Assembly (NCBI GenBank): GCA_008632985.1
Contig: QPGO01000024.1
Coordinates: forward strand, 1 to 64,000
Origin: Psammoneis japonica
Taxonomy: Eukaryota
Direction of reading: 5' to 3'
Length of the DNA: 64,000 bases
Shown: positions 1 through 64,000 of the stretch, one piece after another
Layout: the number at the start of each line of letters is the position of its first letter
How positions within the stretch are numbered: the stretch's first letter is position 1
The notes under the pieces: model-generated
Database searches by the model: none
The model's input: the letters and a program-made list of their open reading frames with translations, nothing else
Told to the model about the DNA's origin: nothing
Made by a program: the position numbers and the translations under genes

Positions 1-863
1 AAATGCTTGGATCTTCACCAAGAATCGTCTCCAGTGGGGGCATGCAGCGCGCACTCTAACATTGCTTTTGTCGGCTTTGTGACTGTATCGCTTCTCTCAA
101 TCAACAATCCTACTTTTCGTACAAGATGACTTTCGCCTTGTGTCCTTTCCGGTGCGAGTCTGAGTCTGAGGGAAAATGCTGGCGGCACGAAAGTGATGAA
201 AAAGATAATCGCGTTGTCGGCGAAAAGTGGCGTTGCCAACGTTTCAACACCGACGCACATAGTCTAAATCCAAGCATCGTGGTACCACCTCCAATTTAGC
301 GGTTGGCTCTTGCCATTTGCTATTGTATCATTTTGCAGAACCCTTGAGAATCCACGAAGGCAAAGAAAAGATCCAGCATAGTACCAACCCACCCCCCTCG
401 CACGACCTACAGACTGCAGACACCCAGCCACCAGCCACCGGCCGGCCGCGCCGGCGCTCGACCCAGTTGCATCTTGAAGAATCTCACGAAGGCCTAGGTA
501 AACTTGTGCTTTTCGCTAACTTGCCGTCATCAATCAAAGAGAGTCTATCACAAGCGTTAGAAGTCGCCTAAAGCTCATCGAGTTGAATATGAGCCAATCT
601 ATAGAGTTGCGCATCCGAAGGTAGTAAGTATGTGTAATTCTGGAGCACATGAGTCTTCGATGGCATTTAGATAAATGGTAACTCTATGCGCACACCGTGT
701 TGTATCTAAGAAACTATGACAAATTTTTGAGCTTTAACAACAGTTACACGTCCCGCTCTCCGCTCATTAATTCCACGGCAGACTATCATTTCGCCATACC
801 CCAAGTCGGAAATGAATCTTTAAACGAAGTCCCGGAACTTTCAACTCACAATGTCACATATAG

Positions 864-1273
864 TTAGGGCTCATAAGAGATTTCAAGAAAGATTTTCGCT
901 TTTTTTGAAAACCAGCCCTTGTCTTTCTTGTGGTCAATCACTTCACTGTACTTGGTTGGTTCTGCGGAAAGATTCATTCCTTCTAACTTGATCTTTTTTG
1001 AACGATTTCGTCATCCAATCCAAATCGTCATCCATCACCTTTGACATGAAGGACCATGTTATCGAGGCCAGGAATGTCTTCAAAAGTGAACGTTTCACCG
1101 TACTCAGGATTCAAGTCGTTCTCCTTCTTACTAGAAGTCTTCTTGCCGTATCCCTTGTCAAACAACATGTTGTCCTGCTCGAGTTCAAACTTTACATATG
1201 GATCGGACTTTCCAATTTTGTCGGCATCGCGAAGGTCTGTAATCTTGTCGAGAAGGACGGTTAGCACGCCCAT
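864..1273 (-). CDS. C2-domain (Ca2+/phospholipid-binding) protein, ~135 aa; reading frame broken by small indels near 1000-1045
   Basis: MGVLTVLLDKITDLRDADKIGKSDPYVKFELE...KKENDLNPEYGETFTF is a classic C2 signature (SDPYV, LNP.Y.ETF.F). After a frameshift it continues VMDDD...KIKLEGMNLSAEPTKYSEVIDHKKDKGWFSKKAKIFLEISYEP* with the stop at 864-866. Confidence 0.88.
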
Positions 1274-1685
1274 GGTTACAATATCTTTTGAACTCGTATG
1301 CCAAGCTCTTCCCGTTTCGGTTGCTCTTGCTTTGCTCTCGGTTTGTATTATGGTTATGGTCGCCTGGTGTTGGTGTCGCCAAAATGAACGGGAATCAATC
1401 TAAAAATCACAAAAGATTGCGATCCTTTTGGCGGGAAACGCAATTGATTGTGTATATAATTTATGTACAAGAATGAAGATTTCATTACGTGGATACTCAT
1501 AGAATTAAAACATTCAGCACTGAATAGTAAATACAAACTGAAAGAAACTGCTTTTCGCCTTTCTCGCTCATTTCTCCAAAAATGTTGGCGGAAAGGTGGT
1601 CGAATTTGTTTTTGCATTATTCTGGATTTTTGATCTGGCTTGTCCTTCCTGTCGCATTCCCATCTCCCACCATTATTTGCACATC

Positions 1686-2345
1686 ATGCATTGGCTACCA
1701 TACAGTCGTACCTCTCCTTCAGTTTCTCTGATCTTGTTCCTTTTGTTGGAAGGTACAGTGACGTTCAGTGGTAAAAATAGCACTTTCGCAGCCGCCTATA
1801 TCTGCAGTGAGAATGACGATTGTCATAATAATGGTACTTGCGTCGGAGATTCCAGCGAAAGGCATTGTGAATGTACAATAGGATACATTGGACCGCAATG
1901 TACGAGATTTTGCCCAAAACCGTGCTTGAATCTTGGGGTGTGTTACGAGGAAGCCCCTCATTCTGAAAGCTTCAAGTGTAGGTGTCGTGCATTTTTTAGC
2001 GGGGATGAATGTGAAACCCCGTACGTGAATTGCGGCGACGGCAGTCGGTGCTACAATGGTGGCAAATGTAAGAAGGACGACGAAGAAAATCGTCACAGTT
2101 GCAAGTGTCCGGCATCAGCTAGCGGAAAACGTTGTGAGGTTATGGAGCTAGTTTCTTCCAACAGTAGCAGGCTCGAACTTGGCGCTGTCCTCAGTATTGT
2201 GGTGGTTTGCGGTTTGGCTATCGCTGGAGCGTCTCTTTGGTTAGCAAGGCGGAAACGACGAATGAAATACAAACGCGAGGACATGTTTGACGAGAGAGAC
2301 AGCATAATAGATAGAAGTGCGGTGGATGCGATTGAGCTTACATGA
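1686..2345 (+). CDS. Single-pass membrane protein with three EGF-like repeats
   Basis: Hydrophobic N-terminal segment; Cys patterns CHNNGTC...CECTIGYIGPQC, CLNLGVC...CRCRAFFSGDECE and CYNGGKC...CKCPASASGKRCE; TM helix GAVLSIVVVCGLAIAGASLWL followed by the basic stop-transfer RRKRR. Confidence 0.88.
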   Translation: MHWLPYSRTSPSVSLILFLLLEGTVTFSGKNSTFAAAYICSENDDCHNNGTCVGDSSERHCECTIGYIGPQCTRFCPKPCLNLGVCYEEAPHSESFKCRCRAFFSGDECETPYVNCGDGSRCYNGGKCKKDDEENRHSCKCPASASGKRCEVMELVSSNSSRLELGAVLSIVVVCGLAIAGASLWLARRKRRMKYKREDMFDERDSIIDRSAVDAIELT

Positions 2346-2420
2346 ACACCAAGCAGGAGTTCCTTGCAAGACGCATACAAATATCATTCACCACGCTCAA
2401 AAACGCCTGACCATTCTAGC

Positions 2421-3962
2421 TCATAGCAACCCGCTATAATCGGCTCCCNGTATGCAGTGACGTTTTGAGTCGGCCGTTGAGTGGAATTCTCTTCCAACTT
2501 TATGTTTCCTCGAAAGCCTGCTGCGAGAGCCGCTTGTCCCAACGATTCTTTATTAGCGTTTCTCGGTAAATCATAAACGACGAGTCGACTTTTTGTAGCA
2601 CGCGCCGCAAGCTTTAGGAGATCAAGTCCGTTGATGAAATCACTTCCCCACCCATCCGCAACTTCATCCTTGGGCGTAAACTTTTTTTGAGTCGGTGGAC
2701 CAGACGAGAATGTGTCGAAAAAAATCGTCTCCAACGCCTCCATGAAGATCGTTTTGGAGTTGTTCGTCCTGCTCGCTCTCTTCTGGAACGCCAATATTTG
2801 ACCCGACACAAATCTTCATATGCTTTTCCAGATCATAACCGTCCTTTCCGAGAGTGTTGTAGTCGACGCCGCCCCACGGCGGATCCATGAACACTGCGTC
2901 GATGCGATCGGGTAAGAGATCCAATCCTCCAATTGGATATCCTTCGTGTATTTCCATTTCGGCTTGTGCTCGTCCAGCTTTTGGCTCGCATGCTTCTTTT
3001 ACTCTATCGCCATTCCTGTAGCAGTGCTCCATAATATGCATGGTACTGCATTCCACGAAAATGATCTTGTCTTTTGGAATGTCGTAGACCGCGGCATTGT
3101 GAGCCGCCATTCTGAGCTTTTCTCTATCTACGTCTACTGATACGACCAATGAAATGAATTCACGCGATAGCTTCCCAAACGCAATTGAGTTTCCTCCACA
3201 TCCGCAGAAAGCATCCAATACCACAATGCCTTGGGTGTTGCTTATGTCCGATCCTGGCAAGCCTCTACGAAAGGCGGTGGAATTGCTCAACTCACCTACT
3301 CGAGAGGCTACATGATGCGCAATAACCTGAGGTGTGACAGAGAACCATCCCTCGGCATCCAACTGAATCCCCTGATCAAATCTTGAAAAAAGCCTTCGAC
3401 GCTGCGCCCAGTACTTATCATGCACTACATCAGGGTGCGGATTGGCAATGGAATTATCCACCACCTGCGACTCACATACTGACCAACGGAGAGTGTCGTT
3501 CCCGTCCATCTGGAGCGTATGCTCTCCAGTGGACCGGGGCGCTCTAAGAACGGCAACGGATTGCTCTCTCGAAGAATCGTCGTCAACGACCGGAACCCAG
3601 CAAGAAACGTCTGGTGCAAAGTGATATGGGGCAACATGGAAATGTCTATGGTTTGAATGCTCGTCTCTGTTGTTGTGAGCGTGTTCTTCACCGGGAGCCC
3701 TTGCCGGAATGTCCCACAGTTCAACTCGTTGTGTGATAACTGTCATGTCCGCGGGTGCCTTGTTTCGTTTGCCCTGTTGGTGACCTCTTTGTTGCCGATT
3801 CGGATTCTGCACGCCTCCTCCTTTGTTGCGTTGCGGTGATTTCTTATTCCTAGCCCTATTATTTCTGCGCCGTCGATTGTTGTTGCTAGACTTCGAGCCT
3901 CCACCAGCACCACCACCTGGAGCTAAGCGAGGCGGACTTTTGCCATTGCTGTCAGAACTCAT
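2421..3962 (-). CDS. TGS1: Trimethylguanosine synthase (RNA cap hypermethylase); frameshifts near 2720 and 2450-2485
   Basis: KYWAQRRRLFSRFDQGIQLDAEGWFSVTPQVIAHHVA, VLDAFCGCGGNSIAF, AAHNAAVY and VFMDPPWGGVDY; the C-terminal YDLPRN and LNGRLK motifs follow in shifted frames. Confidence 0.93.
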
Positions 3963-4099
3963 CTTGCTTAGGTCTCGCTTCCCTTTGTCATTGTCGTGAT
4001 ATGTACCGCATTGAGATATGAGAAAAAAAAAAAAAAGTACAGTATCAACGCACGTGTCTGGCCGTCGTTCACGTCACGAAAGACAACGAGCAAGAACAT

Positions 4100-5660
4100 C
4101 ATGACATGCTGTGTGTCAACTCTTGGTGTCGGTGGCATGGCGCTGTGACTCTCCCGGCACTGTAGCTGTGCTCATATTTGGGGAAATAGCATGATTTTCT
4201 GAATTTCACTGTGGTGAAAATTGACAAGCACGCAACAAGCATGGTGGTGCACCAGGGTTTTGTTTCCTTGTCGCCCTCCTCGATGCAGCCTTGTTGGTGT
4301 GCACATCAAAGGCCAAATGTGCACCTTGGTGTGGAGCATGTTTTTGAGCACAGGACAAGCTGCCATCATGGGCAGATTGTCTGCACAAACCATTTTTGTC
4401 ACTTTGAACATGGGGGGCACTGTAAAAGGGTGCCCCTTTTCTTTGACACTTTGTGGCTGTTTCTGAGAGTGCACTTGCGGCGGGAAATGGCAACCACACA
4501 CGCAACTTCTTGCACTGTCATTTCACTTGCAAAAATTCTCTTGCTGTTGTTAAGCGAAACAGTGCATTGTCTCTCTCAGTTTGGCCAGAGTTTGAGAAGA
4601 GGAGCTTGGTCCCCAGTTTCCAGTCTCTTTTGTCTGTCGCTTGAGTTGTCGTCAAAGATTGACAAAAGTGCTGAACAGCAACCTCCACCTCACTGCTGGG
4701 GTGCTGCTGGGGCACCATTCACACAATGGCCCTGTGTGTGCAAAAGAGAACACCCCCAGAGAGAGAGACATGTTTGTTTTGGGCAGCCAAAGGAGGAGAG
4801 GTTGTTGTGGTGGCAGGTTCACAAGAAAGCCGGCTGTCTTTGGGTTGATCAAGCTGCATCATTTTTGTCAGCAAGTGCCACACCATGTTGTGTGTGCAGA
4901 AGGCTTGCAGCTCTGTGCACACAGCGTTGCAGAGAAAACTCTCAGCACTGCTGCACAAGTTTTTTGGCTGTGTTGTGCATGATGTGATTTTTGCAAATTC
5001 CCTCAACCTGAATGCTGATGCACATGTGCATGTAGTGCAGCACATTTTACACAACAACCAGCAGCCCACACAACTGTCAGCAAACACAGCAGGGGCAAAA
5101 GTTGTTGGCTCACTGAGAGAGAGGCAGGCCTCTGCTCCTGCCTCCTGCATCTGATTCAACCACCAGCACACGAGCCAATGGCACCGATGAAGTGAACAAA
5201 CACTGATGCAGTAGAAAGGACAAGCCAACACCTTCTTGTGGATAAGAGTGAGTGTAACAAAGCCAACGTGAACCCAATCGTTGCGCCTTGGTGCATGAGA
5301 TGCAGGCCTCTGCTCCTGCCTCCTGTGTCTGACTCAACCAGCACACGAGCCAATGGCACCGATGAAGTGAACAAACACTGATGCAGTAGAAAGGACAAGC
5401 CAACACCTTCTTGTGGATAAGAGTGAGTGTAATGAAGCCAACGTGAACCCAGTCGTTGCGCCATGGTGCATGAGATGCAGGCCTCTGCTCCTGCCTCCTG
5501 TGTCTGACTCAACCAGCACACGAGCCAATGGCACCGATGAAGTGAACAAACACTGATGCAGTAGAAAGGACAAGCCAACACCTTCTTGTGGATAAGAGTG
5601 AGTGTAATAAAGCCAACGTGAACCTAATCGTTGCGCCTTGGTGCATGAGATGCACCAACA
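4100..5660. mobile_element. Degenerate repeat/transposon-derived block, strongly TpA- and CpG-depleted; family not identifiable
   Basis: Abrupt compositional switch between two normal genes; all frames are Cys/His-rich and Tyr-poor; ends in a 175-bp tandem array. Boundaries are approximate. Confidence 0.6.
5124..5654. repeat. Tandem repeat, three copies of a ~175-bp unit
   Basis: gcaggcctctgctcctgcctcctg starts at 5124, 5302 and 5477; copies are nearly identical. Confidence 0.97.
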
Positions 5661-5844
5661 AGGGTGGTGAGAATGACACGGTCACACAAGTGACGAGGGA
5701 CAGACCACTGCTGGACCACCCATTAATTTTTTGTCTCGTTCCTGGGGGGCGGAAGGGGTGAGGGGTGCAAAACAAAAAGGAAGAAGCGATACTGTAGATA
5801 GAGTTACCATAGTTATCGATCAAGCCCCACTGGTGTCACTCGAA

Positions 5845-7159
5845 ATGGCCAAGGGCACCGCTAAGAAACGCCGTCAAGGCGAGACATGGACTGGAGCGGA
5901 TCATGCAACGCGCAAGGCGACCCAACAAGTCAAACGATCGACGGTCATGTCGTACAAGGATCGACGAGAGGCAGTCCTGGCTCGTGGCTCTCGTGACAAG
6001 ATTGATGCTGGCAAACTAAGACTGCACATTTCCAAGACACAACGTGAGGTGGATCGTTTGCGAGAAAGACTTAGAGCTTGGGATGATGTAGAGGAGGAGA
6101 AAGAAAGATTGTTTCAGCTTGAAAAAGAGAAAAATCAAATAGCGGAAGAACCGTCAAAGAAAAAGAAGCGTGGACGACTTGGACCGGAAACTTGGAAGCT
6201 GCGAGGAGCCGCACGTCCCGCGTGGGAAGTTTATGATTTGACACTCGTTACAAAGACCCACACTTAGTAGAGCATGAAGAACACCAACAAAAGTGTGCAA
6301 GAAGCAGAAATATACTTGTACTCTATAAGGGAAGACTCGGACAAGAAAATGTTGATGGCTTACCGCAGCCGCAAGGGAGAAAATATTTGGCGCTCTTGAT
6401 GCAGCTGGGGATGTTGTGTCTGCAGGCAAAGAAATTCAAGGCTGCTCGGGGGACGTTCTTGGAATGCATGGATTTGGACGGTGCGGATTCTCCCATTACC
6501 ACAGCTCGATGCCAGCTTATGCGAATGTATATGGAAGCAAATCGACCAGACTCGGCACGGCGGTTGTGGGAGCGACTGCCCGACACGGACTCTTCTGTGT
6601 GGATCCGATATTCCGCAGCACTTGTGGAATTCGTCAGTTGGAAGCTACTACAGGAAGAAGGCAGTACCAAGGAGAGCGCAGAAAAGCTTCTGGCAATGCA
6701 ATTCGTGCCAATGTCTTTTGCGCATATTACATTGCGCACCATGAAACATTCGAACGTGTAATGGAATACACAGAAGAAATCCAGGACGCACCGGAAGATA
6801 CGCTCGAAGAAGCTGTTGAATACTGTTGCAGTGAGCAAATGGGGGCCTGGGTCGGTACCGAAGGTGCGATCGAATGGCTTCGACAGATTATCCTTCAGAC
6901 TCTCAATGACGTGCCAAGTAGTCTGGATGGCATTGGTAGTGCTCTCACCGTTCAGGATTTGGATTGGAATAGTAAGCTAAAGAAAATGGAGGATAATTTC
7001 GAGGCATCAGCGAAGGCAGCCACCGAGCAAGAAGCATCGAGAGGAACGGAGAGCGAGGAGAGCGAGGAGCTAGACTTGTTAATGTATACAGGGATGTTTC
7101 GCACTGCAATGGACATGCTTGAAGACGCTGGTGCTTTTGTCGACGATTTGCGGCGGTAG
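5845..7159 (+). CDS. Hypothetical helical-repeat protein (TPR/ST7-like C-terminal half); frameshifts near 6237 and 6696
   Basis: Three ORF pieces join into one coherent protein: MAKGTAKK...WEVYD / DTRYKDPH...AEKLLA / NAIRANVFCAYYIAH...EEAVEYC...GAWVGTEGAIEWLR. The last part resembles the ST7-family C-terminal pattern. Confidence 0.7.
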
Positions 7160-7229
7160 GCAGTCGAGATGACGATAGTGAAAAGAATAAAAAATAGCAT
7201 CATGATGATTAGAATCGGAGAACAACGAG

Positions 7230-9260
7230 CTATTGTTTAGACTGTTGTGGTTTCCAAAGTGCAAGGTCAATAAGCTTGTTTGAGAGTATGCTCTTCGGAT
7301 CAAATTCAGCACGGGCGGCATTAAACTGATGCACAGGGTAGCGATTACGCAAAGTGTCTTGCAAGTCCATAAGCGACCACACCGTACTGGGTAGTTCCAA
7401 CTTGGCCCAATGGCTAACAGCGTTCACGGGGTTTCCGACGTCCCGGAGCAAATCACAATACTGACCCTTGAAGCGCCTGGTAATCTCACGTCGCTGCTTT
7501 TCATCTTCCGACGGCAAGTACATAATGATTCCAACCCACGAATGTAGCCCGTCCGGAGGCCCATGAGCCGGGGACATGTGCGAGGATGATGATGACGTCC
7601 AGCGCTGCTCAATTGGTGAATGTGCGGGAATTCCCGCATCCTCGATACCAGACAGTAATCTCTCCATAAAGATCATATCATCCCCGTTGCTTCAGAAGCC
7701 TTCCCTGTAGGAAAGCAAACCTCCCACACCCATTGCTGTTGGCATATGAGTTGAGGTGAAATGTATGTAAGGCAAAGCTGTGCCACACATCAAATCGTTT
7801 TTAATGTATTGAAAAAACTTACCTGACCACCGCAGTCAAACTGAAGAAGTTGATCGCTGGGCTTCGTTTGGTATCCTTCACTTCGACGCCAAAACTCGGC
7901 CTCTGCCATATTGCACCGTTTCACGTGATCAACATTAAGTGGATCAACTGCCAGAAGTGCGTCTCGAAGCTCGCCAAATCCCATTCCCTGCATGGATTCG
8001 TTGGTATATGGTTCTGCTGTTCTAGCGGATAACTTCTGCAGTAAGCTTCTGAGGGGTTCAAAACGACTTTTTTCATCCGACGCTGTATTTCTTGGGACTT
8101 GCGTGTCAACAGTGTCTTCTGGATCATTCGTTACGACAACAACCGCATCCGCATAAGGCACCCACATATAGCGAACGTGCTTGTGAGCCTTCAACAGTGA
8201 GTTTAGCCGAGCCTTTGCATCCTTTCTCGTCAATACATAGGTATGCTCAACGAGTTGGTGGGCAGGGATGACTTGCATGGTTACTTCCGCAACGACACCA
8301 AGACAGCCCAATCCTACTTTCGCTAGTTGGAAGAGTTCCCCGTCGTCAGCGGTGAGCTCGACCGTCCCTCGACCCGGTGTAACCAATTTGAGCTTCGTCA
8401 CATACTCATCGACTGGAGCAATACGTGCGCCAGTTCCATGTGCACCAACCTGCACAAACCCTCCCATTTGCTGTTCTGCAATGCTTGCAAGGTTTGGAAG
8501 AGTAAGGCCGTGAGATCGGAGGGCGTCCACCACCTATATGGTAGCAGTGCTTGACTAAGATTCAATTCTGATTAAGGAAAGACTATGTCAAGTTCCTGTG
8601 GGTACGTACCTGGCTAACACGAGCTCCCGCTTGAACAGTGACAGACATGTTTTCCTTGTTCACATTGATGATTCTGTCCAAGTTGGACAGACAAACCATA
8701 CCACCAGCTCGAAAACCAATCCCATTGGGGCTTAATGCTGAACCCAATGGCCTGAGAGGTTTCCCTTCTTCATTGCACTTTCTTACAATGTTTTCCAATT
8801 CCTCAATCGTTTCCGGCTCCCAGTAGTTCTCGTTGGCAACGTGAACCGCATGAGTACCACTCCAATTCAACAACATCGTAGTTTCATCTTCCTCGTCTCG
8901 TTCGTGTATCTCTTTGCTGTTGCTAGGTGATGTTTCCCCTTCGGTTGACTTCCCGTCACGGATATTGATTGACCCTTCCAGAGCAGTGTCATATCGCATT
9001 GGAAGGAAAGCTGCCGAAGCTGCGAGAAGTCCCGCACCCATCAGTAGATTGCTAAAGTCCATCGTGGAGTGATTATCATGGTTCCCGCGACAGCTAGATT
9101 TTGAAGGTAATGTATGAACAGCAAAGAGTCCTTTGTTACAATTTTGTAGAAGATATTGATTCAGCCTAGGGATTGTATGCTGACCACTGCGATACCTTGG
9201 CGCGGAAATGCCAGACAAGGGTAGGCCACGCCGCGTTGACAGTCTAACTGATGTTGTCAT
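7230..9260 (-). CDS. GLDH: L-galactono-1,4-lactone dehydrogenase (mitochondrial, ascorbate synthesis); introns ~8534-8609 and ~7736-7822, one frameshift near 7685
   Basis: NWSGTH, LRPLGSALSPNG, VTVQAGARV, LPNLASIAEQQMGGFVQVGAHGTGA, LAKVGLGCLGVVAEVT, FDCGGQ|QWVWEVCFPTG, IPAHSPIEQRW, SWVGIIMYLP and HWAKLE match plant-type GLDH. GT-AG introns restore the frame. Confidence 0.95.
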
Positions 9261-9677
9261 CTGAACGCTCTACGCTTTCCTCCTAAGAATTCCTGTTGAA
9301 ATCTTTTGAAGAAAAGCTTAAGCACGAGGTTCCCTCACAGTAATGCGTCGTTACTGTTGCTTTTGCAAGTCGAAGGCTTAAAGCTTCTAGTAGAGAAAAC
9401 GCAACGGAGAGAGGAGAGAGAGCGATGAGGTTGGTACACGCTAGAGATAGAATGGCGTGATGTGTGTGGTGTGCGGTGATTTTCTGGATTTTTTGCTGAT
9501 GCGATTTGGATGATGATTCCTTCACTGACGTGATCGCGCGCATCGAGTGTCTTTTTTGCAGCGAGCATGAAGGGTGGTGGGTGGCTGTACCACTGCATGT
9601 ATTAATAGCGTTGGCTTATTGATTGTGCTGGTGTTGGACCAAAGTGAAAGGGGGTGCCTGGGCTTGAGTTCTCGATT

Positions 9678-10505
9678 ATGAATACGAATGTAGTTGACGG
9701 CGACGCCAGCAAGAACAACCTGCTTCAGACCTTGATAGAGACATGTGACTCCATAACAAAAACAGCACTGTCGTGTCGCACCCTGCTTGGGAGTCGAAAA
9801 CAGAATGTTACGAAATTGGAAAACGTCGGATCTGTATATCAGCAGCAGTTGGAGCTCGAACGGTGGCTCGAAGGAAACATTCTGGACTATCGTGCGGCTA
9901 TTGCTCGGCTCTCGGAACACGACGAAGAACAAAGGAGCAGGATGGACAACGAAAGGCGGGGCCAAGGAGACGCTATTCTCCGAGAAAGAATCCATCGACT
10001 TGAGGACGAGCTGCTTACAGAGTCGTCCTGTCGGCAGGAGAAAATTCTGCTTACAAGGCTGGAAAGGGCCTCAACCGCACAGCAAGCGGTCAAGTTGCGC
10101 AGAACGATGGATGAAGGAGTCTCCGAGGTTCGTCCTACTAGTAGCGAGTTTTATGATCAAGCGGAAAGCAAGAGGAAGCTTCGCCACGAGGCGCTAAAAA
10201 GCCGCGACGGCCAGGTTAGCACAGCACTGGACAAATTGCGTCGTGTGCATGCGATGAACAAGCAACTAAAATCTCTTGAAGGCACGAGGCAAGCGCTACA
10301 AAAAGGAAGCAGGGAGCTTTGGTATCAAAAGATGTCTTCACTTTCCAGAGAAACGATCAGATTATCCAATGACGAGACGGAGGGACAAATTGAGAAGGAG
10401 AACAAGATGTTAAGACGCGCGTTATCAGATATTATGGTGGGAAGCAGCCTGGATTGGTACTGCGATGAAAGACTAAGGAACACCATGATGAGACTAGAAG
10501 GATGA
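9678..10505 (+). CDS. Coiled-coil protein with CENP-H/Fta3/Mcm16-like C-terminal motif
   Basis: Open ~275-aa helical, charged ORF ending NKMLRRALSDIMVGSSLDWYCDERLRNTMMRLE, similar to the CENP-H C-terminal pattern (LIxGSGV[ND]WxxDxxLxxxVLxL). Confidence 0.6.
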   Translation: MNTNVVDGDASKNNLLQTLIETCDSITKTALSCRTLLGSRKQNVTKLENVGSVYQQQLELERWLEGNILDYRAAIARLSEHDEEQRSRMDNERRGQGDAILRERIHRLEDELLTESSCRQEKILLTRLERASTAQQAVKLRRTMDEGVSEVRPTSSEFYDQAESKRKLRHEALKSRDGQVSTALDKLRRVHAMNKQLKSLEGTRQALQKGSRELWYQKMSSLSRETIRLSNDETEGQIEKENKMLRRALSDIMVGSSLDWYCDERLRNTMMRLEG

Positions 10506-10571
10506 CTATACCCCAAAACTTGTCATACTTCAATCTCTATATAACAAACTCTAAGGGTGTAAAACTCAAGT

Positions 10572-13500
10572 CTATCGTTCCGGTCGTGCGGAAAAATCTG
10601 CCAACTTTAAGTTGCGACATTCGAAAGAATACGAGGAAAACTTCACCGAGATATCGCCGACCAATGGCAAGCGCGGCTTTTCAGGGTTCTCAGAACAAAG
10701 CGGTTTCAGGAGAGCCTTCTGATCTTTTTCGCAAAGGAACTTTACGATCATGCGAACAATCCCGAGACTGGATCCATCACCAAAATCTTGAGCAAACCAC
10801 TGACAAATCTTGGGAAGCAACACGGAAACACCGAAGCCATTGCTTCGCGTTGAGACTTGAACACTGCCTTGGAGATATGATGCTGACGCTTGATTCAATT
10901 GTTCTTCAAGATATGCAGCCTTGTAGATGGGTACGGAGGCAGGATTACTTCTGGATCCGCAGTTGAGTGCAAAATTTATCCTGTAGTCTGCTTGAGTGAG
11001 GGCGAACCGAAATTGCGACTTGGGAAGGACGAACTTGGATATGAACTGAGACGGGTAGTTCATGGATCCCCTGATAATGTTGTGCTCCAATTCTGTCAAC
11101 GAGAAGATATCGTCTGAGCACTGGTAAGCCACCATGTTGAAATAATTCAACCACTTGAAGGCTGAATCGGGAGTACCCAAGGCAAGGAATGCGTGCATTA
11201 TCATGACATGGTAGAGATTTAGGAAGAAGGCCAGCTTTTCTCTTTCGTTCAAAACATTCACGTCGACTTCCTTTAGTCGCGCTGTACTATTGAGAAATGC
11301 CACCAGTTTGTGCGCTTGTGAGTCTACTTTCGGGTCTAACGCTCGTACCAAAGCATCCTCTACCACAGCCGCCGCGCTTAAACCCTTGCACGCCGCAGTG
11401 AAAGAAAATTTTCGGCAATTCAAAATTCGCCGCTGTTTACAGCTCCACAGAGAGCTCTTGTGAAGGTACTCTTCTGTTGGATCGTCAACACTAAAGAGGA
11501 TATCCGAGTTGACACTTCTTTTCTCTTCCGTTTCTTTTGTAGCTGCCGATTTCCCACGCCGAGCCTTATTATTCGAGTTAGACGACTTGACTTTGAGAAT
11601 TTGCGACATCAGTTGATTTCGTTCAGACTCTCCCGCGAACATAAGATAGATGGTTCGACCTATCGTTTCGATTGCAAGAAAGCTGTACCGCGGGAAACAA
11701 GGGCATTCCTCCGTTGCGAGTCTCGCGACGTTGACAATGCTCTTCAGAGACATGCGAAAGTTTGGTTTGTTCTTTGTGGGTTGATAAAACGATAAGTGTC
11801 GGTCAGTGAGCTGAACCCATTCTTCAATCCAGTGATGCTCGCTGAGTGCACGGGCACAGTAACCTGAAGCAAGAACCGGTCGCGACGTATTTGCTGGAGA
11901 CACCGGCTTTTTTAGAAAAAGCGAATCCATGTCCGTCCTCAACTTCTTGAATCGATTAGCTTCACCAGTCACTCCTAAGGAGTTTTGAATCGATGAGTCG
12001 GCAATCATTTGACCCATGATGCGCCTTCCTCGTTCCAACGATGACATGCGTGGGGAACAGAATGCTCCTACCGCCTTCTTCTCTATGTCTGCATTAAAAA
12101 TGTTCTCAAATTGTGATACGGTACGAAAGACAGTCTCTGACCCTTGATGTAAATTGAAAGCATAAGTAGTGATGTACTTGCCCTTGGAGGAGGAAAAAAT
12201 CTCGACCCATGCAGGACAGAAAAAGTCCAAGTCCACCATTGACAGAGTCTCTGGTGTCGAATCTTTCGCCGTTGTTTGTACCGAGTCAAAGTAAAACAGT
12301 TCATCATCTTCGACACCGAGGCTAGCATCCCCAGCTTCGTTAGTATCAAAGAAACGAGTAAGATCGCTGTCTGACTCTCCTCTGTCCGTGAAATCCGCAC
12401 CGCTCTCTTGCCTGTCGAGAGTCGACAGCTGTCCAAAGGATGTTGCTGATCTTGCCAAAGGCCTAGCCTTGCCCCACGGTAGAATATCCTCTGTTTCCGA
12501 TTCCGATTCTTCCCCTTCGTCATGCATGACATGGTGTCCCAGGAACTTCATCTACCGTTATAGAGAACATTGTTGGCCAATAGGTGTAATTGTTTACAAT
12601 GCACCAGCCATAGCAAACAACAACACTCACCTGCAAGTCAAATATATATTTGTTCTCGTTTCTAACGTGCCTTTCTTCTTTGGATACGGGTTTCTCATAC
12701 ATAACAATACTAAGAAAAGAGCTCCCCCAGAACGTTCTAAGGTCAAGGTCCTTTGTGACTGGGAGGTTGACGACACGCCAGTCTGGGATATCTAGATACA
12801 TGCTATAAAAAGCGAAGGAATACGTGTCGTTCACGTTCCAATTTCCTTCACTTCTTCCTGCCTTCCTAGCAGCTTTCGAAGACTTTGTCTCCTGGAATAT
12901 CTCGTTTATCGGAGGCGGGGTCTCACCCGATTTCGTAACAATGACATCATCAAAGAACTGCCAAGCGGGAAAAACTATTCTCGCAGCTTCAACGCCTTTG
13001 CTGTCACCGAAGGAATAGTTTAAGTCGCTATTGAAACTTCGAACAAGGTTAAGTAAGACACTGCACATCCTTTGGGGAAAAAAGGAAACAGATGATGAGG
13101 AGCTCCTGCGAGAATCGATTGGTTGGTAGTCGTGACCAAAGCAATTGACATACCCTTTTCCAACCAAGCCTAGTTTCATTTGATCTGATACTTCACCGCC
13201 AGCATACACTGTGCCCTTTGGGACGTACTTGAATTTCCCCTGAAGCTGACATATAAGCTAATGAATTGGCCAGACGAGCAAAGAAATGTGCGGGAGTTTT
13301 TCATTAGTGGCAGTATATCATTCTCCTCAGTGCGAGACTTTCAAACTTACGCGTCGTTTTCTCTTTGAAAAGATCTTTTCATTATAATATGAATCATCCG
13401 TTGGGTCGGGAGGCCGTAAGACAATCAGCAGCTTTCCAACAAAAAGATCGGTTTCCACGGGAACGCCAGCGCGTGAGTTCAGAGGGAAATCTATCTTTTG

Positions 13501-14151
13501 ACCGTCTTTCTGGGTGATCGTCACAGCAAGAGACGGGAACTTCGGCGGAATCGAATCCTCTGTCGTACTCTTTCCTGGCTTAGTGGATCTTCCGTCGAGA
13601 GCAGGGTTAACTGAATCAATGTCAATGAATGTCTCTATGCCCTTCTTCCCGTCAGTTTCCACAGCCAGGTCTGGATTTGCAAACATGGACGCTACAGCCA
13701 ACCTTCCTTCAGCAGTAGCAAGAATGTCGCCTGTAACCAAGAGCAGATCTGCCCCGCCATTCAGACGAATTGCAGCACAGAACAATTCGACAGATGACAA
13801 AGAGAGAGACGAGGCGAATCTCACTAACGAAGCATCTCGACTTTTGCATCTTGCAACGACGTCACGGATGTCGTCATCTTTAGCAACCAGCATCCCAGAA
13901 GGCATAAAGGTTTCAGATACTGTCAATGTATATTCTCGGAAGACGATGAAAACTATAAGCCCACCAGTAGATTGAAGATCATCAGTTTGCTCCACTAACA
14001 CCGCGGCGGATGAATCACTGTCGCGCGATTCAAGAACAAACTTTTCGGGGAAAAGAAACATTATCATTTCCGCATCAGACTGGGGTTGCTTTGATTCCAG
14101 GGTGATCACATTATGTCGAGCCTCAGCAGATTGATTAACCCCCATAGCCAT
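10572..14151 (-). CDS. Multi-exon protein: DUF1769-like domain + PH-like domain + DUF547 domain; introns ~13247-13350 and ~12553-12630
   Basis: VPVETDLFVGKLLIVLRP...FSKRKRR|QGKFK..VYAGGEV...DTYSFAFYSMYLD..W is DUF1769-like. SGYCAR...WVQLTDRHLSFYQ...MSLKSIVNV is PH-like. EKLAFFLNLYHVMIMHA...SLTELEHNIIR...DYRINFALNCGSRSNP is DUF547. Start codon uncertain. Confidence 0.8.
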
Positions 14152-14748
14152 GATAATCAGCAAGAGCTATCGCGTCGACTGTTCAGTAGTAGCCCTACCA
14201 CACACGCGACAAAGAGAGTAGAAGAGTACTTCACTACCGTAAAATAAAAGAGAGGTGAAGTTACGGTAGTCTAGAGTCTAGGTACCTTACTCCTGTTGGG
14301 CTACAATCTCGTATCGCGGCGTGGCGAAACTCTGCAAAACCTCAGAACGAACGCACTGGATGGCTTGTGCGTAGGGCCCTACTACGTACCGGTATGTACC
14401 GTAAATCGCGCAGGTTCCGGTATGTACTTCTACATGCACGACTTACGTCATTTCTTTCCACGTCCCGCCCCGTGCCCGCCTCGCCCACGATTGGATACTA
14501 CTCGGGATATTTTTTTCATTTCCGTGAATGACTGAAGATAAATTATTAAAAGAAATGAAAATAAAACAAGCGCATTTCCGCTACCCAACCACCACCAAAT
14601 CAAAATCGCCTCGACGTGCACGGAGCGGAGCGGAGCGCCACGTTGAACTTTCCTTCCAACTTCCAGGTAGCAGTCATCACAACATACCGGTACATACATT
14701 ACAGGCCACAACACACATTGCGTTTGTGTTGCGAGTCACTTCAATCAC

Positions 14749-16437
14749 ATGTGTAAAACCACAGCAGCAGAGACATCTAGCAACAGAAAGGACTTGTCTG
14801 CAAGAATAGGAGCCGCCACGACGAGTCCTAGAATGCGAAGGGGAAAACGCGACAAAGAAGGCACGTTTGTGGCTCCTACAAAGAAACCAGGGCGGAGTCG
14901 CATTAAGAAGAAATCAAAGTCGCTTCAAAAGCACGGGTCTGATGGCAAATCAGGTGGTATAGAAGCGTTGATACCCTCCTTGATCGGTGTTGTAATTCTT
15001 GTGGTGTCAGCCATGGCAAAACTGGGTTTTCGTGGACGAGCTTCTGTCGCCGGTGTTGACCTTGGAACTACTAACAGCGTTATTTGTGTTCAACAGCCGT
15101 CGAAAACTGTTGGCGAGATCGTGTGTATGCCCGACCCCAATAGCGGTTCGCCTATCATTCCATCGGTTATTTCCTTCCTGGAGCACCCCGATAGAACCGG
15201 CAGAAATGACAAAAAAGTACCGCTTCTGGATCCGCATCCTTCTCAAGTTGTCGTTGGTCGTGAAGCCAAACATCGCATCGACACACATCCACACCATACA
15301 TTATACAACGCCAAGCGTGTTCTTGGTAGATCTTTCACGGATGATGCGGTCCGGGACTTACGCAATGAAGTCGAGTTCGAAATCATACGTGAAATCGAGG
15401 AAAGTGACTTGGACTCTACTTCTGACAGAGGCGGCGTGATGTTTCGGGTACCGCATCATCACAACTCTGAGTTGTCCTCCATACTACTGAAGCCTCAGCA
15501 AGTGGGGTCTTACATCGTACATCACCTTATTGAAATCACGAAACTCAATTTAGGTCATGAGAACGTCAAGGCTGCGGTGATTGCAGTTCCAGCTAAATTC
15601 AATTCTTATCAGCGTCAAATGACCGTGGAAGCATTTAAGATAGCCGGCGTGACGGTTTCGCGAATACTGGAGGAACCAACCGCAGCCGCCTTAGCGTATG
15701 GCCTCGACAAAAAAGAAAACGTGGACTACATACTAGTCTATGATTTTGGGGGTGGGACGCTCGATGTGAGCATACTCCATGTTAGCAACGACGGCTTCGT
15801 TGATGTCATGGGCAGCGATGGCGACGATCGACTTGGTGGTGCCGATTTTGATGCTGCCGTCGCACACTTTTTGCTTAGGAATCAGGGCGGCCAAGATGTG
15901 GTGGATCGAGTGGCGAAGATCCTGGGACAGTTTGAGATCCAGTTTCAAGTTTCCGATTCCGGTGATGTGGAAGAGGCGTTGGATGAGGCTTGCCCAGTGT
16001 TAAGAAACGTGTCGCTTTGTACAGTTTCCTCGTTTCATACTCTTGGGGAGAAAATGAAAATAGAACTTTCTTCATATCCAAATGAAAACGTGGAAGTCCG
16101 CGCTGAATGCTTAAGCCCTCCAATTCAGAGCTCCATGCCTGCCACATTGACGGACTTTTGTGAATCGCTACGATCCTATCCATTATCACTGACAAGCTTG
16201 CAGTACAATGACCTTGCACGACCCTTATTTGACAGGTCCAAGCTCCCTATCGAGAGGCTGCTGGACGATTTGGGCTTGCGTAAAGAAGAAATCGATGAAG
16301 TGGTGATGGTAGGTGGTACAACACGAATGCCACAGATACGAGAGTTGGTGAAAGAGGTGTTGGTTATGGAAACACTCAATACCCACATCGATCCCGATTT
16401 GACAGTCGCGTACGGTGCAGCATCAGTAATTGATTAA
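14749..16437 (+). CDS. Atypical Hsp70 (HSPA13/STCH-like): N-terminal TM segment plus ATPase domain, no substrate-binding domain
   Basis: [71 protein letters not shown] and [11 protein letters not shown]; the stop follows four residues later. Confidence 0.92.
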
Positions 16438-16599
16438 AGAAACGCTCGTTTCGCCTAGGTTAGGTTTGCAACGAAAATCAGAATTGCATTCTTAGTTATC
16501 TGCATACAGGATGCTTTGCTTGATTCTCTCTTCATTCTCTTTTATTTAGATTGGCTAATCAAGTCTGTGGAACTACCGAAAGCTGGGGTAGACACCTGT

Positions 16600-19500
16600 T
16601 TCCCTCGTGAGATCGATGCTGTGGGTTTGGTTTTAAGAATCAAATGAGAGCATTTTTAACGCCAGTCGCACCAACAGCTTGACGATCGGTTTTGCGGACC
16701 ACCATGACTCTTTTTGCCAACAGGAAAGATGCAAAAAGTTGGCTCTGAACTTGCATCGAGCAATGCAAGAAACTCTCCACTGGCACTGGTGATGCAGGCA
16801 CTGACGATGCAAAAGCGGCCCAAGATGCCGCTTCGACTGGCGCTCTAGCTCCAAGCAGCTGGGATTCGACAAAAGGGCAGCCACGACTTTCTGGCAGTGT
16901 CAGACTGCAACCAGCCCTCTCTCTCTAGAAGGATGACTCTGTCTTGAGCCATTTCATGTGTAATGCAAAGAAAGGTTGCAAAGAAAAGGGCACTGGCGGA
17001 ACATTGCACAGTTGTGGCTGTGGCTCCACAATTGGCAAGTGACATGTTCACCTCAACCACTGCACTCCCTTTGCTTTGCCCGCATTGCAAAACCACACAA
17101 TGGTTTTAAAACCATGCCTGACATTGAAAACATGTTGGCATCAACTCTTTGAGGTGCATGTTCATTGCCATGCTCTGTCATGGCTGATCACCATCATCTC
17201 TCATCTCCGCACCACTTTGCCAGAGGTGACATGATTGCAGCAAGAAAAGGCAGAGACAAACCTCTGAAGAAAGATTTCATGTCCACCAAACAAAGCAAGT
17301 GTCACTCTTTTTCTGCATCATCCATCATCTGCATGAAGCATCTGCTGACTTGTCATGTGGTGGCCACCAGTGTGGCTGCAAAATGTCATGCTGTGAGAAT
17401 GGAAAGACCCACGAGTGGAAACTGTGCAGGGCTGCCCAAACTCTGTCATTGCATTGTGGCCATGTGTGAGTCCAAAATGAGGATGGGCAAATGCATTGAG
17501 CCAGTTGTTGCATTTAAGCACACAGCAGAGAAAACATTTCCACAACACAGAGAGAAAAAATCAAGCAACAAAGCTTTTGATTGTCTCAGTTCTGCACAGA
17601 ACACATGAAGCAATTGTTTTTGTGGCAGATCTCAAAGTTTGCCAAGTGCAACAAACATGAACAAAAGAGATGGGCTTGCCAATCTGCTGGCCCCTCAATG
17701 GGATGCTCTCCTCCTTTCTTGATTGTCAGTGCAGTGCATCATGCACATCTCTGCAATCAAGCAGGGAGCTGACAAATGCTGTTGAGACATGCACAAAACA
17801 TGCCCTCTGACTGAAAAAACAAAATTCTGTTCACAATGGTGGGGGCTTGGTGCCACACAAACAGGCAGCTGCTTTTTGCAAGGTTCACAAGAATGTGACA
17901 TAAAACCATTGCTGTGCTTGGTGCAAGAGACAAGCGTTCATGCTTCCCTTCCTTGTGGTGTGCTGCAAGTGCTTTTAAAATGCACAACTTTGTCTGTTCT
18001 CAGTGCAAAGCTGTCAAAGCGGCAAGTCAATGTTGCAAAAGGAGGGAGTCCCATTGGTCAGTCACAACAATGGCTGTGGGTTGAAAGTGGTGTTGCTGCA
18101 AACTGTGAATTTGTGTGACAACATGTGCCTGCCAATGCTGAGTGACAAATCATGCAAACCAAATGATTTGCTCCAAAGAGTGAGATGAAACTGAAAGGTG
18201 AGAGATTGCTGACAGTGAAACCTCACTTGTCAAGAGTTGCAAAATGAGCTGCATCATTGGCCACTGCATCTTTTCTTCAACACGTCCAGGTTCTTCACAT
18301 TTCCCACAACCTGGATGCTGTTCCAACAAAAGCATCAAGAAAATTGTGCACACTGCACAAAGCAGCGGAAATTTCACTTGTGCAATGCAGAAGCAGTGCA
18401 CACAGCTGCAAGAAGCCCCCCAGTTGTTGGAGTTTTGCAGCTTGCTAGCCAGCATGCATTTGGTGTCACCAATCCTGAGCTTGCTGTGTGGCTTGCAAAC
18501 ACATTTCTCCAATGCCACATCTGCTTTTGCAATGTCAACCAGGTGCAGAAGGCAAAAGGTCAAAGGGAGCACAAGACCCACAACTCAACCCAAGTTGAGA
18601 ACACAAATCCACCATGTTGTCCACAATCATCAGCACATCTTACACTGCAATGTCAAATGTCCATCCTGCAGAAACTGCCTCTCACCACAATGCACCAACA
18701 CACTCCTTTGCACAAGTCATCAATTGGTTGGCCTCAGGAGGCACATCAAGAAGCATGATGGGAGGATGACACTTGGAAACCATGCCATCCAAATCCACAT
18801 TGACTGTTGTTCTGTCAACTCCTGTGGCCTGCATCACAAGATGACTCTGCCAACAAATGACCACCATTGCTGTTGAGCAAAGCACAACCCCATTTCACAT
18901 GCCCAACCTTGCAACATTTCCATGGTTTGATCTGCTTTTTATCATTCTGCACAAAGCTTGCACTCTCAGGGTTTTTGTTGAAACCACAAGTGTCCAACAC
19001 ATGCAGTGCTGTTGCTGCTCCTTCAATCTTGTGACAAAGGCCTTTGCACAGTTTCCCACAATTGTGTTGAATGCCCTTGCCTTCTGTGTCTTGTAGAATG
19101 TGATCTGTTCACACATGGTGATCACATTGCTTGCCCCAGATTGTCTTGTCCTTCTTCAATGTGGCATCTCCCAATGGACACTCTGGCTCTTTTGGCATGC
19201 TCTCCTGCCTCAGAGATGCCAGCACCTGCATCTCTAGCCCAAACATTTTTCCAACACACTGGTTGATCTTCTTCATGGTTTCTGTGCAACCATCTGCCTG
19301 TGAACCCAACTCAGCAATGGCATCATGCACCCACTCCTTTGAATCGTTTGTGCTTCTGCATCTGGCTTTGTCCTTGAGATTGTTTCTTTGCCCTTGTCCA
19401 CCAACCCAAGTCATGAATGCAAATCTGTCACAAAGTCCACAGTCATCAGTGCATCATGCACTGCAACATTGTCTGTCTGTCCTGCAAAAACTGCCTCTCA

Positions 19501-22500
19501 CCAAAATGTTCCAACAGCACCTCTTGAGCCACAGCAACCTCAATCTTTTCTTTCATCAGCTGCACATTGCATGCAGATGAGTCAAGAGTGAGTTTTTGCT
19601 TGTGGTTTGTTCCCTTTTCTCATTGCCACACCCACATGGCTTCTTTGGCACTGCAGTGGTGATGACTTGTGTGGCTGCCACTGGTGGCTCCACCGCACTG
19701 TCTGGTGCTTCAGCATTGGTCACTGCCCCCAATTCCTCCTCTTTTCAGAGCAGCTCAGCTGTGTAGACTCCTGTCCACCTTTTCTCCAGTTCCTTTTTTT
19801 TTGGAGAAGGGCTGGCTCTGGCCATCTTAGAGGACTCCCGTCCCCATTTGGTTGGCACAACTCTCAAAGCAGCAAGGCAGTGTCTGATCTGATCTTGCCT
19901 CTGATGACACTGCCATGGCAGCTGGATTGTTTAAAGTTGGCAAACAGTCTGGCAAATGCCACTCCAGCACTTCCCACATGCATCCTTGTTGCTCAAAATG
20001 GTGCTCAGCTCTCCCTGCTGTGGCCCATCTGAGTGCTGTGCTGCTCAAGCAAAGCTTGTCATTGGCAAGGCAATTCTGTTGGCTTGGGTGCACACCTCAC
20101 CTTCCTCTGCTGTGGCAGCCACTTGGTCTGACTCTGTCATTGTGGCAGCCTCTGGTCCAAGAGTTGCGGCCACCAGTGCCACCCATGTTGTCTTGCCAAA
20201 GTTGTGGAGTGCAACACGCCCATGCTGAATGCTGGCTCTGGGACATGCTGTGCCTCCATCATCTGCTTCTCCTTGTTGTCTGCCAGCCATGTCATTCATG
20301 CATGACTCATGTCATTCTTTCAGTTCTCTAAAGCTGTCAGACTCTTTCAGTGATGCCTTTGTTGCGTGCACTTTGACAAGACCCAAGCCCTTTCTTGGCT
20401 GCCAGCAGTTCACAGCACCACCCTGGCTGCAGACATCAGCTGCCTTTTGGCTTTGTTTGCAGGCTCTGTCTTTGGCAGTCATGTGGTCCTTGCCCAGAGC
20501 ACTGTGAAGGTGACTTGCGAGTTCCATCCAACCTTTTGGAGGCCCAGGCAAGTGCAAAGATCTGGTGCACTCACCCTCAAATGAGGCCTGAGTGTGCCAG
20601 CTGTTCAGTGTGTGACTTCATCAAATCAGTGATGCAGAGCACTGCAGCCATGCCAGCATCACACATCACACCAATCAGATCCCATCTGCATTGCGCAAGT
20701 GAAAAAATGGATTGGTGCTCTCATGACCAATCTTTTGTTGGCGCTTCACACCCAGAAAAAAGCCATTGCTCTGCAGAAGTCAATGGCAATTTGGTGCTGA
20801 GCTCAGCCAAGACTTTTCTGTCTCCTCAACAGCAATCCCCAACCTCACATTCATGACTGCAGCATTGGTGCAACAAAGTGAATTGGAAGAAACAACTCCT
20901 GTTGTTGTCTCTGCTGAAAGAGGCCCGCGACAATGCTCCAAGTGCTTTCAGCGACAAAAATTGTGGAGTCAACCTTCACCACTTTCCAACAGGCTCAAGA
21001 AGTGCTGGGACTGTAAAACTTCATTGTTTGAGACCAATTTGTTGTTGGGCCAAGTGTGGGTGACTTTCTGAGACTGCCTCATAAAAAAAGCTGACACCAT
21101 CCACCATTTTACTCCAAAAAATGACTGCCTCAACCAAAAGCAAAGTTTGTTGAGGTGGAGTCTGGCTCACATGTGGTTGAGCACAGTGGCAACAAAGAGT
21201 CACTGCAAGGTGTGCTAAAAGAGGTGGGGCTGCCCCCCCCCCCAGCTGCAAAAAAGTGTGCATGGAAAAGATTCCATGTTTTGTGAGTTGCCTGGCATCT
21301 GTGCAGCACAAAGATCATCAATGGCAAGATGTTGAGCAGTGGGAACATGACAACACACACAAACAGCAGTCTTTCTCATCTCACTCTTTTCTTGCAGGGA
21401 GAAACAGGTGATGGCCTCATGCAAAAGGGGGGAAGACCAAAACTTGCTGAGGGTTGGGTTGAAAACAGGCAGCTGCCAAAAATTGTTTCAGAAAGTGTTT
21501 TGAAAGGTGCTCATTCTTGCCACGTCTGTGTGCTGTGCATTGACACCAGTTTTGTGCCAAATGGATGAAGTGTCACTTCTGAATGGAAGCTCCACAACCA
21601 GTCAATTGGCAACAACTGCATGTGTGCTTGCAGGCTCTGTCATTTGCAATCTTCTTTCGCTGGATCAAGATGAGTCTAAGTGCTGCAAGTGCAGGATTGT
21701 CAGTTTGGCCAACATTGCTGTCAAAGCTTTCAGAGCACATGGGGGGCTGGTTCTTCACCAGGTGCAAGAATTGCAGTCAGGATGATTGCCATGTGTTGCT
21801 GGAAGCAACAGCCAGAATTGTTTGGACTTAAAGAAGAACCTGTCATCTGCACACCAGCCAAGAAGCTGTTTGAGTTGAGTGAACAACCCAGGCCACTTGC
21901 ACACTTCATGATGGCAAAAAAAGCAGTGCTGCCATTGGCAATCTCAGCAAAGAAAGAATGACTCAATGGTGGGCAAAGCCTTTTGAAGTGGAGCCCAACT
22001 CATGTGCAGTTGAGCACAACAATGACAAAGAGGAGCCATTGCAAGGAAGACTTAAAGTGGTGCTCCCAGCTGCAAAAAAGGTGAGCAAAGAAAATTCCAT
22101 GCAGCTCCAAGCTGAGAAGGAGTCTTGTCCAGAGCTGCTTGGCATCTGCACAAAGAGTTTCCATTTGCACTGTGTGAGCAAAACAGCAAAGTGTGCAAGG
22201 CTGAACACACAATTGTCTGCTGTCCATGCACTCTTTGGTGAGGTCTGCAAGTGCACCCTTGCCCACCATCTTTTGTGCACCATTGTTGTTGATCATTTTG
22301 TTGAACCATGACCAACATGAGAAAGTGCCGCTTGTTCTTGTTTTGTGCTCTTTCCCTGTTGTGTGCAAAGGATGATGGCTGCAGAAGGGACAGCCAAAAT
22401 CACCAAAGGCAAGATTGAAGACAGCACAAAATTGTCTCTAGAGCATTGGAAGGTGCTCATTCTCACTGCAGGGTGCAAAAAAAGTTTCTGGGAGAGAAAC

Positions 22501-23890
22501 ACCATAAAGAAGGGAGAAGCCACTTTTCTGACAATTTTGCAGTTGCTTGGTCTGGTGAAGCAAGATGCTTTGCATTGCAACATGCCATTGACAGCACTGC
22601 CAAAGCAACCAGCAATGGGCACAATGTGTGTGCTGCAAATGTGCACCAACAGCCTCCACACACCCAAGAGCAGCATTTTAATGTGAAGGTGTGGTGACAG
22701 ATCTGTCATTTTTGTCACAAAAGTCTCTTGAACTTGCCCTTGGAATGCTCCAAAGAAGCAAAAACTGCTGGCTGTCCAGAGCAACTCATTGTCAAACTTG
22801 TCAAAAGCATGGCTTTGCTCCAGTCTGCAACTTTGCACATGAAGGGTGTGTGTGCAGTGCAAAACTCCATTTTTTGTCTTTTGGTGTGCAGGGCGGGGGC
22901 TTCATTGATGGTGGCACTGTGCCACAAAACACAAAAAGTTGCACATTGCAGAGAAAAAGTTGCAGCACTGTTGTCAAGCAACTGGCTGCATGGCATTTTT
23001 CATGCTTTGCAATTTTCCCTCTGAGAAAAGAACTTCAAGTTTGATGTGTCATGCCAGATGCACACAAAAAGCTGCAAAACGTTTCAGAAATCTGAGCTGG
23101 AAAGCACCCCCAACTGACTTTGTGCTTGTTTGCACTCCTCATTTTTGCCAATCACCAGCTGCAAGAAGGTGTTGCTCAAAACAGTCTGCTGGGCATGGCA
23201 GCACATCATGGGCAGGTGAGGCATTCTTCCACCAGCTCAACATGCTGGTGTTCAGCTCCCCGCAATGCATTGCTGGTGACTCTGCAGAAGTTGAAAAGTC
23301 TGGCATCCTTTGAGAATTTTTCTCAATGCTTCGAGCCATCTGCCCCAAGCACAGATGATGATGCACCATGGGCTGGACAACTGCCAAAAAAGTTCTTGTC
23401 ATTCTCCAGGGCACAACACAGAGAAGAACACCAAGCATGAGCTGCTCTGGGGGAGACCTTGGATTCCTGTTGCACATCAGATTGATGGAAAATCCAAGGG
23501 GCAAACCTCAGCAGCCAATGACTTCTCATCAAGGTTGAAGTTGCCACCCCAAAACCACAGCATGGCTTGAGCACATGCAGTGCATGGCAAAGGAGGGAGG
23601 CTGCAATCACGAGTTGCTTGCCAAGGAGGAAGATGCTGTCAAACACTGTTTCTTCCAGCACTTTTTGTTTTTGGTCTTGTGAGTTTGAGTGGCTTGTGCA
23701 TGTCAAGCCCAAAAACAGGACAGATGGACAAGTGGCAAATCGGGCTGTTTTTTTTTTGCTGTGTGCACAACATTTGGTGAAATCAACCTCACTTGCCAAA
23801 GTCAGCAGTTGTCTCTCAATGACATTTGACATCATTGATGACACTGCTGTGATGATCCTCATTGCCTCTCAATGAATTCAGCAGGGCTGT
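16600..23890. mobile_element. Patchwork of heavily mutated transposon remnants (TpA/CpG-depleted)
   Basis: Almost no TA or CG dinucleotides and no credible host ORF. Contains a gag-like fragment, a diverged internal duplication (~18570 vs ~19400) and a possible Copia RT fragment (MNLPLE...IVKLVKSM near 22730-22830). Confidence 0.7.
18880..19400 (-). mobile_element. Ty1/copia-like gag fragment with degenerate CCHC knuckle
   Basis: ETMKKINQCVGKMFGLEMQVL...KEPECP...KTIWGKQCDHHV / KARAFNTIVGNC..AFVTRL / PWKCCKVGHVKWGC resemble the gag of diatom Copia elements once C/H are read back to Y. Confidence 0.5.
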
Positions 23891-23891
23891 C

Positions 23892-24270
23892 TGCAGCGTG
23901 CATTGTCAAGCAGGAAGAAGCACACATGTTCACAACTGCACATTGTTGCACGCATCCATTGCACCACAATCATGGGTGCATGCAAAGGACAGACAAATCA
24001 CACAGATTTGATCAGATGTCAAAAACTGCAAATGCCATCAATCAATGATATTGACACAAAATTTGTCAGTGCTTGTTGCACTGCAATCAGATTTTCTGAA
24101 TGGCCTTTGGAGCAAACGGCACACTTTGGGCCATTGAGAGCTCCTTCAGAGAAATCCAAAATTGCAGCACAAAATCCAATCTCATGGTTTTCTGCTTTTT
24201 GTGATTTGCTCCTCCACTTTCATTTGCACTCATTCTTCAAGCATGGTGCATTGTGTGTGTGCACCACAGA
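23892..24270 (+). repeat. 5' LTR of the gypsy element
   Basis: Aligns by eye with 28582-28990 (shared ttgcaccacaatcatgg, gcaaaggacaga, caatcaatga, gagagctcctt, aaatccaatctca, ttcttcaagca). Confidence 0.85.
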
Positions 24271-27200
24271 AGGCAAAAACACAAAATTGAAGCTTTCACC
24301 TCATGCAACTGATGCCAAGTCTTCTGTCAAGTGAGGGACAATTGTTCTGGTGCCCCTGAAAATGATTTCCAAGCCAAAGTTGCTCAAGTGAACCCAGTGC
24401 CTCAAGATGGAGCAATGTTTTCATCCTGAAGACAAGAAGAGTTGCACCCACACAATCAATGTCAAGCACTGCAACCAGCAGGGAGTCTGCTCCAAGTGTG
24501 TGTCAAATTCTTGAAGACTTGCCGTTGATGCTTGGTTGGCCAGAACATGCAAAAGCAAGCAAACAAGTTCCATCTGATGCAATCAATGTTGAGTGCCACA
24601 ACAAGCAGGGAGTTTTCAAGTGAATCAAATTTTTGAAGACTTGCTGTCAACTTTTGGTTGGACAAAATGTCCAGAAGCAAGCCAACAAGTTCCATCTGAT
24701 GCACATGTTGTTGCAGGGAGATGCTCTCCAAGTTTTTGAGAACAAGGCTGCAAAAACACATTTGCTTCGAAGAGGCAAAGAAGCCTTTGAAAAATGCCTG
24801 TGTTGCCTTTCCAACCATGTTTCCCCCCAAAGAATGCACTTCAAAGTCAGAAACGGCATCTGTGACATGATCTCAAGAAGCCACTGGAGACTGTGAAGAT
24901 CTGCAAAGCTGCCACTTGGACTCAGGAAGGAATGAACAAATGCTCAAAGTTCCACCCTCTTTTTGTGCCAAAGCAAAATCTGGAGGATGAAGATGGTGCT
25001 GTCAGTCAAGCTCACAAGGCTTTAAAATCTTGGATCACACTTTTGACAAGTTGGTTGAGTTCTTGGAGTGTCTGGAAGTTGCTGAGGACACATTTGACTG
25101 GATCAGTGATGTCAAATCTGATCACAACAGCAAGGCTGGGTCAAAGTCAAAGATGGACCTAATTGCGGCTCCAAAAATGGTTGCCAATCTGGTGCCAAAC
25201 ATTCTGATTCTAAGATGTGGTTCAACCATTGCACATGGGCCACTCACAAATGTTGGGTTGATGGAAGACTGGCAAACTGATGCTGAGAGAACTTTGAACA
25301 AAACCCAAAACAGCAATGTTCAAATGGCAATTGCAGGTGGTCTTGCATTGTGGTGCTAAAAATGCCTTTCCAAAGGAAGAGTGGAATGTCATGATCACTC
25401 AGCCAGTCAACAAAATCCTCAAGACAAGTTTCTTGACATGTGACAAAAAGCACAAGGGCAAAAATTCTGACTGTGATGCACTTGGCAAAGAAAACTTCCA
25501 ATTCGAGTGCATGTGATGCACAGTTGTTCTGAAAAATGACCAGCTTCTGTTGAGGAGTCTTGCACATTGCTGGATGTCAGCAAGCCCAGAAAAAGGCCAA
25601 AGCAACTCACACAGGTCCAGCAGTCATTGCTCACATGAACCCCTCTTTGAGAAAAGAGAGGGGTGAGATCCTGCATGTTCTTCTTGATGGTGAAACATCA
25701 TCAACTGCAATTTTGTGCAAATTCACATGGAAATTGAGAACCAAAGAATCCGCCACCAAGATTTGGAAAACCAAGGGTGGACTCTTTGCAACTGACAGCA
25801 AATGCAAAATGCAGTTCTTGTCACCTGAATTTGACAAGCACAAGCACATTGACAAGATGGCACATGCTCATGGCAAGCCCTCTTCTTCATGTTGATGTGA
25901 TGTGATCATGGGACACAACCTGATGAGCAGTCTTGGAATCACACTCAGCTTCACAAATGTGATTGGAAGATGCCACTGCACCAATGAAGAATGTCGGTGC
26001 TTTCTTTGATGCTGATGTCTTCAAGCTGATTGCCAACCACATTGAAGAGTCTGGTGCTGTGAATGGCCTCAATGGCAGGACCAACAGCACCAGGATCCTT
26101 GATGCCAACTGTCATGTTGCCAACCTCAATGATGTGACTGTTGGCCACAGAGACACATCTCACCCCAGGAGAACAGAAGCAACTGAACTCTCTTTTTAAA
26201 AGATTTGAAAAGCTTTTTCACAGTTCCTCAGGTGTGTGGAAAGGAAAACCAGCAGATCTCATGTTCAAATTGGGCATGACTCCACACAATTTGGAGCCAT
26301 TTCCCACACCACAAGCCTTGGAGGCAACTGCTTGAAAGGAAGCAGACCAACTCTATGAGACAGGAGTCTCAAAGAAAAACAATGGACTGCTCTGAATGGG
26401 CAGCTCCAACCTTTGTTCAACCCAGGAAAAATGGTCAAGTTCAGTTCCCACCCAACTTCTAAAGAGCTGAGAGGGAGGCTGGTGTGCACTTCACACACCC
26501 TTTGCCCAATGTTTGGGATGCACTGCAGAAACTGGAAGGTTTCATGCATGTGACCTCATTTGATTTGACCACAAGATGCTGTCACATCAAGCTGACATGG
26601 GGTGCATGTCATTTGTGCATGATGGTGATGCAACGGGGCAAATGTGAATGTTGCGAACTCCTTGTGAGAATTTCCCCCATCATTTTTCAAGAACACATGG
26701 GCAAACTCATGGCAGGTTTAGAGTTTGTCAAAACTTGCTATGTTGATGTCATGCTGTGCCTGACAAAAGGTGACTTCAAAGATCAACTCCAGAAACTTGA
26801 GGAGACATTCACATGGCTCAAACAAACCAGTTTGAAGGTCAGTGCCAAGAAGTCCTTTTCAGCTGAGCATGATGCAGACTGTCCAGGCTTTCATGTCACC
26901 TAAAATGGTGTTGCGCCACCCCCCATGAAAGTGAGGGCAATTCAAGCAGCCCAACTGCAACTCCCAAAACTCACAAGGAGCTGCAATGTTTCATTTGTGT
27001 GGTCAATTGTTGTCAAGACATGTGGCCTCAACAATCTCATGCACTTGCTCTCCTCTTGCCAAACTCACCCAAACAAAGGTTGAGTGGCAATGGATGAGCA
27101 TGAAACAAAAAGCCTTCAACAATGTGAAGTGAGTTGTGTCAAAGGATGTGTCATCATCACACCCAAATTTTGACAAACTCTTTGAGCAGTGTGCCAGGAG

Positions 27201-28581
27201 AGAAAAAAATTCTGAATTGGGAGCAGTCACATCACAAAACAATCAACCTGTTGCTTTCCACAGCTGCAGGTTAAATGGGGTGCAGACATGACACAACACA
27301 ACAGAAAAAACTTCTGCCCATCTTAGAACACTTGAAGGGTTCCACAACTCACTGTTGCCAACAGACAAAAATGTTTGTGGATGACAAAAACCTCACTCAC
27401 AAAAATTTTGCTGTGAACCCAGTCATGCATTGTCATCTGACAATCAAAGAACACAGTCCTAAAATGACCCATCTCAAGGGCACAAGGACAATCTCATTGC
27501 AGATGCAACCAGCTGACTTGCTGTGAAAAACACAGAACCCATGGAAAACCTGAGCAGGGAAGAACCAGATGAGAAGTCACACCAAAATCCTGCAACATTG
27601 TCTTCCATCAATGAAGACACCCTCTTCAAATTGTTGGACAAAACACATCACATGAAGACTTTTCCTGGATGCAAGTGAGATTGAATGCTTGCATGTCACA
27701 AGGACAAAATCACTGGACCAAAGACATTGCAAAAGACAGCAACAGATTGGGGTCATGGTGCACCTTCTGCACCCTGGCACAAACAACGGAGCTGAAAAGA
27801 GGCAATCTCACAACACCTGTGGTGGTCCACCTCACATGAAGACACAAGGAAATGCACATAAAAATGTGAGACATGCAAGCAATTCAAGAAGAAAAAACAT
27901 GCAGACATTTGCCTCCCAAGTGCTCAGAATCAGTGCCACAGAAAAGACCATGTGTGGATCTTGCCAGACCATGCAAAATGCATTGTGAAAGGGCAGAAAG
28001 AATCTGGTGGTCCTCAAATGTTTGACAATGATTGATCCAGCAACAGAACAGTTTGAAACAGCAGAAATCCCAAACAAGGAATCCTTGGCCATTGTTGAAA
28101 GCAGGTGCCTTTGGCCATGGTTGATTGCTTGTGACCATGGAAGTGAGTTCATTGGACACCAATTCAGAGCTGTGGTTGAAGATGACTGTGGCATTGAATG
28201 CAAGCCCACATGCATCCATCAAGTGCTGGGAAACATGCTGTGTGCATGTGATTTACAAAACGCACCCCCAGATGTAGAGGATCCACTCTCTCATGTCATG
28301 CCACAGTGCAAGCTGCACCGTGCCAATTGGTCTTCAACGGAGACATGACATTTGTCATCCAACATGTTGCTGACTGGAAATTTGTCCAGAGACAAAAACA
28401 GGAGATGACAAATGAAAACAGCACTTGAGAAAATGCTCAATGCACTCAATGCCTGCAGGGCAGGAGAAAAGACATTGCTCAAGAAAGACTCTCAAAAGTT
28501 GTGACAGCCCTGTGCTGGGCCTGTCTGTCAAATGGTGCCATTTAAGGACAAGTGGCTCTAACGTGCAATTGGGGAAGCAAA

Positions 28582-28990
28582 TTCAGCACACATTGTTGAG
28601 CAGGAAATGACACACACACATTCACAATTGTGTGTTGTTGGCACGTCAATTGCACCACAATCATGGATGCGTGCAAAGGACAGATCAATCAATCAGATTT
28701 GATCAGCCAGATGTTGAAAACCAGCTCTTGCAAATGAGGTCAATCAATGATGTTGACACACGAGGCATCAATGCTCACCACATTTGGGCAATCTGCCATC
28801 ACAACTGGATTCTCTGAACTGCCTTCAGCTGCAGAGACAGCACACAAATGCTTTGGGCCACTGAGAGCTCCTTTGGAGAAACCTGAAATTGCAGTGTGAA
28901 AAATCCAATCTCACAATTTTTCATTCTTGGCATTTGTTCTGCTTGCTTCATTTGCACCCATTTTTCTTCAAGCACAGTGCATGTCCATCC
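28582..28990 (+). repeat. 3' LTR of the gypsy element, preceded by a purine-rich tract
   Basis: Direct repeat of 23892-24270; ggggaagcaaa at 28571-28581 sits at the polypurine-tract position. Confidence 0.85.
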
Positions 28991-30132
28991 TGTGCCCAGT
29001 GCAATCTGTGGCACAGAGCTGTGAAGCAAGTGCTCTCACATGTGCACCCATGTGATCAACTCACTCTGCTGCTGCTGCTGCTGCTGCAAATTTTGCCACC
29101 TCGCCAGCCCACAAGGACACAACTCACAAAAAATGAGGTCAACACAAAGCACAAAAGCAAAAGAGACAGTCAAACTGATCCTCAGAACTCTGTCCAATGA
29201 AGTGGCACCTGAGTTTTGGGGTGCAGTGCCAAGCATCAAACTCTTGTCAACAGCCCCTCAATGTCGTTTGTGACATGGCCAAGCTTCACCTGATCTGGCT
29301 GAGCACTGCAATTGACGTGGATGCAAGTTCTCCATCTGACACGCTCTTCAGTGCTGCAAGAAGGGTTTGGCCCAGTCGTTTTCCAAAACATGGGTGATGC
29401 CAGTGACAAGCTCAGTGGCTTGTTGGCAACCCAGAATGTGGCAGTCCATGGAGTGCAGCCATTGACCAACTCAAGTCAAAAGACAGTGATCATGGAAACA
29501 TCTCAGCCCAAAGCTGGCTGGAAGGGAGTGTGGGTGGCTTCATTGGCACCAGAGTGATGAGTGACGTGACAGGAAGGGCAACAACCCTTGCAGCCCCCCC
29601 CCAGTGAGAAGGCAGTGCTGGTCTGTCCTCGTGCAAATGCCAGATTTGGTCAAGCTTGACAGCATCCATGCACATTTTGAGACTCAATGCCAACTTCCCA
29701 TGATGCTGGGATGTCCTTTGTGGACGTTGGACCGGGGCGCAGATGCGACTAAAATCACTCGCGCAAATTACAAATTGAAGCGCGTAGGAGAGCATGGAAA
29801 AGCTGAGACCTGATGATGCGGTCAGCGCCGCACTTTCAACTTGGGGTCATTGTGATTGTAACTCTCTGGAAAATGAATGAGCTCCATGGCTTGGTGGTTT
29901 TCTCAGCGTCGCTTGTACAGCAACTTAACTCTGAGCAGGGGCGCTTGCCATCAAACCACGTCGGAGTTCGTCGAGTGCGAGCTAGCAATCAAGTCGTCTG
30001 GAACGCATTTCGATCTGGTGGGAATTTGCCTCACACATCATTGATGAAACACCACAGGAGAGCGGCGCTAACTCTCCTTCGATACCCCCAGTTACCTTCA
30101 AGGTTATAGACAGTAGCGGAGTAGAACGTCGA

Positions 30133-31254
30133 ATGACAAGGCAGGAAAAGAAAGAGCTCAAACACAAAATGCAGCAAGAATGGAAAAGGGCAAAAAAGAA
30201 ACGAAAAGGACAATCGTCAAGATCACTTACACCTATCCCGGTAGAGCCTGGCCCAAATACACCTGAAGAAAATTCTCTTTTTTCTCCTCTATGGAATACT
30301 GATCAACCTCAGCAATTCGAAGACGAAATAGTACAGAAGCAAAAGCGAGAATACCATCGACTGGAATTGAGTCGTAGCGCAGTGGAGGAAGAACTTGCAG
30401 AACTGCGTGGTGAGCGCGGTGTAGCACCTCCCGCCATGATGACGCCGCCAATGGTGCCGCATGTTAGGAGCTTTTTGTGTCATTTATCTAAAGCTGGCAC
30501 TCCTTTACAAATTCCGACGTCTATTGCAATCCATGCGGAGCTTGACGATGATCTGGCTACGAGGTGGGCGAGTGAGCTCAAACTTAATATGAAAGACGCA
30601 GAAGACGCCCGTTGTCGAGAGGATATGCGACCAATGGCATACCAGCTGGTTCCCGAGTCTTGGATTCGAATGCGCCCAGCTTTCTCTGTAGCCGACAAAC
30701 GCGGATTTCAAACGAAAGCCGCACCAGAGAACGACGCAGCAACTCCCCAATGTGATTCTTTCGCCGTAATGACTATTCGCGACCTGGTTGAGCCCTTCGA
30801 CTCTGACATGTCCATTGTGTACGATTTCTTGTATCAGCGATCAAGTTTGCATGTATCATGTGGAGCCAAATTTGGCTGTGACTTTCTCTTGTACGATGGC
30901 AAGAGAGAAGAAAGACACGCCTTCGCAGGACTTCGAGTGTGCTCCATGGAGGAAGTTATGGGCGCCACAGAGAAGTGTTTCCCGCTTCCTACTGCTTATG
31001 ATTTGGCTGGGTTTGTAAGATGTCTAAACACCGCTGGAAAACTCGCCCTTCTTGCTTTGGTGGATCGTGACAGAAAGGGAGATGGTCAAATATCGGTGCG
31101 AGTGGCTTTTGTGGATTTGGCATTGGAAAAGATTTTGTCTGCTCCGACACATCTGAAGCGTTCCAACAAAAAGGCGCGACGTGACGTAGGGAAAAACCTT
31201 GCAAAAGACAAAAGAGTGGCTCACTTAAGAAACAAATTTGCGATTTCGCTCTGA
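30133..31254 (+). CDS. tRNA-splicing endonuclease catalytic subunit (Sen2/Sen34 family)
   Basis: IVYDFLYQRSSLHVSCGAKFGCDFLLYDGKREERHA...LAGFVRCLNTAGKLALLA contains the G.KFG.DFL.Y...HA...K motif with the Tyr-His-Lys triad. Confidence 0.88.
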   Translation: MTRQEKKELKHKMQQEWKRAKKKRKGQSSRSLTPIPVEPGPNTPEENSLFSPLWNTDQPQQFEDEIVQKQKREYHRLELSRSAVEEELAELRGERGVAPPAMMTPPMVPHVRSFLCHLSKAGTPLQIPTSIAIHAELDDDLATRWASELKLNMKDAEDARCREDMRPMAYQLVPESWIRMRPAFSVADKRGFQTKAAPENDAATPQCDSFAVMTIRDLVEPFDSDMSIVYDFLYQRSSLHVSCGAKFGCDFLLYDGKREERHAFAGLRVCSMEEVMGATEKCFPLPTAYDLAGFVRCLNTAGKLALLALVDRDRKGDGQISVRVAFVDLALEKILSAPTHLKRSNKKARRDVGKNLAKDKRVAHLRNKFAISL

Positions 31255-31293
31255 ACTAGAAGCAGTTAAAAGCCTTGGTATTCCCATCAAACC

Positions 31294-32208
31294 CTATGAG
31301 GACATTTTCGCTCGGTGCTTCTCATACCACAAGGTTGAGTGCTCATTTATCCAGGAAAGCAAATCAGAATGAATTTGATCAATAAGAGGTGGTGGCTCAC
31401 ACAAAAGACCGTGCAGCGCATCATAACGCTTGAGGGTCTTATCGGTTGACGGGGAGCTATCCATAAGTTCTAGAGCGCCGTCATTGTCGACCACGACATC
31501 TTCATTGGCAATCATGCAGATTATCGGAACCTTCACATTGGCAAAGCGCGCGCTTGTCTGTTTTGTCAAATCCACGCATGTAGCTGCAGAGGCGACTCGC
31601 AATTTACTTCCCGACACCGTCAGATCGTCGTCGTCGCACTCTTTTCTCTTGCTGGCATCACGATACTGCTTCTCACTCGATGAAGCCGAGGATGGAATGA
31701 GGGGAACGCGTGGCACCACATATGAAAGGAATTTCAAAATATATCGAGCTGGCTCAGAAACACTGAGAGCAAGCATTGGTGCCAGCAGAACAACACCAGC
31801 CACAACTTCTTGCGGAAGGTTTTGTGATGCTGCAAGAGCCAAAGTCCCGCCCATGCTAGACCCAATCAGGAAAAGTGGTACACCGAGACCATACTGTTCT
31901 TGAGCATACTTTGCAATCTCTACCCCATCTTCAACGAGCGAATCAGCACTCGGTAGATAACCTCGCATACCAGGCGACCTACCGTGACCTGGCAAATCGA
32001 CAGCGAGGACAACGTATTTGGATGCGGCCAACAACTCGGCGGCATATCGAACAGTGGGATATTTCCCATGGGCTAAGAATCCATGATAGATGACAGCAAC
32101 TCCTTTGATATCCACGCCGCCGTCGTTCCACACGTGCACGACGCAATCGTGACCATGGAGAGAAAGCGTCTTTGGCAGAGAAGACGAACTGTCAATCTTA
32201 CTCTCCAT
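31294..32208 (-). CDS. Alpha/beta hydrolase, monoacylglycerol lipase/lysophospholipase family
   Basis: VIYHG, AVDLPGHGRSPG.RGY, LFLIGSSMGG (GxSxG nucleophile), VVLLAPML, EDVVVD and DKTLKRYDALHGLL. Confidence 0.92.
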   Translation of the reverse strand: MESKIDSSSSLPKTLSLHGHDCVVHVWNDGGVDIKGVAVIYHGFLAHGKYPTVRYAAELLAASKYVVLAVDLPGHGRSPGMRGYLPSADSLVEDGVEIAKYAQEQYGLGVPLFLIGSSMGGTLALAASQNLPQEVVAGVVLLAPMLALSVSEPARYILKFLSYVVPRVPLIPSSASSSEKQYRDASKRKECDDDDLTVSGSKLRVASAATCVDLTKQTSARFANVKVPIICMIANEDVVVDNDGALELMDSSPSTDKTLKRYDALHGLLCEPPPLIDQIHSDLLSWINEHSTLWYEKHRAKMSS

Positions 32209-32700
32209 CGTCCAGTAGAGGGAAATGCCGACTGGGAAGAAATCAATTGAACAGAACACGGGCAAGAAGCAAGGAGTGAAGTCTCACCGCTCACCGCACT
32301 TACAGTACCGCGAACCCCGCGAAAATAAAAAAGTTACATAGTGTCTCACCGCGTCTGCCCACCCCTTCGACGAAAAAAATAATGATCTTCTTCGTTTTAC
32401 GTACTACAGTAGAGTGGAAAGAAGTGGAAAGTATGGAACATGGAACACACTCTATACAACATATACATCTACTCTCTAGAGTAGCTAGTAGTAGTGGCTA
32501 CTATTCATAGGGAATTTCGCAGAGCCTATGCTACAGAGAGGAACATTGCAAACATCTATGCAGGCAGATTCTTAAGTCATGAAAGAGCGGATGTTGAATT
32601 TACAATAATGGTACTACTGTATCAGAGCCTTTTTGGAACTCCCACAGAATTCCAAAATCATGATAAGCTTACGCTGCATATATAGGCCTAAAGATTAACT

Positions 32701-33693
32701 CTAACCGATGAGAATTTTTTGCTCCTCTACAAATTTGTAAGGGGGCACTTCCAAGTTGAGGGGAGCAGGTCCCTTACGGATACGTCCACTCACGTCGTAG
32801 TGAGAGCCGTGGCAGGGACAAAACCATCCATTGTAGTCACCTGCATTGCTAATAGGTACGCAACCCAAGTGGGTGCAAATACCAAGCGCAACAAGCCAAT
32901 CCGATTTGAGGCAACGCTCATCATCAGTCTCCTGATCACGAAGGTGGGTCATAGGTACCGCGGCCTCCGTTTCGACTTCAGCTGGAGTGCGATGCCTGAT
33001 AAAGACTGGCTTACCGCGCCACTTGACAGTAATAGTGGATCCAGGCGGGATTTCCGAGAGATCAAACTCAGCAGAGGCCAGAGCGAGAACATCTGCAGAA
33101 GCACTCATGGAGGCAACAAACTTCACCAGAAGCACACGCGCAGTGGAGGCGTAGGCAAATCGAACACCAGAGAGCATCAAGTAAGTGAAGGCGCGACGCT
33201 CGGGTTCTGCAACTCGGTCAACTCTGTCAGCCGTGTACCCATGGTCGACACTTCCAAGCTCGTGAAGCTCTGGTGCTGACGAGAAAACACGCAAGGCACC
33301 TGCAAAGAGCCAATAATAGAAAACAGGAAACGAGCAAGGGGCGTAAGAAATACATCAACCTCAGGAAGCACGAAGAGATGCATTCGTAGAACTCTGCTAC
33401 CGGTACAGTCGAAACACATTCGCTTCATCGCATCCACTCAACACACGAAACATGCCGATGAAAGTCGCTAACGACATGTACGCGAGAAGCAGTACGAACG
33501 GTACGTGTACGTAGGATTCGGTATCCGCCAGTACTGCCGCCTCAAGCAAACATGACGCATCGCATCACCGAAAAGAAAAGTGTTGGATAATCCATTTAGG
33601 GCCTAGGTATCACTTACTCGACGAATGAAGTCCTGTCGAAGTGCGGCTTGGCGCACTGGCAGCCAAACGGGATGCAAGCCGCAAGGCGTTCAT
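32701..33693 (-). CDS. UQCRFS1: Cytochrome bc1 Rieske iron-sulfur subunit; exons 33618-33693 and 32701-33299
   Basis: [33 protein letters not shown] and [25 protein letters not shown]. Exon 1 encodes a mitochondrial presequence ([17 protein letters not shown]); the GTAAGT...TTGCAG intron keeps the frame. Confidence 0.97.
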
Positions 33694-34009
33694 GGTGGCT
33701 TGTGGCGGCCGGCGGAAGAATGGCACACGCACTGAACACGCGTGTGTTGGCTGGAGAAGAATTTCGCGCGGAACTCGCGCGTATTTATGTCCCTGGTTGT
33801 GGATGCTTGTTGCGAAGGATAGCGGCGCCGGCCCTCGGAGGAGTCGTCACAACGCTAAAATATGGTACAAGTACAGTACAGTATTCTCTACTCTCGTAAA
33901 AATGCAATGGCTTCGTTGGGGATAATTTTTAATGTTGTTATTCATTCTGTGATACCGTATATATGAAAACCAATCTTTCACTCTCAACGGCCGCAACTGA
34001 TGGACTGAC

Positions 34010-34545
34010 TTGTGACAGACAAGTAAATTTTATTCATAACGTATATGAATAGTTGTCTGTCACAATGGGCATTGTGACAGACAACAATTGTCTGTCACAG
34101 CAACTTGTGACAGACAAGTAAATTTTATTCATAATGTATATAAACACTTGTCTGTCACAACGTGCATTGTGACAGACAAGTAAATTTTATTCATAATGAA
34201 TATAAATACTTGTCTGTCACAGCAACTTGTGACAGACAAGTAAATTTTATTCATAATGGATATAAATACTTGTCTGTCACAGCAACTTGTGACAGACAAG
34301 TAAATTTTATTCACAATGTATATAAATACTTGTCTGTCACAACGTGCATTGTGACAGACAAGTAAATTTTATTCATAATGAATATAAATATTTGTCTTTC
34401 ACAGCAACTTGTGACAGACAAGTAAATTTTATTCATAATGGATATAAATAGTTGTCTGTCACAGCAACTTGTGACAGACAAGTAAATTTTATTCACAATA
34501 AATATAAATATTAGTCTGTCTCAACGGGCAGTTATGAGACCCAGA
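34010..34545. repeat. Palindromic minisatellite: about nine units of 60-62 bp with a 182-bp higher-order period
   Basis: tgtgacagacaa starts at 34011, 34073, 34106, 34168, 34228, 34288, 34350, 34410 and 34470. Each unit is TGTGACAGACAAGT - AT-rich core - ACTTGTCTGTCACA, an inverted pair. Confidence 0.97.
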
Positions 34546-34896
34546 CCATAAATGATGTTGAAGTTGGTCCGGCAAGCGAGAATCCGGGTTCCTTTTTACC
34601 TCCACCGCGTGACGAAAGCACACGAAACTTACAAAAAACCGTCGCAGCCGACGATGAGATTGAGGCGATAAGAAAGTTATCGAGACTATCATCGTTTCGT
34701 GGACTTTTCATACTGTTTCTTCAGCAGCTTGGCGCTCTTGGTGATACTTGAGACAAAACTTGAGAGACGAAGGCATTGAGAGGGAAGTGGAACGAAGCCA
34801 AGACACTGCGAACTGCAAGAGTGCATGCACCAACACACGCGACTTCCCGCTCCCCCCAGCAATTATTCCATACCAATCTCCTCCGCTCCTCCGCGC

Positions 34897-35505
34897 ATGG
34901 CCCAATTGTTTCTCCACGAAATTGACACCATCATGTCTAAAGCCCCAGTGATCCCCGCTGCTGTTTTTGGCGTCCTGTCTGGGATTGTGATGGGCATGTT
35001 CATCCAAAGTCGCCGTCGGAGTTGTTTTCTCACCAAACATCCTCCCGGATCACCAGCCCATGATATCGAGTCTCACATCCTTGAAACCCAGAAACCATCC
35101 CACGCTTTAGGCATCCGGGTAGTGAACCTTACAGGAGACACTCTAACTCTGCAGGCACCCCTGGATCGCAACCATAATGTACACGGCACCGCCTTTGCAG
35201 GGTCACTCTATTCTGTGGGCGTTTTATGCTCTTACTATCTTTTTAGAGAGTGGCTTATGCGAGAGGGTCTATCAAAGTATCAGCTAGTTGCCAAGACTGG
35301 TAGCATTCGCTACATTCGACCTGTCACTACCCCTTGGATAGTCGCGACCAGCAGGTTACCATCAGAGGAGGCCCTGGAAAGCTTTCGCAACAAGTTGGAT
35401 TCAGACAGAAAAGCCACGTTGGAAGTTTCTGGGCGTATCTTGCAACATACAGTGAAAGCTGCTTGTGAATATACAGTGGAAGTATGTGCATACCTGCCAA
35501 GGTAA
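34897..35505 (+). CDS. HotDog-fold thioesterase (YiiD C-terminal-like) with N-terminal hydrophobic segment
   Basis: SHALGIRVV...LTLQAPLDRNHNVHGTAFAGSLYSV...SIRYIRPVT matches the YiiD_C thioesterase pattern (APL..N.N.HGT.F[AG]GS). Start codon uncertain. Confidence 0.82.
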   Translation: MAQLFLHEIDTIMSKAPVIPAAVFGVLSGIVMGMFIQSRRRSCFLTKHPPGSPAHDIESHILETQKPSHALGIRVVNLTGDTLTLQAPLDRNHNVHGTAFAGSLYSVGVLCSYYLFREWLMREGLSKYQLVAKTGSIRYIRPVTTPWIVATSRLPSEEALESFRNKLDSDRKATLEVSGRILQHTVKAACEYTVEVCAYLPR

Positions 35506-35910
35506 TGGCGAGCACGTCCCCACGTTATACCACGTTATAAGAAACGAGAGAAACTTTCCAGTCTTGACGACGATGATCATTCATAGCGGCGAAGTTGACA
35601 CATGCTTGTTCGATTGATCCGGAGGAATAGGAAACGGACCACGCGTAGTGGGCACTGAGCTTGTCCGTTGACGTAGCATACAGATGTTGCGCCACTCTCC
35701 ATTCGTCAACCTACATAGTCCCACACTGGATGAAAGACTTTCTTAGTTATCTTTCAATTGTGAGAAAACTGGCTTCTCTCGCCCTACCGCTACTATTCAC
35801 GAAAGATTTGCTAGAGAGCTATTGTTATGAAACAAACTCACCTACCAGTTAGTTGTATTCTCTGGACAATGACAGCGTGCATCTCAGTTTAGGGTTATAC
35901 ACGTCTCTCT

Positions 35911-38900
35911 TCAGAAATCCTCGTCGAAATCCCAGCCTTCTTCATTATCTTGATTAGCATCATTAGCAGGAGAAGGATCATGGCTCGGCTCATTCACCGG
36001 CGCCTCTGCTTCGGGTTCGGCGTTGGAACTGGCATGGCTCTTTTTCAGGTTCTGACTCATGTCGCGATCTACAACAGGTGGTTCGACAGGTTCCGAAACG
36101 TGCATTGCTTGAACTTCCTTCGATAGCACATTTGATGAAGGAGGGATACTGGTCACCTCCGTCGATGACATATTCGCCTCCTTCGACTCTGTCGTAGAGG
36201 TGGTCGTGCTATGGACATTGGTCCCCCCAATATTTTCTGTAGAGGCAGATCTCATTGGAGCAGCTAGCGTTGAAGCTGGTCGTATGGCGGGGCCCGACTG
36301 GTTTATCTCCGCCACAAGAGTAGATGCTGAAGGCGTGGCTCTGGCTGGTTCTTGTCGATGATCGGATACTGGACAGGCTCCTTTTCGACTCACATGGTAC
36401 ATAAGATGTTGTGTTCCCTTCATTATCCGGCATGCGTCTCTTAGCGCCTGTTGAATGCGATGAATTGTCGTTTGGTCAACAAGCACTCTCCTCAAGGTGT
36501 CGTTTTCTGCTTTGAGGTTCGCAATAGGATAATCGAAATTAGGATCCAAAGAGTGGGAGACCGCCCAAGCCATCGCTGTTTCGTAGCCTTCATTGTTCGT
36601 CATCATCGCAGCCCGCCTGGCGCCGTTCTCACTGTAGCCTCGTCCAATGAGACGTTGGACAATACCGGCATCTGGAAGCACATGATTTGGGGGCTGACTT
36701 GAAGAGGCCTCCTCGAGCATCGCCGAAACCTCCGCCTCGCTGGTTTCCTTCAATTCGCTAGCAAGGGCCACCCCTGCTTCTTTATTTTCGATATGCAAAA
36801 GTAGAGAGACGCCAAACTCAAGGGCGAATCTGGCGTCATCACTCTCCATCCCCTCCCGAATGCCAGTCATATCGGCGTGAAAAGAGTCAGCAATACACCA
36901 AAATATCACCAAGCGACAAATCGTGTGCAGCAAAGGGTCAGCCGACTTGTTTTCTTCGCCCACGAAATGCATTTGTAACTCAGAGTAAAGTCCGCGCATA
37001 TCTGTCCCATAGTGCTCACGAATGTAATCCAATATCCGGTCACCTGGTCTCGAGTGGCCGAGTCCCTCCAGCGAACGCGAACCTTTTGACTGCGGTACAC
37101 CCCCGACGAGCGTCTTGGCTGTCTTTGAGAAAATGCGAGCTGCCTTGAAAACAAGAAATCCCGTTTTTACTGACGAAGCATGTCTCGGTTCAGCAGTTTC
37201 TAATTGCATCGACATTTTCTCTTCAGTTGGAGGGAGTGACTCTTGGCTTGCTTCTCGAATACGAGGCCAACGACCGCTCCGCATTTCCAACGTACTGAAA
37301 CTTTTGATTATTATCTCGAGCAATCCAGTGTGGTTCACCGATAGCTTCCCACGAAAACGTTGTAAACAGCAAGACAAAGCTCCTTTCTCGTATAACTATC
37401 GTCGAATTCATCCAACGCGACGACTTCTGCAACAGCTTTAAGTCGCACTCTCACGTCCTCTTCTCCTTCCCATGGTAACGAAGGGTCACAAACAAGGGAA
37501 AAGCACGCAGCTGCTGAGGCCCCGTACAGCTTGGCTCGCACAGCATGGTGTACAACTCGACTTCGCAAAAACACTTGCGACGACAAACTGTCCAATCCCA
37601 GGATACCCGCAAAATGATAAATTGCGCCACCTGGTAGAGATGGGAGGTTGACGCTCCTTGGCGCTTCTTGCGAGAGAAAAAGGCTCTTGAAATACTGGCA
37701 AATTCTGAAATTTGCTTCGGTCGCGAAAGAAGGATCTTTCCATGCAGCGCATCCTGAAAGTACTGTATGAGGATTCTCTGTAAGCACAAGCTCAACAACG
37801 TCGAGAGGTGCTTTCTCTCGGATATCACGAGCTTTCAATCCACAGTCTCTGCGCCCAGCAAATAAGACATTTGCCAAGAAACTGGCAGCATCGAGAAAGC
37901 GACGCATGTTGCAGAACTCTGTCCTGACATCTGGAAAGAGAGGTCCAAACAAATCCTGGCATTTTATTGCGGCCTCTGCGCGGTCCCCATCTATCGATTC
38001 ACTGTCATCTGCAGAGAAAAACGATTCTCGCAAGAACGCCAAAACGAGGTTTTGCATGTCTTGCTTCTGTATCCACTCGTATTTTTCAGCTCGAGCGACG
38101 TCGACAAGAAGTTCAACGTGCCCCTTATTCAGCAGCGGCCTCAACAGTTCCCTTTGAATCGCTTCGTTAAATACAAGCATATCCTGAAAACAGAGTCCAT
38201 TCAGATGTTGAAGGTCAACAAAGAAGTCTTCAAGCAGGGACATCTTTTCCAGTAAAGTTGAATCCGGCATTGTCTCAACTAGTCGAACAACCCCCTTACA
38301 CATTTCTGAAACCATCTTCATTCCGACAATCATCTTTCCTTTCCGACCGCCATCACTCGATTTCGTCTCCTTCCGGTATGATATCATTTCAAGCAATAGC
38401 GAGAACGCTTCATTTCGTATCCACGTTACCAGAATATCTAGCGATACCAAATCGTAGTGCAACAGGTCGACGCTTCTTGCAATGATTTCATTTGGGCATC
38501 TGATGCTTCTATCTCGTCTACATGCTTCGGTAAGCACTCATACATTTCCCACATCATATTGATAAGCGTTCTGCTGTCTGACTCTGACAGATCGGAATTG
38601 CGCAGCTTCGATGCAGAGCCAGACACAACTTTGACAACCAACCGAATCAAAACCATTTTATCTGAAACAATACGGTCTGTCTCGCATACAGTTGTTCGAC
38701 TCGCATTCGCAATCGTAATAGTCAAAGCAAGAGCATCTCGGGTTTCTGATGTATGGTTTGCGCTTCGAATAAGCTGTAGACAATAACTAGCAACTGCATC
38801 ATCCACCATCGCATTACTCGAACTCGAGCCATTCATTTTACCGCTAAGCATTTTGTGTTGGAAACCTGGGATCGCCACAAGCGGCTTGAGAAACGTCTTG

Positions 38901-41900
38901 TATCTGGAAAGAACTTCGAAAGAGTCCACTTTATCACCAAGCACAAAACCCACAAGATCGTGACTATTCATATGTATAAGGTCATCACTTGACATGGTTG
39001 TTGAAGGAGAAGCTGGAAGAAACTGAGATGACGGAAACAATGCGTTGTCGTGAAGCATCTGGTTGTACACGTTCGCGTACTCCCTTAACTCATGCAACTG
39101 AAGCGACACCGGCGAGGTCTTCTCCACGTCGAACTTTTCACCTGAATTCTTCATGGCGTGCCCTTGAGACGATTCTATCCGTGCGAACGCAAAGTCACAG
39201 AATTCAACAACAGCGTCTAAGCTGCCGCGGTAATTCTGAATGCACCGAGCTCTCTCAAGGTACCACCTTGTAACCATGTCGTTTCGTCCGTCAGATGTAT
39301 CAGCACGGATTGGGGACGCCGAAGTTGCGAGAACGATCTTTTTGTCGCGATCGTCAAGGAAGATACCAACTGGAGGTGGCACGTGTCGTGCCATCAGAGT
39401 CCAGTGCAGCTGTCCCAAATGAGCCTCCAAGGGGACAAAGAAGCTGTCGCCATCTCCGTCAGACTTCTCAACAGGAAGCAAATGGCAATATGATGCAACA
39501 CTGACTGAAGCTGGTATTTGGTTCAAGATTTCGAAGCGATGTGGGACCAGTTCTAACCGATGTCGAACAAATAGTAACGTTAGAACGGCAACGTCGCCTT
39601 TCGCTGCGAACCCCAAAGCAATCTGGTCCAGCGGTACATCGAAGAATCCTCTATCAAACTGCAACAAAGAAGACTGACTTCCAAATCTACGAGACAGAAG
39701 TTCGTACGTGCAAAGTCTGACCAAGGCAGTGGAAAGCTTCGTGGTCGCTTGAACAAAATCCTGCGATGCGCGAGAATCTTGGGTCTGATTTTGAGCTCGC
39801 TTCAGTCCAATCATGGACGCCATCCTCGCGGTTTCAAAGTCGGCGTGCTTGGTTGTAGGGCTACATTCAAAAAGAGACAAAGCTTGTCCAATTACGTATG
39901 AATCATCGAGAATCCTTTCCAAGGAACCGGTTTGCAGTTCCCTCTCCCAAATACACTTGTGACAGAAATCAATGTCGTCTGACAACGTCGCACGTTCAAG
40001 TCCGTCGAGCGAGTCAAAAATTGCAACCGCTTCGTGGTATCGAGCTGATTTTACTAACGAATGAAATATATCTTTGCCACCAAGTGGCTGTACAGCACAG
40101 AGGGAGAGATCAACATTGTAGGTTTCTGCTTCGTCAGCGGCACGACGTCTATACAGAACGAAAACCAATTCATCGTTTGCCTTGTGAACGAAAGCCAACG
40201 TCAAGTTTCCACCCACCCGTCCAAGAACCAAATCAGATATACTTTTGCTAGACTCACTCCTTGAGTCAGCTACATCCATGAAATGCAAATGGCCATCTCC
40301 TGCATCGGCGACTAGAAGAGACTTCCACCAGCAAACATCGGCAACATTTTGAGGTACGCAGGGGCCGTTTCTTAACAAAGATTCGATGCTTTGTGCTCGG
40401 TGCACTAGCATTGTACAACCAGTTCCTGACGATTGATCACCTCTAGCGGACAAGAAAGACGCGCCGTTTATCCCAACAATAGTGATGCCTCCATTCCAAT
40501 CCAACGAAGCGACTGTGACGATCGTCCGTCTACCGTCTTCATCGTTGGTTGTTGCTGTCCCGAATTGCAGGCAAGAGATTGGAACAGGAGTAGTTACGAC
40601 GCCCGAAACCGTTTCTCCAAAGCTTTCGCGTCTATTCTCAACAGTTTTTCGCTTTGTTCCTGTACTTTCCACTGGATTTCCAGTGTCATCCAATCGACGC
40701 ATTCTGACTCGACGCGGTCTCCTCCACTGGTCCCAAATGGCTTTGTCTGCAAAGGTACTAACGTGAGGACCGGCAGAACCAATGTCGATCTTGTCGAAAA
40801 ACGAGGCAGTTGGCAATGACTGCCCATTATCACCGGATACTCCACTCGATATTTTCCAAAATGAAACCACTTCATTTCCTACACTCATACCACACACAGC
40901 TAGAAAAAAATCTGATCGAGTGACACCTTCACGTTCTTCTTGATGAGCATCCATACAAATCAAGTCGATGTGATGTTCGAGAGTACAAAATGACGAAACG
41001 CCTTCATCAGAAGGGAAACAAAAGACTTTACCAATACTGTAATGCTCCGGCGGTTCATGGATCCCCCTCTTTCGCCTACGAGCTGGTCGAGGTTTATGCT
41101 TGTGGTTCTGTTGAGACAACACAGGGCCGTACCATAGGCGCGTAGTCAACGGTAAAAGCTCCACGTAGCCCCCCAATCGAGAAATGACAAGTGTCGCCGA
41201 TGGTGCCTGGGCCGATGAAGTGTCTTCATCGCGAGGCTGTTCCACGATTAGAGGTAAAATGCATGTAACCCGAAGAAGATTGGAGGAGGCAAGCACGCGT
41301 TCATTATCAGCAAACAAATCGCCCGACCTTCGCAGACCCTCTAGTGTCGAGTGGGCCGGGCCGAACGTGGCCACACTTTCCCAGCCAACTTTCTGCAAAT
41401 CCATATCTGGCATAGCCATTCTCCGATACATGACAACAATTCCGTCTGGTAATCCCCAAGATACAGCCAAAAAGTTTGGACCAAGACTAGTGGCTCGGGC
41501 ATAACTTAAATCATATGGGGCTTCCACAGATGCAAAGAAAGCAACGAGGTCGTTTCGATCGGAAGTTTCCTTTACCTGTGATTCCAGTTGGTCTATCGCA
41601 TTGTCATGCAGCTCAGCGATTCGTCCAATGCCTACGATGACCAGTGTTCCTGGAGAATCAGAGGGCGCAGCAGCATTGGCTCGGACAAGGATAGGGCGAC
41701 CACGTTGAGCGCGAACTGAAGCAAGATGAAAGCGAGCCATACTGTGTGCCTCCTGGGGAATAGCTTCAGCGTCTAATTGTGACTTCGCTTCACAGGCAGC
41801 GCTTTCTACGCCATCCTCTATCGAATCGCCGTAAATCAGGACATCATCTTCAGAAATGTTGGTAGCTACGTCCTTCGAAGCCGTTGTAACGCTGGATCGA

Positions 41901-42184
41901 TTCCCCCAGAATCGAAAAAGACGTCGAATTTTACCCGGATTTCGATCAACATCTTCAATTCTGTCTTCTTCTTCATTTCTTCTCCTCGAAAGAATTGCCT
42001 TTGCTTGCGCCATAAGCTGATCCCTCTCGCGAAATTCCTCTGCCAACCGTGCGTTTGGATAGAGCTCTGCATAGATGCGATAGATTGAGGCCAACTCCAC
42101 GCGATAGCTTTTTCTATCCGAATCATCCGCATCACTTTCAACCGTGATAGTATCTGATCTCGGTACTATAGCGTAATGTGACAT
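35911..42184 (-). CDS. NBAS: NBAS/Sec39/MIP2-like ER tethering subunit with a C-terminal UBA domain, ~2090 aa; frameshifts near 38460 and 37360
   Basis: IALGFAAKGDVAVLTLLFVRHRLELVPHRFEILNQIPASVSVASYCHLLP and VTRWYLERARCIQNYRGSLD match conserved NBAS/Sec39 blocks. The N-terminal part is beta-rich; the UBA-like segment is IVQRLIGRGYSENGARRAAMMTNNEGYETAMAWAVSH. Confidence 0.8.
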
Positions 42185-42546
42185 GGTGCAATATGTGTGG
42201 CTGCGTACTGTAGGGTTTTAGTTGATTTCGCCGTCATGGCCACACTGGACCATCGCTCGGTTGCGAGCGACGTGCGACGTGCGACTTCCTTACCACCCCT
42301 GATGCGTCATTCAGGGTGACGCACAGCAAGTCGCCACCCCGCCCGCCCCCTGCATTCCAGCTGGCATTGCGCCCAGTGACTTGCGTCTGATGCCTTACGC
42401 ACTGGTAAGGGGCATGGATCCATGGGGGCAACGCGATGTTTCGCGTTACATTCTTTCGCTTCATGCAACTTCATGCCTCATTTCTTTTGGTCGGCGGTTA
42501 AAAGAAGGCTGCATAATTGAAAGGACTCTGCGAGCTACGGTCGTGA

Positions 42547-43940
42547 ATGTTGACGTCGCAGTGGCTATTTCTTTTCACTTGGGCGGCTCTTGGTACTCTT
42601 TGTGAATCATTGTATGCAGTTTCAAATTCTAGTGGCGGAGAAAAACAAGTTACTTGCATGGTTGGACAGGAAGGGCCGGTACGGCGCATGTCGTCAAAGG
42701 CAGAGAATGTCGTGGCGGCGACGACAATTTCGCGAGGAGGCACCCAAAAGACCTCTTTTCTTCCTACAAGATACACGCTTCGGGATAAGCCTGCTGCTGC
42801 GCAGGCGATTGCAAGGGATGCTTCTTTCGTTTTGTCTTCCTTGTTTGCCGGAGCAGGTAGCGGTGCTCTTGCAAGTGTTGTCTGCGCTCCCCTGGATTTG
42901 ATGCGAACGAGGATGCAAGTGTGGGGAGATCTACACAAGGGTCAGCATGTTCCGATGTTTCGCCTGTTCTCGGATATTGTAAAGATTGAGGGGTGGACGG
43001 GGTTGTTTCGTGGGCTTGGTGCAACTCTTGCTACAGTGCCTCTCTTCTGGGGCCTTTATTTTCCCTTGTATGATGAACTTGTGAGTTTCTTATTGTTCCG
43101 CAAAGTCACCACCTCTAAACATGGAACTTACCAATTATTCCTTTCGCCTTTGCGTCCCCACTTGACCAGAAACGAAGATGGGCTGCATCAGACTACGGCC
43201 ATGCCCATCCTAGCTTCATTCACTGTGGCTCGGCAATTGGAGCTGGTTTTGTGTCGGACATTGTGTGCAACCCTATGTTTGTAGTCAGAACGAGAATGCA
43301 GACAGAGGCTCTTCATCAATTAGGTAATGGTGGCCTACGGACATATAAACCTCACGGCATGATTAAAACTGCCGGATTCCTTTACAAAGAGGGTGGTGCG
43401 CGTATTTTCTGGCGTGGGATGACAGCCAATCTGCTGGGATTATCTCATGTTGCGATTCAGTTTCCAGGTATGCGTTGTCTAGTATGAATTGTACTCCAAT
43501 ACCAATCGCCTTGTTTCACTAAAATTCCTTTTGCCGATCAAAATGATGGAATAGTATACGAATTACTAAAGAAGGAAGCTAGACAAAGAGCAAAGTCGGG
43601 TCATGAATCCCCACTGGATCTCTTGATAGCGTCTGGTTTGAGTAAGGCATGCGCATCGCTCATCACATATCCTCACGAGGTGATTAGAAGCCGAATGATG
43701 GACATGAGAAGTGACGGTGGGGCTGTCACGTTGTTTGGGACGTCGCGACGAATATTAGCAAAGGAAGGGCTCTCAGGATTCTACACTGGGCTTCACGTCA
43801 CTCTGTTGAGGGTGCTACCGAACTGCTGCATCACATTCATGACTTATGAGCTACTGCTTCGGTTTGCTAAACAAGAAATTGAAAGGAGGAGTACTACAAA
43901 GGAAAGGAGACTGGATAGAAAAGATTCGACAGTTTCGTGA
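42547..43940 (+). CDS. Mitochondrial carrier family protein (NAD+/folate-FAD carrier subfamily); introns 43081-43169 and 43468-43554
   Basis: Three carrier repeats, APLDLMRTRMQ, NPMFVVRTRMQ and TYPHEVIRSRM, plus LLGLSHVAIQFP|VYE, as in NDT1/SLC25A32-like carriers. The true start may be 42658 or 42688. Confidence 0.92.
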
Positions 43941-43986
43941 CGCGTAGTGGCGACTTGTTACAACTTACAGTAGCAAAAAATAATGA

Positions 43987-45294
43987 TTAGCTATCCTTCC
44001 GAGGCGCAATTTGTATCTTTTGGCCAGGTTTTAGTCCCGAAAGGCCAAGCATTTTGAGCATAGCTTCCTGTTTGTCTTGTTCCTTCTGTTGTAGCTCTGA
44101 AACCCTGGCATTTTTCTTCTCTTGGCGCTGAGCTTTTCGACGTTTCTCCCTTGCCAATGCATCTTGAAAGCTAACTTCTCCAGAGCCACCACCGTAGAGC
44201 GCGTCGTCGTCCAGTTCAATCCCACCCATTGCGCCCTCCTCGCGATCTTTCGCTGCCCCATGAATTGTAGCTGACTTCTCTTTGCGCCTTTCAATCTGAC
44301 GTTCCCGACCATCCTTGCGCCCCCCCATAAGTTCCTCTGTAGTTGCACGGACGTGTTCACGAAGGCGCTTGTTTGCCGTTCGTTCGGCCAAACGTTCCTT
44401 TGGAGTCTGCCGCTGCTGTTCATCGGAAAATCCATTTGACTGCTTGGTCAAACCACCGCTGATAGAACTCTGTACTATGGGATCGTTTTGGGATTTATCG
44501 TGTGGCTTGACCTTAGGTGCTTCATAGTCTGTTTGCTTCCTGACACCTTCTTGTAGGTATTTAAGACTCCGTCGCTCCGTCTCGCTTGTTCTGAACGACC
44601 AAGAGTGCCTCGTTATCTTGCACTCCTCAAGAGCTTCTTGAGGCATCCCTTTCGGATCGTAGTATGTGGCCTCAAGTTTCCCGTCGTTGTACTTAGCTGC
44701 AAATCTTGAAAATGCTTCGTGTGCCTCCTCAGAAGTCAAATCACCAAATATTCTTCCCTCCTCGCGGTACAGGTACACCCACAAATGCTTATGGTAGGCA
44801 AAGTAATCACGTTCAACGTCTATGAGTTCTTCTGGAGCTGAACCTCTCTTGAGACCAAGTGGATATAGCCTACTCTTATCAACTTTCACACTCTTCGATT
44901 CCTTTTTCCGATCCTTCTTGTCGTGCTTTCTCTCCACGCTGTGCTTTCTTCGTTTTCGAACTTTCGCATCATGCTTTTTATGAGATCGACGACCGCTGTC
45001 ATCTGAGTCATCGCTCCCACTGTCACGGCGGTGCCGTTTTGAGCCAGAAGACCCGCGGTGCCTCTCCCCATCGCGACGGCTCTTCTTGCTTTTGCTTCGT
45101 TCGTGACGACTGCTGCTGCTGCTGCGTTCCTTTTCTCGCCTTTTGCGCCCTTCCTCTTTTTCTACATATTCCTTAGCTTTTCGCAAAAGTCTATCTTCCT
45201 TCGTTTCTTCTTTTCTTCGATGATGACTACGTCGCTTGTCCCTTGGCTTAGAGTGCCTGTGGCCTCTGCCGTCGCCCTCTTGATGACGCGTCAT
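43987..45294 (-). CDS. Highly charged nuclear protein with SCI1 (style cell-cycle inhibitor 1)-like domain
   Basis: RS/K-rich N-terminus, then DYFAYHKHLWVYLYREEGRIFGDLTSEEAHEAFSRFAAKYNDGKLEATYY...TRHSWSF, resembling the plant SCI1 core; intact 435-aa ORF. Confidence 0.75.
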   Translation of the reverse strand: MTRHQEGDGRGHRHSKPRDKRRSHHRRKEETKEDRLLRKAKEYVEKEEGRKRREKERSSSSSRHERSKSKKSRRDGERHRGSSGSKRHRRDSGSDDSDDSGRRSHKKHDAKVRKRRKHSVERKHDKKDRKKESKSVKVDKSRLYPLGLKRGSAPEELIDVERDYFAYHKHLWVYLYREEGRIFGDLTSEEAHEAFSRFAAKYNDGKLEATYYDPKGMPQEALEECKITRHSWSFRTSETERRSLKYLQEGVRKQTDYEAPKVKPHDKSQNDPIVQSSISGGLTKQSNGFSDEQQRQTPKERLAERTANKRLREHVRATTEELMGGRKDGRERQIERRKEKSATIHGAAKDREEGAMGGIELDDDALYGGGSGEVSFQDALAREKRRKAQRQEKKNARVSELQQKEQDKQEAMLKMLGLSGLKPGQKIQIAPRKDS

Positions 45295-46274
45295 GGTCTT
45301 CGCTTCTATTCGTATTCTGATGCGGTCGTTTGCGTCTTGCGTTGCTCAGGACTGAGGCGAGCGCGCGGCTGCATGAAGTTAGGCGGGACTCATTCAGTCA
45401 CGTATGCGCACACCCTCCGAACGCCACTCACCATGAGAATCGGAACGGCATTTCATGCTATTGCCAAACCTTTTCAACAACAGCAGTGCTTTAGAATAGT
45501 TTCTACCATCATATAGAAACTATTTTCATCGCTTGTTTGAAGGTAATTGCTCAATCGAAAGGTCAAAAAATGGATTTTGTAATTGCATCACCATCCGCTG
45601 CTCTTTTTCGTGTGCTGTCGCGATACAATCGTATTGCGCTTTCGTGTCACTGACTCGTTCTTTTTATTTGATACGCTCGTTTCATACACTTATATAGGGA
45701 GCATTTCGACCATGTTAAAAGCCCTAACGAGGAACACCGGCTCTTAGTTTCATGTCGACATTTGAACCATTTGTCTGCGGCCGATATTTCTGCATCAATC
45801 GAAATGGGGCTGTTGCGTGTCATACACTGTCTTTTGGATCAAGCCAAGCAACGGATGGTCGATTTCATTGATAATATGGATTATGGTGTGCGTTATTTGA
45901 TGGTAGACAACGGTAAGTGTATGATTTGTGGAGCTCACAACTTGCTGCCGCGAAAAATGATGATATTCACCTCGAACGCAAGCAACTAACGACACTTTCT
46001 TGCTATTTTGCATTTTTCTTACTCATTATTGAAAGCTTTAGGTACTTATCGCTTTATTACGGTTCTACACTGCATTTTTAGCCGTCAATGTCCAATCTGT
46101 CGTCTCGACTTCTCACGGTAAAAATCGGGATGGATGACATGAATCCAGGAGGAGGTTGGGGTCGGAAAATTCGCTAGCCGGTGGTTTTATAATCTCTTGA
46201 CGGTAAGTGGCACTTTTGTGATGTGAAATTCTACTTTTTTTGTTGAGACGTGTGCTAAAAATATTCTTTACTCA

Positions 46275-46685
46275 TTATCCAAAGCTGACACGGAACCAAT
46301 CTTTCTCGTACGTTTGCTGCCAAGAATGCCGCGGGATTTCACACGGCAATTTGACCAACGATTTGTACGGGGACACAAAGTAAAAGAGATGCCGAGTATT
46401 GGAGATGCGGTTGCTTTTCTTGTTCTTGATCTTGACGCTTTTCGATACACTCACGACACGCACCTCGGCACCGGGTCGTGGAGCTTCTAGATGGGGTCCG
46501 TGTTCGGGATGCTTTTTCAATTCGGCGTTCATTTGTGTTACCGTGACATCTTTGTCCACACCCCGGAGCTTCAATTCCGTCAACCAAGCATCAGCACTAA
46601 CCCAATGCCCAACAAGAGACGACGTTTTCCGTGGCTTTATCGCGTCGTCGAACGCTGCGTGGATCGTTCTTTGTTTTGGTGCCAT
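46275..46685 (-). CDS. Hypothetical basic protein, 136 aa
   Basis: Open frame with protein-like composition (MAPKQRTIHAAFDDAIK...WVSADAWLTELK...RHLFYFV); no family recognised. Confidence 0.4.
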   Translation of the reverse strand: MAPKQRTIHAAFDDAIKPRKTSSLVGHWVSADAWLTELKLRGVDKDVTVTQMNAELKKHPEHGPHLEAPRPGAEVRVVSVSKSVKIKNKKSNRISNTRHLFYFVSPYKSLVKLPCEIPRHSWQQTYEKDWFRVSFG

Positions 46686-46853
46686 TTCATCGAATTGGCT
46701 GCACCTAATGCACAAAGTAGACTAATCGGGTATAGGTGGTTCGTAAACACTGATTAGGTGCAGTGAATATTGTTACTAGCAAAAGTTATTTGCATCGGCA
46801 TGCCATTGTCGCACCCGTCGTCATTTTTTCCCGCGGTGCACCGCGGTGTCCAG

Positions 46854-49649
46854 ATGGAAGCGTCGACGAGTCCCGAGCAGGCGGGCGGTCTTAGTACCTG
46901 GTATGTACGCGCGAAATGCGCGCACAAACAAACGGCTCCTTTCTCTCGTCGCACAAAAACTTTGGAAAGAGATCAGATCTGCCCAATGACGATCATCAAC
47001 GCCGAAAAGAGCACCCATCTCCAGCAAGTGAAGGCCTTCAAATACAGAGTTATGTCCTCGGACGGAGTCACTTGGTTTGTGAAGTGGCTGAAAACTGTGG
47101 AAGACGCCACGACGCCAACTGTTGAACTCCGTGAAGACTACGACGAGAGTTTGAGGGATTCATACAGCGATGGGCACTGGAAGCCCGCATTCGAAACATT
47201 TCGCACCACCAACGCCTTCAAAGCCGACTCGAGTGCCGAGTTTGGACTACTGAAATATGTTGGGGGCACACGTGCCAATCCAGACAGCGGAAACTGGCTC
47301 TCATATCTGCCAGTGGACCGCTACCATGACGAAGCTTCGAGAAAGGAACGAGCCGGGACATTCTCCGACATCACAGAACTCCGCCAGGCGCTGGAGGCCG
47401 AAGGGTACTACATCCACAAACAAGCGTTCTCTCTCCTCAATACGCGCCATGCCAAACCACATACGGTTGTCCCCGCGAACGCCAACCGCTCCATTCCAGA
47501 ACTCGCCCTCCCCCCTCTTTTCACCCAACGTCTCCCATTTGCCACTAATCCAGCTTCAACGTTGAATCGGTGCGCAATATGCATTTCCATATCAACTATG
47601 GAAACATTACCAACAACAACGCCAACGACTCTTCTTCTGCGACGAACGACAACGGGGATGGTCGGCAGGAGCAGCCGCCAGCCGGGGATGGTCGGCAGGA
47701 GCAGCCGCCAGCCGGGGGAACCCCGGCCACCCGGGAGGAAATTCAAGCAGACCTCAAGAATTTGAGAAAGGAACTCCGTGAGGATCAGGAGGTTCTTGTA
47801 CAAAAATGCACCCCAAGACCCCCTCGTCCTGCCGCATCCACGCCCACAATGTCTCCAGTCAATCTTGCTAATCGAATGCAAGACTCTCCCCAAGAATCCA
47901 ACCATGGCCGTGACGTTGTTATTCATGATGAAGACTTTCTCAAGAAACTGTATCAGATGCGTATCAATGGTGTTAGCGACATGCATTGGAATCAAGTCCA
48001 AGATATGGACTTTGAATACCCAGGGGCAATCGTTGTTTACAACATTACCGAACAAGTCCCCTCTCTGCTTGAAACTAGCTTGAAAGCTCCAACGGAGGGT
48101 CAAGATCTCGTCGGAATCGGCACCAAGGTCATCCTCGGAAGCGATTACAAGTCGGCAGCCTTCTTTGTCCATAATCCCTTCAACGGAAAGAATGATTCCA
48201 GCGACACAGATTCGGATGATGACGAGTCCATCGATTCCAATGATTGCGATACCGGAGAAGACATGGAACTGTTCGGGGCACCGGGCCTGGGATTGACCCA
48301 ATCGCAAGACATCCATGTCACGTTTGGATCCGGGACAGCAATTCTCCAAGTCGTCAGCATCGAAGGAATTGATGCTATGAAAGCTATGCTATCCGCTGCA
48401 TTGGTGGGCCTCGCACGCGTCTCTGGAGCATCCGAGCTAACTATGACGACGAAGCTGAACAAGCCACTCCCTACTGTCACGACAGAGGCAATGCGCGCCT
48501 ACGGGACACGACGTGCTGATTCCCACGATTTCCTAAACTGTCTTCGTGAAGACGCTCATAATGGAAGATACTATTTTGAGCCCCTTGATGTGCTCGAGGT
48601 GCCCCCTCATTTTTGAGGAGTGTAAATACTCGGATGAAGGCGAATGCTTCGCCAATGACCCTGCATTTATCCGGAATGGCACTGGCGATCCCAGCAAGGA
48701 AGATACGGGTAGTGGCCATCGTATTGCAGCTCATTTTATTCGTTCATGCCCTAATCTCAAATTTCTTATGCAAGGGATGCAGCACGCTCACTTCAAAAGC
48801 TTGACTTTGGATGGAGTCAAGATAAGCGACCCCGACGACTTGAAGTGCCTTTTTCAGATTTGTCGGGCGGCCGCAGAGCGGGGCTTTCAAATCTTGACGG
48901 ACGATGTCACCCCAGATTCTGACTTTGTGATGCTCAAGGGTCTCTTCATGCCCCTTCGCTCAATCGTTCGCAAAAACCAAATGATTTATGAATACGCCAC
49001 TGGCCAAATCACGGAGGATCAATTCTATGACGGTATTTCGAAGGCAAAGGCCGCAAGGATTGGTAAGAACGAAAGGGTTCCGTCTGTCGGAATCCCGAAC
49101 ACCCCAGTGACTGTCCGCGAATCTGTGCCACAAGTTGGACCCAAACGTGAGACGGAAGTAAGCAAGAATGGCAGCGAAAACAGTGCTCGTTTCGACAGCA
49201 TCAACACGATCGACAGCGATGGGTTTCTCGACGAGAAGGTCGGCGGAAAAGTAATCGCATCCTCTCCGGTCCAGATCAAGAAAGCTCCAGTATCCGTCGT
49301 GAAATCTATCAGTCCAACTGATTTCGAATCTAAAGACGCGAAGAAAACGAGAAAGATGGGGATGGAGAATGGCGTCCGCTCGGAGAACTCCAGCATCGTC
49401 GATTGTACGACGAATAGAAATGAGAATCTCGTCGACGCGAAGGCCAAAGGCAAGACAGTAACGCTCCCCCGGGCTTCGTTGCGTGCACCCACCGCGGCTT
49501 CAGGACATAGCAACAACGATTCGGAACTGATTGATACAGTAACTCCTGTTCCAACTGGACGTTGTCACGGCAAAACCAAAACAGGACGCTCATGCAGAAG
49601 GTCGGCGAGAGACGGCGAGATCTTCTGCTTTCTACACCGGGATGGCTAG
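46854..49649 (+). CDS. Orphan ~880-aa protein with C-terminal C-x9-C-x10-C-x2-H zinc-finger-like motif; predicted intron 47405-47553 and frameshift near 48604
   Basis: A GT..AG intron at 47405-47553 joins ORF 46770 to ORF 47570 in frame (..LEAEG|FNVESVRN..). Removing one C from the C5 run at ~48602-48606 joins ORF 48546. The protein ends CHGKTKTGRSCRRSARDGEIFCFLH. Confidence 0.6.
47654..47713 (+). repeat. In-frame 30-bp tandem duplication (GDGRQEQPPA x2)
   Basis: ggggatggtcggcaggagcagccgccagcc at 47654 and 47684. Confidence 0.95.
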
Positions 49650-50449
49650 GTCTATCGAATCATATCATAGAATGAAATGACGAGGAATATCAAGTGGCTT
49701 TGTGCACGACGTTTTAGATACAAACATAATACACAGTAGGATGAGTAACTAGTTGTATAGAAGTAATATCCAACCAAGCAAACAGATTAACCGGGATGTC
49801 CTAGAGTGCCCTTTTGCCGGGTACCGCCAGCTGGGCGTGGGCACAAGCCGTTTCACAAGGGTCTCGGTGCGAAGTGTTGGAGGCTTTTTAAGAAGGAGTT
49901 TTCACTCTGATCTATTCTAAGTAATGGAATGTGAGTGGTAGATAGGCTAGATACACGAAATGAGAGAGAATACAGCAGGCAACCGCTTGCTTTCCGTCCC
50001 AGCTCCGTGATACGGTAGATACCACGTGTAAAAATTAACCCCCCGTTTTAAACCAAATACCCACCTCGATCGTCTAATAGTATCCAGATACAAAGTTCTG
50101 CGCACTTTTGGGGGCCTAGAAGGGGGTGAACGTTTGTTACGAACCAATCACTGCAAATTGAATCTCGCACTTGCCCGTGTAATAAAGGTGATCCACGAAA
50201 AGTTAGTTCAATTTTGAAATACCAGATACCATGAGCAATACATACCTGTTACATTCGCGCAAGACATCGGTTTAAAGAGTATGAGACCGCTAATGCTCAT
50301 ATCTTGTGTATTTTGTGCTCTGGCAGGGGTCAAAGTCTAGCAGCTAATTCTACCGGCAAGAAAAATGTTGAGTCGAATGGATCATGCGGGATTCAAGACA
50401 CGTGACTCGCTGTACGATGAAGTGTTGCCGTCGCCCTGATTCATTCTAC

Positions 50450-52690
50450 TTGGGACTCTTTCGTCCAAGAAGAAGGCTTTGCTCAAGGTTGCCCTCTTGG
50501 CCCCATCTTCGCCAGCCTTGTCCTCTTGCTTGTCCTTCATCTGTCAATCAAGAACTCCGTGAACGCATCCCCGGCCGCTCTCCTGCTTCCGTCGGCTCCT
50601 GCGTTGATGGTGCCCACGCTTTCTTCCCTCACTCTGTTCTCCCATGGTTCTTCGAACGTTTCTCCACTCTTGGCACCCCCTGCGGCATCACCCTCCTCAA
50701 CCTCTGTAAAACTAAGATTCTCACATCCATCACTGGTGTCAGTCCCATTTCCCACCCTTCCTCCTTCCCGGGCGGATCCTCTCCGCGCCGCTCTCTCCCA
50801 TCTCAGCAACCCTGCGAATGATCCTTCCTGCACCTCGGAACTCACCTCCGGTGTCTGCTTCCTTGGTCAACCCCTGGGCTCCCAAGACTTTGCTGACTCC
50901 TTCCTCTCTGCCACCTCTTCCACCCTCTCCAACAAAGTCGGCATGCTTCTCACCCGCCTCCATGACAAGCAAGCTCAAGCACAGCTCTTCAAACACTGTT
51001 TCGCTCCTTCCTCCACTCACCTGCTTGGCACTGACTTCCACCACAACCTCAACCCTGACAACCCTCCTGATCCCTTCCTTGGGACCTCCTCCTTCCAAGA
51101 CTCTCTTGTCACCACCACTCATCGATTTCTCCACTGCGCTGCCTCCCATGCCGCTCCTCTTCCCGGCCATTCTCTTGCCATTGCCTTCCTTCCTGCTTCG
51201 CTCGGAAGCTTTGGCCTTCAAGACCCAACAGCTGCCGCTGTTCCATCATTTATGGTCTCTCTTCTTTGCTCCTTCTGTTTTGCATTCCATGGTGTCCAGC
51301 TGCCATCAGGTGTCGCCGTCGCTCTTCCTCGCAGCTTTCGGCTTTCTTTGTCTTCTTGGCACAATCCCCACTCGATGCTGTGTCTCTGCCTGATCTTTTG
51401 CTGCTGCGCTCCTGTTCTTGCCTCTGCTTCCACTCTTTCTGCCTCCTCTCTGACCACTCTGGTTAAGTCGGCTGCCCTTCCTGGCCTGGCCCACGATCTC
51501 CATCATGACCATCAACAGCAAGTCATCACTTCTGCTCTTGTCAATGCTCCCTCCAACAATCAAGTCTCCCCACCCTCACTGCTGTCTCCACTTGCTGGCC
51601 TTCCTCTTCATCCCCATTTCCATTGCTTCAAGAGTTCCTGCCTTGCTTCTGATGCCTGCATCATTGCCACTCAGCACAAGCTCTGTCTTCCCATCCTTCC
51701 CTCCTCTCTTGTCAACACACCCTGTCCCTGTGGCCATGCCACCCTTGATGTGCCTGTGGTGATCACGCCTTCTCCTGCAGTTGTGCTCACAAATCCAAGC
51801 TTTCCAATGGCCTCCAAGACACCCTCTTCATTGTCGCCCAGACCTTGGGACCCCCCGCCCAGCTCTGTCATTCTTCCAATGACGTGCACCTCAATCCCAC
51901 AAATCTGCTCCCTGCCTGTGCCCACTCCACCCTGCCAATGTCAGCATTTCCATCCTGCCTCCCGCCTCTCTCTCTCTCTCTCTCAGCTCCTTCCCACCAT
52001 CACTGTGTTGCAGTTGATGCAGCCATGCCCCAAGATCCCTCTTGCTCTCCTCCTGGTCTGCCTGCCCCCTCTTCCCCCACATTGACTGAGGCACACTGTT
52101 CAAGCCCGAGATTGAAGTTTCTTGGCCCTTCCGCTCCCTCCACTGATGAACCTCCAGTTGTTGCTTCTTTCAATGCCAATGGCATCTTTCTCCTCCCTTT
52201 TGCCATTGATCACCTTGGCGTTCTTGGATTCTTCACTCACCGGCTCCTTTTTGGCTCCACATTTTCCTCCGTCTGCTCTCAACCCAAGCCTCCCTGGTCC
52301 TCTTCACCCAACCTTCACCACTCAAATGTTCCTGCTCTGCCTTCCTCTGTGCCCTGTCATCTCCATCTTCCCTTCTCCCATCTGCTGACTTTGCCAGGTG
52401 CGGCCTGCCCACCAAGTGCCTCGGCAGCACATGTTGCACCGCCTCTCCTTCTCAATGGGCTGTCCACACCCTCAGATGCAACATTGTTCTCCACCTCTCC
52501 ATGCATGCTCTCTGCTTTGCCTCCTCTCTCCCTGCCCCCTCCTCTCCCATTCCCTCTGCCAAACACCCCACGTCCTGCATTTTGCACCCACTTCACACTC
52601 TGCCATCACTGCAGCTGCTTCCATGCCTCCTTCTGCTGTTCCTTTCCACTCTGCACAGGCTCTTTAACTCTGCATGCCAGTGTAAATTGA
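50450..52690 (+). mobile_element. 5'-truncated non-LTR retrotransposon of the RLE (CRE/R2-like) type, degenerate
   Basis: FVQEEGFAQGCPLGPIF (RT QGxPL), SCVDG (YxDD site), KTKIL, GVCFLGQPLGSQDF, LPASLGSFGLQD, CPCG..LD..GDH.F.C knuckle, and FLLPFAIDHLGVLG (restriction-like endonuclease end). Confidence 0.85.
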
Positions 52691-53929
52691 CCTGTTCTCA
52701 ACACCAAGATTGGATGATGATGGCATCATCACAAACCGATTCCATGGCAGCAATGCCCCACTTTCTGGTTTGTCTTTGAGACCTCGTGACAGCTGTGTTT
52801 GACCTCTTCATGACATGAACAGGCTGAGCAATCCATGAATGCTCATTTACAAGCCGCACTCTTCTATTTTCAGATTTGACATTTGTGTCTTTGCGGTCAA
52901 TCTAGAGCACATGCAGGCCAGGGAGGAGCCAAATTCACTGACATTTGTTGCTCTGTAGAATGACATCATCAGAACAATTTTGTCAATGTTGTTTGACTCT
53001 GCTTTTTCCTTAAACCACACACCAACTTCATTCTTCATTTTCACTCTCATCCACCCAACTTTGTCCAACTCAGGAGCACTTGGCTGAGTGCATTGCAGTC
53101 GCTTTGTTCTTCAAAAACATTTGTCTGTTCAACGCCATTGATCAAACAGGTTTGATGATGTGATGATGATGTTGGATTTGTCAATGTGCTCATGCTGGGA
53201 AAGACAACAAAAGAGCTGACTGCAGCAGTGGCAAGAAAGTTCAGTCAGACAGCAAGCAACACGTTCCAGATGCAGGTGGGAATCCGTGTGACATTGCTGG
53301 GCCCGCAGAATTCTGCATGCAAGCTCTGCAGCAAAATTGTCAGGTGATTAACATGTCAATGATTGCCAACAGAAAATGAGGCAATTTTGCGAATGCACAA
53401 ACTCGTCCATGATTGAAGCACATCATTTTTTACTTGGCCAGGTGCACTCTTCAGACATTGAAGAATGTGCCTGGTGCATTGATGTTCCCATGATTTTGCC
53501 AAATAAAACATCTGGGGCTTTGCAAAACAGCAAGTCTAGAACATTTTTTTTGGAAGATCACACATGGAAATGCACACGCGAAACATGCAACAGATGACAA
53601 AAAACAATTGTGTCACACATCAGCACTGCAAGCTCCCACCCAGCATCAGAGCGGGGAGCAATTCACCCGGGGGCCGCCTTTGATTTTTATTGTGGGTTTT
53701 GGGTTCATTGCATTTGGGGCTCAGCCACATTGCAATGAATGAAGCAACACCCATGTGCTCAATTTTTAATTTGGTTCCTTCATTGATGCTGTGGGTCAAT
53801 CACAGACAATTCTGCTGCTGTTTCATTTTTCATTCGCCCTCCCCCAATGCATCAGTGCTCCTTGCTGTTCATTTTTAATGCACCCATTCTTTTGATTCCA
53901 CTTGTTTTCAATTCGCCAATGTGTTGCGC

Positions 53930-56100
53930 CAAACATTTAAACTGCTGCCTGTTGTGGTGCGTCCGCCACCCACAAATCCATGTCTTTGATGTTCTCCTCT
54001 TCATTGTCTCCTGCTTCCAACTGTTTGCTGTCATTGTCTTGGGTCTCTTCTGTCCTGTCCATGCACTCCCAGAACTTTCTCAACCAAACTTTGTTGCACT
54101 CATCAGCATGTTTGCTCAATCTCTTTTTGTCAATTGCACTTCCCAGTTTTTTGCATCTGTCCAGTCCCTTCTTGTTCCAACCCTGTTGACCCTTTTGCAC
54201 TTGACTTGTTTGATTGCCGTGCTTCTTGCTGCCTTTGCTGCACTTTGCCTCCGGAATGCGCCCCGCCTTCTTTTCCACCTTCAACTCCTCCTTTGTTTTG
54301 TTGTCATGCATGTGCACCCACTTGCTTGTCCCAATTGTTCTCTGACACCAGCAGGCCAAACGCTTCATTGCTCGCAGATGCCANGAGGCGGGCATGCATG
54401 AAGGCTGCAACGGCCAAACCAATGCTAGTCACTCTAGAACAGCAATGGAGACTTGTTACCCCAATGAAATAAAATCTACTTTCCCATGATAAATGGCAAA
54501 GCTAGTTCTTCCTATTGGCGTAAACTCTCTAGCTGGCCCACTGTACTTTTGAGGCTTGGTTCGCTGTTTGTGCACGGTGCACTGGCTTTCACCCTCAAAA
54601 TTTATTGTATTGGCTGACAATGCAGGCAAATGAGTCACATATTTCTAGTTTGTAAACTACCTTATAGAATAAAGAAACAATCCACCCCTTCATAATTGCC
54701 ATGGTGCGTTTCTCTGTCGAATAAAACTCCGCATCACCTTCTGGATGCACGTCAAATGCGCGGCAAAATTGCTCGACGACAAATCTGAGCTGTTAAGAGC
54801 TTGAACATCTTCAGACACCACAGACCCAAGCTTCTTTATTTATCATGAAGTCATCCTGATGCTGCACCTGTGACTTGGACTTGTCGTCAGACTGCCGTGG
54901 CCGTTGCAAGGTAGAAGTGACATTCAAAGCAAGCATTTCTCTCTCAGGGATGGCTCATGGCAAGGGAGACCCTACAGAACAAAACAACAATGAGGAAAGA
55001 CAACATGTGTGTAAGTTGAAAGAATTTGAACGTATAAGTGCTCAACGAAATGCACAGCATGAATGGTGATGCATAAGTTGCGTGTTGATGCAACAAAAGC
55101 GGCGGTGTCAACACCAATCTTCAGNNNNNNNNNNNNNNNNNNNNNNNNNNNNNNNNNNNNNNNNNNNNNNNNNNNNNNNNNNNNNNNNNNNNNNNNNNNN
55201 NNNNNNNNNNNNNNNNNNNNNNNNNNNNNNNNNNNNNNNNNNNNNNNNNNNNNNNNNNNNNNNNNNNNNNNNNNNNNNNNNNNNNNNNNNNNNNNNNNNN
55301 NNNNNNNNNNNNNNNNNNNNNNNNNNNNNNNNNNNNNNNNNNNNNNNNNNNNNNNNNNNNNNNNNNNNNNNNNNNNNNNNNNNNNNNNNNNNNNNNNNNN
55401 NNNNNNNNNNNNNNNNNNNNNNNNNNNNNNNNNNNNNNNNNNNNNNNNNNNNNNNNNNNNNNNNNNNNNNNNNNNNNNNNNNNNNNNNNNNNNNNNNNNN
55501 NNNNNNNNNATTGTTCTCTGCACCAGCAGGCCAAACGCTTCATTGCTCGCAGATGCCAACCTGTTCAAGCAACATCTTGATTTGAGCCAATGCTTCCACA
55601 TTCTCTTTCCCACCACCATTGGCAGGAAGTGAAGGATGAAGTGGCTGTGGGCATCCATGTCATCTCTCACCTTTAGCATGTTGTCCAGTGAAGGCATCTC
55701 TGCACTTGCATCCACTTGTGTGTTTCTCTTGTTGTGATCAATGTGCCCTGTTCACTCATGCAACACAAAGCAACAATGTGTGAGTGTCGCTGCATTGTCC
55801 CACAACCTCTGCCATCCATTTTGATGCAGTGCTTGTGGAAGAACTCTTTCTTAAGTTCCCCACACATGTTGTTCCTCTTTCTTGTTGTCTGCCTTTGCAC
55901 CTTGTCCTTTGACAAATTCTAGAATTGAGCTCTTTTTTCTTGGGGCACGTTGATTTGGTGAGCACAATGTCAGCCACTCTGCCATCGCAATTTTTTGTGG
56001 CCTTTTTGTTCAGGAACTTGCATTGTCTGAACAATGCATTCTTGCAGAAGTTGTCCAAAACAATCTTGTCCCTGTTGTCAATTTGTTCATTGCGTTGCTT
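53930..56100 (-). pseudogene. Degenerate accessory ORF of a large DNA transposon, split by an insert and an assembly gap
   Basis: LFRQCKFL...RKRNN..., FLPMVVGKRMWK...ASASNEAFGLLV, then EAKCS...QGWNKKGLDRCKKL. This resembles the SDEAF.LL...KYT...GW...G..RY..L pattern I associate with ORFs accompanying Plavaka-like elements. Confidence 0.5.
55125..55509. other. Assembly gap (N run)
   Basis: Run of N bases. Confidence 1.
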
Positions 56101-57649
56101 CTTCCTTCTTTTCTGCTGGTCATGTCATCTTCTGTGCCGGATGAGGTCACAGTCCCACCTGTCACAACTGATCCACCTCCTCCTGTTTGCATCACAGTTC
56201 TCACCGGCACATCCTCCTGTGTTGCGGCCAACCCATCCTGTCCCTGTTCCCACTGCAACAAGCAACAATTTTGGTGAGTCATCTTCAATCACCACTTGTG
56301 TTGCTCCGACATCTCTTGCCTCATTTCTCTGCGGGCTTTGGAATGGTGCACTCGCTTCCCTTGGGCTTGGCATGGCGGAGCATGCATTTTGACCAGTTTG
56401 CAAAAAAGTGACATTGTTCACATGCCGCATTGCAAATCATCCAGCACTGGGCCCCACGACGGTCCACTGATGCACCTGCCACTTGTGTGCATGTTGCCAT
56501 GCATTCCTGTGTCTGCTTTCTCTGTTCAAAAATCTGGCACGGATTCTCATTGGTCAGATTCATCTAAATGTTTTGCAGGTTCACAGGAAAGCATGTGTGA
56601 TGCATGTGGTTTGTGCGATGATGCACTCGAACAACTCCCAGCATCTGTCCCCCACCTCACCATGGTGTGTTCGTGCTGGTCCCTGCCAAAAAACATGAAC
56701 TCTGTTTTCAACAGACATCACATTCCCAATTTGCTCTCCACCCCAGAGCCAATGTCCACACATGCACAGCAAATGCACAAACACACAACAACGTCTCCTG
56801 TCAGATCCTGTTTGCCATTCTGGGCTGGCCTGGTTTGCAATGGGATCAACGACCATGAGCTCCAGGCGCCCTTCAAGCCATTCCCATGTGCCTCATTCCA
56901 ATCGGGGGATGGGTTGCCTGCAACACCAATGCACCCACTCTCTCACAGTTTTGACATGTGACCAGTCTCCCTCTTTGCATCCTGGCCTCACTTGCAACAT
57001 TTTGGCACTTTGTCCCCAATTCTTCCTGGTTGAATTGTCTGTCACATGCACCGGGGTGAGAAAGGATGCAATCGTTGTCCCCTCCCCAAATGAGATGCAC
57101 CAAGTTGTCTCACTCCTTCCCCCGTTTTGTGCAGTCATCAACCACATGTTCTCCATCTTTGTGTGTTGAGAACATCCTTGTCAATGGCAGGCAGGCTGGA
57201 TGGATTGTTTTTGCACTGGCAGCTCCTGCATCCTCATGTCACAAATTGCTGATGGTGAGTGGGAATGTGCCTTGTTGCTTCCACATGCCTGCACAGGTCT
57301 GCAAGTGTCTCCATGCTGCTGCCAACATGAATGGTTTCTTCTTTGCCCACAAGATTCATCAGCACAAATTTCAGTGCCCGTTCACACACCATTGTCCTGT
57401 CTCTTTCTTTGCTGCATTGACAAGATGTTGTCAAGTTTTGTGTTTGCATGTCCTGCCGGCATCTGCTGCATGTCAAAGAATGGTTGGGAATTTCCGCTGA
57501 CACATGTGATTCCCCACTCATGACTTGGATCTTCAATTCACTGATGTGGATGATGGAGCCCACACAAATCCATTGCCTCTCACCCGGATTCTGCCACCTT
57601 GACCACAATGACATCCACACCTTCAATGATGGCCTGGTAAATTCTCACC

Positions 57650-60500
57650 ATGCCATTGCAACAACAAGGAGGGTTCTGCTGCCCCAACCTTTTTTGCATC
57701 AAACTGCCTGGTGTTGCACTCCCCTCACAGATTGCTCTAAGGTGTCACCTCAGTCACTTCAATGCTGCAACCAATGAGTCCAGTGTGGCTTTGGAAGCAT
57801 CCTCTTTGCCTCCACCAGTGAGGCATGTTGGGCAAGACGCAGCCTCAGATGGTGGCAGCGCAGCAGACTCAATTGCACAACAGGAAACCCTTCCAGGCGA
57901 CAACTCCTTCATGGACATTGACGAGGGGGACGCAGACGCATTTCTCATCATCTGGCAGATTCATGATGTTGAGGATGGAGAACTCCTTTCTTCTCATCCC
58001 ATGGAACCTGCTTTGTCCCCTCACCAGCTGGAGCTGTGTTGTTCTACAAGGATTGCCTCCAACCAAAGAATCCCAGACAAACTGCTTGTTCACTGGAATC
58101 CAGTGGAGGAAGCGCCACTGGGTCCAAGCGGGATGTCGTCTGTTTCTTCTGAAGAGGACCCCAACACAGACTCTAAAAACACCTTGCGGCACATTGTGTG
58201 TCTCGATCCACCCTCAGATGATGAAGACAAGGATGACAACCAACCAAGAAGAGGTCCCTTGGTCCCCCCCGGCTGGAATTCACAAGCAAATGTTGTCACC
58301 AGACTTGTCATCTGAACCCAGGTGCAGCACGTTGACACCAGCATTGCACTCCAAGAATGAGAAGCATTTGTTGGAACAGCTGCGCATTTGCAACAACATG
58401 CGTGCTCCTAAAAAACATTTCCAAGACATGATGGGTTGAGCACGCAATGCCCTGGATGACCAATTTGATTTCACGTGCTGCTCGGGTGACAAAGACAAGT
58501 TTGTCAATCAATTGCAGGAAACATTTGGCCTTCCTCCACCCACCACAGTTCACATCGTGCAAGAACATGTGGGAGGAACCCTGCTTCATCTTCACTTGGT
58601 TGATGCAGTTGTTTGGGATGCGGCATCACAGACACAGTGTCTGTTGACCAACCAAGAGTTGATGTCACCCAAAAACATCGCTTGCAACAACATGCAAAAC
58701 CCGTGCCAACTGCACAATGCCAGCGATCACACCATGAAGCTGCAGGATGGATTTGTGTTCCAGGAAGCACAGATTCGTCTGTGCCACCATCACAAAGAGG
58801 ACTCAGTCATCAGTGTTTTGTTGCACACAGACAAGACATGGGTGACACAAAATGGGAGATTCGCTTGCAAGCCTGTGGTTGGCACGTTGTCTTGCCTCAC
58901 ACTTGCAGCTGGGAACCAACCCAAAGCATGGTTTGCACTTGGTCACATGACTTTGATTGGGCTGTCATCATCGGAAGTCACCCAGTTGGGCTGCACTCAT
59001 GCAAAGGCCCTTGCCGGTGTGCAGTGCAGGAACTGCCACACACAATTGGAGACAACACGCAGAAGTCTCTGTGCCACCCATCAACAACTGGGCCCAACTG
59101 ATGCAAATGCTGCTGTGTTTCCATGCCAGGACAAAGAGGAAAGATGGTTTCTGGAATGCCAACAATGTGATGTGCAGGGAAACTTGAGAGGAAAAGGCAT
59201 CAGAGTCAATTGCCACAATGACAAAAGGCACTCTTGAAATGGCCCCTTGAATGAAAATTGGCAAAAAAGTGGCAAGTTGAAGCTGAAGGGCAATGGATGG
59301 GACCTCCAAAAAATTGAACGCATCGAGCACTTGCCCCAGAAACACATCCAGGTGTGGATTGCTGGATGGATGCAGAGCTGATCAGATGGAAAGCAGCCAC
59401 AAGCACTTTGCAAAGGACCCGGTGTTGCAAGCCCAGAAGCGTCACTCCTCTTTTGCAATGCAGACAGCAAAGAACCTGCAAGGAAAGATGCACGCCATGA
59501 CTGCAAGGTCTGCTTTCAGTCTCGACACAAATGACTCCAAGCCTGAAACCAAGGAGCACAAGGAGAAATGCCACCAAGTTGCAAATGGTGTTTCAGGGTC
59601 CCGTGCAGGAATTGTCAGTGGAATTTTGCATGGACATGACAGAGCGTGCCAAGACCTGGGCACATGAAACCCAGGAATGGTTCTTGAAAACAAAGGGAAT
59701 GGAGCTGCCTCTGTTGGCAACAAAATGTTTGTGCCACACTGCAAGGAGGCATTGCCCAACTGCCACTCATGTGATTGGGTCCACAGAAGTGCACATGGAT
59801 GGTGTTGGGAGAGTCAGGGCTCACCCAAAATGCCACTCCAGGAAACCAGTTTGTGACTGGGTAAAAATTGCTCAGAAATGTCAAGGGAGGGAGAGTCTTG
59901 TTTTGGGGATGGCAGTGTGCTTTTTGATTTGCATGGAAAATGAAGAACTTGATGATCCGCTGGCCTTGGTGCGCCGATGCAGCCGCCATCTACAGAGAGA
60001 CACCAACCAATTCAAGTCAACCACTTTGGAGCAACACATGAAATCTCACTCATCCATTGGCGAGCCATTGTTTGATCTTGTTGCGGTCTCCTCGATGCAA
60101 CAAAAGGTGCCAGTGTTTGAAGACAACCCCTCACTGAAAGAAGAAGAACCAAGATGGGACGTGAAAACCCAAGCACAAATGGGAGTTGACATCTGCAAGA
60201 TGCACAAAATGAAAAGGGAGGCAACCGATGGCTGCGATGGTTCCCATCACATGGTTTGCACCAATCTGCGCAAAGTTCAGGATGAGGGGAGTTGTCACTG
60301 ACACAACTGTTTGTCACTCTCCCATTTTGGCTCCATGTGAACGTCCGGCTTGGTTGGCATCATGGCTGGCAAAAAGGACATCACACATGCAAAAACACTC
60401 ATCATTCCAAACATTGTGTGGAGGTTGCAGCATCTGGCGATGCCAAGCATGCTGTGAAGGCGGAAGACTCCTGTTCTTGTCCCGGATTTTCCTGTTGATT
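57650..60500 (+). mobile_element. Degenerate Plavaka-like (CACTA-related) transposase
   Basis: ISVLLHTDKTWVTQNGRFACKPVVGTLSCLTLAAGNQPKAWFALGHM corresponds to the Plavaka I.Y.DKT....G....EP...TL.......N...AW..LGY motif; C-terminal GRVRAHPKCHSRKPVCDWVKI corresponds to RAHP.Y....WYDWV. Confidence 0.72.
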
Positions 60501-63500
60501 TTTTGGATGATGACTGCGACCAAAATCCAGTGCAAAAATCACCCAGATGACAGGGATTCAAATGGCAACCCTGTTGCAACACAGCAGTGCACGCAGCCAC
60601 GAAACAGTGTGGCTGTGAAAATGCAACTCCCCAGGCACAGAAAAGGGAAACGGCAGCAAGGAAGGACAGGGAGTGCATCTGAGCTGACTCATCGACAATG
60701 TTGATGGACAACAGCAAATGACCAAATGGAATCAAGGTTGCACTTCATCTTTAGAATGTCAAAGCTGGGGATGCAATCATCAATCAACACACTGCTTCTT
60801 GTGTGTTCCAAGCCAACAGATTTGCAGGACTCTGGCAATGAGCTGCAAACAGACCAGACCTTGTCAACACAGGGTGAATGAATGGTTTTGAACAAAAATC
60901 AAAACGCCGTCGATTTGACCAAGATCAAGAAGATGCGGGTTGAATTCAAACCACGTGATCGCTTGCCCGATGCACATCATCACCTGAATGACCTTTGTTC
61001 TGACATGATGCCTGCTCCTGAAGATCTTCTGGACGGATTTGCTCCTCAAGGCCTCAAGAGTGACGCAGCCAGTGTCCTTCGTCATGAGATTGTTCACAAT
61101 CTTGTCATCCCTAAAGCTGCTCTGACCAAGATCTTGCACGAATCGGGCCGATCATTGAAAAGGCTCCTCTCCATGTGGCCACCCCTCAAGGATCCCCAGT
61201 TCGTCTGAGCCTCAGTGGTCTTCAGGACGCTGTGACCAAAGCAATCACAGAGAACGACAATGCCATGAAGGTGCGTGTTGGCACTTCATGTTTCCATTTC
61301 TGTCCTGGTTTCCAGCATTGTGATTGCTGGGATGACACCTCAGATGACCCGCATCCAATCCCACCGTCTGCTTCAAGTTCTGCATCCCCACCGGTTCCTG
61401 CTTCAGGTCCCACTCCTGAAGACTTTGCCAAGGCCTTAGCAACTCATTTGCCTGGTCCAAACGAGCATGGGCAAGCTGTGACTTCTGGGTTGAAGAGCAT
61501 TTCGAGTTCTCATGCATGTGCTGAGTCCAAGTTGTGCCCAGATCCCGCCTCTGCTGCCAGTGGCTGCAACACTGCTGTTGCATCTCGTGTTGAAGATGCA
61601 CTCACTGCACATGCTCGGATGGATCCTGCAGATGCCAATTCCTTGACTGTCAAGTCTGCTGTGTCTGTTGTGGAATCTGCGGGTGAGCAATCTACAGACA
61701 TTGATGCGGGATCCCTTGCAATCCCTGCCGAATCGGCGGTGCTTCCTGCCAAAGTCCGCTCTTGCCTGCTCGAGACCCCAAAGTTTTTTGTTTCTGGCCA
61801 CTCCATTGTTCCACACAAAGATGGCCACACTCACCCCAGTTGTGGACTGTCCTCCATTGTCAAGGTTGCACCCAAGTTGCTTGCCACCTGTGCGCCGCTG
61901 TCGTCTGTTGCTCATGGACGCCGCCAGTGCTTTGTTGGTTGTCAAGTTGATTCGAGTTCGGATTTTTGGTTCGGCCGTGGTCAACTTTGGACATGCGATG
62001 CTGCCATTCCTTCTCTCATCCGATCAAGACCAACGGAAGCGGGGTGACCCTGAAAGAGGGCCACCGAGTCTCGTCACCTCCCGCCATTTCATCTCTTTCC
62101 TCTGTTGTCAGGACCGTTGTCGCGTCTGTTTGTGCTTTTCACGGTGCTCCGGACCCATCCACCATTGCCGATGATGATCCCACATTTTTTGATCAGGGGA
62201 GGGATCACTGCAGCGCAGAGGAAACATGTCAGGCCATTGAGAACTCAATCTTCCGCCAAGACACCTTGCTTGACGATCACTTTTTGAACGCTGTGCGATG
62301 CTCACCTCCAATGCATCACTGTTCTTCCAACGTTGAGCAGCTTTATGATGCACCCCCATTTCTCCAACATGTTTTTCAAGGGCGACACAAAGTGTGGCAG
62401 AAGCACAGGTTTTGCCAGGTGGGATGCCATTGCTTCATTTTCAACGCATCACTCGCCATGGTGGATTTCCAATTTTTGGCCCCATCTCTTCCGATGATTT
62501 TTGGCGACAGGATGACTTGCCAGAATGTCCCGTTGCGGTTGATTGTTTGTGGATTGACAAAATTGTCCTTTGGTGCACGACTCAATTTGTCCAAAAGACT
62601 CATTGGGAACTGCCTTTGATGTTTTTTGTCGAAGACCGATGCACTGACTGTGGGTTGGATGCTTCATTCCCGCTGCGCCCGCCGTTTGATGGGACACTGC
62701 CGTTGATTGTTGTCGGGTTTGTGGATCCAGTCTTGGTGTGTTTTCTCTTGTTTGTTTTGTTCTTTGCCATTCTGGTCCTCTCTTTTTATTCGGATCGTCT
62801 CTTTCTTTCTTGTTGAGCATTGCATTGCTCATCAGGGGAGGATGACAGACATCCAAGATGGGGAGCGCACTCCCTTGTGTCGGACAGACTGGCACAGACA
62901 GCATGGAGAGATCCGATCATCTCTCTCTGCTCACTTTCTTTCTCATCTAGCACACGATTGTCATCTGTCCCAGATGTCCGTTAGATTGTCCCGACACCGC
63001 CAGTCCGCAAGCATTGCACAAAAAATTGGTGCATCAGATGAAAAGAGAAGAGGGAACTTGTTTGGGGACTCCATGTGGAGAACACAAAGGAGGGAAGCCC
63101 TCTGGGGAACATTGGGTGAATGTGTCTGCTTTGAGGGGACAAAGGCAAATTTAGTCAGGTGGACGTCAATTGAAATTGTCTGGGGTTCCGGGGTCATGCG
63201 GGCCGTGCTGGAATCATGAGGGGTGTGTGTGAAAACAATGAAAGCTGGCTAAATTAAATGAGCTTGACACCTCATTTGAGGAACCAAAACCCTGTGGAAC
63301 AATTTGACCCCCTCATTGAACCCGCCTCTGATGAGGGCTGGAACGCATCAAGCGGTGCTGAGCCGCAGAGATGCGTTGACAGCGCCACTTTGATTTTGAG
63401 TTTTCTTTCCTTTTTACAGCACAAACTCAGACTTCAACACAGCGGGTGTTGAAAATCTGGCAAATGGTGAGTTGATGCATCATCTGCACAACATGGCACC

Positions 63501-63720
63501 ATCACACGAACGGGTGCAATGGCGCGGCGTGTCAGCACAAAACTCGGCTCGCTGCCGTTCGCTGACAGCCCCTTTGCAGCCCCAAATGAAAGGTGGCACA
63601 ATCAGCCTGCTCTTGCAACGGGACTCGAAACAACGAATGTTTAGACACCTTGTCTGCCGCGTCAATGTCTTCGTCGGCTCCGTCGGTTTTTTTGACCAGT
63701 TTGGCGTGTACGTGCGTGTG
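60500..63720. mobile_element. TpA-depleted repeat DNA with degenerate ORFs; probably the rest of the same large DNA transposon
   Basis: Protein-like but broken frames at 60882-62047 (+) with no Tyr; TpA nearly absent while CpG is largely retained. Confidence 0.5.
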
Positions 63721-64000
63721 CCGGTGTGCGTGTTGTCACCGCGGTGATGGTCTGTACGCTCATCCGGAGCGCGCCCGCCCGCATTTGCTTGAGTTAAAAT
63801 AATTTTAACTCAGAGCCAAAATTTATAAATCAGAGCCAATCAAAACGCTCAGATTCTCCGTTCAAGAGTTCTTGCGATATTTTTATTTAAAGGAAGAATT
63901 CTCCGATCTATCGACCGCTTACTTGTTGGGAGGCCCACTGATGGCTGAAGGTGAAGGTGCCATGGTGACCATGGTGTCAAACCCCACCGCCCGCCGCTCA

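Follow-up and report, generated by a model that had tools for sequence, protein, structure and literature searches.

The window analysed here, a stretch of 64,000 nucleotides, contains in front of a gene for a tetratricopeptide-like repeat (TPR) protein a short tandem array whose three copies read CA, TG and TA at the same site, which raises the question of which dinucleotide is ancestral and what process has changed it. The initial annotation read gtaaCAaag, gtaaTGaag and gtaaTAaag at 5258/5433/5608, aaccCA, aaccCA and aaccTA at 5275/5450/5625, and tgCAt, tgTGt and tgTGt at a third site, and the MAFFT alignment of the copies (c1, c2 and c3), from which we took the copy boundaries and the variable columns, reproduces all these readings exactly. 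Tandem Repeats Finder describes 5119–5654 as one array (period 175, 3.0 copies, 95% matches). The features of the region are:

2664..3962, minus strand: upstream divergent gene, RNA cap guanine-N2 methyltransferase-like (PF09445, E 1.9e-22)
4188..5211, no strand: intergenic TA-/CG-poor block (4 TA and 11–13 CG in ~1 kb)
5124..5301, no strand: tandem copy 1 (c1), 178 bp with an extra ACC at 5159–5161; CA at 5148–9, 5258–9 and 5275–6
5302..5476, no strand: tandem copy 2 (c2), 175 bp; TG at 5326–7, TG at 5433–4, CA at 5450–1
5477..5651, no strand: tandem copy 3 (c3), 175 bp; TG at 5501–2, TA at 5608–9, TA at 5625–6
5845..7159, plus strand: downstream gene, TPR-like protein, with its ATG 194 bp past the array and relatives in 16 metagenome loci

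The alignment contains 8 variable columns (positions and bases in the order c1/c2/c3):

5148/5326/5501: C, T, T
5149/5327/5502: A, G, G
5155/5333/5508: T, C, C
5258/5433/5608: C, T, T
5259/5434/5609: A, G, A
5275/5450/5625: C, C, T
5277/5452/5627: A, G, A
5288/5463/5638: T, A, T

Transitions are found in 7/8 columns, and two adjacent pairs occur among the 8 variable columns of 175 (P = 0.035; 0.32 pairs expected from 200,000 draws); taken alone, this adjacency is modest and constitutes weak evidence. Five CG and three TA per unit are unchanged across all three copies, and the TA density in the right half of each unit is normal (3–5 per 87 bp). No further copy of the unit was found within the window by blastn (word size 7), an exact 24-mer of the unit matched 0 metagenome contigs, and the Rfam search of 3900–5900 at E ≤ 10 returned 8 matches, all far under their gathering scores, i.e. 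no curated RNA family; a structured-RNA or snoRNA gene array was therefore rejected as a candidate. Pairing of the two CA/TG sites in an RNA helix was rejected, as the covariation is same-sense and not complementary. The relatives of the downstream protein in the 16 metagenome loci exhibit 34–55% identity over longer stretches and 81–86% over short best segments; since none of these loci shows similarity to the intergenic region of the window, they provide no outgroup for the array unit. None of the 16 contains a TA-/CG-free block, and one of them (L012) is CpG-depleted with normal TA. The Protein Atlas search with exon 1 of this downstream gene was uninformative (best scores 0.78–0.79).

The initial annotation had overlooked the TA-/CG-free blocks, which give the array its context. 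A two-state HMM on TA counts called four segments (4201–5200, 16701–29700, 50501–54400 and 55101–63700; ~26 kb in total), in which the observed/expected ratio (O/E) is 0.05–0.09 for TA, 0.09–0.41 for CG and 1.6–2.0 for CA and TG, the values in normal segments being 0.59–0.60 for TA and 0.96–1.05 for CG. The frequency of pyrimidine-purine steps is nearly the same in normal DNA and in the blocks (239.6 vs 238.0 per kb) and the other 12 dinucleotides shift little. The segment 4201–5200, which flanks the array, has O/E values of 0.06 (TA), 0.21 (CG), 2.0 (CA) and 1.76 (TG); the corresponding block (4188..5211) extends into the repeat unit of the array, over its left half, and the HMM places 5201 onward, i.e. 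most of the array, in the normal class. The larger blocks are:

16701..29700, no strand: 13-kb TA-/CG-free block with sharp edges (45 TA, 65 CG; O/E of TA 0.05, CG 0.09, CA 1.76, TG 1.99)
50501..54400, no strand: TA-poor block, CG partly depleted (O/E of TA 0.09, CG 0.36)
55101..63700, no strand: TA-poor block with an N gap at 55125–55509 (O/E of TA 0.05, CG 0.41)

Across 12 kb the count of TA remains at 0–6 per kb. The two depletions are not coextensive: TA loss reaches a few hundred bp past the CG-poor zone at three block edges, and at 50.5–63.7 kb the depletion of TA (0.05–0.09) is stronger than that of CG (0.36–0.41). Along the blocks there are no strand runs of CA vs TG (same-neighbour fraction 0.494–0.504, z −0.7 to 0.3), hence no sign of a processive single-strand deaminase, and TC and CC are not depleted; clusters of APOBEC-type single-strand cytosine deamination, considered as a candidate, were rejected on these two grounds. 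Most block sequence is single copy within the window, and a search for hidden paralogs with purine/pyrimidine-coded k-mers identified one further pair (20987–21355 with 21806–22188). Every internal duplicate of the TA-poor blocks carries CA↔TG doublets, i.e. adjacent double differences with CA in one copy and TG in the other: 12 in the pair of long terminal repeats (LTRs) described below, 6 and 2 in two other pairs, and some also in a fourth.

A transposon (foreign) origin is evident for 23.9–29.0 kb only, and no Pfam family was detected at E ≤ 0.001 in the ORFs of the other blocks. The retrotransposon relic comprises:

23894..24251, plus strand: putative 5' LTR, aligning with 28584–28982
25479..28440, plus strand: decayed pol, reverse transcriptase followed by an integrase-like part (RVT_1, E 3.9e-6), with converted Tyr and Arg codons
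28584..28982, plus strand: putative 3' LTR, aligning with 23894..24251

The LTRs exhibit 71 mismatches in 354 aligned bases, with the doublets contributing 24/71 mismatched bases; adjacent mismatch pairs number 33 against 14 expected, a value reached in 0/20,000 permutations. Because the two LTRs belong to one insertion, these changes post-date integration. An exhaustive protein search with the reverse transcriptase relic retrieved 465 homologs, while a word-indexed search scored 0/381 candidates and the PDB sequence search gave a best hit of only E 0.34 (a foamy-virus reverse transcriptase). The intact homolog P0123 matches the relic over its residues 3–941 (tblastn, E 1.35e-78), and codon fates were counted over 791 aligned residues. 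Only 1/37 Tyr residues of P0123 is kept in the relic, with 11 replaced by Cys and 9 by His (20/37 Cys or His), in contrast to Phe, of which 18/22 are kept (P = 1.9e-10). Similarly, 2/37 Arg residues are kept (among the losses are 5 changes to Cys, 5 to His, 4 to Gln, 4 to stop and 4 to Lys), in contrast to 33/65 Lys (P = 1.1e-6). At 8 consensus-Tyr positions (150 homologs) the residues of the relic are H, H, C, C, C, C, Y, C, i.e. H or C in 7/8. These fates relative to an intact homolog give the directions of change: TA→CA/TG and CG→CA/TG.

With TA and CG, the self-complementary pyrimidine-purine steps, referred to as hubs, the three sites of the array receive different answers. At 5258/5433/5608 we take TA as the ancestor, since no other state lies a single step from CA as well as from TG and the window independently shows, in the relic Tyr codons, the decay of TA to CA and TG. 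A rough expectation favours it ~10–20 fold over the path CA→TA→TG, the expected occurrences of the pattern being 0.24–0.72 for hub decay, 0.025–0.038 for the hybrid path and 0.0014 for background alone. The proposal of the initial annotation that TA mutated independently on opposite strands after the duplication is therefore upheld at this site, but not, as written, at the other two. At tgCAt/tgTGt (5148/5326/5501) the ancestor was probably CG and not TA, as a read contig gives CG, one of the states that the initial annotation had itself set against a TA ancestor. At 5625 the T is present only in copy 3, and a new CA→TA change there (expectation 0.47) and parallel TA→CA losses in the two other copies (0.24–0.72) have similar likelihoods, so that TA cannot be claimed as ancestral. 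The further suggestion that the copy nearest the gene keeps its TAs draws on TA losses of 0/5 in c3 vs 4/10 in c1 and c2, counts too small for a test. If the hubs are assumed to be ancestral, the array has 7 changes in 66 hub bases vs 3 in 459 others (16-fold, P = 3e-5), and the four lost TAs together with one lost CG site suggest that the decay process acts on the array.

The read check was carried out with Logan contigs of sample X1, maybe the source sample of the window's assembly; three sequencing runs are listed, all from one sample and one study. The contig over 5228–5325 (c1 states and the c1/c2 junction) has 0 differences at depth 55, the contig over 5578–6698 (c3 states, TA at 5608–9 and T at 5625) has 0 substitutions at depth 58, and contigs also match the TA-poor flank at 4434–4781 and 4752–4918 with 0 substitutions. 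None of the listed contigs spans the array, and the c2-specific states (5433–4, 5452 and 5463) fall in bins of depth 12 and 0. One contig at about half depth (one row of the contig table) has C at 5326 and lists no change at 5327, implying that one of the inner copies on the other haplotype carries CG. The two haplotypes also differ beside the array: TG>CA doublets occur at 4332–3 (depth 32.6 of 64.4) and 4811–2 (depth 32.4 of 72.2), together with CG>CA at 4832 and CA>TA at 4860, so that allelic CA↔TG doublets sit 300–800 bp from the array. At 6236 a single base of the window, which breaks the reading frame, disagrees with both read sets, and around 5114–5122 the window departs from the X1 contig; consensus errors thus do occur in it.

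We take the observed block composition, the directions of both decays and the doublets as the basis of the following explanation: the array is probably a young triplication at the edge of a block of silenced DNA, in which TpA and CpG decay far above the background. It would be a 175-bp intergenic tandem triplication upstream of the TPR-protein gene in a diploid diatom-like genome, lying across the edge of a silenced, probably transposon-derived block. Two processes would operate in such blocks, one turning TpA into TpG or CpA (A-to-G on either strand), the other turning CpG into TpG or CpA (C-to-T on either strand); both would destroy a hub and leave a CA/TG sink. Because either strand can be hit, independent losses of the same hub give CA in one copy or allele and TG in another, while a copy still unhit would retain the hub. 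The three sites would then represent a TA hub retained in copy 3 (5258/5433/5608), a CG hub retained in the other haplotype (5148/5326/5501) and a TA that is either retained or newly made (5275/5450/5625). By analogy with what has been hypothesised for Bigelowiella natans, the TpA decay may proceed by adenine deamination; the CpG decay may be due to deamination of 5-methylcytosine in putatively methylated blocks, and both may be targeted via the silencing of foreign or repeated DNA. Or perhaps diatoms possess a chromatin-targeted defence mutator, possibly one dual-specificity DNA deaminase system, which hits, on either strand, the A of TpA and the C of CpG, reduces transposons and viral insertions to TA-/CG-free DNA and spills into adjacent repeats and promoters? 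We consider this broader idea doubtful. At least 3 His/Cys at Tyr positions are found in 14/110 homolog domains, and 10 Tyr-free homologs are proteins from ENA and JGI assemblies according to the cluster look-up; such relics of Tyr-free reverse transcriptases, found in environmental assemblies, are compatible with a widespread mutator.

Neutral divergence of a young triplication, with CA, TG and TA coinciding by chance and irrespective of the neighbouring blocks, is unlikely. Transitions dominate everywhere, nearly half of all positions belong to CA/TG/CG/TA steps, the two adjacent pairs among just 8 columns have P = 0.035, the 5 CG and 3 TA per unit are untouched in all copies, the HMM class is normal from 5201, and 5625 fits a background CA→TA change; all this would agree with chance. 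However, background alone would produce two changes at one dinucleotide only 0.0014 times, the same doublets recur between haplotypes a few hundred bp away and in the duplicates of the blocks, and the array abuts a block nearly devoid of TA. CpG decay by itself, with all three sites once CG and the TA of copy 3 made by two successive C-to-T changes, draws on the CG at 5326–7, the CpG depletion of the block, the converted Arg codons of the relic and the fact that CG is the most mutable dinucleotide in Phaeodactylum tricornutum (PMC6604790, as far as the available text goes). Yet it is very unlikely, as it needs 3–4 steps at 5258/5433/5608 vs 2 from a TA ancestor, would raise TA where TA O/E is 0.05, leaves the Tyr→Cys/His replacements at 20/37 positions unexplained, and does not account for a TA depletion that exceeds the CG depletion at 50.5–63.7 kb and overreaches the CG-poor zone at three edges.

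Even less probable is selection, by which the blocks would avoid TA and CG owing to a transcript or chromatin constraint comparable to CpG/UpA avoidance in RNA viruses: many viral and cellular RNAs indeed contain less of both dinucleotides than expected (PMC3829696, in the part available), but here the depletion is near-total over 12 kb, the two LTRs acquired it independently once inserted, and the pol reading frame is ruined, with Arg turned into stop 4 times and conserved Tyr lost. Equally improbable is editing before integration, i.e. insertion of a retroelement already TA-poor by hyper-editing of its RNA (ADAR-like, with a 5' U preference), the differences in the array being unrelated. Editing of double-stranded RNA is expected to give both TA→TG and TA→CA, and the 5' U preference is mentioned in the available Discussion of the B. 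natans preprint (10.64898/2026.01.13.699255), but 12 doublets, which arose after integration, separate the two LTRs of a single insertion, the 13-kb TA-poor block far exceeds a ~5-kb element, the doublets between alleles and tandem copies arose in place, and the CpG loss is left unexplained. The least probable is an artefact of assembly or of base calling at modified bases, for although consensus errors exist (the frame-breaking base at 6236, the mismatch at 5114–5122), the X1 contigs have 0 substitutions over four intervals, which take in the TA-poor flank as well as the states of c1 and c3.

Under the favoured reading, decay of TpA and CpG in silenced DNA, the TA/CA/TG differences of the array are real but form only a minor local sign of a far larger feature, the blocks. 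In the literature found, directed TpA-to-TpG/CpA hypermutation of foreign DNA is described in just one 2026 preprint on one chlorarachniophyte; our literature search found no diatom report of TpA decay, and the supplements of that preprint may hold context data. The window adds another host lineage, distant from the first and diatom-like (stramenopile), a saturated end state (45 TA and 65 CG in 13 kb) and a direction polarised by the codons for Tyr and Arg in a retrotransposon relic. TpA decay runs alongside CpG decay, with footprints that overlap without coinciding. Changes since duplication, insertion and allelic divergence are logged in the triplication of 175 bp, in the LTR pair and in the haplotypes, respectively, and a relative rate can be read from such records (in the array roughly 16-fold over background, with hubs assumed ancestral), so that the question is testable in a cultivable alga. 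The blocks also have practical consequences, as they conceal transposons from homology searches and, being devoid of TAA and TAG stops, contain long Cys-/His-rich ORFs by which gene finders are misled.

Among known systems, CA↔TG double substitutions via a short-lived CpG intermediate occur in primate comparisons, and the doublets of the window resemble them as adjacent double transitions through a hypermutable middle state; in the window, however, TA is also a middle state and doublets make up ~1/3 of mismatched bases in duplicates. Decay of methylated CpG shares with the window the depletion of CpG, the excess of TpG/CpA and the change of Arg CGN codons to TGN and CAN, is confined to transposon-derived DNA in the known system, and has its ordinary form in the metagenome locus L012 (CpG-only depletion, normal TA); it leaves TpA alone, whereas the window loses TpA. 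According to the available text of PMC9998398, diatom transposons are CpG-methylated by DNMT5a, and diatom DNMT4 is possibly a relative of RID, the enzyme of fungal repeat-induced point mutation (RIP). RIP is likewise transition-only, dinucleotide-specific, active on both strands, sharply bounded and able to inactivate transposons, but it acts by C→T mainly at CpA and enriches TpA, while in the window TpA is nearly gone and CpA/TpG are up. The fungal RIP signature (TpA up, CpA/TpG down) was rejected as a candidate on the TA O/E of 0.05 and CA/TG of 1.7–1.85 in the blocks. The mutation-accumulation lines of P. tricornutum show a GC→AT bias with CG most mutable, and no TpA effect is apparent in the available part of that report (PMC6604790).

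The closest parallel is provided by mutation-accumulation lines of B. natans, in which TpA→TpG/CpA hypermutation affects integrated sequences of viral and transposon origin (Mettrop et al., bioRxiv 10.64898/2026.01.13.699255). As far as the available text of that preprint describes, in both cases A→G and T→C changes, confined to TpA, yield TpG and CpA, the 1-kb windows concerned are clustered, and TpA is depleted and CpA+TpG enriched in a sharply local manner; reverse transcriptase domains are enriched among the TpA-poor sequences of B. natans, and one block of the window likewise holds one. The same text names NCLDV, virophage and transposon-like insertions as the targets and proposes a DNA adenine deaminase as the cause. 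The rates in B. natans were measured directly, whereas the process in the window is deduced from sequence; the depletion there is mild (TpA rho 0.45 in an NCLDV region) vs near saturation here (TA O/E 0.05); the word CpG is absent from the available text, whereas the window loses CpG too; the footprint in the window, unlike that described for B. natans, touches a gene-adjacent tandem repeat; and the hosts differ, B. natans being a rhizarian (chlorarachniophyte) and the host of the window a diatom-like stramenopile. If the broader, doubtful idea of a diatom defence mutator is true, the two cases together would point to TpA-directed DNA editing as an old defence, widespread among stramenopiles, alveolates and rhizarians.

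Analysis with a two-state HMM on TA counts, with dinucleotides counted per kb, revealed sharply bounded blocks in which TA and CG are both nearly missing and CA and TG are almost doubled:

HMM segments (O/E, observed/expected dinucleotide ratio)
4201-5200, block, TA O/E 0.06, CG O/E 0.21
16701-29700, block, TA O/E 0.05, CG O/E 0.09
50501-54400, block, TA O/E 0.09, CG O/E 0.36
55101-63700, block, TA O/E 0.05, CG O/E 0.41
normal segments, TA O/E 0.59-0.60, CG O/E 0.96-1.05

The block at 16701-29700 retains just 45 TA and 65 CG steps over 13 kb. The pyrimidine-purine steps amount to 239.6 per kb in normal DNA vs 238.0 in the blocks, and the frequencies of the other 12 dinucleotides are nearly the same in both; therefore, by composition, the blocks resemble normal DNA whose CG and TA steps were turned to CA/TG through transitions only. 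TA loss extends 200-400 bp past CG loss at three edges, left of 16.7 kb (16658-16997), left of 50.5 kb (50448-50950) and right of 63.7 kb (63323-63709), and these different footprints, together with the unequal depth of depletion, favour two processes over a single one. The sequence of CA vs TG along the blocks is random, with no signature of a processive single-strand enzyme, suggesting that either strand of each TA or CG step was struck independently.

The near-absence of TA leaves hardly any TAA/TAG stops or Tyr codons, hence long spurious ORFs rich in Cys and His (one, at 4241-4987, runs to 248 aa without Tyr), which could be called as genes by a gene finder. The 13-kb TA-poor stretch at 50501-63700, where CG loss is partial and C-over-G skew is strong (GC skew -0.16 to -0.36 at 50–58 kb), contains many long plus-strand ORFs, with no Pfam families found at E<=0.001. 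Two short segments with the same purine/pyrimidine pattern (54345-54383 and 55520-55558) flank its 385-N gap (55125-55509) at unequal distances, and probably mark an assembly join through a repeat.

The direction of the decay can be read from a decayed LTR retrotransposon within block 16701-29700:

23894-24251 and 28584-28982, putative LTR pair flanking the relic (internal repeat alignment)
25743-28440, region aligned with P0123, an intact reverse transcriptase homolog (1004 residues, 4.5% Tyr; E 1.35e-78)
26463-26900, ORF similar to RVT_1 (E 3.9e-6; 27.2 bits, slightly below the 29.6 cut-off)

An exhaustive search identified 465 homologs of the relic reverse transcriptase at E<=0.001. Over the 791 residues aligned with P0123, only 1 of 37 Tyr residues is kept, with 11 replaced by Cys and 9 by His, both one-transition products of TAY, whereas 18 of 22 Phe residues are kept (P = 1.9e-10). 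Likewise, Arg is kept in 2 of 37 positions vs 33 of 65 for Lys (P = 1.1e-6), and its replacements (Cys 5, His 5, Gln 4, stop 4, Lys 4) include Cys, His, Gln and stop, the products of CGN to TGN/CAN changes. Four more intact homologs gave the same conversion pattern. Where 150 homologs have Tyr as the consensus residue (8 positions), the relic shows H, H, C, C, C, C, Y and C. At the level of sequence, the Tyr and Arg conversions thus prove that decay in the relic proceeded from TA to CA/TG and from CG to CA/TG.

The LTRs of one element are identical at the time of insertion. The pair in the relic exhibits 12 CA/TG doublets (CA in one copy, TG in the other) within 71 mismatches over 354 aligned bases, and 33 adjacent mismatch pairs vs 14 expected (at least 33 in 0 of 20,000 permutations). 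Two further internal duplicates contain 6 and 2 doublets, doublets occur also in a fourth pair, and haplotype differences beside the tandem array are of the same type. Decay evidently acted after insertion and after duplication, and its context, direction and confinement to the blocks are established.

The tandem array itself (5119-5654; period 175, 3.0 copies, 95% matches in Tandem Repeats Finder) lies between two divergent genes:

Array, neighbours and variable columns in the copy alignment (states in copies 1/2/3)
2664-3962, minus strand, cap guanine-N2 methyltransferase-like gene
5124-5301, copy 1, 178 bp with an extra ACC at 5159-5161
5302-5476, copy 2
5477-5651, copy 3
5845 (start), plus strand, TPR-like gene
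5148-9 / 5326-7 / 5501-2, site A, CA / TG / TG
5258-9 / 5433-4 / 5608-9, site B, CA / TG / TA
5275-6 / 5450-1 / 5625-6, site C, CA / CA / TA
5155 (copy 1 coordinate), T / C / C
5277 (copy 1 coordinate), A / G / A
5288 (copy 1 coordinate), T / A / T

The unit is noncoding, since 175 is not divisible by 3; it matches no RNA families, and no second copy was found elsewhere within the 64-kb window. Seven of the 8 variable columns are transitions, while 5 CG and 3 TA per unit are unchanged in all copies. The first block spans 4188 to 5211, entering the left half of the unit, and TA density is normal in the right half of every unit; therefore the triplication duplicated the block edge three times.

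Read contigs, including those assembled from read set X1, were compared with the window over 4300-6700; the data are three runs from one sample, possibly the assembly's own source, and hence not independent. The copy 1 states and the junction of copies 1 and 2 (5228-5325) are reproduced with 0 differences and the copy 3 states (5578-6698) with 0 substitutions; none of the contigs listed spans the whole array. The source organism is heterozygous, with a second haplotype at about half depth: TG>CA at 4332-3 (32.6/64.4) and at 4811-2 (32.4/72.2), CG>CA at 4832, CA>TA at 4860, and T>C at both 5155 and 5326. As 5327 has no listed change, we take the second haplotype to carry CG at site A in one of its internal copies. 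An extra T after 6236 in contigs of both read sets (58.1/58.1 and 22.7/22.7) fuses ORFs 5845-6267 and 6399-6761 into one reading frame, restoring that of the TPR-like gene, so the window carries at least one consensus indel error, a one-base deletion. At the left junction of the array (5110-5123) the sole X1 contig differs at full depth (60.2/60.2) by T>C at 5114, two bases omitted at 5115 and A>G at 5122, giving CG vs TG in the window; the discrepancy stems from either a consensus error or a (GA)n stretch of different length.

The initial annotation derived the three sites from TA, mutated independently on opposite strands. Its dinucleotides agree exactly with the copy alignment, and the class of mechanism holds. 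At site B, TA is indeed the middle state: with array rates, a TA ancestor decaying independently in copies 1 and 2 has an expectation of 0.24-0.72, against 0.025-0.038 for a CA to TA to TG path and 0.0014 for background alone. For site A, CG is the more likely middle state, as the other haplotype reads CG, and at site C two parallel TA losses and a new TA in copy 3 are about equally likely. That copy 3 keeps its TAs through being nearest the gene is plausible, because it has the only right half without block sequence around it, the counts being 0 of 5 TAs lost there vs 4 of 10 in copies 1 and 2. Assuming that TA and CG are ancestral, their bases changed 7 times in 66, other bases 3 times in 459 (16-fold, P = 3e-5); by our own arithmetic a similar ratio brings the older LTRs near their observed loss, so that a single process at different ages would fit both array and relic.

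Could the copy differences be chance in a young repeat? Given 8 variable columns of 175, two adjacent pairs have P = 0.035, and the array pattern taken by itself is real, yet weak. An artefact is opposed by the read contigs, which match the window. CpG decay alone is unable to reduce TA or to convert Tyr to Cys or His; selection rather than mutation is at odds with a process that wrecks a reading frame, and editing before integration with two LTRs that differ from each other. RIP increases TpA, and was ruled out as the cause on that ground. In silenced DNA, the decay would proceed by deamination, of A to inosine at TpA and of 5-methylcytosine at CpG.

The footprint exists beyond this window: 14 of 110 homologous reverse transcriptase domains from public ENA and JGI assemblies have at least 3 His/Cys at Tyr positions, and P0139, P0140, P0142, P0155, P0165, P0170, P0172 and P0262 lack any Tyr, with His or Cys at the conserved positions. 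In the related metagenome locus L012, 1-1000 and 3500-5992 have CG O/E 0.07-0.21 and normal TA (0.48-0.72), CpG-only decay in another organism, in contrast to the blocks. A different array (34008-34530), in normal-TA DNA between two genes, comprises eight 60–62-bp units, in each of which an AT-rich spacer comes after a 12-bp inverted repeat (TTGTCTGTCACA ... TGTGACAGACAA), with an additional higher-order period of 182 bp; one spacer position reads CG in 1 unit, TG in 6 and TA in 1. This second array may bind protein.

The best named relatives of the window's Hsp70-family protein are in diatoms, among them Attheya, Seminavis, Mayamaea, Amphora, Cyclotella, Chaetoceros and Pseudo-nitzschia (~50–57% identity; other matches, covering most of the query, reach 62%), so the source is taken to be a diatom-like stramenopile. 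The result worth following is the presence, in such a genome, of blocks free of TA and CG whose decay direction is proven. Two articles describe diatom transposons CpG-methylated by DNMT5a, with a possible RID-DNMT4 relationship (PMC9998398), and a GC to AT bias with CG most mutable in P. tricornutum mutation-accumulation lines (PMC6604790); the literature searched yielded no account of TpA decay from a diatom. The closest case is Bigelowiella natans, for which a preprint describes hypermutation from TpA to TpG/CpA that hits integrated DNA of giant-virus, virophage or transposon-like type (bioRxiv 10.64898/2026.01.13.699255). Rates were measured directly there; the decay here is read from sequence and belongs to another host lineage; its depletion is near-complete, and CpG loss is added to that of TpA.

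Follow-up and report, generated by a model that had tools for sequence, protein, structure and literature searches.

The closest described precedent for the sequence analyzed here comes from the rhizarian alga Bigelowiella natans, in which integrated viral DNA undergoes A:T-to-G:C hypermutation at TpA only (Mettrop et al., bioRxiv 10.64898/2026.01.13.699255). In the sections of this preprint used here, the hypermutation was seen directly in mutation-accumulation lines: 230 of the 231 mutations in hypermutable regions were A>G or T>C, all of those fell on TpA, and the de novo events were episodic, occurring at a greatly raised rate in some lineages only. The same sections describe TpA-poor, CpA+TpG-rich clusters as the long-term footprint, give cut-offs for it (Rho TpA <= 0.43, Rho CpA+TpG >= 1.52), report that low-TpA coding sequences are enriched in reverse transcriptase and DDE domains, and propose an ADAT2-like candidate enzyme.

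Other systems resemble parts of the pattern that we describe. Fungal RIP and its basidiomycete TCG variant inactivate repeated or selfish DNA on the chromosome through irreversible, context-specific transitions, and the dinucleotide footprint of RIP is confined to islands with sharp borders. RIP is duplication-dependent and premeiotic, involves a RID-type methyltransferase-like enzyme, and changes C:G to T:A, typically CpA to TpA, creating TpA and lowering G+C. APOBEC enzymes (on cDNA) and ADAR enzymes (on dsRNA) likewise turn base deamination against selfish nucleic acids, and ADAR-type enzymes favor a 5' U or T beside the edited A, comparable to the TpA context here; they act on RNA or single-stranded cDNA before integration and leave strand-asymmetric clusters. 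Deamination of 5-methylcytosine converts CpG to TpG or CpA, and such CpG decay acting alone would lower G+C.

Here we analyze a window of 64,000 nucleotides (positions 1 to 64,000 of contig QPGO01000024.1, assembly GCA_008632985.1) from the diatom Psammoneis japonica. An initial annotation of this window proposed a repeat-restricted conversion of TpA to CpA and TpG and knew of no described system with this signature, a claim that the Bigelowiella natans precedent overturns (Mettrop et al., 10.64898/2026.01.13.699255). The diatom case is a new, near-saturated instance, overlaid with CpG decay.

Results

A two-state HMM run on the pyrimidine-purine (YpR) steps of the window called three blocks, at 4190–5589, 16892–29721 and 50852–63505, the last of which is patchy. 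These lie near the limits given in the initial annotation (4.1–5.7, 16.6–29.75 and 50.45–63.7 kb), whose hand counts were also exact (1 TA and 2 CG in the 600 nt of 17161–17760; 14 TA and 18 CG in the 300 nt of 15301–15600, in the Hsp70 gene). The main island (16892–29721) sits between an Hsp70-family gene and a gene with a tRNA-intron-endonuclease domain, and ends abruptly on the right at ~29700. It contains 44 TA, 57 CG, 1544 CA and 1451 TG dinucleotides, against ~526 TA (Poisson P = 9e-164) and ~745 CG (P = 4e-237) expected at flank density, with O/E ratios of ~0.05 for TA and ~0.08 for CG. TpA is down ~12-fold and CpA/TpG is doubled with G+C the same as before, and TA or CG makes up 3.3% of YpR steps compared to 41% in the flanks. 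The island at 4190–5589 is small and less complete (TA 11, CG 23, CA 156, TG 165), and in the third island TA is almost gone throughout and CG is lost in part only. In 1-kb bins of the three blocks, TA O/E is 0.00–0.12 (bins at edges, in gaps and in block 1 have 0.14–0.40), CG O/E is 0.02–0.5 and mean CA/TG O/E is 1.7–2.0, as opposed to ~0.5–0.85, ~0.8–1.3 and ~1.0–1.25, respectively, in the genic flanks. The erasure of TA and CG is real and extreme, and the blocks lie far past the preprint cut-offs for TpA depletion and CpA+TpG enrichment. Because blocks and flanks are alike in the total share of YpR steps (0.241 versus 0.240) and in G+C (0.465 versus 0.48), only transitions inside YpR steps are required.

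TA depletion by itself starts earlier than the HMM edges, at ~16620 and ~50450. The left margin of the main island (16620–16891) holds 3 TA (~11 expected) and 13 CG (~16 expected), and that of the third island (50450–50851) holds 2 TA (~16 expected) and 21 CG (~23 expected). Within the third island, TA and CG depletion are separable because the sub-region at 60905–63006 has 7 TA (~86 expected) yet 85 CG (~122 expected). Together with the margins, this amounts to ~2.8 kb in which TA is lost while CG persists; TA loss extends beyond CG loss, and the two overlap rather than coincide. That the change of CpG to TpG/CpA can be separated in space from TA loss fits a second, superimposed process. Deamination of 5-methylcytosine would match the CG-to-TG/CA half of the pattern, but it is unable to remove TpA, which is removed here, including where CG stays. 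The surviving CGs are scarcest in TCG contexts.

The sharing of islands by CpG and TpA loss would be expected if cytosine deamination were followed by error-prone repair resembling somatic hypermutation. In such a scheme, patch repair would be started at methylated CpG by T:G or U:G mismatches, and a polymerase-eta-like enzyme would make errors at WA motifs, misincorporating opposite T. In the element polarised below, the second most frequent class of change is nominally A>G at ApA (8/44), as this scheme would predict, but ApA/TpT O/E is not reduced in the 1-kb bins of the blocks, and TA is gone from 60905–63006 where CG is mostly intact. Changes of A>T and A>C are numerous in the spectrum of polymerase eta, whereas the YpR total is kept here and transversions affect 3 of 38 TpA base-sites. 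As presented in the preprint, the TpA mutations of Bigelowiella are also essentially without C>T (10.64898/2026.01.13.699255). We therefore regard error-prone repair as improbable.

We found a single identifiable transposon in the blocks, a degraded Ty3/gypsy-type LTR retrotransposon on the forward strand (23894–28982) with 19 TA, 21 CG, 624 CA and 545 TG in 5089 bases; most block sequence is unclassified. Its 5' and 3' LTR-like arms (23894–24251 and 28584–28982, both forward) share 70% nucleotide identity, and 84.5% in a purine/pyrimidine code. The reading frames between the arms are broken, with 48 stops in one frame (24252–28583). A frameshifted pol remnant on the same strand (25449–28522) has an order of reverse transcriptase, RNase H and integrase that we infer from the intact relative P0122, which encodes RVT_1, RNase H and integrase and aligns over 25743–28440 (summed E = 1.35e-78). 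The longest open reverse transcriptase piece, also forward (26463–26900), matches Pfam RVT_1 with E = 3.9e-6 and its best relative with E = 2.4e-22 and 47% identity. The initial annotation had reasoned that intact copies of the same TE families equally free of TpA and Tyr would speak against a conversion process. TA O/E is at least 0.60 in 78/78 metagenome loci with intact relatives (median 0.79) and falls below 0.3 in 1 of their 1191 1-kb windows, and positions that are Cys or His in the window are conserved as Tyr among them. The median palindromic share in these 78 loci is 0.46. Some intact relatives show CpG loss alone, among them L017 (CG 0.12, TA 0.62).

Using the intact relatives as outgroups, we polarised changes in the pol remnant (25449–28522), so that the direction of change is read from one element with 11 Tyr columns and 19 TpA steps. 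At the Tyr-conserved columns the window has TGY in seven, CAY in three and TAT in one; Phe is kept in 11/12, Trp in 5/6 and Pro in 15/19. The 13 Arg-conserved columns read Gln six times, His, Trp and Cys once each, other residues three times and Arg once, with 9/13 conserved Arg codons turned into CAN or TGN. Transitions inferred across the conserved amino-acid columns number 24 at TA, 17 at CG and 25 elsewhere. At the nucleotide level, where no fewer than 10 loci were compared, 804 positions show conservation of 80% or more; of the 19 conserved TpA steps among them, 16 have undergone a transition (11 A>G, 5 T>C), compared to 0–18% of sites in every other context represented by 18 or more sites (Fisher p = 1.6e-5). 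Since there is only 1 conserved CpG at this level, the direction at CpG comes mainly from the Arg codons. At A:T pairs, changes to G:C dominate the polarised set. A context-resolved excess of TA-to-CA/TG changes, which the initial annotation had named as a check, is thus present in the pol remnant of this element, and the proposed second process besides CpG decay, converting TpA to CpA/TpG on both strands, is borne out by 10/11 Tyr codons and 16/19 TpA steps. The signature of fungal RIP was considered and rejected, given the ~12-fold depletion of TpA, the doubling of CpA/TpG and the dominance of A:T-to-G:C changes at A:T.

Sequences duplicated within the window differ from one another by exchanges of CA and TG. 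The LTR arms have CA in one and TG in the other at 18–20 of ~80–90 aligned YpR steps, and five duplicate pairs pooled (the arms and four others) are mismatched in this way at 41/166 aligned YpR steps (25%), where ~2% would be expected under independent single transitions. In a three-copy tandem repeat on the forward strand (5119–5654, ~95% identity between copies), one site reads CA in the first copy (5258–5259), TG in the second (5433–5434) and TA in the third (5608–5609). CA and TG follow one another in random order, with variance ratios of ~0.8–1.3 and, across the three large blocks, lag autocorrelations of ~-0.04 to +0.08. In agreement with the initial annotation, the process appears to work on chromosomal DNA and to convert sequence in situ, since the swaps of CA and TG that distinguish the LTR arms, and likewise the tandem copies, postdate their duplication.

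These observations bear on whether editing could have preceded integration, through ADAR-like A-to-I changes in transposon RNA or deamination of cDNA that was then inserted. In favor of this, the sole element that we could identify is a retrotransposon, and RNA adenosine deaminases prefer a 5' U according to the preprint (10.64898/2026.01.13.699255). Against this, the arms and tandem copies acquired their differences once formed, Tyr-to-Cys (7) and Tyr-to-His (3) changes occur within one element, and whole islands with sharp edges, plus their margins, are depleted rather than single elements. The strands are equal and free of tracts (CA 1544, TG 1451); these counts, the lack of autocorrelation and the unlike LTR arms led us to reject an ADAR or APOBEC signature. 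Editing before integration is already disfavored, and we give it very little credence.

The island sequence is also present in sequencing data. Logan contigs of a public DNA run (run X1) contain identical TA-free sequence in pieces of 339 and 391 bases with zero differences, at a word depth of ~45–55 across single-copy parts. In single-copy island pieces 26/2457 bases differ between the window and run X1, and in the Hsp70 gene 4/1697 differ, the one hint here of a raised rate of de novo change in the islands. No platform is recorded for the run, which may derive from the same sample as the assembly, so it provides weak independent support, and to that extent modified bases misread by the sequencer or assembler could still be considered. 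A native TA- and CG-free composition could be suspected from a multi-copy repeat in the main island (18071–19672; TA 5, CG 3 in 1602 bases), which contains internal direct repeats (18585–18708 and 19401–19525) and has several to ~24 TA-free paralogous copies in run X1. These paralogs are at least 90% identical, where ~10% divergence would be expected from independent conversion, which suggests duplication after conversion or a natively TA-poor family. Strand-dependent misreading, however, predicts long TG-only or CA-only tracts, none of which are seen, and the contigs containing island sequence are at full single-copy depth. Native composition is similarly at odds with the TA-normal, Tyr-conserving relatives and with the broken frames of the Ty3/gypsy element. 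An artifact or a native composition is, in our estimation, highly unlikely.

The window is diatom nuclear DNA, and every species named among the best homologs of its Hsp70-family ORF is a diatom, with identities of 64% at most. TA and CG are normal in the adjacent Hsp70-family, tRNA-intron endonuclease domain, Rieske, mitochondrial carrier and other genes. The description of the process as repeat-restricted is in part upheld: the blocks enclose the remnant of a Ty3/gypsy element as well as a multi-copy repeat, but a tandem array with a 60-bp unit at 34.0–34.5 kb is spared. The initial annotation also held that LTR, LINE and DNA transposons are hit alike; of these classes, one LTR element could be recognized. 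We found no LINE in the blocks and no recognizable coding family in 50852–63505, where a lead to a Plavaka transposase (58440–59234) was without significant support. No deaminase was found among the window ORFs scanned with Pfam.

The TpA steps that survive are strongly biased in their flanking bases. Among 83 surviving TAs, 1 is RTAY and 46 are YTAR; elsewhere, RTAY accounts for 461/1469 TAs in the flanks and 26.6% in the relatives (p = 3e-10). Relative to flank density, survival drops from 29% for YTAR, through 7.6% for mixed contexts, to 0.3% for RTAY. The process favors 5'-TAY-3', which is 5'-RTA-3' on the opposite strand. Outcomes at polarised sites are TG 5 and CA 4 for RTAY, and TG 5 and CA 1 for YTAY, the latter as predicted at 5/6 sites in what is a small test. 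The share of TGY/RCA among CA/TG steps in the main island is 0.560 +/- 0.009, where unbiased conversion expects 0.509, and there is no such excess in 60.9–63.5 kb (share 0.501). Survivors lie in A-rich surroundings, with A at +2 in 61%, and could be newly arisen instead of resistant.

The same preference can be written for the opposite base. A TET/JBP-type dioxygenase could oxidize the T of 5'-RTA-3' in silenced repeats, with 5hmU or 5-formyluracil then pairing with G to give T-to-C changes; 5-formyluracil would be the mutagenic species in such a scheme. We know of no case of 5hmU in diatoms. The 5'-RTA-3'/5'-TAY-3' duplex target is identical whichever base is attacked, and nothing in the sequence reveals whether the A was deaminated or the T opposite it modified. 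In the dinoflagellate work consulted, a TET/JBP homolog makes 5hmU, mostly at repeat loci, and older studies cited there have T replaced preferentially in TA and TC (PMC11572971, PMC11071213). In contrast, Marinov et al. describe no sequence preference in Breviolum, in the portion of that work drawn on here, and the sole direct precedent leans, as a hypothesis, to a deaminase (Mettrop et al.). We view oxidation of T as unlikely, if worth keeping in mind.

Discussion

We consider it likely that transposon islands in this diatom have been hit in place by A:T-to-G:C transitions at TpA, probably through adenine deamination, together with C:G-to-T:A transitions at CpG. Between them, these two context-specific transition processes would leave CpA/TpG in place of every self-complementary YpR step. 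The first would act at TpA on either strand independently, site by site, and best where a pyrimidine follows the A (5'-TAY-3'). Hypoxanthine, the product when an enzyme deaminates adenine, is read as G, and such a reaction, catalyzed by a TadA/ADAT2-type polynucleotide adenosine deaminase, is the most probable chemistry; the enzyme may be recruited to silenced or foreign chromatin. DNA adenine deamination, suggested in the initial annotation, stays the leading candidate and is a guess. The second process would be most simply explained by 5-methylcytosine deamination, because diatom transposons are CpG-methylated in the data consulted (PMC9998398). The combined effect, presumably serving defense, would be to ruin coding capacity, with Tyr becoming Cys or His and Arg becoming Gln, Cys, Trp or His, while G+C and the purine/pyrimidine skeleton are kept. 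The sequence itself documents the pattern, the direction of change, the dependence on context and an onset later than insertion or duplication; deaminase chemistry, the signal for targeting, a part for methylation and a role in defense are inferences from it.

As the preprint describes it, the Bigelowiella system shares with this locus the change of TpA to TpG/CpA on both strands of chromosomal DNA, with an adenine deaminase proposed, and the TpA-poor, CpA+TpG-rich clusters left behind. Confinement to selfish DNA is also seen here, in that the genes alongside are spared and the blocks are partly classified as mobile sequence. The two cases differ in host, a rhizarian versus a stramenopile diatom, and in target, giant-virus and virophage insertions in the preprint's account versus Ty3/gypsy and unclassified repeats. 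They also differ in depth: the diatom islands are near saturation (TA O/E ~0.05), compared to Rho 0.45 for the NCLDV region reported in the preprint. CpG loss, superimposed here, is not mentioned in the preprint text consulted, nor does that text discuss the preference for TAY over TAR that we resolve. De novo events were observed in Bigelowiella, according to the preprint, whereas here the footprint is read from sequence. Fungal RIP, for its part, makes TpA; the diatom islands lose TpA and end up with CpA/TpG, at the same G+C. Diatom DNMT4 is related to RID, in the material consulted (PMC9998398).

A broader reading, which we put forward tentatively and hold to be possible rather than probable, is that an old SAR-wide defense acts as the chemical mirror of RIP, with a chromatin-guided, TadA/ADAT2-like TAY deaminase shared by diatoms and chlorarachniophytes. 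The natural tRNA target of TadA/ADAT2, U33-A34-C35, has the same shape as T-A-Y. Under this broader reading, TpA may be erased from transposons and integrated viruses alike, the erasure may be saturated in diatoms, and TCG cytosine deamination by the same enzyme may have been added, since surviving CGs are poorest in TCG. If extended further, one 5'-T-preferring dual A/C deaminase, not methylation decay, would erase both palindromic YpR steps.

The marked preference for TAY over TAR, with RTAY eliminated, is a sharper motif for candidate enzymes to reproduce. A natural context-specific DNA adenine deaminase, if real, would be relevant to base-editing research. Because the TpA process and CpG decay together hold G+C level, RIP indices and GC-based scans would miss such islands; conversion at TpA and CpG also accounts for the few protein-domain matches in them, which bears on the annotation of diatom repeats. 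The SAR supergroup includes some of the ocean's most important primary producers. Until 2026, when the preprint on a single rhizarian alga appeared, no TpA-destroying A:T-to-G:C defense was known; that a diatom bears the same signature suggests that the system is widespread across this supergroup.

TA- and CG-poor islands in the window

A two-state HMM run on the YpR steps (TA, CG, CA and TG) delimits three islands poor in TA and CG: block 1 at 4190-5589, the main block, block 2, at 16892-29721, and a patchy block 3 at 50852-63505. In 1-kb bins across the window, the blocks have TA observed/expected (O/E) values of about 0.00-0.12, CG O/E of 0.02-0.5 and a mean CA/TG O/E of 1.7-2.0, while surrounding genic DNA has TA O/E of about 0.5-0.85 and CG of about 1. 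Hand counts made for the initial annotation proved exact, with 1 TA and 2 CG in the 600 nt of 17161-17760 and 14 TA and 18 CG in the 300 nt of 15301-15600. The main block holds 44 TA, 57 CG, 1544 CA and 1451 TG; flank density would lead one to expect about 526 TA (Poisson P = 9e-164) and about 745 CG (P = 4e-237). Self-complementary steps make up 3.3% of YpR steps in the main block versus 41% in the flanks. G+C is nearly constant (0.465 in blocks versus 0.48 in flanks) and the share of YpR steps is equal (0.241 and 0.240), so transitions inside YpR steps alone would suffice for the entire pattern.

Within block 3, 54385-55124 has normal TA and CG. It is bordered by a single N (54384) and a 385-N gap (55125-55509), and the 50 bases ahead of it (54334-54383) are repeated right after the gap (55510-55558) at 98% identity. 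A scaffolding join, or a small contig put in the wrong place, seems likelier here than an insertion that escaped mutation.

Genes and transposon remnants

The genes adjoining the blocks are ordinary nuclear genes encoding a tRNA-intron endonuclease domain, a Rieske protein, mitochondrial carriers, a hydrolase and others. Species-named homologues of the Hsp70-family ORF are all from diatoms, at identities of at most 64%. A 1259-aa open frame on the minus strand (38441-42217) lies in DNA of normal composition and matches no Pfam family at E <= 0.01.

We scanned 195 stop-to-stop ORFs from the blocks (85 + 68 + 42) with Pfam, and the sole transposon domain match was a weak RVT_1 at 26463-26900. 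This ORF has genuine relatives (best E = 2.4e-22). P0122, an intact 1004-aa relative with the domain order RT, RNase H, integrase, aligns piecewise over 25743-28440 (summed E = 1.35e-78). Direct repeats at 23894-24251 and 28584-28982 flank this pol region, sharing 70% nucleotide identity and 84.5% in purine/pyrimidine code, and the region between them (24252-28583) carries 48 stops in one frame. Because of the P0122 alignment and the flanking repeats, 23.9-29.0 kb is a degraded Ty3/gypsy-type LTR retrotransposon.

No LINE or DNA transposon was confirmed in the blocks by Pfam, homology searches or atlas queries. One lead came from the ORF at 58440-59234 (plus strand), whose nearest language-model neighbours are clusters with the Plavaka (KDZ) transposase family (atlas score 0.89). 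The lead gained no significant support: Pfam gave no Plavaka match and placed a KDZ-associated CxC6 cluster at E = 2.8, homology searches of 255 near-length and 688 longer candidates returned none at E <= 0.01, and an atlas query with the neighbouring ORF gave no usable match. Were the Plavaka identity true, it would mean that a DNA transposon had been struck by the same process.

Direction of change

As outgroups we used 78 metagenome loci encoding intact relatives with 55-66% identity to P0122, one of them P0122's own contig. They derive from the best 80 of 582 matches, all intact, and any hypermutated relatives would rank below such best matches. All 78 relatives are normal in TA (median O/E 0.79, minimum 0.60), with a median CG of 0.96 and a median palindromic share of 0.46, so the retrotransposon family is not natively TA-free. 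Among the best 80 of 582, the sole 1-kb window with TA O/E below 0.3, in locus L001 (751-1750), is a mild dip and not a hypermutation signature.

At the 11 columns where tyrosine is conserved, the window has TGY (Cys) at 7, CAY (His) at 3 and Tyr at 1. At the 13 arginine columns it has Gln at 6, His, Trp and Cys at 1 each, other residues at 3 and Arg at 1. Retention at other conserved columns was 11/12 for Phe, 5/6 for Trp and 15/19 for Pro. The transitions inferred at conserved columns number 24 at TA, 17 at CG and 25 in all remaining contexts combined. For nucleotide-level polarisation we took the 804 positions that are covered by 10 or more loci and conserved in 80% or more of them; these include a single conserved CpG (n=1). 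A transition has occurred at 16 of 19 conserved TpA steps (A>G 11, T>C 5), versus 0-18% of sites in each remaining context that offers 18 or more sites (Fisher p = 1.6e-5).

Mutation after insertion

The arms of an LTR element are identical at the moment of insertion. Aligned with each other, the two arms now oppose CA to TG at about 20 of 90 YpR steps, and because a change from CA to TG needs two adjacent transitions, such a site bears the mark of an ancestral TA or CG altered separately in the two arms. Pooling five duplicate pairs, we found 41 of 166 aligned steps (25%) to be CA/TG-discordant, where single transitions arising independently would give about 2%; the observed proportion is what half-discordant conversion from a 41-46% palindromic ancestor would predict. 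A tandem repeat with three copies contains a site that is TA (5608) in one copy, CA (5258) in another and TG (5433) in the third. The strands are hit equally, and Tyr to Cys and Tyr to His changes are both present in one element. Together, the discordant duplicates, the involvement of both strands and the two tyrosine outcomes indicate that the process works on already inserted, chromosomal DNA and not on a single RNA or cDNA strand. APOBEC/ADAR editing, in contrast, is pre-integration and strand-asymmetric.

An intergenic tandem array at 34006-34530, with units of about 60 bp and 80-95% identity among copies, is near normal (TA O/E 0.68, CG O/E 0.81 in its 1-kb bin); short tandem repetition by itself does not draw the process. 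The TA/CG-free repeat at 18071-19672 has several to about 24 paralogous copies in run X1, a public DNA sequencing run compared as Logan contigs; summed contig depth is 270-1335 versus about 55 for single-copy sequence, with many internal-skip joints. Its X1 paralogues share at least 90% identity, implying that it was amplified after conversion, that conversion is more deterministic than 50:50, or that the family is spreading in TA-free form.

Authenticity of the island sequence

Run X1 contains 81% of the words sampled from 14600-22600. Over the island its contigs have a word depth of about 45-55, the same as over the neighbouring gene, with some contig pieces matching the island without difference over 339 and 391 bases. 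This agreement gives modest support to the island sequence, as no platform is recorded for the run and its reads may be those from which the assembly was built. Misreading of modified bases would yield strand-coherent runs of TG or CA. The observed CA/TG order is random, with lag autocorrelations of about -0.04 to +0.08 in the three large blocks and variance ratios of about 0.8-1.3, and is closer to random in the blocks than in the genic flanks. Strand-coordinated tracts, prompted by a run of His, seven Cys and two His at the tyrosine sites, were rejected for want of autocorrelation in the blocks' CA/TG series.

Across 14600-22600, single-copy island pieces differ from X1 at 26 of 2457 bases and the Hsp70 gene at 4 of 1697, a divergence about 4 times higher in the island. 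Five adjacent TG/CA swaps are among the differences displayed, as are polymorphisms of the TA/TG or CA/CG type (17315, 18929, 19634). These unpolarised differences hint at a recent or ongoing process. Among the public runs listed as matching this stretch, none was an RNA run, and two further runs, X2 and X3, yielded no contig placements on it.

Two overlapping losses

The losses of TA and CG overlap, yet they are separable. At 60905-63006 there are 7 TA (about 86 expected) and 85 CG (about 122 expected). The margin at 16620-16891 has 3 TA (about 11 expected) and 13 CG (about 16 expected), and that at 50450-50851 has 2 TA (about 16 expected) and 21 CG (about 23 expected). Three intact relatives from other metagenomes (L017, L018 and L078) have CpG O/E of 0.12-0.19 with TpA normal at 0.62-0.68 (L017: CG 0.12, TA 0.62), and are examples either of CpG decay or of CpG-poor hosts, without the TpA process. 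Diatom transposons have been reported to be methylated (PMC9998398). Given this separability and the relatives with CpG loss alone, we read the CG half of the pattern as ordinary decay of methylated CpG, and the TA half as a distinct process, wider-reaching or faster than CG loss.

Flanking-base preference

In the blocks 83 TAs remain, and they form a non-random set. RTAY (ATAT, GTAC, ATAC) makes up 1 of 83, versus 461 of 1469 flank TAs and 26.6% of those in intact relatives (p = 3e-10), and YTAR makes up 46 of 83. TA survival, estimated against flank density, falls from 29% in YTAR through 7.6% in mixed contexts to 0.3% in RTAY. Surviving TAs lie in A-rich 3' contexts, so some may be newly created rather than resistant; surviving CGs are scarcest in TCG contexts. 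GC-biased gene conversion was rejected as a source of the pattern: it should not single out TpA and favour RTAY, and G+C shows no increase.

Taken strand by strand, the favoured target is 5'-T-A-Y-3', with A modelled as the changed base, and the data fit the base choice that this model predicts. Polarised YTAY sites became TG 5 times and CA once, and RTAY sites TG 5 times and CA 4 times. In block 2, TGY/RCA makes up 0.560 +/- 0.009 of the CA/TG steps, versus 0.509 under unbiased conversion; the sub-region at 60.9-63.5 kb has no TGY/RCA excess. Thymine oxidation (5hmU/5fU) stays a live rival route to TpA loss, since the double-stranded target is identical whichever base of the pair is attacked.

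Relation to known systems

The initial annotation knew of no described system with this signature. That claim no longer holds: Mettrop et al. (bioRxiv 10.64898/2026.01.13.699255) report TpA hypermutation in Bigelowiella natans. In their mutation-accumulation lines, 231 of 302 nuclear mutations fell within two integrated viral regions, and 230 of these 231 were A>G or T>C, all 230 on TpA. The rate there was about 1000 times background, with mutations in some lines only, and low-TpA CDS were enriched in RT and DDE domains. An ADAT2-like DNA adenine deaminase is proposed, not demonstrated, for Bigelowiella. A term search of the text of that preprint returned no diatoms, CpG or trinucleotides. The literature searched yielded no account of TpA-erasing hypermutation in a diatom; mutation accumulation in Phaeodactylum has a GC->AT bias (PMC6604790), and the terms 'TpA' and 'transposable' are absent from the passages searched. 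Fungal RIP has a similar mode of working but is chemically opposite, as it creates TpA.

The compositional pattern is confirmed. The polarised sites and the discordant duplicates support the core mechanism first put forward for this window, in which TpA in transposon islands is hypermutated in situ by A:T->G:C changes, on top of CpG decay. Enzyme, targeting signal and present-day activity, if any, are each inferred. The Bigelowiella report lowers the novelty of the finding. The window represents a new, near-saturated diatom case of a very recently described kind of hypermutation, and what it adds is the flanking preference at TA, newly resolved here.

Follow-up and report, generated by a model that had tools for sequence, protein, structure and literature searches.

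Fungal RIP converts CpA/TpG to TpA, and the DNA becomes AT-rich. In animals, ADAR and APOBEC leave mobile elements with clusters of deaminase-type transitions that are biased by context. Their substrates are repeat RNA (ADAR) and nascent retroelement cDNA (APOBEC), a single strand is changed, the change precedes integration, and the APOBEC product is C>T rather than A>G. To our knowledge, nature offers almost no examples of directed A:T-to-G:C mutation in genomic DNA. In a literature search that covered few subscription journals, TpA-directed mutation was reported only for Bigelowiella natans, and no diatom report was found. The main text of the preprint on this organism (Mettrop et al. 2026, bioRxiv 10.64898/2026.01.13.699255) describes A>G/T>C de novo mutations at TpA only in integrated viral DNA, at ~1000 times the base rate and in only some mutation-accumulation lines. 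It also reports TpA-poor, CpA+TpG-rich clusters enriched in reverse-transcriptase and DDE domains. Its authors propose an ADAT2-like adenosine deaminase and cite a preference of ADAR for U before the edited A. Diatoms, stramenopiles, and CpG are not mentioned in that main text, supplements aside.

The window, meaning the whole 64-kb stretch of DNA analyzed here, contains three islands with the same kind of change: TpA to CpA or TpG, A:T to G:C, with host DNA spared (one 64-kb window). As described in the main text for B. natans, TpA>TpG/TpA>CpA is the only such change and lies in foreign or mobile DNA of a normal nuclear genome. The host is a rhizarian there and a stramenopile (diatom-like) here, and the affected DNA is giant-virus and virophage inserts there and transposons here. 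TpA observed/expected (o/e) is 0.45 in the B. natans NCLDV region and ~0.05, near saturation, in the window islands. Strong CpG decay coincides with TpA loss here, and a 3′-pyrimidine preference is visible. The B. natans rate comes from mutation-accumulation lines, whereas the end state alone is seen here. With RIP the islands share irreversible, transition-only, dinucleotide-specific change on both strands of mobile DNA, sharp island limits, and many stops, but TpA is destroyed, CpA/TpG is made, and island GC is 0.47–0.51. Unlike that of ADAR and APOBEC, the change is post-integration and on both strands. CpG methylation decay is present in the same islands as CpG>TpG/CpA, polarized by Arg columns. 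It explains only part of the pattern; TpA and Tyr codons are beyond its reach, and some relatives show CpG decay without TpA loss.

Three TpA-depleted islands in host DNA

Dinucleotide counts over the 64-kb window located three transposon islands at ~4.2–5.2, 16.7–29.7, and 50.4–63.4 kb, where TpA is ~95% lost and CpG is 60–90% lost. In windowed composition, the islands have a TpA o/e of 0.00–0.11 and a CpA/TpG o/e of ~1.7–2.0. Host DNA windows have a TpA o/e of 0.4–1.1 (1,447 TA observed vs 2,395 expected), with 0.5–0.9 in the DNA adjoining the islands, and a CpG o/e of ~1.0. By TpA/CpG positions in this one 64-kb window, TpA density switches ≤300 bp from host genes at the island edges. The loss covers coding and non-coding parts of entire transposon islands. 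Coordinates of the islands are given unstranded.

Island A (4190..5210) is small, with a single TpA between 4187 and 5212. Its 500-bp windows have a TpA o/e of 0.03–0.29 and a CpG o/e of 0.21–0.56, and TA counts over 4100–5500 are 13 vs 87 expected. Its ORFs matched no Pfam family. Island B (16660..29750; edges from TpA/CpG positions) is 13 kb long, is depleted in both TpA and CpG, and has as neighbors an Hsp70-like gene on one side and a tRNA-intron-endonuclease-like gene on the other (flanking ORFs with Pfam HSP70 and tRNA_int_endo). Over 16800–29600, 45 TA and 63 CG are found vs 911 and 692 expected, while CA (1,538 vs 871 expected) and TG (1,439 vs 724) are in excess and nearly equal. The first 7 kb of depleted DNA in island B (16800..23890, unstranded) has a TpA o/e of 0.00–0.11 throughout and is unassigned, as neither its six read-through frames nor its ORFs matched a Pfam family.

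Island C (50450..63420) is 13 kb long and TpA-depleted, is depleted in CpG only in part, and includes a 376-N gap near 55.0–55.5 kb. Observed counts are 25 TA (229 expected) and 82 CG (231 expected) over 50500–54500, and 22 TA (500 expected) and 185 CG (484 expected) over 55500–63400. At 50.5–51.5 kb, TpA o/e is ~0.1 and CpG o/e is 0.5–0.7. Conversely, relatives L025, L027, and L043 of the gypsy element described below lack CpG yet keep TpA (L025: CpG 0.12, TpA 0.62). TpA loss is separable from CpG decay on these two observations. Direct or inverted repeats ≥60 nt were not found in island C. Self-comparison of the window gave few internal repeats, so copy-to-copy polarization inside it is limited to one LTR pair. 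Homology-based polarity applies to the gypsy element only, and islands A and C and 16.8–23.9 kb are described by composition.

Contigs of two runs, X1 and X2, from a set of three runs of one sample, were compared with the window at contig level. Those of X1 reproduce island C at ≥99.4% (for example, 14 differences in ~2,286 nt). Unpolarized differences between the window and X1 contigs number 22 in 5,409 nt of island C vs 2 in 3,527 nt of host DNA. The run has TA where the window has CA/TG at at least 4 sites among the 40 sites listed of 261, also unpolarized.

One host protein from the window has only diatoms among its named relatives (50–56% identical), and the host looks diatom-like, not fungal. 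The fungal flavor of the families named in the original prediction fits such a host poorly.

The Ty3/gypsy element and its tyrosine columns

Island B contains a Ty3/gypsy remnant at 23.9–29.0 kb (+), made up of an LTR pair and a degenerate pol. The 5′ LTR core (23894..24251, +) aligns at 70% identity to the 3′ LTR core (28584..28982, +), with an LTR spacing of 4,691 bp. The pol (25743..28440, +) includes a protease-like part, reverse transcriptase (RT), RNase H, and integrase. It was delimited by tblastn with homolog P0122 (1,004 aa), whose alignment to it (RT, RNase H, integrase) is split into seven pieces in three frames. The pol is broken by 15 in-frame stops and by four or more changes of frame, which indicate decay of a once-coding pol. 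Pfam was run on single ORFs and on read-through frames with X at stops. Matches in pol were RVT_1 (E=3.9e-6 or 1.4e-4), RT_RNaseH_2 (7.1e-5), and Integrase_H2C2 (0.0096), all under curated cut-offs and in the canonical order RT, RNase H, integrase. The RT ORF has 465 homologous proteins at E≤1e-3. The LTR pair flanks RT, RNase H, and integrase, as in a Ty3/gypsy LTR retrotransposon, the family originally predicted. A tblastn match at 44.9–45.2 kb (−) was dropped as low-complexity sequence. In ORFs and read-through frames, Pfam matched nothing in the scanned island DNA besides gypsy pol, and it is silent over 20 of the ~27 kb affected.

Over 25650–28300, observed counts are 12 TA (197 expected), 7 CG (133), 324 CA (194), and 285 TG (135). 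In this region the original prediction had named strings said to be transposon enzyme motifs with conserved tyrosines recoded to Cys or His. All quoted strings, here and in island C, were found in place. The gypsy strings are THPLP (26493–26507), FMHVT (26541–26555), and DLTTRCCHI (26562–26588) from the RT, and CDHGSEF (28130–28150) and DDCGIE (28181–28198) from the integrase.

The recoding was assessed at 217 conserved columns (≥60% agreement among ≥8 homologs), polarized with 145 homologs. At the 10 conserved Tyr columns, the window has Cys seven times (TGT/TGC), His twice (CAT/CAC), Tyr once, and Phe never. The predicted recoding of conserved Tyr in gypsy pol was thus borne out at 9 of 10 columns, and replacement by Phe, the outcome that would have spoken against it, was absent from these columns. 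Tyr is kept at 1/10 columns vs 125/207 other conserved columns (Fisher p=0.002). Substituted columns became Cys or His at 9/9 Tyr columns vs 1/70 non-Tyr, non-Arg columns (p=5e-11). Against P0122 alone, the 39 aligned tyrosines are Cys in 11 cases, His in 9, Phe in 7, still Tyr in 1, and other in 11. The two tyrosines of the RT GYYH motif are Cys codons TGC TGT at 26577..26582 (+), where homologs have Tyr in 80/105 and 77/107. By the homolog columns, the sole conserved Tyr kept is TAT at 26739..26741 (+), in the YxDD motif, which reads YVDV here. Tyr content is 2.8–5.4% in homologs and 0.2% in the aligned residues of the window. Two of the strings carry less than was claimed for them. The Cys of CDHGSEF as a former Tyr was not sustained, with Ile and Cys in the two homologs covering the column, and THPLP is present but derives from a column where Tyr is only the plurality residue among the homologs (Y 25, F 20, H 9) and not a consensus Tyr.

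Arginine is affected as well: 9 of 13 Arg columns are now Gln (six), His, Trp, or Cys, with codons CAA (five), CAG, CAC, TGG, and TGC, and TAA stops lie opposite Arg at 26901 and 27859. Changes of TA/CG to CA/TG can account for 37 of the 91 mismatches at conserved columns (20 TA, 16 CG, 1 both). CpG to TpG/CpA decay thus made about as many protein changes as TpA loss (16 vs 20). A mirror control (AT/GC to GT/AC) accounts for 21/91, which makes the codon test less clean than the Tyr columns; 500 shuffles account for a mean of 9.2 and a maximum of 17. Classic RIP (CpA/TpG>TpA) accounts for 0/91, and with TpA depleted it was rejected for the islands.

A metagenome locus scan gave 78 intact relatives with a median TpA o/e of 0.80 (minimum 0.60). 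Its patterns need an intact motif and return intact relatives only, so it is a control and not a census of mutated copies. Because TpA is normal in these relatives, TpA poverty is not inherent to the family. Polarized by homologs at the conserved columns and by the intact relatives, the direction of change reads as A:T to G:C. Among the 145 homolog representatives, 26 have at least two Cys/His at Tyr columns, and 16 of those 26 are Tyr-free. The Tyr-free homologs are all ENA or JGI metagenome proteins.

The LINE and Plavaka motifs of the original prediction are present in island C as strings. RT-like strings QGCPLGP and, in another frame, CVDG (50600–50611) mark a putative LINE at 50470..50611 (+). 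HTDKT (58824–58838), LGHM (58938–58949), and VCDW (59849–59860) lie in ORFs of a putative Plavaka-like element at 58440..60301 (+). No Pfam family matched any frame of 50.3–63.4 kb at E≤1 or E≤0.05, and ORF 58440–59234 had no homolog in protein homolog searches. A protein-atlas lead to Plavaka PF18759 clusters (0.89, 155 common features) is under the tool's own trust level.

Timing, strands, and target context

The LTR alignment has 527 columns. Adjacent double differences between the LTRs include 14 CA<->TG, 2 AC<->GT, and ≤2 in each of 25 other classes. The excess of CA<->TG over AC<->GT places the change on DNA, on both strands, and after integration. Inside YR steps shared by the LTR cores, 28/28 mismatches are transitions. 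Outside YR steps, 43/196 columns differ (~22%), 24 of them by transversions. The element is old, and with this age TpA loss could be a chronic bias instead of a burst, a bias that by rough estimate could be only ~ten-fold or more over background.

The 105 TpA surviving in the islands occur as RTAY (2), mixed (46), and YTAR (57), and the 1,447 host TpA as RTAY (452), mixed (747), and YTAR (248; chi-square p=4e-22). Counted per strand, survivors are TAA 97, TAG 63, TAC 28, and TAT 22. Survival in the TAR context identifies T-A-Y, the Tyr codon, as the preferred target, which is why Tyr codons are worst affected. The TAR excess could partly be newly made TpA, such as the TAA opposite Arg at 26901 and 27859.

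The process is not Tyr-specific; it removes nearly all TpA across the islands. Conserved columns, dinucleotides, and LTRs agree with the prediction that Tyr to Cys/His changes are TpA transitions with their direction set by protein conservation. Of the mutation pattern first proposed, the TpA part stands and the aim at Tyr does not, and these islands have also undergone a second decay, of CpG to TpG/CpA.

Proposed process and alternatives

We give a probability of about 0.7 to the reading that islands of dead mobile DNA were hit by an island-confined, two-strand, post-insertion TpA mutation beside CpG decay, with adenine deamination the likeliest chemistry. Three such islands lie in a stretch of chromosome that is ordinary and diatom-like in other respects. 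After insertion, TpA changed to CpA or TpG on both strands (A:T to G:C transitions) within the islands only, alongside the ordinary CpG to TpG/CpA decay expected of methylated transposons. With the two decays together, both self-complementary pyrimidine-purine steps end as CA/TG. TAY is the trinucleotide hit most efficiently, converting Tyr codons almost wholly, to Cys by change on the coding strand and to His by change on the other. CGN Arg codons turned into codons for Gln, His, Cys, or Trp or into stops. In this way the elements were inactivated irreversibly, a RIP-like outcome of the opposite base change. The chemistry is most likely adenine to hypoxanthine deamination in 5′-T-A-(Y), with a polynucleotide adenosine deaminase as the enzyme, the proposal made for B. 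natans. Targeting is probably via silent chromatin, small RNA, or repeat state, and the purpose would be genome defense. Pfam found no deaminase domain in the scanned ORFs of the 64-kb window.

The hit base may instead be the thymine of TpA. The T-A-Y bias reads equally as R-T-A for thymine, and modified thymine in some protists favors TpA steps. A modification (5-hydroxymethyluracil or base-J-type, by a TET/JBP-like enzyme) that mispairs with G would give T>C, and since TpA is self-complementary, the data would look alike whether T>C occurs on one strand or A>G on the opposite one. This is unlikely, as nothing in the window favors it, no TET/JBP domain is present in any scanned ORF of the window, and the sole experimental precedent is read by its authors as adenine deamination. 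A low probability is also given to a slow side effect of silent, methylated chromatin, for example through inefficient repair of spontaneously deaminated adenine or through an error-prone repair pathway, seen only because the islands are old and unconstrained. The LTR divergence of ~22% outside YR steps allows much time for slow change, and CpG decay, which methylation causes passively, occurs in the same islands; sections of two reports describe diatom transposons as CpG-methylated (PMC2806351, PMC9998398). Against a side effect, relatives with CpG decay such as L025 retain TpA, and at 50.5–51.5 kb TpA is nearly gone with CpG half kept. In the main text on B. natans, the signature is ~1000 times the base rate and in some lines only. 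Spontaneous adenine deamination is also not known to be specific for TpA or T-A-Y.

The best-studied element is a retrotransposon, and its conserved Tyr columns have more TGY (7) than CAY (2), a coding-strand excess that A-to-I editing of its RNA (ADAR-like, U before the edited A), reverse-transcribed before integration, could produce. A 7:2 bias is expected under a T-A-Y preference too, as Y always follows the A of a Tyr codon on the coding strand. RNA editing is very improbable and already contradicted by the LTRs, which are identical at integration yet carry 14 CA<->TG swaps. CA and TG are balanced over island B (1,538 and 1,439), and depletion spans the 7 kb of unassigned DNA and islands A and C and ends at host genes, not element ends. 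A sequencing or assembly artifact, or a native low-TpA composition of the elements, is scarcely credible: X1 contigs reproduce island C, the islands join directly onto normal host genes, TpA is normal in the 78 intact relatives, and the in-frame stops and frame changes mark a decayed, once-coding pol.

Beyond TpA-directed deamination in this window, a wider reading is tentative and is held at somewhat less than even odds. Diatoms or diatom-like hosts may have a RIP-like defense of opposite polarity, a chromatin- or repeat-guided DNA adenine deaminase preferring T-A-Y and clearing TpA from transposon islands, which would be shared with Bigelowiella, old, widespread in SAR, and so far overlooked, and the Tyr-free metagenome RT fragments may be its footprints in further genomes. 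For annotation, such islands conceal transposons from profile searches. Base-editing technology would have an interest in a natural DNA adenine deaminase that is dinucleotide-specific. T-A-Y is a sharper target motif for in vitro work, and diatoms include genetically manipulable species. Deaminase-fold or base-modifying genes common to carriers and absent from non-carriers provide a comparative handle. No enzyme is proven in the only report found, the main text of a 2026 preprint about a single chlorarachniophyte. With the signature now seen far more complete in another, independent lineage, the phenomenon is not a one-strain curiosity.

Composition of the islands and the host background

The window is a mosaic of long ordinary stretches and three depleted islands, A (~4.19–5.21 kb), B (16.66–29.75 kb), and C (50.45–63.42 kb). 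The ordinary stretches have a GC content of ~0.48, TpA observed/expected ratios (o/e) of 0.4–1.1, and CpG o/e of ~1.0 (observed/expected counts: TA 1447/2395, CG 2057/2024, CA 2537/2264, TG 2407/2141). Most 500-bp windows of the islands have TpA o/e of 0.00–0.11, CpG of 0.0–0.7, and CpA/TpG of 1.5–2.0. Counts are TA 45/911, CG 63/692, CA 1538/871, and TG 1439/724 in island B (16800–29600), and TA 22/500, CG 185/484, CA 832/495, and TG 854/488 in island C at 55.5–63.4 kb. TpA density passes from normal to depleted over ≤300 bp, adjoining host genes. With TAA and TAG nearly gone, long spurious ORFs fill the islands. At island A's edge, overlapping copies of a ~178-bp tandem repeat (5119–5654) are ~95% identical and, unlike the neighboring depleted kilobase, keep TpA at the same three positions per unit (5212/5243/5255, 5387/5418/5430, and 5562/5593/5605).

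Long ORFs in the normal-composition stretches encode domains typical of eukaryotes (Hsp70, DUF547, cap guanine-N2 methyltransferase, tRNA-intron endonuclease, serine hydrolase, UBA, and EGF). Open frames at 38438–42217 (minus strand, 1259 aa), 43987–45345 (minus strand, 452 aa), and 46767–49649 (plus strand, 330–370 aa) match no Pfam family at E ≤ 0.001. At E ≤ 1e-20, the hydrolase ORF (31297–32283, minus strand) retrieved 429 relatives; all organism-named entries in the 120 matches listed are diatoms (Fragilaria, Seminavis, Nitzschia, Cylindrotheca, a Bacillariaceae MAG, and a 'Syned…' entry), at 50–56% identity, and the best of the other relatives listed reach 59–63%. Because its named relatives are all diatoms, this one protein points to a diatom-like, not fungal, host, a correction to the first reading. 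A 0.5-kb block within host DNA (34008–34553) matches itself directly and in reverse complement, as a tandem/palindromic repeat, and has lost CpG without losing TpA (CpG o/e 0.26, CpA/TpG 1.87, TpA normal at 0.75).

Public sequencing run X1, used as assembled contigs, reproduces island C and so supports the sequence as real. In the long pieces listed, its contigs differ from the window at 22/5409 nt in island C and at 2/3527 nt in host DNA. Exchanges among CA, TG, CG, and TA occur at 16 of the 27 island C difference sites listed; at four of these X1 reads TA where the window reads CA or TG, and the reverse occurs at none. The differences are a hint of ongoing change in the islands, drawn from unpolarized sites in one sample's contigs (40 of 261 listed). 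Summed X1 contig depth is 3,800–20,800 at 52672–54005 and 62677–63343 and ~57–60 in single-copy parts, so both segments belong to high-copy repeats; 56.0–60.7 kb is near single-copy depth (57–101). Island C also contains an assembly gap of 376 N (~55020–55510) flanked by a 50-nt repeat (54334–54383 and 55510–55558, 98% identical).

Conserved columns of the gypsy element

The element at 23.9–29.0 kb was identified by homology as a degenerate Ty3/gypsy retrotransposon. Its two LTR cores (23894–24251 and 28584–28982) are spaced 4691 bp apart, and its Pfam matches, all sub-threshold, run in the order RVT_1, RT_RNaseH_2, and Integrase_H2C2. An exhaustive HMMER search with the RT ORF returned 465 proteins at E ≤ 1e-3. 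One homologue, P0122 (1004 aa), aligns along the full length of pol, broken into seven pieces over three frames; the window has 15 in-frame stops there.

Conserved columns were defined by tblastn with the 150 homologues listed, requiring ≥60% agreement among ≥8 homologues, which gave 217 codon columns. The window retains the consensus residue in 126. The original prediction held that tyrosines of transposon enzymes were recoded to Cys or His by TpA transitions, and the motif strings it quoted were all found in place. Ten columns have a Tyr consensus; as predicted, seven read TGT/TGC and two CAT/CAC, and none reads Phe. The sole retained Tyr is TAT at 26739, the YxDD Tyr. Tyr retention is 1/10 vs 125/207 in other conserved columns (p = 0.002), and substituted Tyr columns became Cys/His in 9/9 cases vs 1/70 non-Tyr, non-Arg columns (p = 5e-11). 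Against P0122 alone, 39 aligned Tyr face Cys 11, His 9, Phe 7, Tyr 1, and other residues 11 times; in aligned residues of the window vs P0122, Tyr is 0.2% vs 4.8%, Cys 4.5% vs 1.6%, and His 4.9% vs 2.3%. The pattern is genuine and greatly exceeds chance expectation. One proposed case fell away: at the Cys of CDHGSEF, read as a former Tyr, the two covering homologues have Ile and Cys.

The CpG half of the process is visible in the Arg columns. The window codons in the 13 Arg columns include CAA (five times), CAG, CAC, TGG, and TGC. Starting from a codon of the consensus residue, conversion of TA or CG to CA or TG reaches 37 of the 91 conserved-column mismatches (20 from TA, 16 from CG, and one from both), and CpG decay therefore contributes about equally, a second correction to the first reading.

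Tyr codons are thus converted, as predicted, and, as a third correction, what is attacked is the dinucleotide, over whole islands, rather than tyrosine. Loss of TpA and CpG spans the islands entirely, including the LTRs and 16.8–23.9 kb. The 7 kb at 16800–23890 are depleted in both to the same degree as the gypsy element; read through in six frames, they yield no recognizable protein domain, and the RT homologues do not match them. The LINE and Plavaka readings proposed for island C match no Pfam family in any frame; homologue searches with the Plavaka-candidate ORF returned nothing, and a protein-atlas lead to Plavaka clusters at 0.89 is the sole hint for this assignment.

As judged from homologue composition, the same footprint exists in other public assemblies. 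At least two Cys/His at conserved Tyr columns were found in 26 of the 145 homologue representatives aligned there, and 16 of these 26 are nearly Tyr-free (Tyr 0–0.9%, Cys 3.7–8.7%). Low-Tyr RT fragments include P0138, P0261, P0139, P0169, P0171, P0141, P0154, P0164, and others; the eight examined for source are metagenome proteins.

Direction, strand, and context of the change

The LTRs of a single insertion are identical at the time of landing. The pair here has 109 mismatches in a 527-column alignment. Adjacent double mismatches are CA facing TG in 14 cases and AC facing GT in two, with ≤2 in each of 25 other classes. CA facing TG is what results when an ancestral TA (or CG) is struck on opposite strands in the two LTRs. 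Shared pyrimidine-purine steps of the LTR core contain 28 mismatches, every one a transition; 43 of 196 other columns differ, 24 by transversion. The comparison also shows that the gypsy element is old. The change occurred at the DNA level, after integration, and on both strands. Given ~95% TpA loss and, elsewhere, ~0.13 substitutions per site in each lineage, a TpA base would mutate roughly at least ten times faster than the average island base, a minimum because of saturation. Column, dinucleotide, and LTR counts together support the reading as TpA transitions polarized by protein conservation.

Several other processes were weighed. RNA editing before reverse transcription is excluded as the main cause by the LTR differences; ADAR and APOBEC edit one strand, before integration, whereas here both strands changed after integration. 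Fungal RIP has a similar logic and opposite polarity; its defining feature is not found here, and classic RIP explains 0/91 mismatches at conserved columns. The mirror process (AT/GC to GT/AC) explains 21/91; in 500 shuffles of the consensus residues the mean was 9.2 and the maximum 17. Since exchanges of the Ile/Val type are frequent in any case, the mirror control carries some weight; the Tyr columns test direction more cleanly than the codon-mismatch count does. TpA loss is not a trait of the gypsy family: at 78 loci with intact relatives (62–83% identical to P0123), a control rather than a census since the search patterns required an intact motif, TpA o/e has a median of 0.80 and a minimum of 0.60, and median CpG o/e is 0.96.

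TpA loss and CpG decay are two separable processes. At 50.5–51.5 kb, TpA o/e is ~0.1 and CpG 0.5–0.7. Five metagenome contig loci with intact gypsy RT relatives (L025, L027, L043, L035, and L047) are strongly depleted of CpG (o/e 0.12–0.34, and 0.12–0.29 in several relatives) with normal TpA of 0.62–0.88; their hosts have methylation-type decay only. Diatom transposons are CpG-methylated (PMC2806351, PMC9998398).

The 105 TpA surviving in the islands are RTAY in 2, mixed in 46, and YTAR in 57 cases. Host DNA (n = 1447) has 452, 747, and 248, respectively, and intact relatives 27%, 48%, and 25% (chi-square p = 4e-22 vs host DNA and p = 8e-14 vs intact relatives). Per-strand retention relative to host abundance is 0.026 for TAT, 0.035 for TAC, 0.10 for TAG, and 0.16 for TAA. 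TAT and TAC survive least, so the best target is T-A-Y, exactly a Tyr codon; this preference also accounts for the excess of Cys (coding-strand A) over His, 7:2. Some of the remaining TAR may have arisen anew; Arg stands opposite a TAA stop at two places.

Known systems and proposed mechanism

The data show a conversion of TpA to CpA/TpG that is confined to the islands, followed integration, struck both strands, consists of transitions only, and prefers a 3′ pyrimidine; CpG decay accompanies it. The closest case is Bigelowiella natans, which has in common the TpA signature and restriction to mobile DNA. Mettrop et al. (bioRxiv 10.64898/2026.01.13.699255) followed mutation-accumulation lines and found that, of 231 mutations in two viral regions integrated in the genome, 230 were A>G or T>C, all 230 on TpA, at ~1000 times the base rate and in some lines only. 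The genome has 124 TpA-poor, CpA+TpG-rich clusters, TpA-poor genes are enriched for RT and DDE domains, and an ADAT2-like protein is the proposed agent. Diatoms, stramenopiles, CpG, and flanking context go unmentioned in the preprint's text. Unlike in B. natans, the targets here are transposons in a different host lineage, with near-saturation, coupled CpG decay, and a visible T-A-Y bias. A literature search, with most subscription journals outside its coverage, turned up TpA-directed mutation for B. natans alone, and for no diatom or other organism.

The adenine in TpA would be enzymatically deaminated to hypoxanthine and read as G upon replication, most likely through a polynucleotide adenosine deaminase drawn to silenced mobile DNA; thymine-directed chemistry as the source of TpA loss would give the same data. 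The CpG part would reflect the usual deamination of 5-methylcytosine. The islands belong to a very recently described kind of process, for which we infer the enzyme and targeting; it may act in a burst or chronically, perhaps guided by repeats, small RNA, or a chromatin mark. Its outcome would be permanent inactivation of the elements through loss of catalytic tyrosines and CGA to TGA stops, and most of the islands would escape profile searches after mutation.

Follow-up and report, generated by a model that had tools for sequence, protein, structure and literature searches.

Uncoupled loss of TpA and CpG in TA-poor blocks of a 64-kb stretch of a Psammoneis japonica contig

TA-poor blocks and the features of the window

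The window, meaning the whole analysed stretch of 64,000 nucleotides (contig QPGO01000024.1, positions 1 to 64,000), contains genic DNA and a series of TA-poor blocks (Table 1). The genic background has a TpA o/e of ~0.58-0.604, CpG o/e of 1.016, CA+TG o/e of 1.123 and a GC content of 0.478. Over the blocks TpA o/e ranges from 0.03 to 0.12 and CA+TG o/e from 1.46 to 1.90, with GC unchanged or raised; CpG loss is confined to this affected DNA, where o/e is 0.08-0.60. All 40 of the 40 longest TA-free gaps of the window are inside the TA-poor domains, which have sharp edges at ~16660, 29750, 50450 and 63750 and spare the neighbouring genes. The left margin of the old core (block A), for example, starts ~220 nt past the end of an Hsp70-like ORF. 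These sharp edges beside genic DNA with a TpA o/e of ~0.58, together with the multi-copy state of block D, point to a restriction to repeat DNA. No Rfam family was found anywhere in the 64-kb window, and an ESM Atlas query with one host protein gave no usable match.

Table 1. TA-poor blocks and associated features of the window (o/e, observed over expected)
Feature	Position	Strand	Properties
Block F, small TA-erased block	4200..5099	.	TpA o/e 0.068, CpG o/e 0.205
Young tandem triple, ~175-nt units, ~95% alike, partly converted	5119..5654	+	self-comparison
Block G, left margin of block A	16660..17099	.	TpA o/e 0.119, CpG o/e 0.51
Block A, old core, both dinucleotides lost	17100..29699	.	TpA o/e 0.047, CpG o/e 0.081, CA+TG o/e 1.87, GC 0.464
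Block E, TA-erased left margin, + strand C-rich	50450..51599	.	TpA o/e 0.08, CpG o/e 0.54, GC 0.557
Block B, TA-erased	51600..54299	.	TpA o/e 0.089, CpG o/e 0.263
Block C, single-copy TA-erased relic	55600..60879	.	TpA o/e 0.035, CpG o/e 0.275
Block D, TA-erased, CpG-retaining copy of a multi-copy element	60880..63599	+	TpA o/e 0.068, CpG o/e 0.604, GC 0.508
Four overlapping open frames	60882-61205, 61115-62044, 61951-62616, 62349-62813	+	ORF list
Right margin of TA-poor domain	63600..63750	.	TA only at 63642 and 63709; CpG at or above genic level

Block D has a change point in CpG density at 60900, with 17.1 CpG per kb to the left and 37.3 per kb to the right. Its summed contig depth is 1219-3999 compared with ~57-60 for single-copy DNA, i.e. 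20-70x, counting contigs at least 88% alike; 1104 of the 2590 read contigs match at 90-95% identity. The read contigs come from the one sequencing run listed as containing this stretch, probably of the assembly's own sample, no RNA run being listed, and the differences from the assembly described here are the 40 listed out of 493 rows. The four open frames of 60882..62813 can together be read as one putative frameshifted coding region of ~640 aa. Other read copies of the block have indels (+A at 61127, -1 at 62410, +G at 62734) that fall at two of the three frame-switch places and at a third place downstream. Tyrosine is depleted in the frames, 2 of 795 residues as opposed to 90 of 4343 in host ORFs (p 5.5e-5), while cysteine (4.7%) and histidine (4.3%) are jointly enriched (p 1.3e-5). 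Searches with Pfam found no family in ORFs of at least 90 aa or in six read-through frames of 50300-63999. Frame 60882-61205 had no homologue among longer proteins, and frame 61951-62616 had none among 1.84 billion representatives. Self-comparison of the window showed no second copy of 60.9-63.7 kb, and neither terminal inverted repeats nor long terminal repeats were found around the block. On the right, the bin 63600-63899 has a CpG o/e of 1.49 and TA density is normal again after 63755.

The other blocks differ in copy number. Block C has a depth of 57-121 over 56007-60675 and is covered by single contigs of 1059, 2287 and 508 nt. Block E is also single-copy, one contig at depth 62 covering 50397-51952; its CpG o/e drops inward from 0.83 to 0.46 and to ~0.2 by 51.9 kb, a gradient over 50.4-51.9 kb that looks positional. 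The piece of block B at 52.7-54.0 kb has a very high depth of 7000-22000. The label of "LINE 5' part", given by the earlier note to 50461-50940, found no backing from Pfam, which detected no family in six frames of 50300-55080 at E<=0.01. Block A contains an internal repeat pair (23901-24251 and 28591-28982) with 72.7% identity over 370 aligned columns, 27 transversions (7.3%) and 19 CA<->TG doublets.

Dinucleotide counts, site rules and base-change balance

The earlier note had claimed, from manual counts, that TA is scarce where many CG are kept, and that the 17-29 kb core has lost both. The counts for 60901-61260 were exact, TA = 1 (o/e 0.046) and CG = 16 (o/e 0.71), and the same holds for 50461-50940, with TA = 2 (o/e 0.10) and CG = 22 (o/e 0.675) on a strand that is indeed A-poor (71 A in 480 bases). 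The edge at 16640-16900 has TA = 2 (o/e 0.13) and CG = 13 (o/e 0.745), and the core at 17000-29000 has TA = 42 (o/e 0.048) and CG = 49 (o/e 0.077). Against the genic TpA level, the Poisson P of the TA scarcity is 2.5e-5, 5e-4 and 6e-3 for the three CG-keeping stretches. The whole span 60880-63720 has 13 TA (o/e 0.077) instead of the 102 that the genic level predicts (P 1.4e-28), and 118 CG (o/e 0.643).

Division of the window into 300-bp bins (n=211) gave 78 bins low in both TA and CG, 10 TA-low/CG-high, 120 normal and 3 TA-normal/CG-low. A one-to-one tracking of TpA and CpG depletion, composition-corrected, was not found: the two o/e values are uncorrelated over the 88 TA-low bins (Spearman rho 0.10, p 0.33). 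CpG strongly separates the blocks (D vs A p 2.6e-35, D vs C p 6.4e-8, C vs A p 7e-13), and TpA does not (p 0.25, 0.12 and 0.45 for the same pairs).

The surviving TA sites show a strong flank bias. YTAR makes up 53 of the 88 survivors in the blocks vs 251 of 1461 background sites (p 5e-18), and RTAY 1 of 88 vs 460 of 1461 (p 5e-13). Survival by context is alike in every block, ~0 for RTAY, 0.04-0.16 for mixed contexts and 0.16-0.42 for YTAR. Surviving CG sites have no such bias, YCGR accounting for 75 of 338 in the blocks and 478 of 2067 in the background (p 0.73).

On the assumption that every block started with the TA and CG content of the genic background, the summed loss of TA and CG is balanced by the gain of CA+TG in all seven blocks. 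Losses and gains are 1136 vs 1176 in A, 198 vs 200 in B, 429 vs 449 in C and 159 vs 136 in D. In all blocks more CA+TG is gained than TA is lost; since the excess in block D (136) is greater than its TA loss (87), some CpG decay must have occurred there. GC rises and then falls, as expected, from a background of 0.478 to 0.508 in D and 0.557 in E, and to 0.464 in A, and GC and CpG o/e are correlated across the TA-low bins (rho 0.51, p 4e-7). A change of TpA to TpG/CpA is indicated by the balance of the blocks, by a TA/TG/CA site in the tandem triple, by the tyrosine scarcity of block D and by the CA<->TG doublets of block A, the evidence for block D being indirect. Double conversion of TA to CG, which could mimic CpG retention, found no support; only the 150-bp right margin tops the genic CpG level, and the triple is without TA/CG alternation.

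The tandem triple and block C show sites at which copies or reads differ. The triple has one site that reads CA, TG and TA across its copies and another that reads CCA, CCA and CTA, and its CpG is intact (15/15); the TpA-vs-CpG contrast (3/15 vs 0/15, p 0.22) is drawn from few sites and is not significant alone. Where assembly and read contigs disagree in block C, 10 of the 17 listed cases are of the CG<->CA/TG type, and CpG-type differences occur at 10 of 78 CpG sites vs 1 of 247 sites in contigs of genic DNA (p 3.5e-6). Over 3857 bp of the block, which now has 6 TA, there are 3 TA<->CA/TG differences, a weak hint of a high de novo rate at TpA. Five of the CG<->CA/TG differences have CA/TG in the assembly and CG in the contig, and assembly errors at methylated CpG are a possible cause.

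Order of the two losses and its explanation

The analysis supports the earlier note's proposal that TpA loss does not arise as a side effect of CpG decay. The base changes are opposite (A:T>G:C vs C:G>T:A), the flank rules are different and so are the footprints, that of TpA loss reaching ~16660, 50450 and 63750, where CpG o/e is still 0.5-1.5. The further proposal that TpA is lost earlier is supported by the 10 TA-low/CG-high bins and by the absence of true CG-low/TA-normal repeat DNA; two of the three bins so classified are AT-rich intergenic DNA with 6-11 CG expected and the third lies across a block edge. Almost all TA is lost and most CG kept in the block D repeat, and therefore TA erasure is separate from CG decay and ahead of it.

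The best explanation, to which we give a probability of about 0.6, is that two separate mutational processes have acted on silenced repeat DNA of a diatom-like genome, a fast TpA erasure and a slower CpG decay. The first would be a targeted, enzyme-like A:T>G:C hypermutation at TpA, with TpG as the product on one strand and CpA opposite it. It would favour TA with a 3' pyrimidine on each strand, with RTAY wiped out and YTAR partly spared, respect sharp domain edges and reach its floor quickly; adenine deamination of DNA, or an equivalent, is the likely mechanism. The second would be a slower CpG>TpG/CpA decay without flank preference that is still under way, presumably by spontaneous deamination of 5-methylcytosine in CG-methylated transposon DNA, with 5mC predicted at these CpGs. 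In diatoms, CG methylation is reported to fall mainly on transposons (PMC9998398). The stretch at 60.9-63.6 kb would then be a relatively recent copy of a multi-copy element in which the first process is saturated, with ~87 TA lost and Tyr codons turned into Cys and His codons, and which has undergone only ~40% of the second. Older blocks would be further along the same path, the single-copy neighbour having a CpG o/e of 0.28 and the 17-29.7 kb core 0.08.

Alternatively, CpG may have been retained because CG methylation is weak or absent, at the margin of a silent domain beside active genes or by escape of this element from methylation, and not because the DNA is young; the footprint of the TA mutator would then be wider than that of methylation. 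The CpG-retaining TA-poor stretches are all at margins (G at 16.66-17.1 kb, E at 50.45-51.6 kb, and D with 63.6-63.75 kb), the single-copy block E has a smooth inward CpG gradient (0.83, 0.54, 0.46, 0.46, 0.22), and 63600-63750 is TA-poor with CpG at least at the genic level. However, the CpG profile of block D is flat at 0.4-0.76 with a sharp step at 60900, within ~180 bp of the last listed single-copy contig end (60719) and the onset of multi-copy depth. The margins at 29.4-29.7 kb and 4.2 kb are CpG-poor up to the edge, and the CA+TG excess of block D over its TA loss also argues against full CpG retention, which makes this account rather unlikely. Less likely again is that block D inherited its TA-poor state from a converted master copy, or is duplicated converted DNA, in which case it would not bear on what came first after insertion. 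Copies at least 88% alike are indeed numerous, but a functional ancestor almost without tyrosine is improbable, and many of the read contigs (1104 of 2590) are only 90-95% alike, as expected if each copy was converted on its own. The tandem triple and the 19 doublets of the block A pair show such independent conversion directly.

A single machinery, e.g. a deaminase that converts A in TpA and, at lower efficiency, C in CpG, would couple the two losses at different rates. Both changes are limited to the same domains and both end as CA/TG. In Bigelowiella natans GC>AT change is up ~10x inside the hypermutable region (3.9e-9 vs 3.44e-10), and the discussion of the same preprint mentions ADAT-type enzymes with both activities (10.64898/2026.01.13.699255). 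The flank rules, strong for TA and absent for CG, are wholly unlike, and at the margins the two losses do not share a footprint. The data reject a fixed rate ratio, and CpG-type differences go on in block C, where TA is exhausted; a common machinery thus appears highly improbable. A compositional quirk or chance, the element being TA-poor and CG-moderate by origin, has a negligible probability given the Poisson P for 60880-63720, the CA+TG excess that balances the losses, the replacement of Tyr by Cys/His, the context bias of the TA survivors and the location of the longest TA-free gaps.

The earlier proposal that the two indices form a two-stage clock of element age stands in its TA-first order and falls as a clock, TpA survival being the same whatever the CpG level. 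A constant-rate joint clock is rejected because TpA survival is at the same context-set floor in every block. With rates fitted on block A, block D should have 12.3, 31.3 and 15.0 surviving sites, and 0, 4 and 7 were observed (P 4e-6, 1e-9 and 0.018). The TpA stage is hence either saturated or front-loaded and does not resolve time here. TpA status is a switch rather than a clock, and CpG o/e is the only graded index, although age and methylation level are inseparable from sequence alone. Proxies of age appear to rank with CpG (D multi-copy, C single-copy, the A pair with 7.3% transversions), on three blocks and as indirect proxies. Block B has high depth with a CpG o/e of 0.26 and block E is single-copy with 0.54, so copy number is no general predictor of CpG. 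Tentatively, TpA erasure might be a dose-limited, front-loaded event, tied to a RIP-like stage of the life cycle or to first silencing, with a footprint independent of CG methylation and a TA-pyrimidine rule. If the front-loaded reading were true, each repeat would carry a binary stamp of mutator passage and a separate CpG timer starting at or after that passage. Both marks, followed genome-wide, would date transposon invasions in diatoms and show the time and place of the mutator.

Comparison with known systems

In RIP, known from Neurospora and other ascomycetes, CpA is changed to TpA by C:G>T:A transitions and GC is lowered. The process described here resembles RIP in being a transition hypermutation of repeated or foreign DNA only, in its sharp domains, in the destruction of coding capacity and in a possible spill-over into flanks. 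Unlike RIP, it removes TpA and raises GC. RIP proper was rejected as a candidate, TpA o/e of 0.03-0.12 and CA+TG o/e of 1.46-1.90 with unchanged or raised GC being the reverse direction. In vertebrates, CpG decay by 5-methylcytosine deamination in methylated transposons serves as an index of repeat age. The CpG stage resembles such decay: it turns CpG into TpG/CpA, is limited to transposon DNA, follows apparent age in a graded way, has no flank preference and is still polymorphic. It differs from plain 5mC decay in being superimposed on an earlier, faster TpA erasure, and methylation is presumed here.

The closest parallel is Bigelowiella natans, in which A:T>G:C change occurs only at TpA at 6.85e-7 per site per generation, compared with 3.9e-9 for GC>AT in the same region, and the reported targets are integrated giant-virus and virophage DNA (Mettrop et al., bioRxiv 10.64898/2026.01.13.699255). 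Both systems change TpA only to TpG/CpA, affect foreign or repeat DNA and leave clustered windows depleted in TpA and enriched in CpA+TpG. The TpA change is much faster than GC>AT in the same DNA of B. natans; in P. japonica TpA loss is likewise ahead, an order read from present-day bases. Unlike the chlorarachniophyte B. natans, the host here is a diatom-like stramenopile and the targets are transposon-type repeats with their margins. The depletion is also far deeper, with o/e of 0.03-0.09 vs the Rho of 0.45 given for the B. natans NCLDV region. The accessible text of the preprint contains no occurrence of CpG and no treatment of flank context or saturation.

Targeted A:T>G:C hypermutation at TpA has thus been described once so far, in a 2026 preprint on an unrelated alga, and a full-text literature search found no report of it from a diatom. 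Its separation from CpG decay, and its precedence, narrow the search for the enzyme to a TA-pyrimidine-specific, 5mC-independent activity. TpA erasure feeds the same CA/TG pool, and therefore an excess of CA/TG alone is not readable as CpG decay; used alone, either this excess or CpG o/e misreads such genomes. TpA can serve to tell targeted from untargeted DNA, and CpG, where methylation is known, possibly to measure time. TA erasure also explains why protein-domain detection misses most transposon relics here. In block A a weak match to RVT_1 is present at 26463-26900 (E 3.9e-6), below the curated cut-off.

Uncoupled loss of TpA and CpG

TpA is at or below an observed/expected ratio (o/e) of ~0.1 throughout four domains of the window (~4.2-5.1, 16.66-29.75, 50.45-54.4 and 55.6-63.75 kb, at 300-bp resolution). 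The genic background, the gene-bearing DNA of the same window, has values of 0.604 for TpA, 1.016 for CpG and 1.123 for CA+TG. CpG, unlike TpA, is block-structured inside the TA-poor domains, and the TA-erased stretches named blocks A to G differ in CpG (p 6e-8 to 3e-35) but not in TpA (p 0.12-0.45).

Dinucleotide content of the TA-erased blocks, of the recounted intervals and of other features of the window
Feature	Position	TA count	TpA o/e	CG count	CpG o/e
Block A	17.1-29.7 kb		0.047		0.081
Block B	51.6-54.3 kb		0.089		0.263
Block C	55.6-60.9 kb		0.035		0.275
Block D	60.88-63.6 kb		0.068		0.604
Block E	50.45-51.6 kb		0.08		0.541
Block F	4.2-5.1 kb		0.068		0.205
Block G	16.66-17.1 kb		0.119		0.51
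Interval	16640-16900	2	0.13	13	0.745
Interval	17000-29000	42	0.048	49	0.077
Interval	50461-50940	2	0.10	22	0.675
Interval	60880-63720	13	0.077	118	0.643
Interval	60901-61260	1	0.046	16	0.71
RING-H2 zinc-finger remnant (zf-rbx1)	21883-22308 (+)
Direct repeat pair	23901-24251 / 28591-28982
Reverse-transcriptase remnant (RVT_1)	26463-26900
AT-rich array	34008-34530
Raised-depth stretch	45335-46668		~0.62		~1.3
Abundant repeat piece	52672-54005				0.15-0.41
Island	54385-55124		~0.57

Every TA and CG count in the earlier note was exact on recount; under a Poisson model at the genic level, the chance of so few TAs ranges from 6e-3 to 1.4e-28. Its label of "LINE" for 50.46-50.94 kb is unsupported. 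Both dinucleotides are lost in 78 of the 211 bins of 300 bp and TA alone in 10; 120 bins are normal. CG is low and TA normal in the remaining three, of which one is an edge bin and two are AT-rich and intergenic. TpA and CpG o/e show no correlation across the 88 TA-low bins (rho 0.10, p 0.33). The two losses therefore do not track each other one-to-one, as the refuting condition of the earlier note would require, and the uncoupling that it claimed is real.

Both losses feed CA/TG. The gained CA+TG matches the sum of lost TA and lost CG in each block, ancestral composition being assumed (lost/gained in the seven blocks, 1136/1176, 198/200, 429/449, 159/136, 61/41, 75/87 and 27/27). GC content rises from 0.478 in the background to 0.51-0.56 in blocks D and E and stands at 0.464 in block A, and CpG o/e correlates with GC within the TA-low bins (rho 0.51). 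This pattern is as predicted by a path in which TA is lost first and CG later.

The site rules of the two processes differ. YTAR accounts for 53 of the 88 surviving TAs against 17% in the background (p 5e-18), and RTAY for one against 31.5% (p 5e-13), so TA with a pyrimidine after it, on whichever strand, is the preferred target. Surviving CGs have no such flank bias (YCGR 22.2% versus 23.1% in the background, RCGY 24.6% versus 22.4%). In addition the chemistry is opposite, A:T>G:C for TpA loss and C:G>T:A for CpG decay. Thus, in agreement with the earlier note, TpA loss does not arise as a by-product of CpG decay.

Order and tempo of the two losses

Age proxies rank with CpG across blocks D, C and A. 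Block D (CpG 0.60) has many similar copies, block C (0.28) has none, and block A (0.08) contains an internal LTR-like pair with 7.3% transversions and 19 CA<->TG doublets. Comparison of the assembly with read contigs, from a run that is probably the assembly's own sample, gave 18 differences in block C. The 17 listed are ten CG<->CA/TG, three TA<->CA/TG and four other. CpG sites differ at 10/78 in single-copy block C versus 1/247 in genic contigs (p 3.5e-6); thus CpG decay goes on after TA exhaustion. The young tandem triple of ~175-nt units at 5119..5654 (+) kept CpG at 15/15 while its TA sites are split among TA, TG and CA, an anecdotal case (p 0.22).

The earlier note also proposed that the two indices form a two-stage clock of element age. 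Context for context, TpA survives equally in all blocks. With the rates fitted to block A, 12.3, 31.3 and 15.0 sites would be expected to survive in block D, where 0, 4 and 7 are observed. This rejects a constant-rate joint TpA/CpG clock; the erasure of TpA is front-loaded or else is at a context-set equilibrium. Copy number does not account for CpG by itself. Block E retains CpG, in a gradient running inward, although it is single-copy, and block B is low in CpG despite a piece of very high depth, so position or methylation level must also matter.

TpA-restricted hypermutation has been described in Bigelowiella natans (2026 preprint), the only such description found in a literature search. 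CpG is not mentioned in that preprint. Literature searches that paired diatoms with TpA, hypermutation and dinucleotides gave no relevant report; it is established that diatom transposons carry CG methylation (PMC9998398). The window adds four points: TpA saturation as an argument against a clock based on TpA, flank rules that differ between the two processes, ongoing CpG-type differences, and a CpG step linked to the boundary of a multi-copy element.

The block D element and its genic setting

The CpG change point lies at 60900. Read depth, summed for one run over contigs at least 88% alike (single-copy level ~57-60), rises from 57-121 in the stretch 56.0-60.7 kb to 1219-3999 in 60.7-63.3 kb, which makes block D a multi-copy element and block C a relic present once. 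On the plus strand of block D, four frames that overlap are readable as one coding region of ~640 aa. Single-base indels occur in other copies at two of the three frame-switch places (61127 and 62410) and at 62734. Tyr makes up 2/795 residues of these frames versus 2.1% in host ORFs, and Cys 4.7% versus 1.7%, which is how the change of TA to TG or CA shows in coding sequence. Searches with 60.9-63.6 kb gave no Pfam family, no homologue and no terminal repeat.

The window is gene-dense eukaryotic DNA. Its host ORFs encode Hsp70, DUF547, cap guanine-N2 methyltransferase, tRNA-intron endonuclease and UBA domains. For the DUF547 protein, 122 relatives were found at E<=1e-10 (best identity 47%); among the 120 matches listed, those with an organism in the source name are only from diatoms (Odontella, Seminavis, Nitzschia, Bacillariaceae sp., Fistulifera in two rows, Pseudo-nitzschia and Cylindrotheca) or their sister group (Triparma).

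Other features of the window

The direct repeat pair in block A is 72.7% identical and surrounds the weak RVT_1 remnant (E 3.9e-6, below the curated cut-off); together these are probably an old LTR retroelement. The 19 doublets show that the two repeats were converted independently. The zf-rbx1 remnant (E 1.4e-5, below the curated cut-off), within the same old TA- and CG-erased block, may be a dead gene fragment.

Assembly-versus-contig differences are ~8x denser in TA-erased, single-copy 56227-60719 (17/3857 bp) than in genic contigs (44001-49583; 2/3527 bp; p 9e-4), and are either allelic or assembly errors at modified bases. The repeat piece at 52672-54005 is very abundant and TA-erased, with a summed contig depth of 7000-22000 versus ~57 for single-copy DNA and a 3-base deletion variant at 53295 (depth ~44,700 of 66,000).

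The island, of normal TA density within a TA-erased domain, has a depth of 1818 and is bounded by an N at 54384 and an N gap at 55125-55509. Since 55510-55558 is a repeat of 54334-54383 (98% identity) and read contigs run straight from 54342 to 55527, it is either an insert introduced by scaffolding or a multi-copy element, unconverted, whose insertion is haplotype-specific. The raised-depth stretch (598-1136), with normal TpA and high CpG, is either a repeated sequence escaping conversion or a short abundant piece; neither a tandem repeat nor an RNA family was found in it. The intergenic AT-rich array (GC ~0.29) is built of repeats, both tandem and inverted, that are 74-86% alike, and is not TA-erased; TA is normal and CG nearly absent.
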